Position numbers and translations under genes: made by a program. The notes beneath the pieces are model-generated. The model saw only the letters and a program-made list of their open reading frames with translations, did no database searches and was not told where the DNA came from. Source: Auanema rhodensis (lineage: Eukaryota > Animalia > Nematoda). From it: DNA of 64,000 nt. Location: contig OZ059896.1 in assembly GCA_964057225.1 (NCBI GenBank), positions 11,904,001 to 11,968,000 of the forward strand. The letters run 5' to 3'. Positions 1 to 64,000 of this stretch are shown one piece after another; position 1 is the stretch's first letter, and each line of letters opens with the position of its first letter.

Positions 1-2330
1 ATTTTAAACAATTTTATATTTCTACCACAATTTCATAATTTCATTTTTTAAATTTTTAATCATTAAAAAACATTTGAATTTCAATATTGTGATGCTCAAA
101 AACTGAAACATTTAAATATTCTGTATTTTCTAAACCATTTCACTCCATCTCTTTTATTTAGATCCATATTTTAAACAATTTTATATTTCTACCACGAATT
201 CATAATTTCCTTTTTTAAATTTTTAATCATTAAAAAACATTTAAATTTCAATATTGTGATGCTCAAAAACTGAAACATTTGAATATTCTGTAATTTCTAA
301 ACCATTTCACTCCATCTCTTTTATTTAATTCCATATTTTAAACAATTTTATATTTCTACCACAATTTCATAATTTCATTTGTTAAATTTTTAATCATTAA
401 AAAACATTTGAATTTCAATATTGTGATGCTCAAAAACTGAAACATTTAAATATTCTGTATTTTCTAAACCATTTCACTCCATCTCTTTTATTTAGATCCA
501 TATTTTAAACAATTTTATATTTCTACCACGAATTCATAATTTCTTTTTTTAAATTTTTAATCATTAAAAAACATTTAAATTTCAATATTGTGGTGCTCAA
601 AAACTGAAACATTTAAATATTCTGTATTTTCTAAACCATTTCACTCCATCTCTTTTATTTAGATCCATATTTTAAACAATTTTATATTTCTACCACGAAT
701 TCATAATTTCTTTTTTTAAATTTTTAATCATTAAAAAACATTTAAATTTCAATATTGTGATGATCAAAAACTGAAACATTTAAATATTTTGTATTTTCTA
801 AACCATTTCACTCCATATCTTTTATTTAATTCCATATTTTAAACAATTTTATATTTCTACCACATTTTCATAATTTCATTTTTTAAATTTTTAATCATCA
901 AAAAACATTTGAATTTCAATATTGTGATGATCCAAAACTGAAACCTTTAAATATTTTTTATTTTCTAAACCATTTCACTCCATCTATTTTATTTAATCCC
1001 ATATTTTAACAATTTTATATTTTCACCACAATTTCATAATTTCATTTTTTAAATTTTTAATCATCAAAAAACATTTAAATTTCAATATTGTGATGATCCA
1101 AAACTGAAACCTTTAAATATTTTTTATTTTCTAAACCATTTCACTCCATCTATTTTATTTAATCCCATATTTTAACAATTTTATATTTTCACCACAATTT
1201 CATAATTTCATTTTTTAAATTTTTAATCATCAAAAAACATTTAAATTTCAATATTGTCCAAAACTGAAACCTTTAAATATTTTTTATTTTCTAAACCATT
1301 TCACTCCATCTATTTTATTTAATCCCATATTTTAACAATTTTATATTTTCACCACTATTTCATAATTTCATTTTTTAAATTTTTAATCATCAAAAAACAT
1401 TTAAATTTCAATATTGTGATGATCCAAAACTGAAACCTTTAAATATTTTTTATTTTCTAAACCATTTCACTCCATCTATTTTATTTAATCCCATATTTTA
1501 ACAATTTTATATTTTCACCACTATTTCATAATTTCATTTTTTAAATTTTTAATCATCAAAAAACATTTAAATTTCAATATTGTGATGATCCAAAACTGAA
1601 ACCTTTAAATATTTTTTATTTTCTAAACCATTTCACTCCATCTATTTTATTTAATCCCATATTTTAAACAATTTTATATTTCTACCGCTATTTCATAATT
1701 TCATTTTTTAAATTTTTAATCATCAAAAAACATTTAAATTTCAATATTGTGATGATCCAAAACTGAAACCTTTAAATATTTTTTATTTTCTAAACCATTT
1801 CACTCCATCTATTTTATTCAATCCCATATTTTAAACAATTTTATATTTCTACCGCTATTTCATAATTTCATTTTTTAAATTTTTAATCTTTAAAAAACAT
1901 TTAAATTTCAATATTGTGATGCTCAAAAACTGAAACATTTAAATATTCTGTATTTTCCAAACCATTTTACTCCATCTCCTTTATTTAATCCCATATTTTA
2001 ACAATTTTATATTTTTACCACTATTTCATAATTTCATTTTTAAAATTTTTAATCATCAAAAAACATTTAAATTTCAATATTGTGATGATCCAAAACTGAA
2101 ACCTTTAAATATTTTTTATTTTCTAAACCATTTCACTCCATCTATTTTATTTAATCCCATATTTTAAATAATTTTATATTTCTACCGCTATTTCATAATT
2201 TCATTCTTCAAATTTTTAATCATTAAAAACATTTAAATTTCATTATTGTGATGCTCAAAAACTGAAACATTTAAATATTTTGTATTTTCTAAACCATTTC
2301 ACTCCATCTCTTTTATATAATTCCATATTT
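1..2330. repeat. 167-bp AT-rich tandem satellite, ~14 copies (runs off the left edge)
   Basis: Unit ATTTTAAACAATTTTATATTTCTACC...AAACCATTTCACTCCATC... recurs at 1, 168, 335 and onward. Confidence 0.97.
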
Positions 2331-2334
2331 TATT

Positions 2335-2804
2335 AAAATACATTTAAAAAGAAATATTATTAAAAATATATTTAAAAAGAAATATTATTAAAAATATATT
2401 TAAAAAGAAATAATTAAATAATAATATTATTAAAAATATATTTAAAAAGAAATAATTAAATAATAATATTTAAAACATATATAAATATTAAAAATACATT
2501 TAAAAAGAAATAGTTTTAAAAATATTTACAAATACAATTAACAAATATATAAATAATAAAAATTCATTTAAAAATACATTAAAAAATAATTTTAAAAATG
2601 ATTTTTAAAAAAAATCATGCGTTTTGATCCATGCGCAGGCTCGAAAGCCTGCCTCGGGAGGAAAAGTTTATTTTTGACAGCTGACGCCGAAAATATGATT
2701 TTGACAGCTGACGCCCCCAAAAGTATGTTTTTAGCAGCTGACGCCCTCAAAAGTATGTTTTTAGCAACTGTTTGGGGGCGTGGTTTGTAAATTCGGCATG
2801 GCTT
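2335..2804 (-). repeat. Maverick TIR, subfamily B, reverse orientation, terminal bases missing
   Basis: Reverse complement of 33071-33520 (CAGCTGACG sub-repeats, GGGGGCG..AATTCGGCATGGCTT). Confidence 0.8.
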
Positions 2805-3504
2805 AATTATATTTATTCTAACAAGTAAAGGTTTCAAATTATAATAAAAGATTAGTTTTAAACTTTATTTCTTTAATATAACAATACAAAAACTCTATAG
2901 AACACACATTGAAAGTAAATACGACGGGATTAACAAACAGTTGCGCTGACCTCAATGAAACGCATAAAGTTAATTTAATAAGAAGGAATAACAAAAATTA
3001 ATCCGACGGGGACAATAAAAACAGATGTATTCAATATGCTTATTTATTTTAAAGTTTATCGCAACTGCTAGTTTTGACAGCTGTACCCAAATCCATGTTA
3101 CATAACAAATTACAATGCCAACAGCAATGTGTAGACTGATGTATTCATTATATCAAGGTACAATGGCTGCTAATAGGTTGTGTCTTTTTGATTATTTGTT
3201 TGTAAACTTTTTTTTTTTAGTTATAAACGTTTATGTGAAGAGCTTGGAAAAAAAATGATTTACCCATAACAAGTACGGTGAACAAAATTATCTACATGCA
3301 AAATACAAGCAAAATAAGTAAACAAACATAATTAATAAATATAATAAATGAATAAAGAAATAATTAACATTTTAAATCAAATTAATATATTTAAAATTTA
3401 AGTATAATTTATATATATAAAGGTTAAATATAATTTAAATATTTAAAATTTAAATAAAATTTATAAATATAAAATTTAAATATAATTTAAATATTTAAAA
3501 TTTA

Positions 3505-3630
3505 GTTTCACCACAAAAGGCTGCAATGGTGGAGCGAGCAAATAAAACTTTAAAAACACGCATGATGAAATATCTCTATTACAAGAATAATCATCGTTGA
3601 TATCCTAGATGATTTGGTTGAAGGAATAAG
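3505..3630 (+). pseudogene. Small fragment of Maverick integrase
   Basis: Near-identical to 27645-27775 (SPQKAAMVERANKTLKTRMMKYLYYKNNHR). Confidence 0.85.
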
Positions 3631-4003
3631 TCAATTAAAATTTAATGTCATTCTTATCGAATTAACCTTCGATATGTGTCCCATTAAATTTTGTATTTCA
3701 TATCGTTCTTATCGAATTAACTTTCGATATGTGTTCCATTAAATTTTGTATTTCATATCGTTCTGATCGAATTAACTTTCGATATGTGTTCCATTGAATT
3801 ACCCATAACAAGTACGGTGAACAAAATTATCTACATGCAAAAATTTTATTGTTCTTTAAAATACAAATAAAACAGTACAAACACAATACAATATTATAAA
3901 ATAATAAACAAAATAAGTAAACAAACATAATTAATAAATATAATAAATGAATAAAGAAATAAATCAAATTTTAAATCAAATTAATATATTTAAAATTTAA
4001 ATA

Positions 4004-4370
4004 TGTTATGTTTGTACGTTGATAGATCGCTTTCTGATCTTTATCAAAGTAATGATCTAAGGATCTACCTTCCCGCTTTTTTATTTCACTATATAAGAGA
4101 TTAAAACACATGTACAGTGTCTCCAGTTGTTTCTTTTTATCTTTTACTTTTTCTTTTGTTCTAAGAGGAACCTTACGAGTACGTTATCTACGTTATTTTT
4201 GGTCTAGACAGTTACTTATTTTTGATCTTGCGTTATAGCTTTTATATAAGTTCTTTTTCATTGTTTTTTTACGGTTTCCTAAAGAGTAAAGGCTATCTTT
4301 TGCCTTCCTTTTTTTTAGTAATAAAGTGTTGTGATTCAAAAAGGGTTCTTTAGTACGTGAAATTACCACA
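4004..4370 (+). repeat. G1 5' LTR
   Basis: TGTTATG...TTACCACA; two differences from 9270-9636 seen by eye. Confidence 0.97.
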
Positions 4371-4383
4371 TGGGGGCCGAACC
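4371..4383 (+). promoter_or_regulatory. Primer-binding site, tRNA-Pro
   Basis: TGGGGGCCGAACC directly after the LTR, complementary to the 3' end (GGTTCGGCCC+CCA) of nematode-type tRNA-Pro. Confidence 0.85.
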
Positions 4384-4513
4384 AAACTAAAACAAAGAAC
4401 AACTTAGGTATACGAGTCTAGACCAGATTTATCAGATTTCATACAACGTTAAAATCTCCTTATTTTTCCTGGTGTTTTTGGCAATATATAGCTTGTAATA
4501 GCTTAATTAAAGA

Positions 4514-5268
4514 ATGTCAAGAGAAGACAGTTTCGAGAATCCAGATGTACTGGTAGAAGATGTAGGGAATGATGATCCCGTTATTGAGGTGAGTAGCAGG
4601 TTTGACGAAGTAGACCAATTGTTTACAAGTCTGAAAGCCGAAGTTATAAAGTATTCCAAAATCGCATGTAAAACGCGAAAGAATACGTATATAACGCCTG
4701 TAACGGTCACAAGGACCATTGGCATGGTCATGAGGCAAATAAAGGCAAAGCTGTTGGAGCAAACGAATGCTCCCGAAGAGTTTCAGCCTTTGCTAACAGC
4801 GTTTCGCTAGCAGAGCTTTGGGAAGCTTTAGACCAGCGTAAAAGGCTAGAGGATGAACTAGCACTAGCTAAACAACACCAGTGTGTACCTGTTAAACCGC
4901 CCTCGTTACAGACTGCGTTCACTCAGGAACAGGGTGTTGGTTCTTATAGTAGCGGAGTAACACTCGAGCCATCACCGGCTGCAGGTAGGAGTGATTGGGC
5001 TCAACCGCAATATAATAACTATCCTCAGGAGATGAGAAGAGAGCAGAGGTTAAGAGAGGAGCCACCGCCGCCACCAACCCAGGCAGAACCAGAACAGCAA
5101 TCAGGTACGACCACTTCACCTTTTGGACGTATGAGTGAAAATCTGTTCAATAGCTGGGTTACCAGTCAAATGATGCCAAAGTTGAAGCCATATAGTGGCA
5201 CAGGGGAACATACCATGCTCAACCGAACTATTAACCGCGTCACGCGAACGCATGGAGGTAGTAGGTAA
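4514..5268 (+). pseudogene. gag: G1 gag remnant (stops, frameshift, deletion before protease)
   Basis: Broken ORFs 4514-4810 and 5032-5268 (MPKLKPYSG capsid-start-like motif) in the gag position. Confidence 0.65.
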
Positions 5269-8175
5269 AATAGACACGCATATCACGCTCCAGAAAAACG
5301 GTCGTAGCACCGTAGCGACAGTAATCATAGTTAAGGGATTAGGATGTAGGGTGATACTGGGACGCAACATATGGGAGCCATTAGGCCTCAGCATACAAAT
5401 AGAACCTGCAAGCGAACACTCCACGCAATTAGTTCACAGAATAATGCTATTACCGGGAGAGACCAAATTGATAGAAATTAGCCCACCTAGCATAACAAGC
5501 GCCGTATTTTGGGCATCGAACCCATATATGCCTTCAGTTATGGCGTTTGATAGGAATAATTGGAGTATACCGGTAACTAACACAAGTTTAGTACCACTGG
5601 TATGGCCTAAAGGAACCCAGATCGGGAGATGGGTACCTCAAAATGATGTAGAGGTCAACACGGTGAATAGTGTAGCAGTAGATAAAACACTACTAGATAC
5701 AGGGGGAGTGGAACTGCCTTCTACGGAAGAGAAAGAAAAGCTACTTAGCAAGATGATTAACGAATCAAATATCGTAGCAGAGATGAAAACCGAGCTTCGT
5801 TCGATCGTGACTCAGTACGTAGATGTATTCGCGGCCACAGACGCAGAGCTAAGGCCAAGTAACAAATGCATAGCCGCCATTGACACAGGCGAGGCTAGAC
5901 CTGTTAAGCAACGGATGCGAACAGTCCCATTAGGAATACGAAAAGAGTTAGATGACTTACTCACTGGTTTGGAACATCATGGGGTAATACAAAAATCTAG
6001 TTCAGCATGGAGCAGTCCATTGGTTTTAGTAAGAAAGAAGGACGGAGGGTTACGAATGTGTGTTGATTTCCGGGAATTGAACAAGTTGACAAAAGTAGAT
6101 GCATACCCATTACCAAGCATGGAGCAGGCGCTTCAAGCTTTAGCGGGAAAAACTGTATTCTCAACCCTCGATTTGGCTAGCGGATTCTACCAGATCTCCT
6201 TACGGGAGGAAGATAGAAATAAGACGGCGTTCTCAACGAGTAAAGGGTCGTATCAGTTTTGCGTACTTCCGTTCGGGATGATTAATTCCCCAGCCATTTT
6301 TCAACGGATGATGGATAGCATATTGAACCCTACAGGATTAGTGGGTGATGAAGTCCAGGTATATTTGGATGATATCCTAATAGCCACCACAAGTGAACAA
6401 AGGCATATAATAGTTCTAGAACAAATATTTTCCGTTCTGAGAGCAGCCGGATTGAAATTAAAACCACAAAAATGCAAGTTCCTACAGACTCATGTTGAGT
6501 ATTTGGGTTACATAATAGACAAACAAGGTCTTAAAGTAAACCCCGCCAAAACCAAAGCAATAACAGAGTTTTCAAAACCCAAAAATGAAGACGAAGTGAG
6601 AACTTTCGTAGGGATGTGCACATTCTACAGGAAATTTGTGCCAAACTTCGCGAGTAAGGCAAGACCCCTATATGAGTTGACAAAGGATTCCTCAGAGTGG
6701 AAATGGTCCGAGCTAGCAGAGGAATCATTCACAACGTTGAGGAGTAACATAGCGAAATCTCCCATATTAGCTCAACCGAATATAATGCAAGCAAAAAGTG
6801 GGGTTGCCCCATTTATCATCTTTAGTGACGCTTCACGTATAGGTACGGGCGCTGTACTATCACAGAAAGGCGAAGATGGATGTTTACATCCGGTAGCGTT
6901 TGCATCAAAAAGCTTATCGAAACATGAGAAAAACTATACGGTTACAGACCTTGAGGGTCTAGGAGTCATACACGCCGTCAAACGATTTCACCCCATAATA
7001 TATGGTTGCGAGTGTATTGTTCGCACTGACCATCAGCCACTGTTAGCATTATTATGTGGTAAAAACACTTCAGCCCGAGTAATGAGATGGGTACTAGAAT
7101 TAAGAGGCTATCAGATAAAGATAGAATATGTAAAAGGTACCACGAATAAAGTTGCAGACGCACTATCACGTGGCCCTGTTGAAAGCGCAGACAATGTGGA
7201 AGAGGCATTGATTTTGAACGAAACAATCGTAGCACAAGTCACCGAGACACAAAAATGGATTGACGAGCTAGCAGAAGACAGCGAGTATAGCGATACGTGA
7301 CGATGAACAAGTCTTCAGTTACGAGATCATAGAAGATGTTTTATACTTCATCAGTGACAAGGGCAAAGAACAGAAGATAGTGCCACGATCCGTTAGAACA
7401 AACTTGATCGAACAGTATCACGAAGGAAAATGGGCGGCACACTTAGGAATACCTCGAACGATAAAAAAGGATAAAGGAGCATTACATATGGAAAGGTTTA
7501 GAAAAAGACATTCGGGAATATCACAAAAAGTGTATAGAGTGTAGACTCACGAATACAAAAGGTGCGCATGTACCACCGTTGCAACCGATACTAACTACAG
7601 AACCTTTTGAGCTAGTAGCAGTAGACCTATTGGAGTTAGGCAGAACATCGAACGGACACGAATACGTCCTCACTATATTAGACCATTTCTCGAAATGGAT
7701 GGGGGCCTACGCATTGAAAAGTAAATCTGCTCGTGAAGTATGCGAAGTACTAGCTTACGAATGGATCGGCAGATGCGGCTGGTGGCCCAAACGCATATTA
7801 TCAGATCAGGGAACAGAATTTGATAACGCATTAATGAACGAACTAAGTAGACAGTTCAAAATAGAGTTGGTAAAAACAAAAGGATATAATTCACGCATGA
7901 ACGGAGGAGATGAGAGAGCTCAACAGACGTTACAACGAATGATTAAGAAACAGGCAGAGTCGCCAGCAGAATGGGACCGCCTCTTGCCTTTCGTAACATT
8001 TGCATATAATACGTCCTGCCACAAAAGTACCGGATTCACGCCTTATGAGTTAATTTATGGACGAACACCGTCTGAACTACTACAAAGAACCTGCTGTTCA
8101 TCTAACTCAATATGGAGATTACGTAAGCGAATTAAGAGAAGTATTAACATGTGCAAGAAAACTCGCCAAGCTTAA
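5195..8175 (+). pseudogene. pol: G1 pol: protease C-half, RT, RNase H, integrase (frameshifted near 7300, 7470 and 8060)
   Basis: ILGRN, WSSPLVLV, LDLASGFYQ, LPFGM, YLDD, SDAS, TDH, NKVADALSR, then VAVDL/SDQGTEF/NGGDER integrase core. Confidence 0.95.
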
Positions 8176-9259
8176 ATTGGAAAAACAGGCAGAAAAAATG
8201 AAACATCGATATGATACGATACACAAAGTGGATGAAAATAAGTTACCTAAAGCAGGCGACAAGGTATACTTAAAACTAAGCAATAGTACGAGCAATCATA
8301 GGAAATCGGTTCACAACATGAAAGGTCCATGCCAAGTTATAGAAGCAGGAAAGACTTCAGCTTGTATACAAGGAGAGCGCGATACCGTACCCACTAGGGC
8401 ACAACATGATTTACTCATCCCCGTTACTGCAGATATGGGCACACCGAAAAATGTAACAGAAGGGAGACGACCGAGAGGCAGACCGCAGAAGAATAAAAAT
8501 GCACCAGTAGCATATGTTAACGAAATTATTTTCAGTATTAATGAAGAAGTTCTCAGGGAAAGAATAGTCAGCACTATACGAGGAGGTAGTGTAGGAAACA
8601 TAGGTTCCAAAAGAAGAGAAGACATCTTGATTTTACCCCCCTCAATGAATATTGTGAAGGAACCAGGAACATTCCAAATCCGCGGCGGAGCTGTGAGAAT
8701 TGGACACACTAGTAGAGGGATATCTAGTATTCTAGAAGAAATTTGGGAAGCAGTCCCAAACTTGGTCATAGTACTACCAGCAATGAGCGTATCGGCAGTA
8801 CGGATATGGTTCCCAGTTAAAAAAATACGAGAATTCATAGAAAGAAAAGAGTGTACGAGAGTTACGGTGATATTTCCTCCTGTATGGACACCCAGCTATG
8901 AAGAAGTGATAGGGGAAATAGAGCAGGAAGTACAGGTTCTACGAATGTGGTTAGAAGCAAAATATATAGAAGCTATGATCGACATGATTGGAGATAAGAA
9001 TCTAGGAGACGTGCGGTTACTGGACGTTCAAGGATGCCTCGGATTACTCAAGAAAATACACCTGACAATCGACGAAGCCGAAATATTTCTGTTCACTCTG
9101 TCAATGCATCTCGTCAAGCTGGGAAACGACTCATACCAGATCCAAATCAATAAAAAGCAAGCTGACACTCGAAGAAACGCACATATAACTACTAGAAAGA
9201 GACGCTCCAATCAGGATTCACCACACAAAGCCAGAAGACAGGGACGTCTTCATGATTAG
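8057..9259 (+). CDS. G1 integrase C-terminus plus long extension of unknown function (AT-hook RPRGRP)
   Basis: 400-aa ORF with GDKVYLK/KGPC GPY-F-like module, then an unrecognised alpha/beta domain. Confidence 0.7.
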   Translation: MDEHRLNYYKEPAVHLTQYGDYVSELREVLTCARKLAKLKLEKQAEKMKHRYDTIHKVDENKLPKAGDKVYLKLSNSTSNHRKSVHNMKGPCQVIEAGKTSACIQGERDTVPTRAQHDLLIPVTADMGTPKNVTEGRRPRGRPQKNKNAPVAYVNEIIFSINEEVLRERIVSTIRGGSVGNIGSKRREDILILPPSMNIVKEPGTFQIRGGAVRIGHTSRGISSILEEIWEAVPNLVIVLPAMSVSAVRIWFPVKKIREFIERKECTRVTVIFPPVWTPSYEEVIGEIEQEVQVLRMWLEAKYIEAMIDMIGDKNLGDVRLLDVQGCLGLLKKIHLTIDEAEIFLFTLSMHLVKLGNDSYQIQINKKQADTRRNAHITTRKRRSNQDSPHKARRQGRLHD

Positions 9260-9269
9260 TCCCCCCCCA

Positions 9270-9636
9270 TGTTATGTTTGTACGTTGATAGATCGCTTTC
9301 TGATCTTTATCAAAGTAATGATCTAAGGATCTACCTTCCCGCTTTTTTATTTCACTATATAAGGGATTAAAACACATGTACAGTGTCTCCAGTTGTTTCT
9401 TTTTATCTTTTACTTTTTCTTTTGTTCCAAGAGGAACCTTACGAGTACGTTATCTACGTTATTTTTGGTCTAGACAGTTACTTATTTTTGATCTTGCGTT
9501 ATAGCTTTTATATAAGTTCTTTTTCATTGTTTTTTTACGGTTTCCTAAAGAGTAAAGGCTATCTTTTGCCTTCCTTTTTTTTAGTAATAAAGTGTTGTGA
9601 TTCAAAAAGGGTTCTTTAGTACGTGAAATTACCACA
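9270..9636 (+). repeat. G1 3' LTR
   Basis: Direct repeat of 4004-4370, followed by TSD AATA. Confidence 0.97.
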
Positions 9637-10002
9637 AATATAATTTATATATATAAAGGTTAAATATAATTTAAATATTTAAAATTTAAATATAATTTAA
9701 ATATTTAAAATTTAGATTTTTTTTTCACTTAATATATTTAAAAATTAATTAAAAATATATAATTATATACATATATACATTTGAAAAAGCATATTTAAGT
9801 TTGATTTGAAAAAAAAATTTAAATCATGCTTTAAATCATGATTTTTAAATTTAAAAAACGAAAATCCATGAGACATGATCCCAAAATATGATTTTAACAG
9901 CTGACGCTCAAAAATAAGTTTTTGACAGCTGACGCGCCTCAAAAGTATGTTTTTGACAGCTGTTTGGGGGCGTGGTTAGTAAATTTTGCACGGCTCTCTA
10001 CT

Positions 10003-10428
10003 GACATGCTAGAATAGGAACGCATCTGTAAAAGAAAAAATAAAAATTAGAATTAATAATTTTATAATCTTACATTGATTGTTGAATTTTTAGGTTTATA
10101 ATGACGGCAAACTTAAGGCATCATTCCTCGCTCTACACTTGACACAGAGGCTGAAACAGTGGTACTCGTCTACGACTTGCAATGTATTCCTACAAGTTGT
10201 GCAGAGACATATTGGTCTCATAACTACAGGCTGTTGTGGAGAGCTATCCATTGAGATTTGTACCTGCTTTTTTGGTGTGTCTAAACAAAAAATAATTGAT
10301 AACAAAAATAAAACCCTACCAAAGAATGTGGCAGCAAAGTTGGGTCCTGGTGTGGGTGGTCGTGGAACATCCGGTTCCGGTGTCGAAGGTACAATATTCT
10401 CTACATCAACAAGAGCGGAACGCTTCAT
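10003..10428 (-). pseudogene. Spliced Maverick-associated D-box/Cys-cluster gene, paralog, truncated in exon 3 by a TIR end
   Basis: MKRSALVDVEN...RPICLCTTC...CFSLCVKC...MRSYSS aligns with 46593-47176 with introns at equivalent positions. Confidence 0.7.
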
Positions 10429-10535
10429 GTTCGTAGCCCAATTGGAGGCTTTTCCTAAACAACAACGAACTTTTACGTCTATAATTATTAAATTAACTTT
10501 TAAAAAGTTTGTTGTTTTTCTAGGCAAACCATTTT

Positions 10536-11130
10536 AGTAGAGAGCCGTGCAAAATTTACTAACCACGCCCCCAAACAGCTGTCAAAAACATACTTTTGGG
10601 GGCGTCAGCTGCTAAAAACATACTTTTGGGGCGCGTCAGCTGTCAAAAACATATTTTTGAGCGTCAGCTGTTAAAATCATATTTTGGGATCATGGTTCAT
10701 GGATTCTCCTTTTTTAAATTTAAAAATCATGATTTAAAGCATGATTTAAATTTTTTTTTAAATCAAATTTAAATATGCTTTTTTAAATGTATATATATAA
10801 TTATATATTTTGAATTAATTTTTAAATATATTAAGTGAAAAAAAAAATGTAAATTTTAAATATTTAAATTATATTCAAATTTTATATTTATAAATTATAT
10901 TTAAATTATATTTAACCTTAATATATATAAATTATATTTAAATTTTAAATATATTAATTAGTTTTAAAATTTTATTACTTTATTCATTTATTATATTTAT
11001 TAATTATGTTTGTTTACTTATTTTGTTTACTTATTTTGTTTATTATGTTATAATATTGTGTTTTTTTACTGTTTTTATTTTTAAAGATCAATAAAATTTT
11101 TGCATGTAGATAATTTTGTTCACCGTACTT
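10536..11130 (+). repeat. Maverick TIR subfamily A (left end)
   Basis: Starts AGTAGAGAGCCGTGC; near-identical to 45055-45660. Confidence 0.85.
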
Positions 11131-12200
11131 TATCCACTCCTATTTACAAATACTTGACGTTTACCGCTTCGAGTACGCTCTTTTAAAACTTTTTCTATAT
11201 AGTACTGGTTGCTTTTATTAGTAGCCAAGACAAGTTCAGGTTCGTAGAATATTCCCTTTATACGTTCACCATTATAATCTACAAGTTTATACACGGTTGG
11301 GTTTCCGGTTACAACCTCATCAATTGTGAACAGCTCCATTGTATATCCAGACTCGTAGCTTTTTTCAAAAGTACGCCTATTTTTGCTTATGCGAACAGTA
11401 TCACCAATTTTAAAGCGGTTTTTAACAGCTGGTGCATATTCTTCAATGAATATATTTGCTTTAACATCAATGGGCCGCATTTTTTAGGAGCGGTTATAAG
11501 ATTTGTTTATTCCTTCAACCAAATCATCTAGGATATCAATCCAACGATGATTATTCTTGTAATAGAGATATTTCATCATGCGTGTTTTTAAAGTTCTATT
11601 TGCTCGCTCCACCATTGCAGCCTTTTGTGGTGAACTTGTAGATCCGTGCAGTATGGCAAACTTTTGGAATAGTTTTTCACAATGATTATTATAAAACTCT
11701 GTGCCATTATCAGTAATCAACTGAATTGGTATAAAATTCTTGAATAAACTTTCAAATGCACTAGCAACCTCTATACCACCTTTAGTTTTCAAAGGCCTAA
11801 CATATAACATGCGTGTATAAACATCAATCATGGTCAACATGTAAGCATAGCCGTCGTTTAATTTTTTATATTTTTGCATATCAACCAAATCTGCTTGCAC
11901 TATTAGAAATAAACTACATCCTCTAGTCTTTCTAGTCTGCATACGCATTCTGGTTGGTTTATGCCGTGTAAAAGTTTCAGAATCTTGCAAAAAATCATCA
12001 ACTTGTACCTTTGAAATGCCATGTTTTCGTGCTTGCGATAATAAATTCTTGGCTGATGTATATGAAGCTGGATGTTTTATATCGTAATAAATGCTCGCCA
12101 AAATATCATTTCCATAATCTAATGTAGAACTTTTTACGACCTTGGCCTTTCTGTGAGTCTCCTTCTTGTGGTGTGTAATATGATTCGGCGGCAGTATCAA
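11130..12200 (-). pseudogene. Maverick integrase-chromodomain, internal stop at 11484, 3' truncated
   Basis: QADLVDM, MIDVYTR, TDNGTEF, AAMVERANRTLK; KFKIGDTVRIS-like module; same protein as 47460-48577. Confidence 0.92.
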
Positions 12201-12382
12201 AAGTCTTTGACCTTTTACTTTTGAGTGTACGAACCGGTGATGGTGAATATCGAATAACAGCTTTACGATGACGAGGCGTTCTAGGTAATATAGTAGAGTC
12301 CAAGTCTATAACAGCCGGTTCAGCTCTAGTTACAACGTCAACTGAATCATTGTCAGTCGACTCTCTTCTAGTTTGTTTCTTG
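12106..12382 (-). pseudogene. C-terminal part of the Maverick ORF upstream of integrase
   Basis: Matches the C-terminus of 48483-49193; cut at 12382 by the 200-bp array. Confidence 0.85.
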
Positions 12383-13181
12383 GCTGTAGTCACGTTCTGC
12401 CCGGTGAATGAACGTTTTTCTCAAAAATCATCTACTAAAATCTAATAAAAATAGACTGAGGTTGGGTATTCAGATGTGTAGAATCTCAATTTCCTAGTGA
12501 GATTTGGCTAAGACTTCTGCTTTTTCCGGCAAAGGGGTTTATGAGAGAGACCATCCACAAGATTTGTTCACAAAAAAGTTCAGGCTGTAGTCACGTTCTG
12601 CCCGGTGAATGAACGTTTTTCTCAAAAATCATCTACTAAAATCTGATAAAAATAGACTGAGGTTGGGTATTCAGATGTGTAGAATCTCAATTTCCTAGTG
12701 AGATTTGGCTAAGACTTCTGCTTTTTCCGGAAAAGGGGTTTATACCGAGACCATCCACAAGATTTGTTCACAAAAAAGTTCAGGCGGTAGTCACGTTCTG
12801 CCCGGTGAATGAACGTTTTTCTCAAAAATCATCTACTAAAATCTGATAAAAATAGACTGAGTTTGGGTATTCAGATGTGTAGAATCTCAATTTCCTAGTG
12901 AGATTTGGCTAAGACTTCTGCTTTTTCCGGCAAAGGGGTTTATACCGAGACCATCCACAAGATTTGTTCACAAAAAAGTTCAGGCTGTAGTCACGTTCTG
13001 CCCGGTGAATGAACGTTTTTCTCAAAAATCATCTACTAAAATCTAATAAAAATAGACTGAGGTTGGGTATTCAGATGTGTAGAATCTCAATTTCCTAGTG
13101 AGATTTGGCTAGGACTTCTGCTTTTTCCGGAAAAGGGGTTTATGAGAGAGACCATCCACAAGATTTGTTCACAAAAAAGTT
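12382..13181. repeat. Tandem array, 4 x 200-201 bp
   Basis: GGCTGTAGTCACGTTCTGCCCGG... starts at 12382, 12583, 12783 and 12983. Confidence 0.97.
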
Positions 13182-13219
13182 GCGTGGCGACCCGGCTTCG
13201 ATTCCCGGCCGATGCACCA
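13182..13219 (+). pseudogene. 3' half of tRNA-Gly including CCA (an extended minus-strand PBS; not a tRNA gene)
   Basis: GCGTGGCGACCCGGCTTCGATTCCCGGCCGATGCACCA resembles the T-arm and acceptor stem of tRNA-Gly; encoded CCA; no 5' half. Confidence 0.85.
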
Positions 13220-13247
13220 CTTTTTGTCTCTCGAAACTAACAGTGTA

Positions 13248-14621
13248 TTAAATAAACAATAAACGAATAACCCCTAACCCTGCTACTACTGAATCATCAT
13301 AATCTGAACTAACTGCCGAACTTTCTTTGGATACAATAAGTGCTTGCATCTCGTCATTAGACTTGAATACAGCAGAGTCAAAAGCATCTTTGCCACATAC
13401 TCTTATAAGACTAACCCATGGCTCATCTTTATTGACTGCATTGGCTAGCACTCTTTTAATTTCATTAAATCCAGCATGGAAAGGAGCTGTTAGGGTCTCA
13501 AAAACACGGAATTTGTCTAGTCTTCCCAAGGCCCAATTGATGTATTGCTCAGAACACTTATTGGGTATTTCCAGCTCAAATGCATTACACCATTCTCTAA
13601 CTTCATTGGCTAATACAAACAATGTACCAATTTCTTGATTACATCTCTTATTTAGTGCATCTATCCCTTTGAAAATTTCTTCATTCTCAGCAATTTCTTC
13701 TTCGGATAAGGAGTAGTTGAGGTGAATAATGTTACTTACTTCCCTAAGCAATTTATTCTCATTCTCTATCAAAGTATCTTCAACTTTTGTGAACTTCTCC
13801 ATCATTGATTTCTTAATATTCTTCACAACTTCAATTCCCCCTACATCACCTTCAATATCATCTATATTCTCCTCTTGAAAGAAAGTAAAGTGATCGGTAA
13901 GTTCTTTACCTTCTTCTTCACTCATCTTTGAAGGATAAATCGATTTTGTACCATTTACCTCAATCACAGTATACACGCTGTCATCAACCTTAGGCTCGCC
14001 ATCTTGTTTACTAGATGTTTCTGAAACAGGGTCATTATTAATCTCTTTCATATGTCTTTTTGCAAAGTCAAGTCAGTTATCTAGGTCATCATCTCCAAAA
14101 GAGATTAGGCCTGATAAGTTCATTTCATCGCATTTAAACAGCTTCTTAGTATCAAGTTTAGCCATGTGCTTCATGATATTGAGGTATTTGAAAGTTCCCA
14201 TAGAGTTGGCTACTTCACAATTCAAGCTGTAACCAATATCCCAGAGAATGTCTTTACTTATTGGACCTTCTTGGATCTTTCCTTTCTTGTTAGCATATCT
14301 AGAAAATTGCCCAGAAGATACTACATCATTAAAGGTGGATGTACCAAATGGCTTAACAAGATGACCTAGACAGTTATAAATAATATATGCTACTAAGCCA
14401 CTGATCTTGACATTCTCTTTCTCTTGACCAACAACTATAGCTCTAGGCAATAAGCTTATTTCCTTATCTTTAAAGATAATCCCCACAACCACAGAAATCA
14501 GGTCTAACAATTCATCAACATTAGAGATCGTAGTTTTGCCAACATCTTTCCATTTACAATGAGAGTCATTATGTATCCAAAAAACAGAACGTCCCTGCAA
14601 AAGAACGCGGGTAATTAAACC
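13248..14621 (-). pseudogene. Orphan intronless reading frame (~450 codons, one internal TGA), candidate captured/RNA-virus-derived insert
   Basis: ORFs 14073-14600 and 13248-14051 are in the same frame, separated by a stop plus 7 codons; no TE motifs; no in-frame ATG at the 5' end. Confidence 0.55.
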
Positions 14622-14630
14622 AACAAAAAG

Positions 14631-14642
14631 TGGTGCATCGGC
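14631..14642 (+). promoter_or_regulatory. PBS (tRNA-Gly) of AT-rich BEL/Pao family B2
   Basis: ACA-AAAAG-TGGTGCATCGGC about 85 nt upstream of gag. Confidence 0.8.
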
Positions 14643-14725
14643 AAAATAAGTAGAGAACTACAGGCGATTCATAAAATAATTGTTTAATCAGTAAATTAAG
14701 AAAAAAAAAACGAAGAGAGAAAAAG

Positions 14726-16580
14726 ATGAATTCTTCAATAAAATTCAGCAAACAAGGATTTCAAGCTAGAATAGCTTCGAATAGTTACAAACGAAAAGAA
14801 GTCTTAAAAATTTTGAAAAAATACGAAATAAGTACAATTTTAATTTCAAATGAAATTGATGCCATATTAGTATACGTAGAAAATCTCAGAAATTTATGTG
14901 AGCATATAAAAATCATGAGAGCAGATGAAGAAGAAATCATTATAGATGTATTGGTTGAAAAATCACACTTAAACATGGAGAGTGAAGAAATCAAAGAAGA
15001 ACTTGAAGAATTAGAAGATATTATAAATTACCAAAATGACAAGAAAGCAAAAACAAAATTCGAAATGAACCATAAACAAATATTAGAAAATTTACCGCTT
15101 TGCAACAGATCCAGTAACTCACAAATCTCTAAAAATGAGAAAGACACTCAAGTAGAAACGTCGTGTTGGGAATCTTCAGGCTCTGAAATAGATAATAGAT
15201 TAATGAACAGAACGAAAATTTGAAAAAAGAGAAATCCAGAAGTAGACAAAACAATATCATTATTTAATGATAAAATGAAAAATATGATCAAACGTCTAAG
15301 TCATATAGAAATGAAAATGAATGATAATGATGAAAACTCTGAAACAGAAGAGAGAAAAAATAGTATATTTTCCAAACCTAAAATGCAATTAACAAACTTC
15401 AATGGCGAAATAACTGAATATTTAGAATTTATGGGAATCTTTGAAATGTTAGTACATGAAAACAGATACATGAATAATAAGGAAAAATTATTTCATTTAA
15501 AATCATGTATGAAAGGAAAAGCAGAAAATTTACTAAAACCTATCACGTTAACATCAGAAAATTATGCGAAAGCTTTAGAGTTACTAAGAAGAACTTATGA
15601 CAAGCCCGTTCAAAGGAAAAAATTATTAAAAGAGAAATTAAGACAACTGCCTAAAATATATAAAGATATAGAAAGAATGAAAGAATTATTTAATGAGATA
15701 AGAAGTATTCTAACAGGACTTAAAGAACATTCAGACGTAGATAACGAAGAAATAATCGAACTAATAATAGAAAAATTCCCTGAAAATATACAAAGAGAAA
15801 TTTTCAGAATAGAAAGTAACATAAACTCAGAATTAAATCTCAATCAAGTTTTGAATGTGATAGAAACAGCGTTAAAGACAGAAGAATTGGTTTACTCAAA
15901 GAAAGATTATTATCAATCGCAAATAAGAAATCAAATCAATCAATCGACAATGAATTTCTTGACAAGAACAGATAAAACCAATCAAAGAAACTATAAACAT
16001 GATAACTATGAGAAAAGAAGAAATTTGAATACGAGTAATTATCAAAGTTCAAAATATCAGCAAAATCAAATATGTTTGCAGGCAAATAAAAAAAGAAGGA
16101 AGAATATGCGTATACTGTAATATGAATAATCATGAAACAAAATTTTGCCGTAGAACAAGAACAATCGAAGAAAAGAGAAAAATTACCATTCAGAACAAAT
16201 TATGTTGGATTTGTTTTTCAAAAAATCATAATTCTTTTGAGTGTACCGATAATAACTGTAAAAATTGCAATGGCAAGCATAATGAAAGCATTTGCATGAA
16301 AATTCAACATATCAATGAACAAAGAGGACATGGTGAAAACCAAACTTTATATGCTCATGAGGAAAAGTGACATCAGTATGATAATCAAAGATATTCTAAT
16401 GAATCAAATCAACAGAAACCGTATCTAACAGGAGGAAATAAAGAACCAATGGGTCAAAATTTTCGTTGGAGAACCAGTTCAACAGAAAAGAAATAGCAGA
16501 AATAAATTTATTATCAGAAAAAGTGAACCACCTAGAAAATAATAAAACTAACACATTTTTCATAACATTTTTCAACTCTA
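14726..16580 (+). pseudogene. gag: BEL/Pao B2 gag (broken)
   Basis: LTNFNGEITEY..F..F..LVHEN...EKLFHLKSCMKG (DUF1759-like) and CWIC..H..C..C..C..H...C knuckles; stops and frameshifts. Confidence 0.9.
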
Positions 16581-17330
16581 AATATAATCTTTCTTTTGGT
16601 AGTTGAGGAAAATTAGGGTATTTATGAGGTCTGTTATTAATTTTTTTGCATTTCAAGCAATCGTGAATTACCATATTTATACAAGTTTTTAATTTTACGA
16701 TAAAAAATTCCTTTCTTACTATACCCATCCAAGTTTCCCTGTTTGCATGTAACGAACTTTCATGCATGTAATTCAGAAGTAGTTTTGTAAATAATTTCTT
16801 TCCAAATAGTAGTATTGGGTATGAATTTTTATCTTTATCGGAGTGTCCCATACGGCCCCTCACTCTTAAAATTCCATATTCATCTTTAATGATATCTAGT
16901 TGCTTGAATTTTTTCTTTTCCAGGTTTTTAATATTCTGGTTTTGATGAATTTTTATGAGAAATTTTTGAATTGTTTTATTTTTCGTCATTGAATCTTTTT
17001 CCTCGAATTTATCAAACATACTTTCTTTACACTTATTTGAGTTTTTCTTTATTTTAGTGACAAATGTCATTATTTGCCTAATTATATCAATTAATTTTGG
17101 GTATGTTGAAAATTTTCTTGCTAAAAAATCTAAATCTTCATTTTCCGTTTGATTTATTTCGGATTTTATCAATAAATTGACTATTTTTTGCTGCGGTTCT
17201 TCGCAATGTTTTTCAATCACTTCTTCAAGCGATTTAATATTTTTGTTTCGGTCTATTTCATTTTTATACCATTGAGGACCTTTAATCCATTCCTTGTAAA
17301 CTGAATCTTCAACTTCTGAACCTCTTGTAG
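16580..17330 (-). pseudogene. pol: BEL/Pao B2 pol, connection and integrase zinc-finger part (antisense to its gag)
   Basis: PTRG..WIKGP, GILRVRGR, H...H...CLKC, PQLPKER. Confidence 0.88.
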
Positions 17331-17335
17331 GTAAA

Positions 17336-17868
17336 TGTGCTGAAGCACTCTCATCCCGTGATAATAGTGTTCCTCCTTAGTTTAAGTTCAATTGTACTTC
17401 TTTATTGTCCTCTCTTTGTACTATCCATTATCCTCAACTATCTAATCGATAATCCTGTAAGTTGTCACCAACGGCCGATTTGCCGATGAATCACCTATCG
17501 CCCTTTGCCATCTGATCCATTAGGCAAGATCTTAGGCGCGATAGCCGTCGCCCACTTGCAAGGGGGATGAATCACATAGGATTTAGACCCCTCCTCTCGC
17601 TTTCTACAATTAATACATTATCTATCACTTCCGGGGACCTAGTATATAAACCCGCAATAATTCTTCTAAATCATGGCTCAATATTATTCTGCCACCGCTA
17701 TCATCTTCCCGTCAATTTATTTCTGTTTTACTCGTATTGTATTCGTATCACCGATAATAAACTCTTCTCTTGTACTTGCGTCTATTGCCTATTACTTGGA
17801 CTAATATTCCACTACCACTGAACCACAAATGCCCGTTATTCGCTCTCCAACTAGAGGACAAAACGACA
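17336..17868 (+). repeat. B1 5' LTR
   Basis: TGTGCTGAAG...AAACGACA; TATATAAA near 17644; two differences from the 3' LTR seen by eye. Confidence 0.97.
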
Positions 17869-19200
17869 TGGTGCATCAAGCCGAGTCCAACGAAGAAACT
17901 CGCGCCGAACAATGGAACAGCAGCTGCTCATTATTACTCGCTAAGCTCAAGGACAACGACGCAAGGAGGAAATCATATGCGGTACGTCAAGTTACTAATA
18001 CCTCCAACAAAACCCCAAGCATGATTGACACCCGTGAAAGGGAGATTTCAAACATCAATGGGGACATCCTCGCCATCAACAAACTGATGGACGAGATGAA
18101 ACACATCCCAACCGACCTACGCCCCGAGGACCAAAGTCGGATCACGAAGAACGAAGAAACTCTGCGGAAACACATCTCTACCCTACTGTCATACAGTAAC
18201 GACATACAAGAACAAGTCAACTACCTGAAGGGTCTCAACCACACTGAGAACAGCCCTGACCCAACACACACAGACAGTTCACAGCCCTCTGAGCACCACC
18301 TCATTGGAACTGCTGAACTCACACACGCCACACAACCTCGAAGCTGGGAAACATATCGATCACGGCCAACACTCAAACCTGTCGATATCCCACGCTTCGA
18401 TGGCAACGTGAAAAGCTGGAAAAACTTTTGGTGCTTGTTCCACACACTCATACACTCATCGAACATGCCCACCATAGAAAAGTTTAACTACCTTCGCCAG
18501 TCATTAACAGGAGAAGCAGCTTCACAAATAGCTTCATTCCCAACGGATGAAGACTACTACTTCAGCGCAGTACATCACCTGCAGGATCTATATGATGATA
18601 ACGACAACATCACACAACATCTCATGCTGGAATTTCTCCAGATACAAGCGAGAACATCCAACCAGCATGACCTCCTCTCCATGATGGACAAGATCGCAGG
18701 CATTTTTCGCCAAACTGAAGGAAACAGGAACGCCGAACAAGAAACTACCAGGGAACCTTCTCCAAGAGATCTACAAATCATTCCCCTCGGGAAAAACACC
18801 CGACATCAGAGACCTAGTAGACATCACAAGGCGACATATCCGATGCCAAAACAAGGTGAAAATTTTCGCAGCAGATCGGTTCGAGAAACCAATCACACGA
18901 GTCTACAACTCACCACCAGGGAACACCTACAATTCCCAACGCAACAAACCAGAAGCTAAAAAACTAGCAAAAACATCCAGTTGCATCTTCTGCCAGAAAC
19001 CTCACGCCCCATGGGACTGTGACACAACAAAGTCGAGGAAGGAGCGTCTAACCATTCTCAACCAGGAAAAGAGATGCATCAACTGTCTCCGCAAAACACA
19101 CAACACGGAGTCATGTCCAAGCAAACGAACATGCTCCAAATGCGGAGAAAAACACATCGACATCTTATGCGCTAATAAAAAGAAGACGACCAAAGTCAAC
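17868..19200 (+). pseudogene. gag: B1 gag (frameshift/deletion near 18720-18860)
   Basis: DIPRFDG..W..FW..F...IH...EKFNYLRQSLTGEA; CIFC..H/CINC..H/CSKC..H knuckles. Confidence 0.9.
17869..17880 (+). promoter_or_regulatory. B1 PBS (tRNA-Gly type)
   Basis: TGGTGCATC immediately after the LTR. Confidence 0.8.
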
Positions 19201-22200
19201 TTAATTGAGAGCACACCCTACAATGACGAGGAAACCGAAGAACACACGGTTCAATTTTCCTCCCAGTTCTCTACCAATCAATTCAAAAGCGCCCTCCTTC
19301 CAATAGGAGAAATCAAGATAATGACGAATGGAAAATTTTCCACAATCCCAGCCATCTTGGACTCTGGATCGGACACATCTTTCATCGAAGAAGAACTTGC
19401 CAAAGAACTTCAACTACCCGTTATAGAATCTAAACGCGTAAAAATCAAGACTTTCGGCAACACAAAAAGCGTTGAACACCTCACAAAGGTGAAAGCAACA
19501 ATCAAAGGAACAGTCTCCAACATCACTGCACACCTTTGGACAAAAAAGACCTTGACGGGTCCCATCAAAACAGTCCGAATTCCAAAATCAGACAACTCCA
19601 CCTTCAAATTAAATCAAGAAACCTACGTCAATCCACGCATACTCATAGGCTCCGATTTAATGTGGCAAGCTCTGACAGCCATTATACCAATCTCTGACGA
19701 CCACATACAAGTCAAGACACAATTTGGAGACTTCATAACAGGAAAAGCAAGCGACCAACCATCCATCAACGCCTTCTCAGTTATAACTGGAAACACCTCT
19801 ATCCCGATAGACACATGGAACAAAAACTTCATCGAGGAGCAGCAAGAATTTACGGGAACCGAACAAGAAGAAAAACAAGCACGAGATAAACTAGTATTGG
19901 AACAATTCCAATCCACCATCCAAAAAAGAGACGATGGTTATTACGTCTCCTTCCCATGGAAAGACAACATCAATCTTCTCCCCGACAACAAATCACTTGC
20001 TCACAGACGCCTCATAAGTCTAGTCGTAAAATTATCTCAACAACCAGATTCACTAGCAGCATACGACAAAATCATTCAAGAACAACTAGACAATGGAATA
20101 ATCGAACCAGCAGAAGAACCATACCCTGACGCTCAAACGATACACTACATTGCTCATCAAGCAGTTCTGACCCCACAAAAGGAAACAACCAAACTAAGGA
20201 TAGTATACGACGCTTCCGGACACTACCAGAACAGACCCAGTCTGAACGACGTCATCCATCAAGGACCACTAATCCTACCATCACTAGTAGGAATGATTTT
20301 ACGCTTCCGCTGCGGGAAAATGGCACTGATAGCAGACGTAAAGAAAGCATTTCTTCAAAAAAGACTCCACGAGTCAGAACGTGACGCTACAAGATTCTTT
20401 TGGCTGAGAGATATCTCCAAACCAATGAGCACCGAAAATACAAGAACCCTACGCTTCTGTAGAGTTCCCTTTGGAATCAATGCCTCGCCATTTCTCCTCG
20501 CAGCCACAATTCGTCATCATCTGGAACAAAGAAGCAACGAAAACTTCCTAGCCCACCAAATTAAAGAGAACCTTTACGTGGACAACCTATTACTTGCCAC
20601 AAACTCAGAAGAAGACCTCAAACTGGGATACCGAAAACTTCAACTTCAACAAAACTCAGCAACGAGCCCTACCAGAAGATCCGAATCAGCAGTACCACTT
20701 AGTTACCTGTACAGATTCTAGCGGATCAGCCCTAGGATTCTGCACACACCTCCTGGCAGCCACATCACGCATACCTACCTTGATCTTCGCTAAATCCAAG
20801 CTACACTCAAAGAACTCCAACATCACCATCCCGAAAGCAGAAATACAAAATAAATACAGAAATACCGACACATTACGAAGAAGCCGAACTGAACCTTCTC
20901 CATCTGCATCAACACAACCTACTCGTACGTCTTACAGCAGCACAACGAAACGACTTAAGACCACTGTTGAAAGATCATCTTTGGCACAGCCGCGGACGAA
21001 TGCAGAATAGTGAACTAGATGAGAGTGCAAAACTTCCTATCATCGTCTTACCCAAAACAAGGACAGCCACCTTAATTATCGAACACGTCCACAACCAATT
21101 TCACAAAAGCACGTCACACACCATGGCCGAAGTTCGACAGAAATTCTGGATACCACAACTTCGCTCACAAACCATCTCAGTCATACGAAGATGCGTAGAG
21201 TGCCAACGAATGAACAACCGACCATTCACGTACCCCCCCTCTGGCGACATACCCAGCAGAAGACTCAATCGAAGCCGACCATTCCAACACATAGGCCTTG
21301 ATTACTTCGGACCGCTGACGGTAAAGGACAAACCTCACAAAGTATGGGGTTGCATCTATACCTGCACAGTCACACGCCTACTACACTTAGAAGTTATAGA
21401 AGACCTTACCACAAAAGCATTTCTTAACTGTCTAAGGAAGATATGGGCACGTAGAGGATATCCGGAAAGCATCACTTGCGATAACGCCACCACATTCGAA
21501 CTAGGACAGAAAGTGGCGAACAGACTGTTCAGCATCGCCAACACGACACAAACAGGTGACAGCCATAAGATAAAATGGCACAACATAACACCTTACGCCC
21601 CCTGGCAAGGAGGATTCTACGAACGCCTTATCCGATCAGTAAAAGACTCTCTTCACAAAACCATGAAGAACATACCAACAAGCGAAGAACTGTCAATCAC
21701 CTTAGCTGAATGTGAAGCAACACTCAACACTCGCCCACTCACATACATCGGATCCGACACAGGAACAGATGAAATAATCAGACCATGTGACTTTATTCAC
21801 AAAGACTTGGACCTTAACATTTCATTCCACTCGGACGATGACGACGAAGAATACCTCGACAACCCTGCCTTACAAACAAGAGCAGACACAGAAAAAGCCA
21901 TCCATTCCTCCAGACAACGCACAAACAAATTCTGGGAGTTATGGATCGAACTCTACCTCAAAGAGTTAAGAGAACACCACAAGAACAACATCTCGGTGAA
22001 GAAAGCTGGTTCCAATCAACAGCCAAGAATCGACCAATACGTACTTATCAACGACAGTCCGATACCTCGGTACAAATGGCCGATTGGAAAAATCACACAT
22101 ATCTCACCAGACAAGAACGGACAGACCAGAGAAGTCACGCTTCTTTCAGAATCAGGCAGAGAACTCAAACGACCAGTGAACCTTCTACATCCGCTGGAAC

Positions 22201-22310
22201 TCTCAGACGACGACATTCCTGAAAGACTACGAAACACTAATCCTTCGAGAGATGTCCCACCAATAAGGCAGTCTAATCCAAGGAACGTACCTAGATTATG
22301 GTACGGAGAA
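19200..22310 (+). pseudogene. pol: B1 pol: protease, RT, partial RNase H region, integrase (deletions near 20640 and 20860)
   Basis: LDSGS, KLRIVYDAS, RVPFG, YVDN, IGLDYFGP, CDNA, PWQGGFYERL, LNTRPL. Confidence 0.93.
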
Positions 22311-24330
22311 CAAAGAACAAACCTATTCACCTTTCTATCAATATTCTCAATACTTCTACCCATCATCTCTGCCACACCAACAATATCTTGCAACTACCAA
22401 GGAGTTCAAATTCAAGGAATCTCGACAAACAATCAACAAGTATGCATCCACAACACATGCTATAACAACAGCCACGATGGAAACCTTATATTTCCCCCAG
22501 CGGACATCCTAACCAACTACGACGTAAGCTGGACCTTCCAACACAATTCCAGAATTCATCACATGATGATCACCCAGCGGTACATTTCTGCTCCACTGTC
22601 ACATGCACCTTCTGCACTGCTACACTTTTCAATCCATCTTGCTGGCCATGGACATCAATGCTACTTCTCACATTCCTTACATGCATGCTCACAGCCTTAT
22701 GCTACGGCATTCTATACACACCATGGGTCATAGGAAAACCAATCCGGCTTTGGATACGATTATGCACCACCATCATAATGACCATAATCAAGACGATCCG
22801 ACACACACGTCAACCGAGGCCGCACAAATCAGCCATACCACTCCTAGCTCTGATGAGTTTGATACAAGTCACCTTCTCATGCCAAGAACTCGCGATCACA
22901 TCCTCCGAACAGTCCACTTGCATCCAAGAGAAATGCCACATACAAACCACGCATAATCTCAACATCAGTCCATACACTCAAGAAGCCTGCCTCACATTAT
23001 CAAACAATCAAGACAATATCTCTTTCTTGAGAATACAGTGGATCAAAACCAACTACAAGTGTGAGACTCGGTCCCTTTACTTCACAAGAGAATCAAAGAC
23101 TCACGTACAAGACAGCAAAAGATGCCCACACACTGGATCATGCCAAGAAGAAAAATGCAGCAACATCACCCCAAACTCAACTGTCAGCGAACTTCACATA
23201 GCTAACCAGTACCCAGGAACAACACACTGCACAGAATCCTGTGGTGGCATAGGATGCGGATGTTTTTACCCTTCATCAGGATGTCTTTTCTACAGGACCT
23301 ACCAGAAGCCGACTGATACCTCGATATATGAAGTATACGACTGCAACTCTTGGACACCTACAACGGACCTCAGCCTAACATACCGAAACGGATCAACCAC
23401 CATCTCCAAAAACGTCACTCTATACTCTGACGTTCCGAAGCACATATATCCATTCACGCTAACTATTACAAGTCTCTCACCGCCAGTCATACCTGCGATG
23501 CAATACAAATTCATCCGCAACTTTACAAGAACAGCTATATGGAATCAACAACCCATGCTCTCATGCCCGAGCAGAAGAGACGCTATAAACATGAACTGTA
23601 CCGCCACACCCACCTGCGTTTGCACACCGGCAGAAGACCAGGTCAACTGCCAGTGCCACGAAACATCTATCACCTCAGCCTTTACCAACGTACAATCAGC
23701 TATTCCAATGCTAACACCCTCATACATGATCATGAACGAGGAAAGAAACTTACGGCTGCAACCGAGGAGCCCAAGCAAGTATCACATGTACTTCACCTCA
23801 ACCAACTCTGGCAGCTATACAATGTGGTGAATCCGCATTCATGACACAATGCAGTCCACAAGGAACAACCAACTCCATCCAGCTGCCTATCACCTCAGCC
23901 TCACCTAGGATCACATGCACATACACCTGCAGAACACAAGAAAACACATTCCTCCTCTCAGGAATGCTGTACTACGTCAACACACTTCAAGACCTACGCT
24001 CTCATTACATACTCGGGAATCACTCGTCTCTCCAAGAAACAGCCTTCACCTTTTCTTGGCTCGACATTACTCACTTTTACAACATCTATCAGGAATGGTA
24101 CAAAGCATTAGCAACCTGTCTACTCATTGCCATAATCGCTTTTACCTTTTCCTATTACATCATTACAACATACGCTACCAGACTAGCACTAGGCACCGCC
24201 CACTACATGGCTGCCGCAACATGTTACATCTTCCTCATTCCCCTCCGCGTCTTTATCATTTTTTGGCGCCAGCTCCTTCTCCTAAAGTCAAGGAAAACTC
24301 ACATCCTAGTAGTATTCATTCTATTCACTA
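22310..24330 (+). pseudogene. env: B1 env: phlebovirus-like Gn/Gc class II fusion glycoprotein, in frame with integrase, frameshifted in this copy
   Basis: Signal peptide after IN; KRCPHTGSC, CTESCGGIGCGCFYPSSGCLFYR, TM segments; deletion near 23755 relative to the copy at 53913-55750. Confidence 0.88.
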
Positions 24331-25082
24331 TGTCACTCACCAAAACTAGAGCCTGCGAAATCAACCTAGTCTTGCAAAGATCACAAGAAAGATGCGACTC
24401 GTTTCTGAAGCTCACAAGAGAGAAACGGATTGAATGCTTGAAGGAACTCACCCAGCACATGGACCAATCACTTAGGGATTTTTACAAAACTGAGGCAAGT
24501 GAACTCTCTGACAAATCCAATCTCATCAACAGCGCCGCCACTGCCTTAAAAAACTTCATAAGACTCAAAGATTTCCTCAACACCGCAAGAACACACCACG
24601 TGTTCCAAAATGAGCAAGACAAGCTCAAACCTTTTGGAAACAAGAAAAGACTAAACGAGTTGATGAAGAGTATCCAAAGGGAACACATCCCAGCGATAAA
24701 CGGAGACAAAATGCCGTACAACTCCTCTACCATCAAAAGGGACGGAGAAGCGCCAGGATGTCCTCAACCCAAGGGAAACATCATCGTCGTAGAAGCGCAG
24801 CCGGAGCTCAAAGAAATATTGGAAGAACTAAAACAGATGAGATCGGAGAACAAAAGGATGACCTCAGTGCTAATCGAACAGCTCGACCAACAAAAGAAAT
24901 TCGACTCGCTAAAGAAAGAACTGAAAGAGATCAAGGAACTACTAGCGAAAGGGATCCAAGCCAAGCCTAGAGTGTCTAAGGAAACGCAGACTACCGGTAG
25001 GATCAAGACTAGAAAAGAAATGGAACAAGAAATTCTACCCACTAAGAGGAACAAGACTCAGGCGGCGATCATCACCATATAG
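24330..25082 (+). CDS. B1 post-env accessory coiled-coil-like protein, unknown function
   Basis: C-terminal ~250 aa of ORF 23841-25082; conserved in the copy at 52557-53356. Confidence 0.6.
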   Translation: MSLTKTRACEINLVLQRSQERCDSFLKLTREKRIECLKELTQHMDQSLRDFYKTEASELSDKSNLINSAATALKNFIRLKDFLNTARTHHVFQNEQDKLKPFGNKKRLNELMKSIQREHIPAINGDKMPYNSSTIKRDGEAPGCPQPKGNIIVVEAQPELKEILEELKQMRSENKRMTSVLIEQLDQQKKFDSLKKELKEIKELLAKGIQAKPRVSKETQTTGRIKTRKEMEQEILPTKRNKTQAAIITI

Positions 25083-25106
25083 ATGTTCTCTTCTCGACGG
25101 CCGGAG

Positions 25107-25639
25107 TGTGCTGAAGCACTCTCATCCCGTGATAATAGTGTTCCTCCTTAGTTTAAGTTCAATTGTACTTCTTTATTGTCCTCTCTTTGTACTATCCATT
25201 ATCCTCAACTATCTAATCGATAATCCTGTAAGTTGTCACCAACGGCCGATTTGCCGATGAATCACCTATCGCCCTTTGCCATCTGATCCATTAGGCAAGA
25301 TCTTAGGCGCGATAGCCGTCGCCCACTTGCAAGGGGGATGAATCACATAGGATTTAGACCCCTCCTCTCGCTTTCTACAATTAATACATTATCTATCACT
25401 TCCGGGGACCTAGTATATAAACCCGCAATAATTCTTCTAAATCATGTCTCAATATTATTCTGCCACCGCTATCATCTTCCCGTCAATTTATTTCTGTTTT
25501 ACTCGTATTGTATTCGTATCACCGATAATAAACTCTTCTCTTGTACTCGCGTCTATTGCCTATTACTTGGACTAATATTCCACTACCACTGAACCACAAA
25601 TGCCCGTTATTCGCTCTCCAACTAGAGGACAAAACGACA
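25107..25639 (+). repeat. B1 3' LTR
   Basis: Preceded by GGCCGGAG, followed by TSD GTAAA. Confidence 0.97.
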
Positions 25640-25644
25640 GTAAA

Positions 25645-27446
25645 TCAGCTGGATTTGATTTTGTATTCACATAGAAAAACTGAATTGTTGTCTTCATTTT
25701 TTCTATTTCTCTCACAATTTCGTTTATTTTATTCAGTCTATTACGAATATATATCTTTTTAGTTGGATTTTTGTGTAACCAACATAGTACTACTTGTGAA
25801 TCAGTTAAAATTTTTATTTTTTCTAATTTTATATTCATTTCGCTGACGTTATCTTTCAACATTTTCATACCAAATAGTAAAGCTGTTAGTTCTTTCATTG
25901 ATATGGTTCCTTCAATCATTGTTGAAGATTTAGAGCAAAGAAACTCAATTTTTTCTGTTTTTCCAGCTTCATTTACATATGCTAAATACGCAACACATGC
26001 TATAACATCTTTAGATGCATCTGTGAATAATAAATATTCAAATTTTCCATTTTTCTCATTTATCTCATTTATATCTTTCATTAATGACCTGTTAACATCA
26101 ACTTTAGCATTTTCTAACTTTGTATATAATTTTTTCCATATTATTTGTTGCTGTTCTGGTATTTCTATGTCCCAGTCAATTTTTAGTTCCCATATTTCTT
26201 TTAGAAATAACCTAGCTTTGACGGTTAAAGGCTGAGTTAGACCTAATGGGTCGAAGATTGAATTAATGAAACTGAGGATAGTTCGTTTCGTTATTTTTTC
26301 TTCTTTCCATATAGGAATTTTTATTTCCAATTTGTCATTTTCTCCATCATAGTTCATTCCGAGAATTTTAAAGTTTGAATCTTTTATTCTATCGATTTCG
26401 GGAATTTTCATTCTTTCTACGGTTACGTTTGTATAAAATTTTCTGACATTCATGCCAATCTTTGAAAACAAATTTTTTACTTCACTATACTATAATACTG
26501 TAATATTTGATTTTCATTTTCTACTTTTAACATTATGTTATCTACATAAATGTTACTTAAAATATTCTTGTTTAAATTACTTTTTTCTGTTTTTAAAAAA
26601 AATATAATGCTGGCTGCGAGTAGAAATGGTAAACTATTTACCCCAAAAGGTATTTTTGTGAATCTCAACTTCATAATATTACTTTTCTGTGTTCCTTTGT
26701 TTATATCTTTGACCCATAAAATTCTGGTTAGATCCCTATGACTTTCGTCTAACTCTATTTGGTAAAACGCTTTTTCAATGTCTCCTATTAAGAAGTTTTT
26801 GCTTAACCTGAGTCTTACCAGCATGCCTGCTAAATTTGGCATTATTCCTTCGCCTTGATATAGTATATCGTTTAAAGATAGCTCATTTTTCTTTTTGCTT
26901 GATGCGTTTAATACAATTCTTAGTTTTGTAGTTGAGCTTGATAGTTTTAAAACGTAATGGTGGGGTATATAATATGTAAAAAATGGATGATTACTCCGAG
27001 GAGATTCTTCTAAAATTCCTGTCCTCAGTTGTTCCTGTATGGTTTCATTATATTTTTCAAATATATCCTTTTTTCCTCTCAAAGTGTTCAAAATTCCATT
27101 TAGACAGCCAATACTCTTTCCGAAATTATCGTCAATTGACTGTATATATTGTTTGACAGGAAACTTCACTTTAATTCTTCCATTTTAAACCCGAACGTTT
27201 TCATAAAAGTGCTGCCATGCCATTTTATTTTCATAGTTTCTAATTTTTTATTTTGTTATTTTTGAGTTTTCGTCTTTTAATTTCAAGCCTGTTAAAAAGC
27301 ACTGAATTTCAGGGTTTTCAATAACTGTTTGGTCAGTATTTTGACTTTGGGTACGTTGAGCGATTATTGGATGAATGATCGTTGGAACTATTATAATATC
27401 TTTCCCAATTTTAATTGAATTGAACTCATTTATCATGAATTCCCAA
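25645..27446 (-). pseudogene. pol: BEL/Pao B2 pol: RT and RNase H region
   Basis: TTKLRIVLNAS, DIEKAF, KIPFG, YVDN, FDPLG, FTDAS, TDSQ, NPADL. Confidence 0.92.
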
Positions 27447-27447
27447 A

Positions 27448-28200
27448 ACCATGATTAATGTTTATACACGCATGTTATATGTTAGGCCTTTGAAAACTAA
27501 AGGTGGTATAGAGGTTGCTAGTGCATTTGAAAGTTTATTCAAGAATTTTATACCAATTCAGTTGATTACTGATAATGGCACAGAGTTTTATAATAATCAT
27601 TGTGAAAAACTATTCAAAAAGTTTGCCATACTGCACGGATCTACAAGTTCACCACAAAAGGCTGCAATGGTGGAGCGAGCAAATAGAACTTTAAAAACAC
27701 GCATGATGAAATATCTCTATTACAAGAATAATCATCGTTGGATTGATATCCTAGATGATTTGGTTGAAGGAATAAACAAATCTTATAACCGCTCCTAAAA
27801 AATGCGGCCCATTGATGTTAAAGCAAATATATTCATTGAAGAATATGCACCAGCTGTTAAAAACCGCTTTAAAATTGGTGATACTGTTCGCATAAGCAAA
27901 AATAGGCGTACTTTTGAAAAAAGCTACGAGTCTGGATATACAATGGAGCTGTTCACAATTGATGAGGTTGTAACCGGAAACCCAACCGTGTATAAACTTG
28001 TAGATTATAATGGTGAACGTATAAAGGGAATATTCTACGAACCTGAACTTGTCTTGGCTACTAATAAAAGCAACCAGTACTATATAGAAAAAGTTTTAAA
28101 AGAGCGTACTCGAAGCGGTAAACGTCAAGTATTTGTAAAATGGAGTGGATATCCCGACAACTTTAATGAATGGATAGATGCAGAAAATTTAAATGTATAA
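27448..28200 (+). pseudogene. Maverick integrase-chromodomain, 5' truncated, same internal stop as the 11-kb copy
   Basis: TDNGTEF, VERANRTLK, intact chromodomain YYIEKVLK..VKWSGYPDNFNEWI. Confidence 0.92.
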
Positions 28201-29705
28201 TTTTTCAATGTTATAAACAATTGTAATTATAATAAATGATTTATTTGATATATCGCATAATGTAACAATAAAAAACCAGCAAAATACAAACAACAATTCA
28301 ACCTGCAAAAAAAAAATAATTTAGACTTTTCAAATTTTCAAATTCTTACCAGTTGGTTGATCATTCGTCCTCAATTGATGAGCCATTGATGGATATTCGC
28401 AAGAGCTGGAAAAAAAAATGTTACGGCTGAGAATATAGAAATGCCACATAACAAAACAAGAATAAAACGCCAATTGTACTATTTGTGCTTGTTGTAGTCA
28501 AAATGAAGGATCAAAGCGGATAAACATGTTCAGGTTGAGTGCTTCTGGACTTAGTTTAAAGTAGAATACATTCTGCTTATAACCAAAAGTCTTTACAGTA
28601 GCCTCATCTGCATATATAACAATATAGCCCATATTGTTCAACAATTGCTTGCACGTCATGGTGTTATAAGAGCGCATCTAAAAATGATAAAATTGAAAAT
28701 AAATAAATATGCAAGCTTACATTAATAGAAACCTTTCATTCCTTCCTCTACACTTTATACAGAGGCTGAAACAGTGATACTCGTCTATAACCTGCAATGA
28801 TTCCCTACAAGTTTTGCAGAGACAAATTGGTCTCATTAATACACTCCTTGGTGGAGTGCTCTCTCTCAGAATCTTCATCTGCTTTATTGGTGAATCTAAA
28901 TTAAAGATTAAAAAAATACAAGTTAAGGTTCATACCAAAACTTGTAAAATTTGGTGCTGGTGTGGGTGGTCGTGGTACTTCAGGTTCAGGCGATTTGCGC
29001 ACAACATTTGTCACATCAGCAAGTACAGCACGCTTCATTTCCGCTAAAGATCCAACTTTCTAAAATATAAGGCAAACTTGCAGAAAGGAGCAGTCTATGG
29101 CGATTGGCAAAGAGTGGCAGGAGATGGTGAAACGTCGGATCCTCGGATAGTTGGCAGAGCTGAAATGTAAATGTAGCAAAATTGCCAACCTTTTATACAA
29201 AGATTTTTGTAAAGTACAACCCATTGTGTTACAATCAAGTTTGCTGATGAAATTCTTTAATTAATTAGATTTTACAGCATATTTATGCAGATATACTCAT
29301 CTCGTCGACAGTTGCCAGCAGTTGGCGCACTCTGAACCTGTAAACAATCTGCATATTAATTAGTTTTTACATCTCTTTAAACTTTATTGTTTACCGTTTG
29401 TGCCATAAACAACAGCCATCTCTGTAAAACATTTAGGCTTTTTAAACTTTGCTTAATAGCTCATTTATTATTCATAGTATACTTTTACACCCATATTGTA
29501 GCACAAAACATATGACTGCCAACGTTTTATATGTAAAAATATTTCATTCTTGAATATTTAATAATGATTATATTACGAAACTAAAACTTTTGAAATGTTA
29601 AAATGTTTATACTATATTTAAACCCCCACAGTGCAGTTATTAGTGTTTATTAACCCTCGATATGCGTGGCGTAGAGGTCAGCGCAACTGTTTGTTAATCT
29701 TATTG
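28200..29705 (-). mobile_element. Inverted copy of the Maverick segment ~45925-47460, including a deleted D-box gene copy (ATG at 29038)
   Basis: Near-identical reverse complement. Confidence 0.9.
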
Positions 29706-30171
29706 TAAAACATTTGTTCATTGAAGTATAATAAATAGCTGTATAGCATATGTATCAAGATTTCTAATATTCTTAAATTACGTGGAAAGAAGAGTATATA
29801 GAATTAGTTTTAGTGTGTATATTACTAATATTCTAATACACTAACTCAATGGAACACAGATCGAAGATTAATTCGATAAGATAGTTGAAACAGTTGTGTT
29901 GATTCCAATGGAACACATATCGAAGGTTAATTCGATAAGATTGTTGAAACAAGTGCGCTGACCACAACAATACATGCGTATTTATCAAAAACGGATTGGC
30001 AAATGCCACTGTTGACAGCTGTAATATGATACAATGTTGAGTGTTGGCAACATTGTTACGTGACAATAAAACAACTGACTGTTCTTGCAATGAAGTGTAA
30101 TATGAATGTGTAAAATGAAATAAGGATAACTACCTCTTAGAGTTTGCATAATTTTGTTCTAATAAGATACA

Positions 30172-30580
30172 ATGGCTGCTAACAGGTTATGTTTTTTCCT
30201 CGCTTTTTTTTATTAAAATATTTATTTTCAGTTATAAGCGTGTATGTGAAGAGTTGGGTTTTGATTATGAGGAAATTTATCAACTCAGGTAATTTAACAA
30301 TATTTTCAAAATATACATTTTTTTTAGTAAGCGCATAAAGCTTACCGAGAGTGGTGGGTTTGAGCTCTGTGAGCCCGCAATAACCACTTCCAATAGTGGT
30401 CCCTCGTCATCAAGGGCTATTGAAGTTATAACCTTGGATGACAGCGATAATGAGTAAACTATCGTATAATGAAAAAGCATGAAATTTTTTGTTTTCAGAA
30501 AATGGAATCCCGAGATGCCATCAACTAGTGGAGAACAATTAAGAGGCGGTTCATCCTTCAACGATATTTGTCAAATAAAG
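30172..30580 (+). CDS. Small multi-exon Maverick-associated gene (copies with ATG at 34339, 38503, 43437; diverged paralogs at 3163, 41062, 44733); 3' end uncertain
   Basis: GT..AG introns give an open splice product MAANSYKRVCEELGFDYEEIYQLSKRIKLTESGGFELCEP...IEVITLDDSDNEKWNPEMPSTSGEQLRGGSSFNDICQIK. Confidence 0.6.
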
Positions 30581-31633
30581 GTACGAGCTTTTCCTTTTTT
30601 TTCTCATGTTACAATTCTTTTCACTCTATATCTTTTATTTGATTACATATTTTGAACAATTTTGAATTTTGCCAGTTATTTTTCAGTAAATCATCATACA
30701 TTTGGAGGCTTTTTGAAAAATAAAATGTTAAAGTAATGAATAAATTTGAATTTTATCCCAAATCCATGTCATAATATCATTTATTAAAATTTTAATCATT
30801 AAAATACATTTAAATTCGAATATTTTAATGTACAAAAATTGAAACATTTAAATGTTTTGTATTTTCGAAACCATTTCACTCCAACTGTTTTATTTGATCC
30901 CATATTTTAAACAATTTCAAATTTCTACCACTACTTTATAATTTTTATTTATTAAATTTTTAATCATTAAAATACATTTAATTTTAAATGTTTTGATGTT
31001 CAAAAACTGAAACATTTAAATATTTGTATTTTCTGAACCATTTCACTCCATCTATTTTATTTAATCCCATATTTAAACAATTTTATATTTCTACCATTAT
31101 TTAATTTTTATTTATTAAATTTTAAAAAAAAATTTGATGCTCAAAAACTGAAACGTTTAAATATTTTGTATTTTTCTAATCGTTTTGAAACAAACTAAAC
31201 ATATATAAACATAAATTTAAAAAAAATAAAAAAGCATGTAAACAGTTATAATTTAATTTTTTTATTATAGTGGTCACACCGGCGCATAAAACGCACCGGT
31301 CGTTTTACCAACGTGGTCGTTCGATCGCTCACGTTCCCACACTTGGAATCTATTGATGAATCAATCCATGTTATCATGCCGCCGTTATTCAACGAATTCC
31401 TTGATCGTTGTCTTGCTGAAAGCGGTGTGCCTGATAAGAAAAAAACAATGTGTAGACTGATGTATTGATTCTATCTGTACTGATATGGGCGCATCTATAC
31501 TTTCTCTATAGTTTTTGAGACGAGCAATCAAGTTTTCGTATAGTTCAGCCTTTTTATAATCGGGTATAGCTTTATTTTCTCGTAAAAGCTTGAGCTCTGC
31601 ATCAAACTTGTCTATATTAATTGTTTCGGACAC

Positions 31634-31767
31634 ATAGTTACATGTGGTATTGCCTATTTTGGTTTTAAATCATGAAGCTCAACCATGAATATTGACAGGA
31701 ATTAGTCGATATTTATGGTTGAGCTGCATGATTTAAAACCGAAATAGGCAATACCACATGTAACTAT
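31634..31767. other. 63-bp-stem inverted repeat/hairpin (also 35798-35931, 41495-41628)
   Basis: ATAGTTACATGTGG...ATTGAC-AGGAATTA-GTCGAT...CCACATGTAACTAT. Confidence 0.95.
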
Positions 31768-32034
31768 TGTTTTCAATTGCTTGTGTGAAAGCGTTGCCGA
31801 TAATGATTCAGCCTTTTCCGGTGTGCGTATCAAAGCTATTTGACCTTATAATGAAGATATGGGCAAGAGGGTTTTATACTCCTTGTTAGTTAAAAGAAAA
31901 TTTTTATTTTTCACAATATTAAATACAATTTCAACAATAATTTCAATTTGTTCAAAAGAAAATGAGGAAACAGAACAAGGAGTTTTGGCGCAAGAAGACA
32001 AAAAGTTGAACTTTGACAAAATACGACCACTCAT
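31730..32034 (-). pseudogene. Small Maverick ORF preceding the pre-integrase ORF (copies near 36010, 41707, 49195-49357)
   Basis: IVEIVFNIVKN..LLTNKEYKTLL...RQ resembles a small ORF seen in Polintons; internal stop here, absent in the copy at 49310. Confidence 0.5.
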
Positions 32035-32079
32035 TGAACATGCACTTCAAACACTAAACACGTATCTGGCTACATAAAC

Positions 32080-33070
32080 AAAAGGGTTCTTCGCTGTTAT
32101 ATCAGATAGTATACGCTAACTTGTTAAAGGATGATTATCAATCAGTGAATGATTATAGGGAGTAGACATTGCATCATCATACGCCTCTAGAGCATTTTTG
32201 AAACGTGGCCCAAATAATTGCTGCAGACTATACTTTATGGCTATTATACTCTGCTTTTGATGTAAACTTTCATACAGTTGGTTAAAATACGGACATCTGT
32301 CCTACAATATTCCAAAAGTTCTTCATCAAAATCAAACGCTCTTTGATTACGCTCTTCATACCAAATATTGAATGAAGCTAGGTTTTCTGCTTTCATTCTA
32401 GCAGTACAATAGTGCTGTTTTGGTGGTAAAGATGGTAACACTTTGCCACAATTTATTGGATGATTAAAGAGGTAAGGAAACTGTCCTTTACTCATATCAT
32501 GTACACCAAATGCCTTGGGTAACGCTGATAGGAGTAAAGGTACTAATAAATAGCTATCTTTAAAATATTAATGATCAAAATTTTGACCTCTTAAAGGCTT
32601 GACAACCATGCTTATAATCTTGGTCCCATTTAAAATTGGGTCAGGATATATTCCACGGTTTATCAGCCTAGACACCAAGAAATGTATGTCAAAGCGCGAC
32701 CCGTTCTGCGCAATCAAAATTGCATTATCATTCTCAACAGAGTTGAGTAACCAATCAAGGAAACGATCTGTTACAGACCATTCACTATCACCTTGTTGGT
32801 ACCCAAAATGGCCCTCCTTGGTTGTGCATTTTTCACATGAGTTGGCATCTATACAACTTCCACAAAATTTGTTATACACAACCATATTGGGCCATTGTTC
32901 ATCTGCATATTTATGAACATTTGTACCGTTTTTTAACACAACCGTTTCAATGTTATAAAATATAATCTTAAACAAGTAAGCATTACACTTGTGAAAATAT
33001 CAAATACAAACCTTGTATTTTTCTTGCCTCTTTTTTAACTGATCCTTCTTCTTGTCGTTGAGTGGTACCC
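32080..33070 (-). pseudogene. Maverick protein-primed DNA polymerase B, exonuclease-region fragment
   Basis: IIFYNIET (ExoI-like), AQNGSRFD (ExoII), KGQFPYLF, YCRTDVRIL (ExoIII). Confidence 0.85.
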
Positions 33071-33560
33071 AGTAGAAAGCCATGCCGAATTTACTAACGA
33101 CGCCCCCAAACAGTTGCTAAAAACATACTTTTGAGGGCGTCAGCTCCCAAAATCATAGTTTTGGGGACGTCAGCTGTCAAAATCATATTTTCGGCGTCAG
33201 CTGTCAAAAATATACTTTTTCTCTCGAGGCAAGCTCTCGACCCTGCGCATGGATCAAAATGCATAATTTTTTTTAAATCATTTCTAAAATTATTTTTTTT
33301 AATGTATTATTAAAATGAATTTTTAATATTTATATATTGGTTAACTGTATTTTCAAAAATTTTTGAAATTATTTCTTTTTAAATGTAATTTTAATATTTA
33401 TATATATTTTAAATATTATTGAAATTGTTTCTTTTTAAATGTATTTTTATATATTTTTTAAATATTTTTAAAATTATTTCTTTTTAAATGTATTTTTAAT
33501 ATTTATACATTTGAATAAATTTTTTATTATATATTGTTTTTGTTTTAATATATAAAATTG
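33071..33560 (+). repeat. Maverick TIR subfamily B end (also 37235; partial at 42275)
   Basis: AGTAGAAAGCCATGCCGAATTTACTAAC followed by GCGTCAGCT sub-repeats. Confidence 0.75.
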
Positions 33561-36243
33561 GAATATATATAAAAGCTAATCAATATGTTCACCGTACCTC
33601 TTATGGGTTAATCAATGGAACTCATATCGAAGGTTAATTCGATAAGATATATTTTATATATTTATTTTTTAATTTTATTTGTTTACATTGTTTATAGTTT
33701 GTGTTTATTATAGTTTATAATTATTAAATTAACTTTTAAAAAGTTTGTTGTTTTTCTAGGCAAACCATTTTGTTCACCGTACCTCTTATATGTAAATCAA
33801 TAGAACACATATCAAAGGTTAATTCGATAAGATTGCTGAAACAGTTACGTTGACCTACAATGAACCAAATGGCAAAACATTTGTTCATTGAAGTATAATA
33901 AATAGCTGTATAGCATATGTATCAAGATTTCTAATATTCTTAAATTACGTGGAAAGAAGAGTATATAGAATTAGTTTTAGTGTGTATATTACTAATATTC
34001 TAATACACTAACTCAATGGAACACATATCGAAGATTAATTCGATAAGATAGTTGAAACAGTTGTGTTGATTCCAATGGAACACATATCGAAGGTTAATTC
34101 GATAAGATTGTTGAAACAAGTGCGCTGACCACAACAATACATGCGTATTTATTAAAAACGGATTGGCAAATGCCACTGTTTACAGCTGTAATATGATACA
34201 ATGTTGAGTGTTGGCAACATTGTTACGTGACAATAAAACAACTGACTGTTCTTGCAATGAAGTGTAATATGAATGTGTAAAATGAAATATGGATAACTAC
34301 CTCTTAGAGTTTGCATAATTTTGTTCTAATAAAATACAATGGCTGCTAACAAGTTATGTTTTTTCCTCGCCTTTTTTTATTAAAATATTTATTTTCAGTT
34401 ATAAGCGTGTATGTGAAGAGTTGGGTTTTGATTATGAGGAAGTTTATCAAAGGTAATTTAACAATATTTTCAAAATATACATTTTTTTTAGTAAGCGCAT
34501 AAAGCTTACCGAGAGTGGTGGGTTTGAGCTCTGTGAGCCCGCAATAACCACTTCCAATAGTGGTCCCTCGTCATCAAGGGCTATTGAAGTTATAACCTTG
34601 GATGACAGCGATAATGAGTAAACTATCGTATAATGAAAAAGCATGAAATTTTTTGTTTTCAGAAAATGGAATCCCGAGATGCCATCAACTAGTGGAGAAC
34701 AATTAAGAGGCGGTTCATCCTTCAACGATATTTGTCAAATAAAGGTACGAGCTTTTCCTTTTTTTTCTCATGTTACAATTCTTTTCACTCTATATCTTTT
34801 ATTTGATTACATATTTTGAACAATTTTGAATTTTGCCAGTTATTTTTCAGTAAATCATCATACATTTGGAGGCTTTTTGAAAAATAAAATGTTAAAGTAA
34901 TGAATAAATTTGAATTTTATCCCAAATCCATGCCATAATATCATTTATTAAAATTTTAATCATTAAAATACATTTAAATTCGAATATTTTAATGTACAAA
35001 AATTGAAACATTTAAATGTTTTGTATTTTCGAAACCATTTCACTCCAACTGTTTTATTTGATCCCATATTTTAAACAATTTCAAATTTCTACCACTACTT
35101 TATAATTTTTATTTATTAAATTTTTAATCATTAAAATACATTTAATTTTAAATGTTTTGATGTTCAAAAACTGAAACATTTAAATATTTGTATTTTCTGA
35201 ACCATTTCACTCCATCTATTTTATTTAATCCCATATTTAAACAATTTTATATTTCTACCATTATTTAATTTTTATTTATTAAATTTTAAAAAAAAATTTG
35301 ATGCTCAAAAACTGAAACGTTTAAATATTTTGTATTTTTCTAATCGTTTTGAAACAAACTAAACATATATAAACATAAATTTAAAAAAAATAAAAAAGCA
35401 TGTAAACAGTTATAATTTAATTTTTTTATTATAGTGGTCACACCGGCGCATAAAACGCACCGGTCGTTTTACCAACGTGGTCGTTCGATCGCTCACGTTC
35501 CCACACTTGGAATCTATTGATGAATCAATCCATGTTATCATGCCGCCGTTATTCAACGAATTCCTTGATCGTTGTCTTGCTGAAAGCGGTGTGCCTGATA
35601 AGAAAAAAACAATGTGTAGACTGATGTATTGATTCTATCTGTACTGATATGGGCGCATCTATACTTTCTCTATAGTTTTTGAGACGAGCAATCAAGTTTT
35701 CGTATAGTTCAGCCTTTTTATAATCGGGTATAGCTTTATTTTCTCGTAAAAGCTTGAGCTCTGCATCAAACTTGTCTATATTAATTGTTTCGGACACATA
35801 GTTACATGTGGTATTGCCTATTTTGGTTTTAAATCATGAAGCTCAACCATGAATATTGACAGGAATTAGTCGATATTTATGGTTGAGCTGCATGATTTAA
35901 AACCGAAATAGGCAATACCACATGTAACTATTGTTTTCAATTGCTTGTGTGAAAGCGTTGCCGATAATGATTCAGCCTTTTCCGGTGTGCGTATCAAAGC
36001 TATTTGACCTTATAATGAAGATATGGGCAAGAGGGTTTTATACTCCTTGTTAGTTAAAAGAAAATTTTTATTTTTCACAATATTAAATACAATTTCAACA
36101 ATAATTTCAATTTGTTCAAAAGAAAATGAGGAAACAGAACAAGGAGTTTTGGCGCAAGAAGACAAAAAGTTGAACTTTGACAAAATACGACCACTCATTG
36201 AACATGCACTTCAAACACTAAACACGTATCTGGCTACATAAAC

Positions 36244-37234
36244 AAAAGGGTTCTTCGCTGTTATATCAGATAGTATACGCTAACTTGTTAAAGGATGATT
36301 ATCAATCAGTGAATGATTATAGGGAGTAGACATTGCATCATCATACGCCTCTAGAGCATTTTTGAAACGTGGCCCAAATAATTGCTGCAGACTATACTTT
36401 ATGGCTATTATACTCTGCTTTTGATGTAAACTTTCATACAGTTGGTTAAAATACGGACATCTGTCCTACAATATTCCAAAAGTTCTTCATCAAAATCAAA
36501 CGCTCTTTGATTACGCTCTTCATACCAAATATTGAATGAAGCTAGGTTTTCTGCTTTCATTCTAGCAGTACAATAGTGCTGTTTTGGTGGTAAAGATGGT
36601 AACACTTTGCCACAATTTATTGGATGATTAAAGAGGTAAGGAAACTGTCCTTTACTCATATCATGTACACCAAATGCCTTGGGTAACGCTGATAGGAGTA
36701 AAGGTACTAATAAATAGCTATCTTTAAAATATTAATGATCAAAATTTTGACCTCTTAAAGGCTTGACAACCATGCTTATAATCTTGGTCCCATTTAAAAT
36801 TGGGTCAGGATATATTCCACGGTTTATCAGCCTAGACACCAAGAAATGTATGTCAAAGCGCGACCCGTTCTGCGCAATCAAAATTGCATTATCATTCTCA
36901 ACAGAGTTGAGTAACCAATCAAGGAAACGATCTGTTACAGACCATTCACTATCACCTTGTTGGTACCCAAAATGGCCCTCCTTGGTTGTGCATTTTTCAC
37001 ATGAGTTGGCATCTATACAACTTCCACAAAATTTGTTATACACAACCATATTGGGCCATTGTTCATCTGCATATTTATGAACATTTGTACCGTTTTTTAA
37101 CACAACCGTTTCAATGTTATAAAATATAATCTTAAACAAGTAAGCATTACACTTGTGAAAATATCAAATACAAACCTTGTATTTTTCTTGCCTCTTTTTT
37201 AACTGATCCTTCTTCTTGTCGTTGAGTGGTACCC
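36244..37234 (-). pseudogene. Maverick pPolB fragment, second copy
   Basis: Same ORFs as 32244-32975. Confidence 0.85.
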
Positions 37235-39369
37235 AGTAGAAAGCCATGCCGAATTTACTAACGACGCCCCCAAACAGTTGCTAAAAACATACTTTTGAGG
37301 GCGTCAGCTCCCAAAATCATAGTTTTGGGGACGTCAGCTGTCAAAATCATATTTTCGGCGTCAGCTGTCAAAAATATACTTTTTCTCTCGAGGCAAGCTC
37401 TCGACCCTGCGCATGGATCAAAATGCATAATTTTTTTTAAATCATTTCTAAAATTATTTTTTTTAATGTATTATTAAAATGAATTTTTAATATTTATATA
37501 TTGGTTAACTGTATTTTCAAAAATTTTTGAAATTATTTCTTTTTAAATGTAATTTTAATATTTATATATATTTTGAATATTATTGAAATTGTTTCTTTTT
37601 AAATGTATTTTTATATATTTTTTAAATATTTTTAAAATTATTTCTTTTTAAATGTATTTTTAATATTTATACATTTGAATAAATTTTTTATTATATATTG
37701 TTTTTGTTTTAATATATAAAATTGGAATATATATAAAAGCTAATCAATATGTTCACCGTACCTCTTATGGGTTAATCAATGGAACTCATATCGAAGGTTA
37801 ATTCGATAAGATATATTTTATATATTTATTTTTTAATTTTATTTGTTTACATTGTTTATAGTTTGTGTTTATTATAGTTTATAATTATTAAATTAACTTT
37901 TAAAAAGTTTGTTGTTTTTCTAGGCAAACCATTTTGTTCACCGTACCTCTTATATGTAAATCAATAGAACACATATCAAAGGTTAATTCGATAAGATTGC
38001 TGAAACAGTTACGTTGACCTACAATGAACCAAATGGCAAAACATTTGTTCATTGAAGTATAATAAATAGCTGTATAGCATATGTATCAAGATTTCTAATA
38101 TTCTTAAATTACGTGGAAAGAAGAGTATATAGAATTAGTTTTAGTGTGTATATTACTAATATTCTAATACACTAACTCAATGGAACACATATCGAAGATT
38201 AATTCGATAAGATAGTTGAAACAGTTGTGTTGATTCCAATGGAACACATATCGAAGGTTAATTCGATAAGATTGTTGAAACAAGTGCGCTGACCACAACA
38301 ATACATGCGTATTTATTAAAAACGGATTGGCAAATGCCACTGTTTACAGCTGTAATTTGATACAATGTTGAGTGTTGGCAACATTGTTACGTGACAATAA
38401 AACAACTGACTGTTCTTGCAATGAAGTGTAATATGAATGTGTAAAATGAAATAAGGATAACTACCTCTCAGAGTTTGCATAATTTTGTTCTAATAAGATA
38501 CAATGGCTGCTAACAGGTTATGTTTTTTCCTCGCTTTTTTTTATTAAAATATTTATTTTCAGTTATAAGCGTGTGTGTGAAGAGTTGGGTTTTGATTATG
38601 AGGAAATTTATCAACTCAGGTAATTTAACAATATTTTCAAAATATACATTTTTTTTAGTAAGCGCATAAAGCTTACCGAGAGTGGTGGGTTTAAGCTCTG
38701 TGAGCCCGCAATAACCACTTCCAATAGTGGTCCCTCGTCATCAAGGGCTATTGAAGTTATCACCTTGGATGACAGCGATAATGAGTAAGCTATCGTATAA
38801 TGAAAAAGCATGAAATTTTTTGTTTTCAGAGAATGGAATCCCGAGATGCCATCAACTAGTGGAGAACAATTAAGAGGCGGTTCATCCTTCAACGATATTT
38901 GTCAAATAAAGGTACGAGCTTTTCCTTTTTTTTCTCATGTTACAATTCTTTTCACTCTATATCTTTTATTTGATTACATATTTTGAACAATTTTGAATTT
39001 TGCCAGTTATTTTTCAACAAATCATCATACATTTGGAGGCTTTTTGAAAAAGAAAATGTTAAAGTAATGAATAAAATTGAATCTTATCCCAAACCCATGC
39101 CATAATATCATTTATTAAATTTTTAATCATTAAAATACATTTAATTTTAAATGTTTTGATGTTCAAAAACTGAAACATTTAAATATTTGTATTTTCTAAA
39201 CCATTTCACTCCATCTATTTTATTTAATCCCATATTTAAACAATTTTATATTTTTACCACTACTTTATAGATTTTATTTATTAAATTAAAAAAAAAAATT
39301 TGATGCTCAAAAACTGAAACATTCAAATATTTTGTATTTTTCTAATCGTTTTGAAACAAACTAAACATA

Positions 39370-40779
39370 CAGTCCTGTGCGCAATAGTTGGGACACCCTC
39401 AACTGAAAGACCCCAGAAACCCACTTCAAACTACAAAAAAAAATTTCAAAAAATTAATTTAGGTTTCAGGATCAAGTATCAAGATATTGATTGAAAATAG
39501 ACTTCAAAATGATGAAAACTGAATTTTTAAAAAATAATTTAAGTTTAAAATTGAATTTTATGCTGATTTCATTGTTTTGCATAATTAAAAATAAAAATTC
39601 ATAATTTAAGATGGTTAGAGGCAAGAAAAATACCCCTGAAGTACAAAACATCGTTCTAAGCATGAAGAATAGAGGGTTCAGCGTACGGAAGATAAGTCAG
39701 CTTCTGACTTTGCCGAAGAGTACGATTCAAAATATTTGGAAAGCTTCACAAGAACCATTCCAAACGGAGACAAGAGGAAGAGGAAGAAAAACAACAGTAG
39801 GACAAGATATTTTATTAATTAAACTCGTAGAGCGGCATCCGGATATCACGTCATCCGAGTTAAGCCAACATCTTCTAAGAATGTTCAGGATTAGGCTTGA
39901 TCCTTCGAATATTCGACGAAGATTGTTGGCGAGAAATCTAAGAGCTCGAGTTCCTGCACGAAAGCCTCTAATATCGGTTGGTAACAGGCAGAAGAGAATA
40001 GATTTTGCCCGAGAGCATTTAAACTGGACGTTCGAAGATTGGTCATCTGTAATATTCACAGATGAGAGCAAGTTCTGCCTGTTTGGAAACGATGGACCGG
40101 GATTTGTAAGAAGACCTCCAAATCAACGCTTCAACTCTAAATACATGCTACCCACGGTGAAGCATGGTGGCGGCAACGTCATGGTTTGGGGCTGCTTTTG
40201 TGCTTCCGAAGTTGGCCCTCTTTTTCGTATAGAAGGCAGGATGTGTGCCGAAGATTACCAAAATATATTAGAAGAATGTTTCCTGCAGTATGCTGTATCA
40301 AAATTTGGAACAAGAAATCGGTTCATTCTTCAACAAGATAATGATCCGAAGCACACTGCTCGTTCGACTACAAGGTTTTTGGAGGACAATCGCCTAAACG
40401 TGCTGAAATGGCCTAGCCAAACTCTAGATCTCAACCCTATTGAGCATCTTTGGAGGGAACTTGGCCGACGTTCATCGCAATTCCCATGTTCGAACAAAGA
40501 TGAGAAATTCAGAGTCCTACGAACACTCTGGAGAGAAATACGACCGACTCTTCTGAAGAAACTCGTCGAATCGATGCCCAGAAGACTTCAGGCAGTAATT
40601 GATAATTTTGGCTATCCTACTAAATATTAATAAACGTGTTAATTTCAATTTTTAATTTTATTTATTGATTCTATAGAGTTTTTGACAACTCATCATATTT
40701 TTTTTTCGATTTTTTTGTAGTTTGTTTCGAAAGATATGAGGGATTCTAGTAAGTGTCCCAACTATTTCGCACAGGACTG
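39370..40779 (+). mobile_element. Tc1-family DNA transposon, full length
   Basis: 27-bp TIRs CAGTCCTGTGCG.AATAGTTGGGACAC, TA duplication, empty site CTAAACATATATAAAC in sister units. Confidence 0.97.
39611..40630 (+). CDS. Tc1 DD34E transposase
   Basis: FTDESKF, TVKHGGGNVMVWG, QQDNDPKH, DLNPIE; uninterrupted 339 aa. Confidence 0.95.
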   Translation: MVRGKKNTPEVQNIVLSMKNRGFSVRKISQLLTLPKSTIQNIWKASQEPFQTETRGRGRKTTVGQDILLIKLVERHPDITSSELSQHLLRMFRIRLDPSNIRRRLLARNLRARVPARKPLISVGNRQKRIDFAREHLNWTFEDWSSVIFTDESKFCLFGNDGPGFVRRPPNQRFNSKYMLPTVKHGGGNVMVWGCFCASEVGPLFRIEGRMCAEDYQNILEECFLQYAVSKFGTRNRFILQQDNDPKHTARSTTRFLEDNRLNVLKWPSQTLDLNPIEHLWRELGRRSSQFPCSNKDEKFRVLRTLWREIRPTLLKKLVESMPRRLQAVIDNFGYPTKY

Positions 40780-41944
40780 TATATAAACAAAAATTTAAAA
40801 AAAATAAAAAAGCATGTAAACAGTTATAATTTAATTTTTTTATTATAGTGGTCACACCGGCGCATAAAACGCACCGGTCGTTTTACCAACGTGGTCGTTC
40901 GATCGCTCACTTTCCCACACTTGGAATCTATTGATGAACCAATGCATGTTATCATGCCGCGGTTATTCAACGAATTCCTTGATCGTTGTCTTGCTGAAAG
41001 CGGTGTGCCTGATAAGAAAAAAGCAATGTGTAGACTGATGTATTGATTCTATCAAGGTACAATGGCTGCTAATAAGTTGTGTCTTTTTGATTCTTTTGTT
41101 TGTAAACTTTTTTTTTAGTTATAAGCGTTTATGTGAAGAGCTAGGATTTGATTATGAAGATATTGATCAGCTCAGGTAATTTAACACAATTTTGAATCTA
41201 TATATATTTTTTTTAGTAAACGTGTAAAGTTTACCGAGGCTGGTGGGATCGAGCTCTGTGAGCCCACAGCACAGTATTGTTATACTTTCTTGGCAACTTG
41301 TATTCTGGCAATAGAGGTGAATCAGCATTTTCCACTTGTACTGATATGGGCGCATCTATACTTTCTCTATAGTTTTTGAGACGAGCAATCAAGTTTTCGT
41401 ATAGTTCAGCCTTTTTATAATCGGGTATAGCTTTATTTTCTCGTAAAAGCTTGAGCTCTGCATCAAACTTGTCTATATTAATTGTTTCGGACACATAGTT
41501 ACATATGGTATTGCCTATTTTGGTTTCAAATCATGAAGCTCAACCATAAATATTGACAGGAATTAGTCGATATTTATGGTTGAGCTGCATGATTTAAAAC
41601 CAAAATAGGCAATACCACATGTAACTATTGTTTTCAATTGTTTGTGTCAAAGCGTTGCCGATAATGATTCAGCCTTTTCCGGTGTGCGTATCAAAGCTAT
41701 TTGACCTTATAATGAAGATATGGGCAAGAGGGTTTTATATTCCTTGTTAGTTAAAAGAAAATTATTATTTTTCACAATATTAAATACGATTTCAACAATA
41801 ATTTCAATTTGTTCAAAAGAAAATAAGGAAACAGAACAAGGAGTTTTGGCGCAAGAAGACAAAAAGTTGAAATTTGACAAAACACGACTACTCATTGAAC
41901 ATGCACTTCAAACACTAAACACGTTTCTGGCTACATAAATAAAA

Positions 41945-42274
41945 GGGTTCTTCGCTGTTATATTAGATTGTATACGCTAACTTGTTAAAGGATGATTATC
42001 AATCAGTAAATGATTATAGGGAGTAGACATTGCATCATCATACGCTTTTAGAGCATTTTTGAAACGTGGCCCAAATAATTGCTGCAGACTATACTTTATG
42101 GCTATTATACTCTGCTTTTGATGTAAACTTTCATACAGTTGGTTAAAATACGGACATCTGTCCTACAATATTCCAAAAGCTCTTCATCAAAATCAAACGC
42201 TCTTTGATTACGCTCTTCATACCAAATATTGAATGAAGCTAGGTTTTCTGCTTTCATTCTAGCAGTACAATAGT
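41945..42274 (-). pseudogene. Maverick pPolB fragment, third and shorter copy
   Basis: Matches 32085-32415, then a deletion joins it to TIR-B. Confidence 0.8.
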
Positions 42275-45200
42275 CACAAAATCATATTTTCGGCGTCAGC
42301 TGTCAAAAATATACTTTTTCTCTCGAGGCAGGCTTTCGACCCTGCGCATGGATCAAAATGCATAATTTTTTTAAAATCATTTCTAAAATTATTTTTTTTA
42401 ATGTATTATTAAAATGAATGTTTAATATTTATATATTGGTTAACTGTATTTTCAAAAATTTTTGAAATTATTTCTTTTTAAATGTAATTTTAATATTTAT
42501 ATATATTTTAAATATTATTGAAATTGTTTCTTTTTAAATGTATTTTTATATATTTTTTAAATATTTTTAAAATTATTTCTTTTTAAAAGTATTTTTAATA
42601 TTTATACATTTGAATAAATTTTTTATTATATATTGTTTTTGTTTTAATTTATAAAATTGGAATATATATAAAAGCTAATCAATATGTTCACCGTACCTCT
42701 TATGGGTTAATCAATGGAACTCATATCGAAGGTTAATTCGATAAGATATATTTTATATATTTATTTTTTAATTTTATTTGTTTACATTGTTTATAGTTTG
42801 TGTTTATTATAGTTTATAATTATTAAATTAACTTTTAAAAAGTTTGTTGTTTTCTAGGCAAACCATTTTGTTCACCGTACCTCTTATATGTAAATCAATA
42901 GAACACATATCAAAGGTTAATTCAATAAGATTGCTGAAACAGTTACGTTGACCTACAATGAACCAAATGGCAAAACATTTGTTCATTGAAGTATAATAAA
43001 TAGCTGTATAGCATATGTATCAAGATTTCTAATATTCTTAAATTACGTGGAAAGAAGAGTATATAGAATTAGTTTTAGTGTGTATATTACTAATATTCTA
43101 ATACACTAACTCAATGGAACACATATCGAAGATTAATTCGATAAGATAGTTGAAACAGTTGTGTTGATTCCAATGGAACACATATCGAAGGTTAATTCGA
43201 TAAGATTGTTGAAACAAGTGCGCTGACTACAACAATACATGCGTATTTATTAAAAACGGATTGGCAAATGCCACTGTTGACAGCTGTAATATGATACAAT
43301 GTTGAGTGTTGGCAACATTGTTACGTGACAATAAAACAACTGACTGTTCTTGCAATGAAGTGTAATATGAATGTGTAAAATGAAATATGGATAACTACCT
43401 CTTAGAGTTTGCATAATTTTGTTCTAATAAAATACAATGGCTGCTAACAAGTTATGTTTTTTCCTCGCCTTTTTTTAGTAAAATATTTATTTTCAGTTAT
43501 AAGCGTGTATGTGAAGAGTTGGGTTTTGATTATGAGGAAGTTTATCAAAGGTAATTTAACAATATTTTCAAAATATACATTTTTTTTAGTAAGCGCATAA
43601 AGCTTACCGAGAGTGGTGGGTTTGAGCTCTGTGAGCCCGCAATAACCATTTCCAATAGTGGTCCCTCGTCATCAAGGGCTATTGAAGTTATCACCTTGGA
43701 TGACAGCGATAATGAGTAAGCTATCGTATAATGAAAAAGCATGAAATTTTTTGTTTTCAGAGAATGGAATCCCGAGATGCCATCAACTAGTGGAGAACAA
43801 TTAGGAGGCGGTTCATCCTTCAACGATATTTGTCAAATAAAGGTACGAGCTTTTTCTTTTTTTTCTCATGTTACAATTCTTTTCACTCTATATCTTTTAT
43901 TTGATTACATATTTTGAACAATTTTGAATTTTCCCAGTTATTTTTAAACAAATCATCACACATTTGGAGGCTTTTTGAAAAAGAAAATGTCAATTTTATT
44001 CATTAATTTAAATGAATAAAATTGAATCTTATCCCAAATCCATGCCATAATATCATTTATTAAATTTTTAATCATTAAAATACATTCAATTTTAAATGTT
44101 TTGATGTTCAAAAACTGAAACATTTAAATATTTGTATTTTCTAAACCATTTCACTCCATCTATTCTATTTAATCCCATATTTAAACAATTTTATATTTCT
44201 ACCATTATTTTATTTTTATTTATTAAATTTAAAAAAAAAATTTGATGCTCAAAAACTGAAACATTCAAATATTTGTATTTTCTAAACCATTTCACTCCAT
44301 CTATTTTATTTAATCCCATATTTAAACAATTTTATATTTCTACCATTATTTAATTTTTATTTATTAAATTTAAAAAAAAAATTTGATGCTCAAAAACTGA
44401 AACATTTAAATATTTTGTATTTTTCTAATCGTTTTGAAACATACTAAACATATATAAACATAAATTTTAAAAAAAATAAAAAAGCATGTAAACAGTTATA
44501 ATTTAATTTTTTTATTATAGTGGTCACACCGGCGCATAAAACGCACCGGTCGTTTTACCAACGTGGTTGTTCGATCGCTCACGTTCCCACACTTGGAATC
44601 TATTGATGAACCAATGCATGTTATCATGCCGCGGATATTCAACGAATTCGTTGATCGTTGTCTTGCTGAAAGCGGTGTGCCTGATAAAAAAAAGCAAAGT
44701 GTAAACTGATGTATTGATTCTATCAAGGTACAATGGCTGCTAATAAGTTGTGTCTTTTTGATTCTTTTGTTTGTAAACTTTTTTTTAGTTATAAGCGTTT
44801 ATGTGAAGAGCTAGGATTTGATTATGAAGAGATTGATCAGCTCTTTAACACAATTTTGAATCTATATATATTTTTTTTTAGTAAACGTGTAAAGTTTACC
44901 GAGGCTGGTGGGATCGAGCTCTGTGAGCTCACAGCACCCACTTTCAATAGTGGGCCCTCATCACCAAGGGTTATTGAAATTGAATGACAGTGATGAGTAA
45001 GCGATTTTAAAAGTTATAACATTTAGTTTTTTCTTTTTAAGAGAATGGGATCCCAGTAGAGAGCCGTGCAAAAATTACTAACCACGCCTTCAAACAGCTG
45101 TCAAAAACATACTTTTGGGGGCGTCAGCTGCTAAAAACATACTTTTGGGGCGCGTCAGCTGTTAAAATCATATTTTTGAGCGTCAGCTGTTTATATTCAT

Positions 45201-46592
45201 ATTCATAAATCATATTTTGGGACCATGGTTCATGGATTTTCCTTTTTTAAATTTAAAAATCATGATTTAAAGCATGATTAAAATTTTTTTTTAAATCAAA
45301 TTTAAATATGCTTTTTTAAATGTATATATATAATTATATATTTTGAATTAATTTTTAAATATATTAAGTGAAAAAAAAATCTAAATTTTAAATATTTAAA
45401 TTATATTCAAATTTTATATTTATAAATTATATTTAAATTATATTTAACCTTTATATATATAAATAATATTTAAATTTTAAATATATTAATTAGTTTTAAA
45501 ATTTTATTACTTTATTCATTTATTATATTTATTAATTATGTTTGTTTACTTATTTTGTTTACTTATTTTGTTTATTATGTTATAATATTGTGTTTTTTTA
45601 CTGTTTTTATTTTTAAAGATCAATAAAATTTTTGCATGTAGATAATTTTGTTCACCGTACTTGTTATGGGTAATTCAATGGAACACATATCGAAAGTTAA
45701 TTCGATAAGAACGATATGAAATACCAAAATTTAATGGAAGACATATCGAAGGTTAATTCGATAAGAACGACATTAAATTATTAATTTTTGAAATTACAAA
45801 TTGTTATTAATTATATTTATTCTAACAAGTAAAGGTTTCAAATTATAATAAAAAATTAGTTTTAAACTTTATTTTACTAATATAACAATACAATAACTAA
45901 ATAGAGCACACATTGAAGGTAAATACAATAAGATTAACAAACAGTTGCGCTGACCTCAACGCCACGCATATCGAGGGTTAATAAACACTAATAACTGCAC
46001 TGTGGGGGTTTAAATATAGTATAAACATTTTAACATTTCAAAAGTTTTAGTTTCGTAATATAATCATTATTAAATATTCAAGAATGAAATATTTTTACAT
46101 ATAAAACATTGGCAGTCATATGTTTTGTGCTACAATATGGGTGTAAAAGTATACTATGAATAATAAATGAGCTATTAAGCAAAGTTTAAAAAGCCTAAAT
46201 GTTTTACAGAGATGGCTGTTGTTTATGGCACAAACGGTAAACAATAATGTTTGAAGAGATGTAAAAACTAATTAATATGCAGATTGTTTACAGGTTCAGA
46301 GTGCGCCAACTGCTGGCAACTGTCGACGAGATGAGTATATCTGCATAAATATGCTGTAAAATCTAATTAATTAAAGAATTTCATCAGCAAACTTGATTGT
46401 AACACAATGGGTTGTACTTTACAAAAATCTTTGTATAAAAGGTTGGCAATTTTGCTACATTTACATTTCAGCTCTGCCAACTATCCGAGGATCCGACGTT
46501 TCACCATCTCCTGCCACTCTTTGCCAATCGCCATAGACTGCTCCTCTCTGCAAGTTTGCCTTATATTTTAGAAAGTTGGATCTTTAGCGGAA

Positions 46593-47176
46593 ATGAAGCG
46601 TGCTGTACTTGCTGATGTGACAAATGTTGTGCGCAAATCGCCTGAACCTGAAGTACCACGACCACCCACACCAGCTCCAAATTTTACAAGTTTTGGTATG
46701 AACCTTAACTTGTATTTTTTAAATCTTTAATTTAGATTCACCAATAAAGCAGATGGAGATTCTGAGAGAGAGCACTCCACCAAGGAGTGTATTAATGAGA
46801 CCAATTTGTCTCTGCAAAACTTGTAGGGAATCATTGCAGGTTATAGACGAGTATCACTGTTTCAGCCTCTGTATAAAGTGTAGAGGAAGGAATGATGCGT
46901 TGGGTCTTTTGAAGGAATTTCGCCACTATAAGCCCGAAAATTTCTCTATTAAAGTAAACTTGCATATTTATTTATTTTCAATTTTATCTTTTTTAGATGC
47001 GCTCTTATAACACCATGACGTGCAAGCAATTGTTGAACAATATGGGCTATATTGTTATATATGCAGATGAGGCTACTATAAAGACTTTTGGTTATAAGCA
47101 GAATGTACTCTACTTTAAACTAAGTCCAGAAGCACTCAACCTGAACATGTTTATCCGCTTTGATCCTTCATTTTGA
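46593..47176 (+). CDS. Spliced Maverick accessory gene: D-box, CDK sites, Cys cluster (3 exons predicted)
   Basis: MKRAVLADVTN..KSPEP..|DSPIK..STPPR..ICLCKTC..HCFSLCIKC..|MRSYNTM..FDPSF*; ~40-45 nt GT..TTTAG introns preserve frame. Confidence 0.7.
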
Positions 47177-47459
47177 CTACAACAAGCACAAATAGTACAA
47201 TTGGCGTTTTATTCTTGTTTTGTTATGTGGCATTTTTATATTCTCAGCCGTAACATTTTTTTTTCCAGCTCTTGCGAATATTCATCAATAGCTCATCAAC
47301 TGAGGACGAATGATCAACCAACTGGTAAGAATTTGAAAATTTGAATAGTCTACATTTTTTTTTTTGCAGGTTGAATTGTTGTTTGTATTTTGCTGGTTTT
47401 TTATTGTTACATTATGCGATATATCAAATAAATCATTTATTATAATTACAATTGTTTAT

Positions 47460-48577
47460 AACATTTAAATTTTCTGCATCTATCCATTCATTAAAGTTGT
47501 CGGGATATCCACTCCATTTTACAAATACTTGACGTTTACCGCTTCGAGTACGCTCTTTTTCAAAACTTTTTCTATATAGTACTGGTTGCTTTTATTAGTA
47601 GCCAAGACAAGTTCAGGTTCGTAGAATATTCCCTTTATACGTTCACCATTACAATCTACAAGTTTATACACGGTTGGGTTTCCTGTTACAACCTCATCAA
47701 TTGTGAACAGCTCCATTGTATATCCAGAGTCGTAGCTTTTTTCAAAAGTACGCCTATTTTTGCTTATGCGAACAGTATCACCAATTTTAAAGCGGCTTTT
47801 AACAGCTGGTGCATATTCTTCAATGAATATATTTGCTTTAACATCAATGGGCCGCATTTTAATTGACCGATTATAAGATTTGTTTATTCCTTCAACCAAA
47901 TCATCTAGGATATCAATCCAACGATGATTATTCTTGTAATAGAGATATTTCATCATGCGTGTTTTTAAAGTTCTATTTGCTCGCTCCACCATTGCAGCCT
48001 TTTGTGGTGAACTTGTAGATCCGTGCAGTATGGCAAACTTTTTGAATAGTTTTTCACAATGACTATTATAAAACTCTGTGCCATTATCAGTAATCAACTG
48101 AATTGGTATAAAATTCTTGAATAAGCTTTCAAATGCACTAGCAACCTCTATACCACCTTTAGTTTTCAAAGGCCTAACATATAACATGCGTGTATAAACA
48201 TCAATCATGGTCAACATGTAAGCATAGCCGTTGTTTAATTTTTTATATTTTTGCATATCAACCAAATCTGCTTGCACTGTTAGAAATCGACCACATCCTC
48301 TAGACTTTCTAGTCTGCATATGCATTCTGGTTGGTTTATGCCGTGTAAAAGTTTCAGAATCTTGCAAAAAATCATCAACTTGTACCTTTGAAATGCCATG
48401 TTTTCGTGCTTGCGATAACAAATTCTTGGCTGATGTATATGAAGCTGGGTGTTTTATATCGTAATAAATGCTCGCCAAAATATCATTTCCATAATCTAAT
48501 GTAGAACCTTTTACGACCTTGGCCATTCTGTGAGTCTCCTTCCCGTGGTATGTTATATGATTCGGCGGCAGTATCAA
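47460..48577 (-). CDS. Maverick retroviral-like integrase with chromodomain (1-nt frameshift in an A-run near 47560)
   Basis: Complete DDE core; chromodomain out of frame relative to the copy at 27802-28200. Confidence 0.9.
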
Positions 48578-49193
48578 AAGTCTTTGACCTTTTACTTTTG
48601 AGTGTACGAACCGGTGATGGTGAATATCTAATAACAGCTTTACGATGACGAGGCGTTCTAGGTAATATAGTAGAGTCCAAGTCTGTAACAGCCGGTTCAG
48701 CTCTAGTTACAACGTCAACTGAATCATTGTCAGCCGACTCTCTTCTAGTTTGTTTCTTGTTAGAACTAGATACGCCTTTACTGGCTAAAAACTTTGACAA
48801 GACTGAAAATCCATTGGGCTCCGTTTTTGTTTTATCCAATACAAAATCTAAAATTTTTGTAATATTCGTGTTTGGTACAGCCTCATTATTAATCACAAGT
48901 TGGTTGTTTGTGCGCACCTCTGGAAATTTCTCCCACAAATTGTTATACTTTCTTGGCAACTTGTATTCTGGCAATAGAGGTGGATCAGCATTTTCCACTT
49001 GTACTGATATGGGCGCATCTATACTTTCTCTATAGTTTTTGAGACGAGCAATCAAGTCTTCGTATAGTTCAGCCTTTTTATAGTCGGGTATAGCTCTTTT
49101 TTCTCGTAAAAGCTTGAGCTCTGCATCAAACTTGTCTATATTAATTGTTTCCTCGTCGACAGGAATTAGTCGATATTTATGGTTGAGCTTCAT
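48483..49193 (-). CDS. Maverick ORF immediately upstream of integrase, function unknown
   Basis: Intact 236 aa; LIP..D.ELK.L..D..K..LY..L and V.NTNI..I....P.GF..L motifs resemble the Polinton pre-integrase ORF. Confidence 0.7.
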   Translation of the reverse strand: MKLNHKYRLIPVDEETINIDKFDAELKLLREKRAIPDYKKAELYEDLIARLKNYRESIDAPISVQVENADPPLLPEYKLPRKYNNLWEKFPEVRTNNQLVINNEAVPNTNITKILDFVLDKTKTEPNGFSVLSKFLASKGVSSSNKKQTRRESADNDSVDVVTRAEPAVTDLDSTILPRTPRHRKAVIRYSPSPVRTLKSKRSKTFDTAAESYNIPREGDSQNGQGRKRFYIRLWK

Positions 49194-49357
49194 GATTTAA
49201 AACCAAAATAGGCAATACCACATGTAACTATTGTTTTCAATTGTTTGTGTGAAAGCGTTGCCAATAATGATTTAGCCTTTTCCGGTGTGCGTATCAAAGC
49301 TATTTGACGTAATAATGAAGATATGGGCAAGAGGGTTTTATATTCCTTGTTAGTTAA

Positions 49358-51655
49358 TTAATATTGGAAAAAACTAAAATTAATTGGATCTCTACTTATG
49401 GATATAATCCGAGAATTAATGGTATAACCGAGAGGGTAAACCAAACAATATTATGTGGACTCAAAAAATCTGTAGAAGATCAGAGAAATTAGGACACGGT
49501 CCTTCCTTATATAGTGTTTGCTTACAACACCACGCCACACGAGGCAACTGGTGACTCACCGTTTTATCTTCTGCATGGGATAGAGCCAGTCTATCCATCT
49601 GCTATAGATCCTCCACAAAATATTATATATAAGGAAACTGATGGAATACCAGCGTATAAACGTGATCTTACAACTAAGTTAGCATTAGTTTGTAAAATAG
49701 CTCAAGAAAAAAACAAAGCCGAAAAAGCTCGCTTCAAAACAGCTCACGATAGCAAGAACTTCAGAAAACGGGTTGCAATACCTAAAATAGGAGATCGAGT
49801 GTACCTTAAAACTCAAACGCAAAGAAGAGGTCAAGCAATACCAAAACTGATCTTTGATATGAAAGGACCTTTTTATTAAAATTAATCACACTGCCTGATA
49901 ATATTGACGTTGCGAAATTGAGAAAAATCATGAAATCTAAGAATATTATTGAGATTAATTATTTGTCTTTTTTTAGACACGTCGAAGTTACGCCCAGAGA
50001 TGCTTGTCACCCTTTGTTTGAATGTCCAGGCAGGAACAATCTTCCAAACGAAGCTGAACAGACTTGTTTCTGGAGACATCAAACCTTTGGAGTTGTCCTT
50101 GGTAACAAATGTCCCCAAGGCCTAAAAAGATTACGCATTACAAACACGTCTCGTTTGGCACAAACGCTCAAAGTACTAAGAGATCCAAGCATTTGGTACG
50201 AAGAAAAAATAAACTTCCTAAATATAATGCAAACTAGCCCGGACGCAATTGACTTGTGTGAAGCTTTTATCATACAAAGAAGATACTGCTTGCATGCTAA
50301 GGTAGAAGTAGCAGTGTTGGAACCAGCTACTGTCAGTTTCACAGAAACTTCTGGATTTAATATGGGAACAACAGAAGCAAACAAAGCTTTCTTACTTTCC
50401 ATAGGAAAAATGAAGAGAGAACAGAATCGAGAAACAAAAGATCTTCTCTAAGTCCCAAAAACCTACAAAGGTTTTGAAACGGAATTAGAATTTAATTACG
50501 GAACCGTCCAAATTTATTATCAGTTAAAAAAAGATATAACAAGTATCTTAACACTTACTAAAGATATTCGTTATATTTTAATCGTCTTACCTGTAGTTCA
50601 AAACAACGATGAATGTTATGAAATCACAAAGATTTTACAAAGAGTAGCAATGGCTATGAATATTCACATAATCTTGATCAGTCCTTTAACAAGATACGAT
50701 GATGAGCGATTTGAAACATCGATGAGAAATCGGGAGTCATCTCAAGAGTATGTACGAGCTGAAGCAAATACCAGACAAGAGAAAACTTAGGTTTAATATA
50801 TCGGTAAACGAGGGGATGATTTACCTCTAGTGACTCACCACTGGCACAGTGGAGGACTTATACCATACCAAAAGTCGACAGATAACATTAAAACCGACAA
50901 TTTATCAGTATATGGGAAAATGATTCATGTGAAACTTCTGGCAATGGGTTTTTCATTTCTGTAGCAATTTCCAAACAGAAATCAGTTATGCATAGAACTC
51001 AAAACAAAACTATTAAAAAGCAGACATATCATAAGAAATAGTAATTTATAAATTTTGTGTTCGCTTTTGTGCAATAATTGTAATCGTACTTTTTACTTTT
51101 TTTTCTTTTTTTATTATATATGTATATTCTCGGGACGAGAACATAAAAATGGCCGGGGAAGTCACAAATGTGTTCAAAATCATAACAAAACGAAGGTTTT
51201 ATGATTTAAAACATAAATACTTCTTTTAGTTACATTCTAATAAATAGTCAATTTGAGTTTTCATAACCATCCATGCTACATAAAAATCACATAGTTTATA
51301 ACGCATAATTAGATATGTGAAAATTGCATAACTATATTTGTCTTGTTATGGAGAACAAGAATATATATTCATATTATAGTTTCAGCTTAAGATTACAAGA
51401 TGTTACTCCATTGGCAGATTGACAACTCAACGCCTGTAAACACCGCACAAACTACCTGAACATTTAAGATGAAATTATAAAATGATTAAAATGATTAAGT
51501 GGCCTAAAATTGTTGATGTAAACAATTTTATTTTATATTTTTGCAGTTCGATTATATTTTGTATTTTTATAAATTTCCTTGTAGATTTATTTTAATTCAT
51601 CTTTTTCATCTTTTTCATCTTCTCTTCTTGTTTTTTCATTTCCACATTCATTTCA
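49358..51655 (+). mobile_element. Gypsy family G2, 5'-truncated: integrase C-half, extension and 3' LTR (~51160-51655)
   Basis: NGITERVN, FAYNTTPHEATGDSPFYLLHG, GDRVYLK, KGPF; PPT GGCCGGGGA; LTR ends ATTTCA against the capsid gene. Confidence 0.88.
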
Positions 51656-52560
51656 AATAGCATATAAACCCCGCGTTTGTTGACCAAATTCCAATTTCAG
51701 GGCCACATTACCTTGTCGTAAAACATCAAATAACTCGGACGAGTGTACGGTGAAATATCAAATACAAAAAATGTGAAACCGGCTTTATACATTGCTGGTG
51801 TAATACCATTGGATGAATCTGTACGACCAAGTCCCATCCCTTACAACATGTCAATATATGCTGTGGCATAGGAAGAACGCCATTCCAAATTATAACGGCG
51901 GGTAGGTATTACCCGATTGTTGAGCGTCAAGTATATTTTTTTCAATTCAAACGGTTTGAAGTTGAATGGCGAATGCTTAAAAGTACCATGACAAGACCTA
52001 CTACAACACGTTTCGGTGTATGCGACGTGAATAATATGTTATTGGGTGAATCCAAACGGCCTCCTTCTATAAAATAAGAACGCATTTTCACTGATGTCGT
52101 GGGGTAGTGTATTCGTTTCTTTAAAAGTTTATCTTCCATAGCCATAGTTAATCTAGCGTTTAGATCAAACTCTTGAATGAGCAAATGTACATCGCTGATA
52201 TCTACTTTCAAATTTGGAAACTCCTCCTTTAATGTAGTATCCTTGTTTTTATTATTCCAGCCTAGAGTGTCAATTAAAAAGTTATCACGGTTTGGATATA
52301 CAGTTAGCTCCATTTTCGAAAAGTTTACAAACATTCGTTCTTGATTAGATAGGTCGATACTGACGGGAGCAGCCATCTCACACAATATGCCATTTTTTAC
52401 AAGCGCTTGACGCGTTCTAAATCTACGACTGGATGCATTATCTATATATCTATCCGCATAATAGCCTGATATGGCAAGTTTGCTCTTTTTAACATCGTTG
52501 CTATACATTAAAATATTCTCGATATATGGTTTATAGGCATGATTCACGGTAGAGTATAAA
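51656..52560 (-). pseudogene. Maverick major capsid protein (double jelly-roll type), truncated and frameshifted
   Basis: AYKPYIENILMYS..KKSKL..SGYYAD, IDLSNQER, TPKRVVVGLV, then GFTFFVFDIS and GNVALKLEF motifs. Confidence 0.8.
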
Positions 52561-53912
52561 GTCAAGGAAAACTCACATCCTAGTAGTATTCATTCTATTC
52601 ACTATGTCACTCGCTAACACTAGAGCCTGTGAAATCAACCTGGTCTTGCAAAGATCACAAGAAAGATGCGACTCGTTTCTGAAGCTCACAAGAGAGAAAC
52701 GGATAAATTGCTTGAAGGAACTCACCCAGCACATGGACCAATTACTCAGGGATTTCTAGAAAACTGAGGCAAGTGAACTCTCTGACAAATCCAATCTCAT
52801 CAACAGCGCCGCCACTGCCTTAAAAAACTTCATAAGACTCAAAGATTTCCTTAGCACCGCAAGAACACACCACGTGTTCCAAAATGAGCAAGACAAGCTC
52901 AAATCTTTTGGAAACGAGAGAAGACTAAATGAGTTGAAGAAGAGTATCCAAAAGGAACACATCCCAGCGATAAACGGAGAAAAGATGCCGTACAACTCCT
53001 CTACCATCAAAAGGGATGGAGAAGCGCCAGGATGTCCTCAACCCAAGGGAAACATCATCGTCGTAGAAGCGCAGCCGGAGCTCAAAGAAATATTGGAAGA
53101 ACTAAAGCAGATGAAATCAGAGAACAAAAGGATGACCTCAGTGTTAATTGAACAGCTCGATCAACAAAGGAAGATCGACTCGCTAAAGAAAGCACTGAAA
53201 GAGATCAAAGAAACACTCGCGAAAGGGATCCAAGCCAAGCCTAGAGTGTCTAAGGAAACGCAGACTACCGGTAGGATCAGGACTAGAAAAGAAATGGAAC
53301 AAGAAATTCTACCCACTAAGAGGAAGAAGACTCAGGCGGCGATCATCACCATATAGATGTTCTCTTCTCGACGGCCGGAGTGTGCTGAAGCACTCTCATC
53401 CCGTGATAATAGTGTTTCTCCTTAGTTTAATTCAATTGTACTTCTTTATTGTCCTATCTTTGTACCATCCATTATCCTCAACTATCTAATCGATAATCCT
53501 GTAAGTTGTCACCAACGGCCGATTTGCCGATGAATCACCTACCGCCCTTTGCCATCTGATCCATTAGGCAAGATCTTAGGCGCGATAGCCGTCGCCCACT
53601 TGCACGGGGGATGATTCACGTAGGATTTAGACCCCTCCTCTCGCTTTCTACAATTAATACATTATCTATCACTTCCGGGGACCTAGTATATAAACCCGCA
53701 ATAATTCTTCTAAATCATGTCTCAATATCATTCCGCCACCGCTATCATCTTCCCGTCAATTTATCTCTATTTTACTCGTATTGTATTCGTATTGCCGATA
53801 ATAAACTTTTCTCTTGTACTCGCGTCTATTGCCTATTACTTGGACTAATATTCCACTACCACTGAACCACAAATGCCCGTTATTCGCTCTCCAACTAGAG
53901 AACAAAACGACA
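52557..53912 (+). mobile_element. B1 family second copy: accessory ORF and 3' LTR (53381-53912)
   Basis: Close match to 24283-25639. Confidence 0.95.
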
Positions 53913-56874
53913 TCCCGAGTATGTAATGAGAGCGTAGGTCTTGAAGTGTGTTGACGTAGTACAGCATTCCTGAGAGAAGGAATGTGTTTTCTTGTGTTCC
54001 GCAGGTGTATGTGCATGTGATCCTAGGTGAGGCTGAGGTGATAGGCAGCTGGATGGAGTTGGTTGTTCCTTGTGGACTGCATTGTGTCATGAATGCGGAT
54101 TCACGACATTGTATAGCTGTCAGAGTTGGTTGAGGTGAAGTACATGTGATACTTGCTTGGGCTCCTCGGTTGCAGTTGTAACATCCGGTTAATGGTGAAT
54201 CCTGAATGTTGCAATGTGTGGAGTCTTGAGATGAGGAAGTGTGGAATTCCCCGTCGATTTTGATGTGGATTACAGTTAACATGTTGCTGTTAATGTTGAT
54301 CCGTAAGTTTCTTTCCTCGTTCATGATCATGTAAGAGGGTGTTAGCATTGGAATAGCTGATTGTACGCTGTTAAAGGCTGAGGTGATGGATGTTTCGTGG
54401 CACTGGCAGTTGACCTGGTCTTCTGCCGGTGTGCAAACGCAGGTGGGTGTGGCGTTACAGTTCATGTTTATAGCGTCTCTTCTGCTCGGGCATGAGAGCA
54501 TGGGTTGTTGATTCCATATAGCTGTTCTTGTAAGGTTGCGGATGAACTTGTATTGCATCGCAGGTATGACTGGCGGTCAGAGACTTGTAATAGTTAGTGT
54601 GAATGGATATATGTGCTTTGGAACGTCAGAGTATAGAGTGACGTTTTTGGCGATGGTGGTTGATCCGTTTCGGTATGTTAGGCTGAGGTCCGTTGTAGGT
54701 GTCCAAGAGTTGCAGTCGTATACTTCATATATCGAGGTATCAGTCGGCTTCTGGTAGGTCCTGTAGAAAAAACATCCTGATGAAGGGTAAAAACATCCCC
54801 ATCCTATGCCACCACAGGATTCTGTGCAGTGTGTTGTTCCTGGGTACTGGTTAGCTATGTGAAGTTCGCTGACAGTTGAGTTTGGGGTGATGTTGCTGCA
54901 TTTTTCTTCTTGGCATGATCCAGTGTGTGGGCATCTTTTGCTGTCTTGTACGTGAGTCTTTGATTCTCTTGTGAAGTAAAGAGACCGAGTCTCACACTTG
55001 TAGTTGGTTGTGATCCACTGTATTCTCAAGAAAGAGATATTGTCTTGATTGTTTGATAATGTGAGGCAGGCTTCTTGAGTGTATGGACTGATGTTGATAT
55101 TATGCGTGGTTTGTATGTGGCATTTCTCTTGGATGCAAGTGGACTGTTCGGAGGATGTGATCGCGAGTTCTTGGCATGAGAAGGTGACTTGTATCAAACT
55201 CATCAGAGCTAGGAGTGGTATGGCTGATTTGTGCGGCCTCGGTTGACGTGTGTGTCGGATCGTCTTGATTATGGTTATTATGATGGTGGTTCATTATCGT
55301 ATCCAAAGTCGGATTGGTTTTCTTATGACTCATGGTGTGTATAGAATGCCGTAGCATAAGGCTGTGAACATGTATGTAAGGAATGTGAGAAGTAGCATTG
55401 ATGTCCATGGCCAGCAAGATGGATTGAAAAGTGTAGCAGTGCAGAAGGTGCATGTGACAGTGGAGCAGAAATGTACCGCTGGGTGATCATCATGTGATGA
55501 ATTCTGGAATTGTGTTGGAAGGTCCAGCTTACGTCGTAGTAGGATGTCCGCTGGGGGAAATATAAGGTTTCCATCGTGGCTGTTGTTATAGCATGTGTTG
55601 TGGATGCATACTTGTTGATTGCTTGTCGAGATTCCTTGAATTTGAACTCCTTGGTAGTTGCAAGATATTGTTGGTGTGGCAGAGATGATGGGTAGAAGTA
55701 TTGAGAATATTGATAGAAAGGTGAATAGGTTTGTTCGTTGTTCTCCGTACCATAATCTAGGTACGTTCCTTGGATTAGACTGCCTTATTGGTGGGACATC
55801 TTTCGAAGGATTAGTGTTTCGTAGTCTTTCAGGAATGTCGTCGTCTGAGAGTTCCAGCGGATGTAGAAGGTTCACTGGTCGTTTGAGTTCTCTGCCTGAT
55901 TCTGAAAAAAGCGTGACTTCTCTGGTCTGTCCGTTCTTGTCTAGTGAGATATGTGTGATTTTTCCAATCGGCCATTTGTACCGAGGTATCGGACTGTCGT
56001 TGATAAGTACGTATTGGTCGATTCTTGGCTGTTGATTGGAACCAGCTTTCTTCACCGAGATGTTGTTTTTGTGGTGTTCTCTTAACTCTTTGAGGTAGAG
56101 TTCGATCCATAACTCCCTGAATTTGTTTGTGCGTTGTCTGGAGGAATGGATGGCTTTTTCTGTGTCTGCTCTTGTTTGTAAGGCAGGGTTGTCGAGGTAT
56201 TCTTCGTCGTCATCGTCCGAGTGGAATGAAATGTTCAGGTCCAAGTCTTTGTGAATAAAGTCACATGGTCTGATTATTTCATCTGTTCCTGTGTCGGATC
56301 CGATGTATGTGAGTGGGCGAGTGTTGAGTGTTGCTTCACATTCAGCTAAGGTGATTGACAGCTCTTCGCTTGTTGGTATGTTCTTCATGGTTTTGTGAAG
56401 AGAGTCTTTTACTGATCGGATAAGGCGTTTGTAGAATCCTCCTTGCCAGGGGGCGTAAGGTGTTATGTTGTGCCATTTTATCTTATGGCTGTCACCTGTT
56501 TGTGTCGTGTTGGCGATGCTGAACAGTCTGTTCGCCACTTTCTGTCCTAGTTTGAATGTGCTGGCGTTATCGCAAGTGATGCTTTCCGGATATCCTCTAC
56601 GTGCCTATATCTTCCTTAGACAGTTAAGAAATGCCTTTGTGGCAAGGTCTTCTACAACTTCTAAGTGTAGTAGGCGTGTGACTGTGCAGGTATAGATGCA
56701 ACCCCATACTTTGTGAGGTTTGTCCTTTACCGTCAGCGGTCCGAAGTAGTCGAGGCCTATGTGTTGGAATGGTCGGCTTTGGTTGAGTCTTCTGCTGGGT
56801 ATGTCGCCAGATGGGGGGTACGTGAATGGTCGGTTGTTCATTCGTTGGCACTCTACGCATCTTCGTATGACTGA
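53913..56874 (-). pseudogene. env: B1 family integrase and env, antisense copy
   Basis: Reverse complement of ~21177-24018; keeps the Gc segment deleted in the first copy. Confidence 0.95.
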
Positions 56875-58238
56875 TGAAATACAAATGTGGAAAGAAAAAG
56901 ACAAAGAAAGGGAAGAGAAATAAATTTATTGAAAACAAAAGGAAACTTATAAAATACAAAATATAATTGAACTATCAAAATATGAAATAAAATTGTTTAC
57001 ATCAACAATTTTAGGCCAAATAATCATTTTAATCATTTTATCATTTTATCTTAGATGTTCAGGTTGTTTGCATGGTGTTTACAAGCGTTGAGTTGATAAC
57101 CTGCCAATAAAGTAACATCTTGAAATCTTAAACTGAAACTATAATATATATATATATTCTTGTTCTCCGTAACAAGACAAAACTAATTATGCTAATTTCA
57201 CGTATCTAACTATGCGTTATAAATTATGTGATTTTATAAATTGCATTGATGGTTAAGAAAGCTCAAGTTAACCATTTAATGGGATGTAACTAAGAAAATT
57301 ATTTGAATAAGCAATCATTAAACCTTCATTTAGTTGTGGTTTTGAACACATTTGTGACATCCCCGGCCTTTTTATATTCTCGTCCCGAGAATATATAGTA
57401 GAAGAAAAAAATTTTTTTTTTTTTTTTTCATATCTCACTGCTACCATCCCCGGCCTTTTTTCTATTCTTGTCCCGAGAATAAGAATAAAACAAATTGATT
57501 CTTTCAAACAAAGAATCCCAAAGTTTTGCTCTCTCCAGAAACAAATTTGTTCTGCTTCATTAGGAAGATGGATTTTGCCTGGGCACTCAAACAGAGGATG
57601 ACATGCATCTTTAGGCGTGACTTCGACGTGTCTAAAAAAAGACAAATAATTAATCTCAATAATATTTTTAGATTTTCTGATTTTTTCCAACTTCATATCG
57701 TCAATATTTTCAGGGAGTGTGATTAATTGTTGAAAAGGTACAATAATCGGTTCACTTTTTCCTGTGATATCAGTAATCAAAGCAGAAGTTTTCTTCACTT
57801 CTAGAACTCGGAAAGGTCCTTTCATATCAAAGATCAATTTTGGTATTGTGTGACCCCTTTTTTGTGTTAGGGTTTTGAGATACACTCGATCTCCTACTTT
57901 AGGTATTTGAACCCTTTCTCTCAAGTTTTTGCTATCGTAAGCTGTTTTGAAGCGAGCTTTTTCGGCTTCATTTTTTTCTTGAGCTATTCTACGAACTAAT
58001 GCTAAATTAGTTGTGATATCACGTTTGTACGCTGGTATTCCCTCCGTATTCTTTTGAATACTATCTTGTGGGGGTTCTATTGCGGATGGATAAACTGGTT
58101 CTATCCCATGCAAAAGATAGAATGGTGATTCACCCGTTGCCTCATGTGGCGTAGTGTTGTAAGCAAACACTATATAAGGAAGAACTGTGTCCCAATTTCT
58201 CTGATCTTCCACAGATTTTTTGAGTCCACGTAGTATTG
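56875..58238 (-). mobile_element. Gypsy G2-related truncated copy (integrase C-half and LTR 56875-57360) inside B1 integrase
   Basis: Diverged homolog of 49445-51655; B1 flanks rejoin (..CTGA|GATGG..). Confidence 0.88.
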
Positions 58239-59030
58239 GATGGTTTGTGAGCGAAGTTGTGGTATCCAGAATTTCTGTCGAACTTCGGCCATGGTGTGTG
58301 ACGTGCTTTTGTGAAATCGGTTGTGGACGTGTTCGATAATTAAGGTGGCTGTCCTTGTTTTGGGTAAGACGATGATAGGAAGTTTTGCGCTCTCATCTAG
58401 TTCACTATTCTGCATTCGTCCTCGGCTGTGCCAAAGATGATCTTTCAACAGTGGTCTTAAGTCGTTTTGTTGTGCTGCTGTAAGACGTACGAGTAGGTTG
58501 TGTTGATGCAGATGGAGAAGGTTCAATTCGGCTTCTTCGTAATGTGTCGGTAGTCGTTTCTCTAACAGCGAATAATTCTCTGCGATCCATTTTTCTTGTG
58601 CTTGGATCCATGTGTTGCAGTGTTCTAGCCAGGGTTCTTCGTATTCTTCAGATGTCCTTGCTGTATTCACCGTGAGTTCTGGTTGAGGTAATGAGAAGAG
58701 CGGACCATTAATGGCTTTGTCAATTTGTGCTTTGGGATTCCACCAGAAATGATTTAGTAGCTCGTCTGTTGTGCAACCTCTTGTGGCAATGTCGGCTGGG
58801 TTGTCTTTGGTGTTGATGTAACCAAAGTATGTCTTGATATCCATATCTTCGATTTGGTCGATGTGGTCGATGTGGTCGTAGATTTCCTTGATTCTGTTTT
58901 GTACTAAGACTCCTGTTGTCTTCTGATCAGGTTTTCGTCTTATCCATGCTAACGTTATTTCTGAGTCCGATAAAAATGTTGTAGACAAGATTTTGATGTT
59001 GTCTTTCATTTCTTTGGAGTTAAGTGTGTA
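58239..59030 (-). pseudogene. pol: B1 family RNase H/connection/IN zinc-finger region
   Basis: SDSEITLAWI, NPADIATRG, HNRFH..FWIPQLR; includes sequence missing from the first copy. Confidence 0.88.
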
Positions 59031-59488
59031 TTTTTTGCGGTAATAACACACAAGTGAATTAAAAGATCCTTTATCATTAGAAATTGATAAAGGTCTCACT
59101 TATAATAGATCCAAAGAGGATCTGTCATAGTGAGATTCCCAGAGAGGGAATTCATATCTTTTTCGAATCCCAGAGAGGGATTTAATAAACTCAGTAGAAG
59201 AGATCTACTGGTGCTCTTGTTTTCCCAAAGCGGGATTTGCTCTGTCTGTGTAAGCACAGACAACTCAGGTTTTTCCTGAGCGACTGTAGAGAGTCTACGA
59301 GTCAAGCAACAAGGATTCGTAAGAACCAGAGGATTCTGGACTACGTCTATATAAGACGTAGATACGAATAGCTCGTCACTGACCAGTTTTGCACGCTCAC
59401 GCGATTCCTAAAAAGGAATAGTATTGATCGAGAGATCAAAGACCGAAAAAATAGAACATACATAAGAGGAAAGATTTCTATTTTTAAC

Positions 59489-61100
59489 ATGGCTCCCCCA
59501 CATACTGAGACAGAAACGGAAGTTCAAAATACAACTACAAACAGTAATAAATTGAACAAATTTACGAAATTAGAGAAACAAGCATCATGTTTCGTAAAAG
59601 GGAAGTACTTAGGATTACAAGCCAAGACCTTATCCCTCGAATCTGTCATATCAGCAGCGAGGAAAAGAATCGTCGATAACAAATATCCTGAAGAATCAGA
59701 AGAATACCGTTCAGATCGTCGAGTAGTTCAGGAAGAAATCAGAACGACGATCACCAAGACCAATGAATACCAGAACGGGATAAATCAATCATTCGCTGAC
59801 AGTTTGAAAGATAAAGCGTCAGAAAGAGTGATATTCAATGAAACATTGAAATTCAATGTAAAATGGTCGAGCAGCATTGCTCCCATAATGAAAGGGTTAC
59901 AGGAAACTCTGGAAATGATAGATGACGTTCTAGAGGGGAATCCACCACCGGAAGATCTTGAGTTTTCAAGGATAGAAACATCGTCAACAGAGGCGCCACA
60001 GAGAAGAAATACTGATGCCCATTCTAATACAAGAGTACAGTTCGATGACAACATCGAAGAACCGATAACTCAGTATCTAGAACAGCTAAACGTAGACGAA
60101 TCAAACGACTACGGCGATGACAGCATCACCGGTGACCAACGTCATTTGCCGATGGATTCTGGAAGATTTGTCACACCGTTAACCAGTATAAGGTACGGTA
60201 ACAGTCAGAGGAGAGAACGAATTATTAATGAAGGAGTTATCTCACGACAGGAAGACAACATGAATTCCAGATTTAGAAACCAGAATTCATATCAAGATGA
60301 ATGGGAAGGTAGTCGAGAACAATCCAGACGAAACCCCGGAAATACATCATCGATTCACTCGATGGCACTTACACCATACCATTAGATAACCTAAGTTATA
60401 ACTCTCTCAGAGAATACATGCGAATATGTTTTGAAAACGAGACGTCAAGACAGAAAACACTCATGCACCAAATGGAAAGCCTACAGCCAGCAGAGCTAAA
60501 TACAGAATCAATATTAGAATGTGCTGCAAAATTAAGAGCGCTCATTCAGCATTTTGACAATAGGATGTCCTGCGCCTATATAAGAACTAAACTCGATGAA
60601 AAGTTACCCGACATCATAGTCGATAAAGTACGGCTAAGAGAAAGCTTAGAAGGAACAAAATATTCACACGTTGAATTCTTAAACAGAGTGATATATGAAG
60701 CGTCGGAGTTAAGAGAAACAACACGTACAACACGCTACACATCACACGATTACCATCAATATGATCAATGTGCACCAGAAGTAGCACATATATACGCGTT
60801 TAATAAAAAAGAACGCTATAATAACTTCAAAAATCAACAGAAAAATCCATCAGGGAGGCAAGCTACAAAATGCTATTTTTGCTCCAAAGATCATCCATCT
60901 TATAAGTGTGACATTGTTAACACCCCTCAATTGAAGAAAATGATGTTGATGAGAGACAGAAAAAAGGTATGCTGGATATGTTTCGATGAGAACCACACAT
61001 CAAAACAATGCACAAAGCCAAAATGCAGAAACTGCAATAGCGATCACAATACCGCTCTATGTACATATAAAGAGTTAGTTAAAAAAGACACTCAAAAAAT
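59489..61100 (+). pseudogene. gag: B3 gag
   Basis: CYFC..H, CWIC..H, CRNC..H knuckles; break near 60385. Confidence 0.8.
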
Positions 61101-64000
61101 ATTCATAGGGAAGTGTGACAGCGTAGCCAGACTAGGGTTAACAAATACAACAACCTTAGCCAACGATATGCACCAACACAGAGTAATAACATTAATAGAC
61201 TCTGGAGCTCAGAAATCTCTAATACTCATAAATACAGCAAAAAAATTAGGGCTGAAACCCATGAAAGTGGAACCCATCCTACTAACAGGTTTTGAAAATA
61301 AAAAACCAATAAAAGTAGACACAGCGTATCACATACGATTAGGTCCAAGGCAGCAAAAAATCACGTGTCTGGGATTAGAAAAAATTGTAGGAGTATTAGA
61401 ATTACCCAAATTATCCATATCGGATAGAGATACAATACGAGCACTAGGATTATCGTTAGAAAACATTCCTTGTGGAAACGTAACACCCGACATTCTAGTA
61501 GGCATTGACTTCATGTGGGAGATATGGGGAAACCAACCTCCAATAAGGTTGACGTCAGGTCTACACCTGATAAGAACTGAATTGGGTCCTATAGTTTCAG
61601 GAACAACGTACCCAACCCCTACAGTAAACACAAGAACTAAACGAATTCTAACAACATTCGAAGAACTAGCGCCACATGTTCATATAAATACAACAACTGA
61701 TGATGTAGCTTGGAAAAAGTTTTTTTCAACGGTAAAAGTCGATGCAAAGACAAAACGAGTTCAAGTGAGTCTACCGTTCAAGAATGACCCAAAAGAATTG
61801 GACTCAAACTATGCTCAAGCGGCGATAAGGCTGAAATCACTGTTCAAGGGGTTCTCAGGCAAAGAAAAATGGAACTTGTATAAGAAAACGATCAATGAGC
61901 AATTAGCGTCAGGGATTTTAGAAAAAGTACCGTATGCACAGTACCGTACTGAAAGACCACACTACTTCATCCCACATACGGCAGTAATAAAAGAAACAAG
62001 CCGAACGACTAAACTCAGAATCGTATTAGACGCGAGTTCACACGGAAAAAACTTATTGTCGTTGAACGATATGCTGATGCCAGGCCCAGCAATATTACCT
62101 GACCTCAGAAGATTACTTGTGCATGTGAGAGCACACAAATACATCATCACAGCCGACATTGAGAATTCTTACAACAAGGACCAACGTCCAGAAGAAAGGC
62201 AATGAGCATCTTAGCGACAGCATTCGACCCACTCGGGTTCTGGGCACCAGTAACGCTGGACATAAGAATAAAAATGAATCAGATATGGCCTTCTGACAAA
62301 TCATATGACTACATTCCACCAGAAGTAGAAAGCGAAAAATGGCTCAGAACGACCCATACATATTATGACATCATGAAGAAAAACCATATACCACGACAAT
62401 GTAATAATAAAACAGAAGATTGTTACATAGCGGCATTCTCAGATGCGTCATCATATGCGATAGGAGCAACCATCTATCTAGCGAATCAACAGGAATCACG
62501 ACTATTATCAGCAAAGTCGTTAACGTCACCTAAAGGCACGATACCTAGACTCGAACTAGTAAGCCTACTACTATCGATGAAAATAGTAAAAGATTATGTA
62601 GCGAATAATGCAAAAGAACGCAAGAAAATAGTGTTTTTTAGCGATTCTAAAACAACCTTACATTGGGTTCATTCACAAACATTAACAAATCAAGTGTTTG
62701 TGAACAACAGACTAAAAATGATAAAAGCCTTACACAAAGAATTATCAAAAACCCATGAGATAAGCTTCGGGTACGTCAAGTCCGAAGAAAACCCAGCAGA
62801 CATAGCATCCAGAGGTTGCTCAGCTACAGATCTGACCAAAAATCAACTATGGTGGGAAGGACCATTATGGTTGAAATCTACCGGTGAATTTTCATTTAGC
62901 GAGTCTCAACGAAAACCGTTAGAATTCATAACTACCATATAAACCACAACTGAAAGGTGGTTAGAAGCGGAAAAACAAAGCTCATCAATACGAAAGAACC
63001 GGCTAATAGCAAGAGGAATAACAGTAATAATGAGGAAAATCATAGCGAGCTTAAAAACCACAAAAACGAGAGCTAAAGAAATATTCCCATGGAGCGCGGA
63101 AGAAATACCTGAACCCGACGCTACAAACATAGTAATGCTATTACTACACCAAAAAGCCCATCAAACTTATTTTAATCAAAATAAATGGAAAAACCTTGAC
63201 ATAATATCGGATAGATACGGGATATTACGATATAGAGGAAGAGTTCAACAAAAGAAAATAGAAGATCAACATCTCCCAGCAATAATCAACGGGAAATCAA
63301 AGTTAGCCGAAAATATCATAAGGCAAATGCATGAAAGAAACATGCATGCGGGAAAAAACTTGGTATTAACGAGAGTCATGAAAGACTACTGGCCACTACC
63401 AGCAAGACAAACAGTACATAACGTGCTACAGAAATGCGTAAAATGTAAAAGATTCAATGGGCGACCGTTTAACTATCCCGAAAGTAAAACATTACCCGAC
63501 ATAAGAATAGAAAAATCAATACCGTTTACTAGAATAGGAATAGACGGTATGGGACCATTTATGATCAACTATCCAGGGCAAGAAAGCAACCCAAAGAAAT
63601 CATATATCTTACTCATAACATGCTTAACGACAAGAGCGATACATTTAGAATGTCTATTAGACAATTCAGCTGCAGAAATGTCATTAGCATTAAGAAGGAC
63701 CTTTGCAAGATTCAGAGTCCCAGAAATAATACTATTGGACAATGCACAAACACATAAAAGTGTCCAAAAATTATTTGATGACATGAAAGAGTTAAAACAC
63801 CCCTTATCCTATCTAATGAAAACAATGGCGATCAAATGGAGATGGATCACGCCTCACTCACCTTGGCAAGGAGGAGTGTATGAAAGATTAGTAGGAATAG
63901 TAAAGTCTTGTTTAAACAAGATAATAGGGAATTGGAAGAGAACAATCCCCATCCGAACCATGGAAACCCTCATCCAAGAGGTTTCTAGAATTGTCAAAAT
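61100..64000 (+). pseudogene. pol: B3 pol (RT core deleted near 62165; frameshift near 62940)
   Basis: IDSGA, KLRIVLDAS, FDPLG, FSDAS, NPADIASRG, H...HAG..C..C, PWQGGVYERLV. Confidence 0.9.

Follow-up and report, generated by a model that had tools for sequence, protein, structure and literature searches.

By what route did an intronless frame of about 450 codons, whose protein has no recognized relative, come to lie between tRNA-Gly primer sequences in a cluster of nematode transposable elements, and what was its donor? The frame is found in a window (the whole stretch of 64,000 nucleotides of Auanema rhodensis DNA analyzed here) and adjoins a decayed BEL/Pao element, referred to as B2. The evidence tips just in favor of reading the whole locus, i.e., the orphan frame together with 33 nt of LTR and 34 nt of tRNA-Gly, as a frozen product of aberrant BEL/Pao reverse transcription; for the capture step by itself, an LTR-mediated uptake of RNA through a template switch inside U5, the case is a good deal stronger and we consider it likely.

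Organization of the Locus

The window is crowded with transposable elements (TEs): a gypsy-type pol occupies 5186-7300, and Maverick-type pieces (integrase, polymerase), a Tc1-type transposase and more than one BEL/Pao element, several in all, lie elsewhere in it. B2 has the features by which BEL/Pao elements (Belpaoviridae) are recognized, namely a DUF1759 gag, a Pao peptidase/RNase H, a reverse transcriptase (RT) and a tRNA primer site that follows a CA-ending LTR. The features of the locus are listed below with the evidence for each in parentheses (X with a number denotes a public DNA run).

12382-13181, no strand assigned: four copies of a 200-nt tandem repeat of very high genome copy number, the DNA joined to the tRNA piece (depth in X3)
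13182-13185, plus: 4-nt filler GCGT between tandem repeat and tRNA piece (sequence)
13186-13219, plus: 34 nt of the 3′ half of tRNA-Gly(GCC), T-loop and terminal CCA (contig matches)
13220-13224, minus: AAAAG spacer between LTR end and primer site (identical to 14626-14630)
13225-13257, minus: last 33 nt of a B2-family LTR (U5 end, ...GAGACA), holding the terminal stop of the frame at 13248-13250 (contigs)
13258-13266, minus: switch zone, the last 7 nt of the LTR piece (AATAAAC) over again, then GA (comparison with the contig end behind 13257)
13267-14622, minus: foreign frame without introns, about 450 codons long, poor in CpG and open at both ends (searches and composition)
14073-14075, minus: single internal TGA (present in all four covering runs, X3, X5, X7 and X8, with 0 differences)
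14623-14642, plus: ACA, AAAAG and the 12-nt tRNA-Gly primer site of B2 (contigs bridge the junction)
14643-16587, plus: B2 leader and decayed BEL/Pao gag, with a stop at 15221-15223 and frameshifts (DUF1759, E = 4.5e-20)
16588-17335, minus: B2 pol, integrase end, inverted relative to gag, boundary approximate (Integrase_H2C2, E = 4.8e-05)
25645-27447, minus: B2 pol, RT and RNase H part, inverted (Peptidase_A17, E = 7.5e-37; RVT_1, E = 6.8e-06)

The gag-pol inversion point of B2 is bridged by an X3 contig, and the two pol pieces are separated by the insertion of B1, a complete BEL element (17336-25639) with 533-nt LTRs that differ at 2 positions, a target duplication GTAAA and a phlebovirus-G2-like envelope (E = 4.6e-84), of a kind that the available text of PMC9094657 describes for nematode belpaoviruses. 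Past 17336, contigs of X3, X5 and X7 continue for 418, 286 and 115 letters, respectively, that do not fit the LTR of B1, and the one from X3 includes the gag-pol inversion of this locus; B1 thus seems younger than the capture and not fixed, and it may be a recent polymorphic insertion.

Several other arrangements were observed in the window. The breakpoints of B2 at 16587-16588 and 27447-27448 have apparently cost it the protease core. Further B1 copies are present at about 53381-58552, and behind the B1 envelope (23736-25082) there is a 448-codon frame with no Pfam match, the last 200 residues of which look like an extra coiled-coil product. A Maverick-type integrase-chromodomain element lies in three pieces (11131-12382, 27448-29707, and 45055-49196); the Maverick-type pieces that flank the block formed by B2 and the insert face each other and match at 99.4% over 704 nt, the arrangement that a fold-back would leave. 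The stretch 29707-44724 consists of tandem units of about 4.2-4.9 kb in which fragments of protein-primed DNA polymerase lie together with 167-nt pieces of satellite; an intact-looking Tc1-type transposase frame (39605-40630) interrupts one of these units.

The Orphan Frame

The minus-strand frame 14657-13248 has one internal TGA, which confirms the description, given in an earlier note on this DNA, of an intronless frame of about 450 codons with one stop; in 2000 simulated sequences the best of six frames held at least 6 stops. The foreign part is taken as 13267-14622 (1.36 kb), or as 13258-14622 if the slipped repeat of the switch zone is counted as foreign, and it is open at both ends because the terminal stop lies in the LTR piece. 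It has the same sense as the LTR piece fused to it, faces away from gag, and shows neither intron nor poly(A). The region downstream of the TGA is acidic and then, in a low-confidence model, predicted to form long helices. Reading of the TGA as tryptophan was considered and is unlikely, with 6 TGG against 1 TGA; a match to SNORD57 (E = 0.24) was set aside as chance.

Nine public DNA runs (three studies), six of which may be the source data of the window itself, contain 90-100% of the insert's words, and a tenth contains 18%; no RNA run appears among those listed as carrying it. Contigs that carry the insert have single-copy depth and, in the pieces listed from X3, X5, X7, and X8, 0 differences. 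The junction on the right, from insert to B2 gag, is bridged without differences by an X5 contig (13228-16587) and an X8 contig (14435-14847); X7 contigs give no cover at this point. Because these two contigs span it, the joint of insert to gag is real, and the insert, which DNA contigs fuse to gag and nine runs carry, is integrated in host DNA and inherited. On the left, none of the contigs listed from X3, X5, X7, X8, and X10 bridges the junction of satellite and tRNA. An assembly artefact, or a contaminant joined to repeats, could take its support from that unbridged side; set against the sharing of the insert's words by nine runs (with the same reservation on six of them) and its difference-free fusion to gag in X5 and X8, such an origin is very improbable.

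At 80% likeness, no second copy of the insert occurs among the contigs listed in X3, X5, X7, and X10, and the window holds none either; as the insert is also single-copy, no young parent gene is visible. The locus is now a non-coding fossil, and any present role would be that of a putative source of antisense small RNA.

The Borders of the Insert

The claim that a perfect 20-nt inverted repeat encloses the frame is correct (arms at 13208-13227, minus, and 14623-14642, plus; 100% over 20 nt); the longest separate-arm inverted repeat in 1000 dinucleotide-model simulations of the region measured 16 nt. Its dissection into ACA, spacer and Gly primer site holds for the right arm, with its 12-nt site; on the left, the match to the tRNA runs 34 nt and not 12. 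The ACA at 14623 is either a remnant of an LTR end or microhomology. All that remains of LTR sequence at the locus is 33 nt plus 3 nt, head to head, with no LTR pair in direct orientation and no target-site duplication. The notion of two outward-facing primer sites in the place of two 5′ LTRs is half right: the left site has no gag behind it in the window, only the array of four 200-nt repeats and a truncated Maverick-type integrase element. It looks like a primer-bearing cDNA end and not simply like the start of a second element.

Contigs from other copies of the LTR end delimit the retroelement part of the left border. One X3 contig matches 13208-13253 with 0 differences and beyond that reads as the complement of AAAATAAGTA, which is the leader behind the right-hand primer site; hence the letters beyond the left ACA are the LTR end of B2 itself. 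In an X7 contig the piece 13225-13257 borders on unrelated DNA at 13225, and the end of the LTR is thereby set at that position. Immediately after 13257, contigs of X3, X5, and X7 depart from the window sequence and continue as GATTTATT..., the LTR interior. Comparison with other copies of this LTR end thus defines the left stub as the last 33 nt of the LTR. An X5 joint covering 13208-16534 was rejected as a representative of this locus; it belongs to a related element whose LTR end differs at 3 positions.

The joints of retroelement and foreign frame therefore fall at 13257-13266 and 14622-14623; the former carries the 7-nt slipped repeat, the latter ACA. The repeat in the switch zone is like that left by polymerase slippage before a template jump. 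Contigs cross the U5-insert junction with only 30 LTR letters (39 counting the slipped repeat), the matching limit being 31.

The tRNA piece includes CCA, and the deepest tRNA contig in X5 matches 13186-13216 only, with 1 difference. Upstream of 13186, loose contig ends in X3, X5, X7, and X10 run into the GCC anticodon loop, and the tRNA contigs read ...CCACGCG; to judge from these letters, the filler GCGT is possibly three further tRNA bases plus one additional T. A search of Rfam with the tRNA piece returned a weak match to the tRNA clan alone (E = 0.45). The 200-nt repeat on the far side of the filler reaches a summed depth of up to 1.7 million, against about 200 for single-copy sequence (X3). 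Its unit ends in ACAAAAAAGT, nearly the LTR-end/spacer motif ACAAAAAGT of B2, exactly where the tRNA piece is attached.

Read on the plus strand, the left border runs tRNA-CCA, spacer, U5 end and foreign antisense, an order that fits a tRNA-primed minus-strand cDNA changing template after 38-47 nt. The tRNA piece is probably a copied primer and not an inherited long site. Under the alternative, the same capture would have taken place, and the left end would be a long primer site inherited from a second B2-family element that lost its 5′ LTR to the insert and, later, its body to deletion; this is the two-element picture of the earlier note. Matches to the tRNA of 31-39 nt ending in CCA-CTTTT do adjoin LTR-like ends in other contigs (four in X5 and one in X3), and the X3 contig among them, which matches 13189-13236 with 3 differences, joins a long tRNA match to a B2-like end. 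Such long matches may therefore be inherited in these LTR families instead of freshly copied; heavy rearrangement of the locus also suits this alternative. Against this, the two B2-type primer sites that are readable with their leader both stop at 12 nt (14631-14642 in the window and one X3 contig), and neither leader nor gag follows the left site; we rate inheritance as the less likely origin, with perhaps one chance in a few. A search for the left-site pattern in metagenome contigs gave no match.

Another LTR-like end (X3, X5, and X10; matching 13186-13224) carries a spacer of 4 nt and, over about 45-50 nt, the complement of tRNA-Gly, far enough to reach the anticodon loop. A match of this length suggests that BEL families of this kind may use 3′ tRNA halves as primers or may read through beyond the usual stop. 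The literature search retrieved nothing on how long the primer sites of nematode BEL elements are, and the available portions of PMC6086898, PMC7084138, and PMC13195028 do not say.

Composition, Searches and the Donor

The insert has a CpG observed/expected ratio of 0.31-0.34 and is the lowest stretch of the window; the ratio is at least 0.60 in 245 of 245 other equal-length window stretches with GC ≥ 0.28, and 0.66-1.00 in TE frames (15/15). Among polymerase loci of segmented negative-strand viruses, fetched by motif and assigned to probable families by motif and length, the medians are 0.29 (phenuivirid-like, with 60 of 74 at or under 0.40), 0.33 (peribunya/tospo-like, n = 79), 0.26 (nairo-like, n = 18), and 0.27 (arena-like, n = 28); in non-segmented groups, the medians are 0.45 (22 paramyxo-like loci), 0.62 (25 loci), 0.52 (79), and 0.52 (53). 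In a codon-aware version of the test, the insert is again the lowest of 14 frames (0.36), with B2 gag (0.50) and a B2 RT piece (0.46) close. The insert carries a virus-like nucleotide signature, which is suggestive and not diagnostic, the baselines being window stretches, TE frames and viral loci fetched by motif, with host genes outside them; within that comparison, composition points to a segmented negative-strand virus as donor.

Identity searches returned no relative of the protein. There was no match among PDB sequences, none in a collection of 5.8 billion proteins (up to 2285 aa) searched at near, longer, and shorter lengths, none among viral and metagenome contigs, and none at E up to 0.001 among 1.84 billion representative proteins; this last absence would be unusual for a cellular gene. 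A Pfam scan found no domain, of a TE or otherwise, in agreement with the earlier statement that the frame bears no TE motif. Single-sequence AlphaFold2 models had mean pLDDT values of 37.0 and 34.8, and Foldseek, run on models of such low confidence (pLDDT 35-37) that they are too poor to inform, gave nothing at E = 0.001.

Viral profiles were built from contigs fetched by motif. The earlier note had suggested the C-terminus of a negative-strand virus L protein, and this part of its proposal found no support: on a 36-member profile (36 of 106 motif-bearing phenuivirid-like loci were long enough) the frame scored −5.8 bits, a value that 195 of 200 shuffles matched or exceeded. With unbiased realignment the test recovered 11 of 18 left-out members at E < 0.001 and placed 4 of 18 below zero, so that a test of moderate power lowers the L C-terminus idea. 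Nothing rose above controls for the N-terminal and middle parts of phenuivirid-like L (profile of 27 loci); the peribunya/tospo-like, nairo-like, arena-like, and other bunya-like profiles likewise gave no score above shuffled and reversed controls, and paramyxo-like N and rhabdo-like N, P, and L gave none clearly above them. Two scores that exceeded all 60 shuffles were discarded, since the reversed protein scored 9.5 against 0.6 bits on the arena-like N-terminal profile and 3.4 against 3.8 bits on the “other” C-terminal profile. A paramyxovirus nucleoprotein motif aligned to residues 122-145 was rejected as well, at only 0.9 bits.

A viral donor is plausible and, on the whole, somewhat favored. 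The earlier attribution to a virus finds agreement in composition, in the single-copy state and in the absent parent, and none in viral homology, which was not found; because no search ties the protein to any virus, it is composition that bears the attribution. Divergent negative-strand viruses are numerous in nematodes according to the available text of PMC11445058 and PMC12770441, which makes a donor without a sequenced relative plausible. Detectable homology to a viral protein, the defining mark of an endogenous viral element, was sought by sequence, profile, and fold and was not found, and the locus cannot therefore be filed as one.

Three other donors were weighed. The first is a non-segmented negative-strand virus, with the insert as an N-P-like junction: a nucleoprotein-like gene would truly end at the TGA, and an ATG eight codons further on would open a phosphoprotein-like gene with an acidic, coiled-coil product. 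The sole coding-strand run of five A, noticed post hoc, sits between that TGA and that ATG; the downstream part is acidic and then helical in the low-confidence prediction described above; and the frame scored 5.8 bits on a profile of 71 rhabdovirus-like second genes, a score equaled by 4 of 100 shuffles and, as one of many tests, not significant. The upstream part matches no nucleoprotein profile (22 paramyxovirus-like, 67 rhabdovirus-like, and 20 others), CpG in non-segmented groups is higher (medians 0.45-0.62), and the adjacent B2 gag has stops too, so that one stop is to be expected from decay; we hold this reading to be improbable.

The second donor is a fast-evolving host mRNA or an RNA of a partner organism, retrocopied by the LTR element, with the parent lost, diverged, or absent from the runs. 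Microsimilarity-guided capture of host mRNA fragments by LTR elements is known in many animals, as the available text of PMC5131818 reports; the frame has no intron and is truncated on either side, and the baselines of the CpG comparison come from window stretches, TE frames and viral loci. What lowers this explanation to a small probability, about that of the N-P-like junction, is the lack of a second copy at 80% likeness among the contigs listed (X3, X5, X7, and X10) and of any protein relative in 1.84 billion representatives; in addition, the fused LTR end still shows no difference from another copy, a sign that the event may be young, yet no parent copy is listed.

The third is a gene carried as cargo by some DNA element or DNA virus that is not recognised as such; rearrangement at the DNA level would have brought it in, and the primer-site borders would be mere microhomology. 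Maverick-type integrase, protein-primed polymerase fragments, and several inversions do lie nearby, but the Maverick-type fragments have CpG ratios of 0.79-0.99 and the insert has no second copy in the window; both borders, moreover, lie within 42 nt of a primer site, a position that DNA-level rearrangement does not predict. The chances of this origin are slim.

Proposed Course of the Capture

The proposal of the earlier note that BEL reverse transcription captured a foreign RNA near the primer site is thus supported, and the switch point can be placed 33-42 nt into U5. In such an event, tRNA-Gly would have primed on B2 RNA, and 38 nt would have been copied before a 7-nt slip; the polymerase would then have moved onto a co-packaged, coding-sense foreign RNA, most likely that of a negative-strand virus, and copied 1.36 kb of it. 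Reverse transcription of a primer tRNA usually stops at 18 nt. Here, the primer would not have been removed, and the tRNA would have been copied to 34 nt, beyond that stop. The far end could have been joined, via ACA or ACAAAAAG microhomology, to the primer site and gag of B2 in opposite polarity, and this head-to-head joint may have come from a further template switch or from later rearrangement; B2 pol is likewise inverted. Because the left side has no intact LTR end, fixation would probably have been by break repair beside the satellite and not by integrase. The head-to-head polarity needs an extra step that the model does not reconstruct, and this counts against it. It is a rather doubtful further step to see in the insert the only known trace of a nematode RNA-virus lineage that has diverged too far to match any of the 1.84 billion proteins, and in the locus a whole capture intermediate (tRNA primer copied well beyond its stop, 33 nt of U5, slip, and foreign cDNA) preserved in the germ line beside the satellite, its fixation independent of integrase.

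Significance and Comparison With Known Systems

Searches for endogenous viral elements normally depend on homology, which leaves the fossils of unknown viruses invisible. At this locus, the joints (primer tRNA, U5 end, and slipped repeat) mark a captured RNA without homology and show the switch to lie within the first 40 nt of minus-strand synthesis. Given a viral donor, the insert would add a lineage to a thinly sampled nematode virome and supply a probe for live virus in transcriptomes; if that lineage is indeed unknown and the primer was copied, primer-tagged ends would become a homology-free handle on unrecognizable viral fossils in nematode genomes. If the donor was not viral, the locus would be an unusually clear natural record of BEL elements picking up foreign RNA.

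In yeast, strong-stop cDNA of Ty1 with its primer tRNA is captured at double-strand breaks, in induced laboratory settings and with element sequence only. The present locus resembles these events in that a primer-bearing minus-strand cDNA appears to have been fixed in the genome without intact LTR ends, and differs from them in being a shared germ-line locus with 1.36 kb of foreign coding RNA. BEL elements themselves once acquired a phlebovirus-like envelope, according to the available text of PMC9094657.

The closest nematode parallel is eBxnv-1, a nodavirus RdRp inside a Bel/Pao element of Bursaphelenchus xylophilus, for which copy-choice during reverse transcription has been proposed (PMC5177903). 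To the extent that the accessible part of that source describes it, eBxnv-1 is, like the insert studied here, a single-copy intronless foreign frame associated with a Bel/Pao element and free of differences between carriers. However, eBxnv-1 holds a recognizable RdRp between two direct LTRs and is transcribed, whereas the protein of the present locus is unrecognized and its frame replaces almost the whole LTR, faces away from gag, and has a tRNA copy at one end.

Fusion of non-retroviral RNA to LTR-element sequence is also documented for the LCMV-IAP recombinant cDNA (PMC3205384) and for virus-LTR hybrids and endogenous viral elements of Aedes (PMC6797480; 10.1101/127498), the latter sharing the orientation of neighboring LTR elements (10.1101/127498). 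Judged by the available text of these sources, the likeness extends to a foreign RNA fused to an element in the sense of the LTR, within a TE-dense cluster; the difference is that those inserts were recognized by homology to known viruses and have small RNAs shown for them, whereas for the insert at this locus no viral homology was found. The LTR retrocopies of host mRNA (PMC5131818, available text) share with the locus a partial intronless frame and joints that show a short stretch of similarity or a few added letters. Those retrocopies replace the internal ORF between two LTRs and have a parent gene; in contrast, the switch here lies inside U5, no LTR pair is present, and no parent is seen. 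The literature search, which was conducted mostly outside subscription journals, yielded no description of a primer-bearing capture in a nematode. The capture of non-retroviral RNA by LTR elements is thus an already known process, and what sets this locus apart from the cases compared is the switch within U5, the tRNA-bearing end, and the absent LTR pair.
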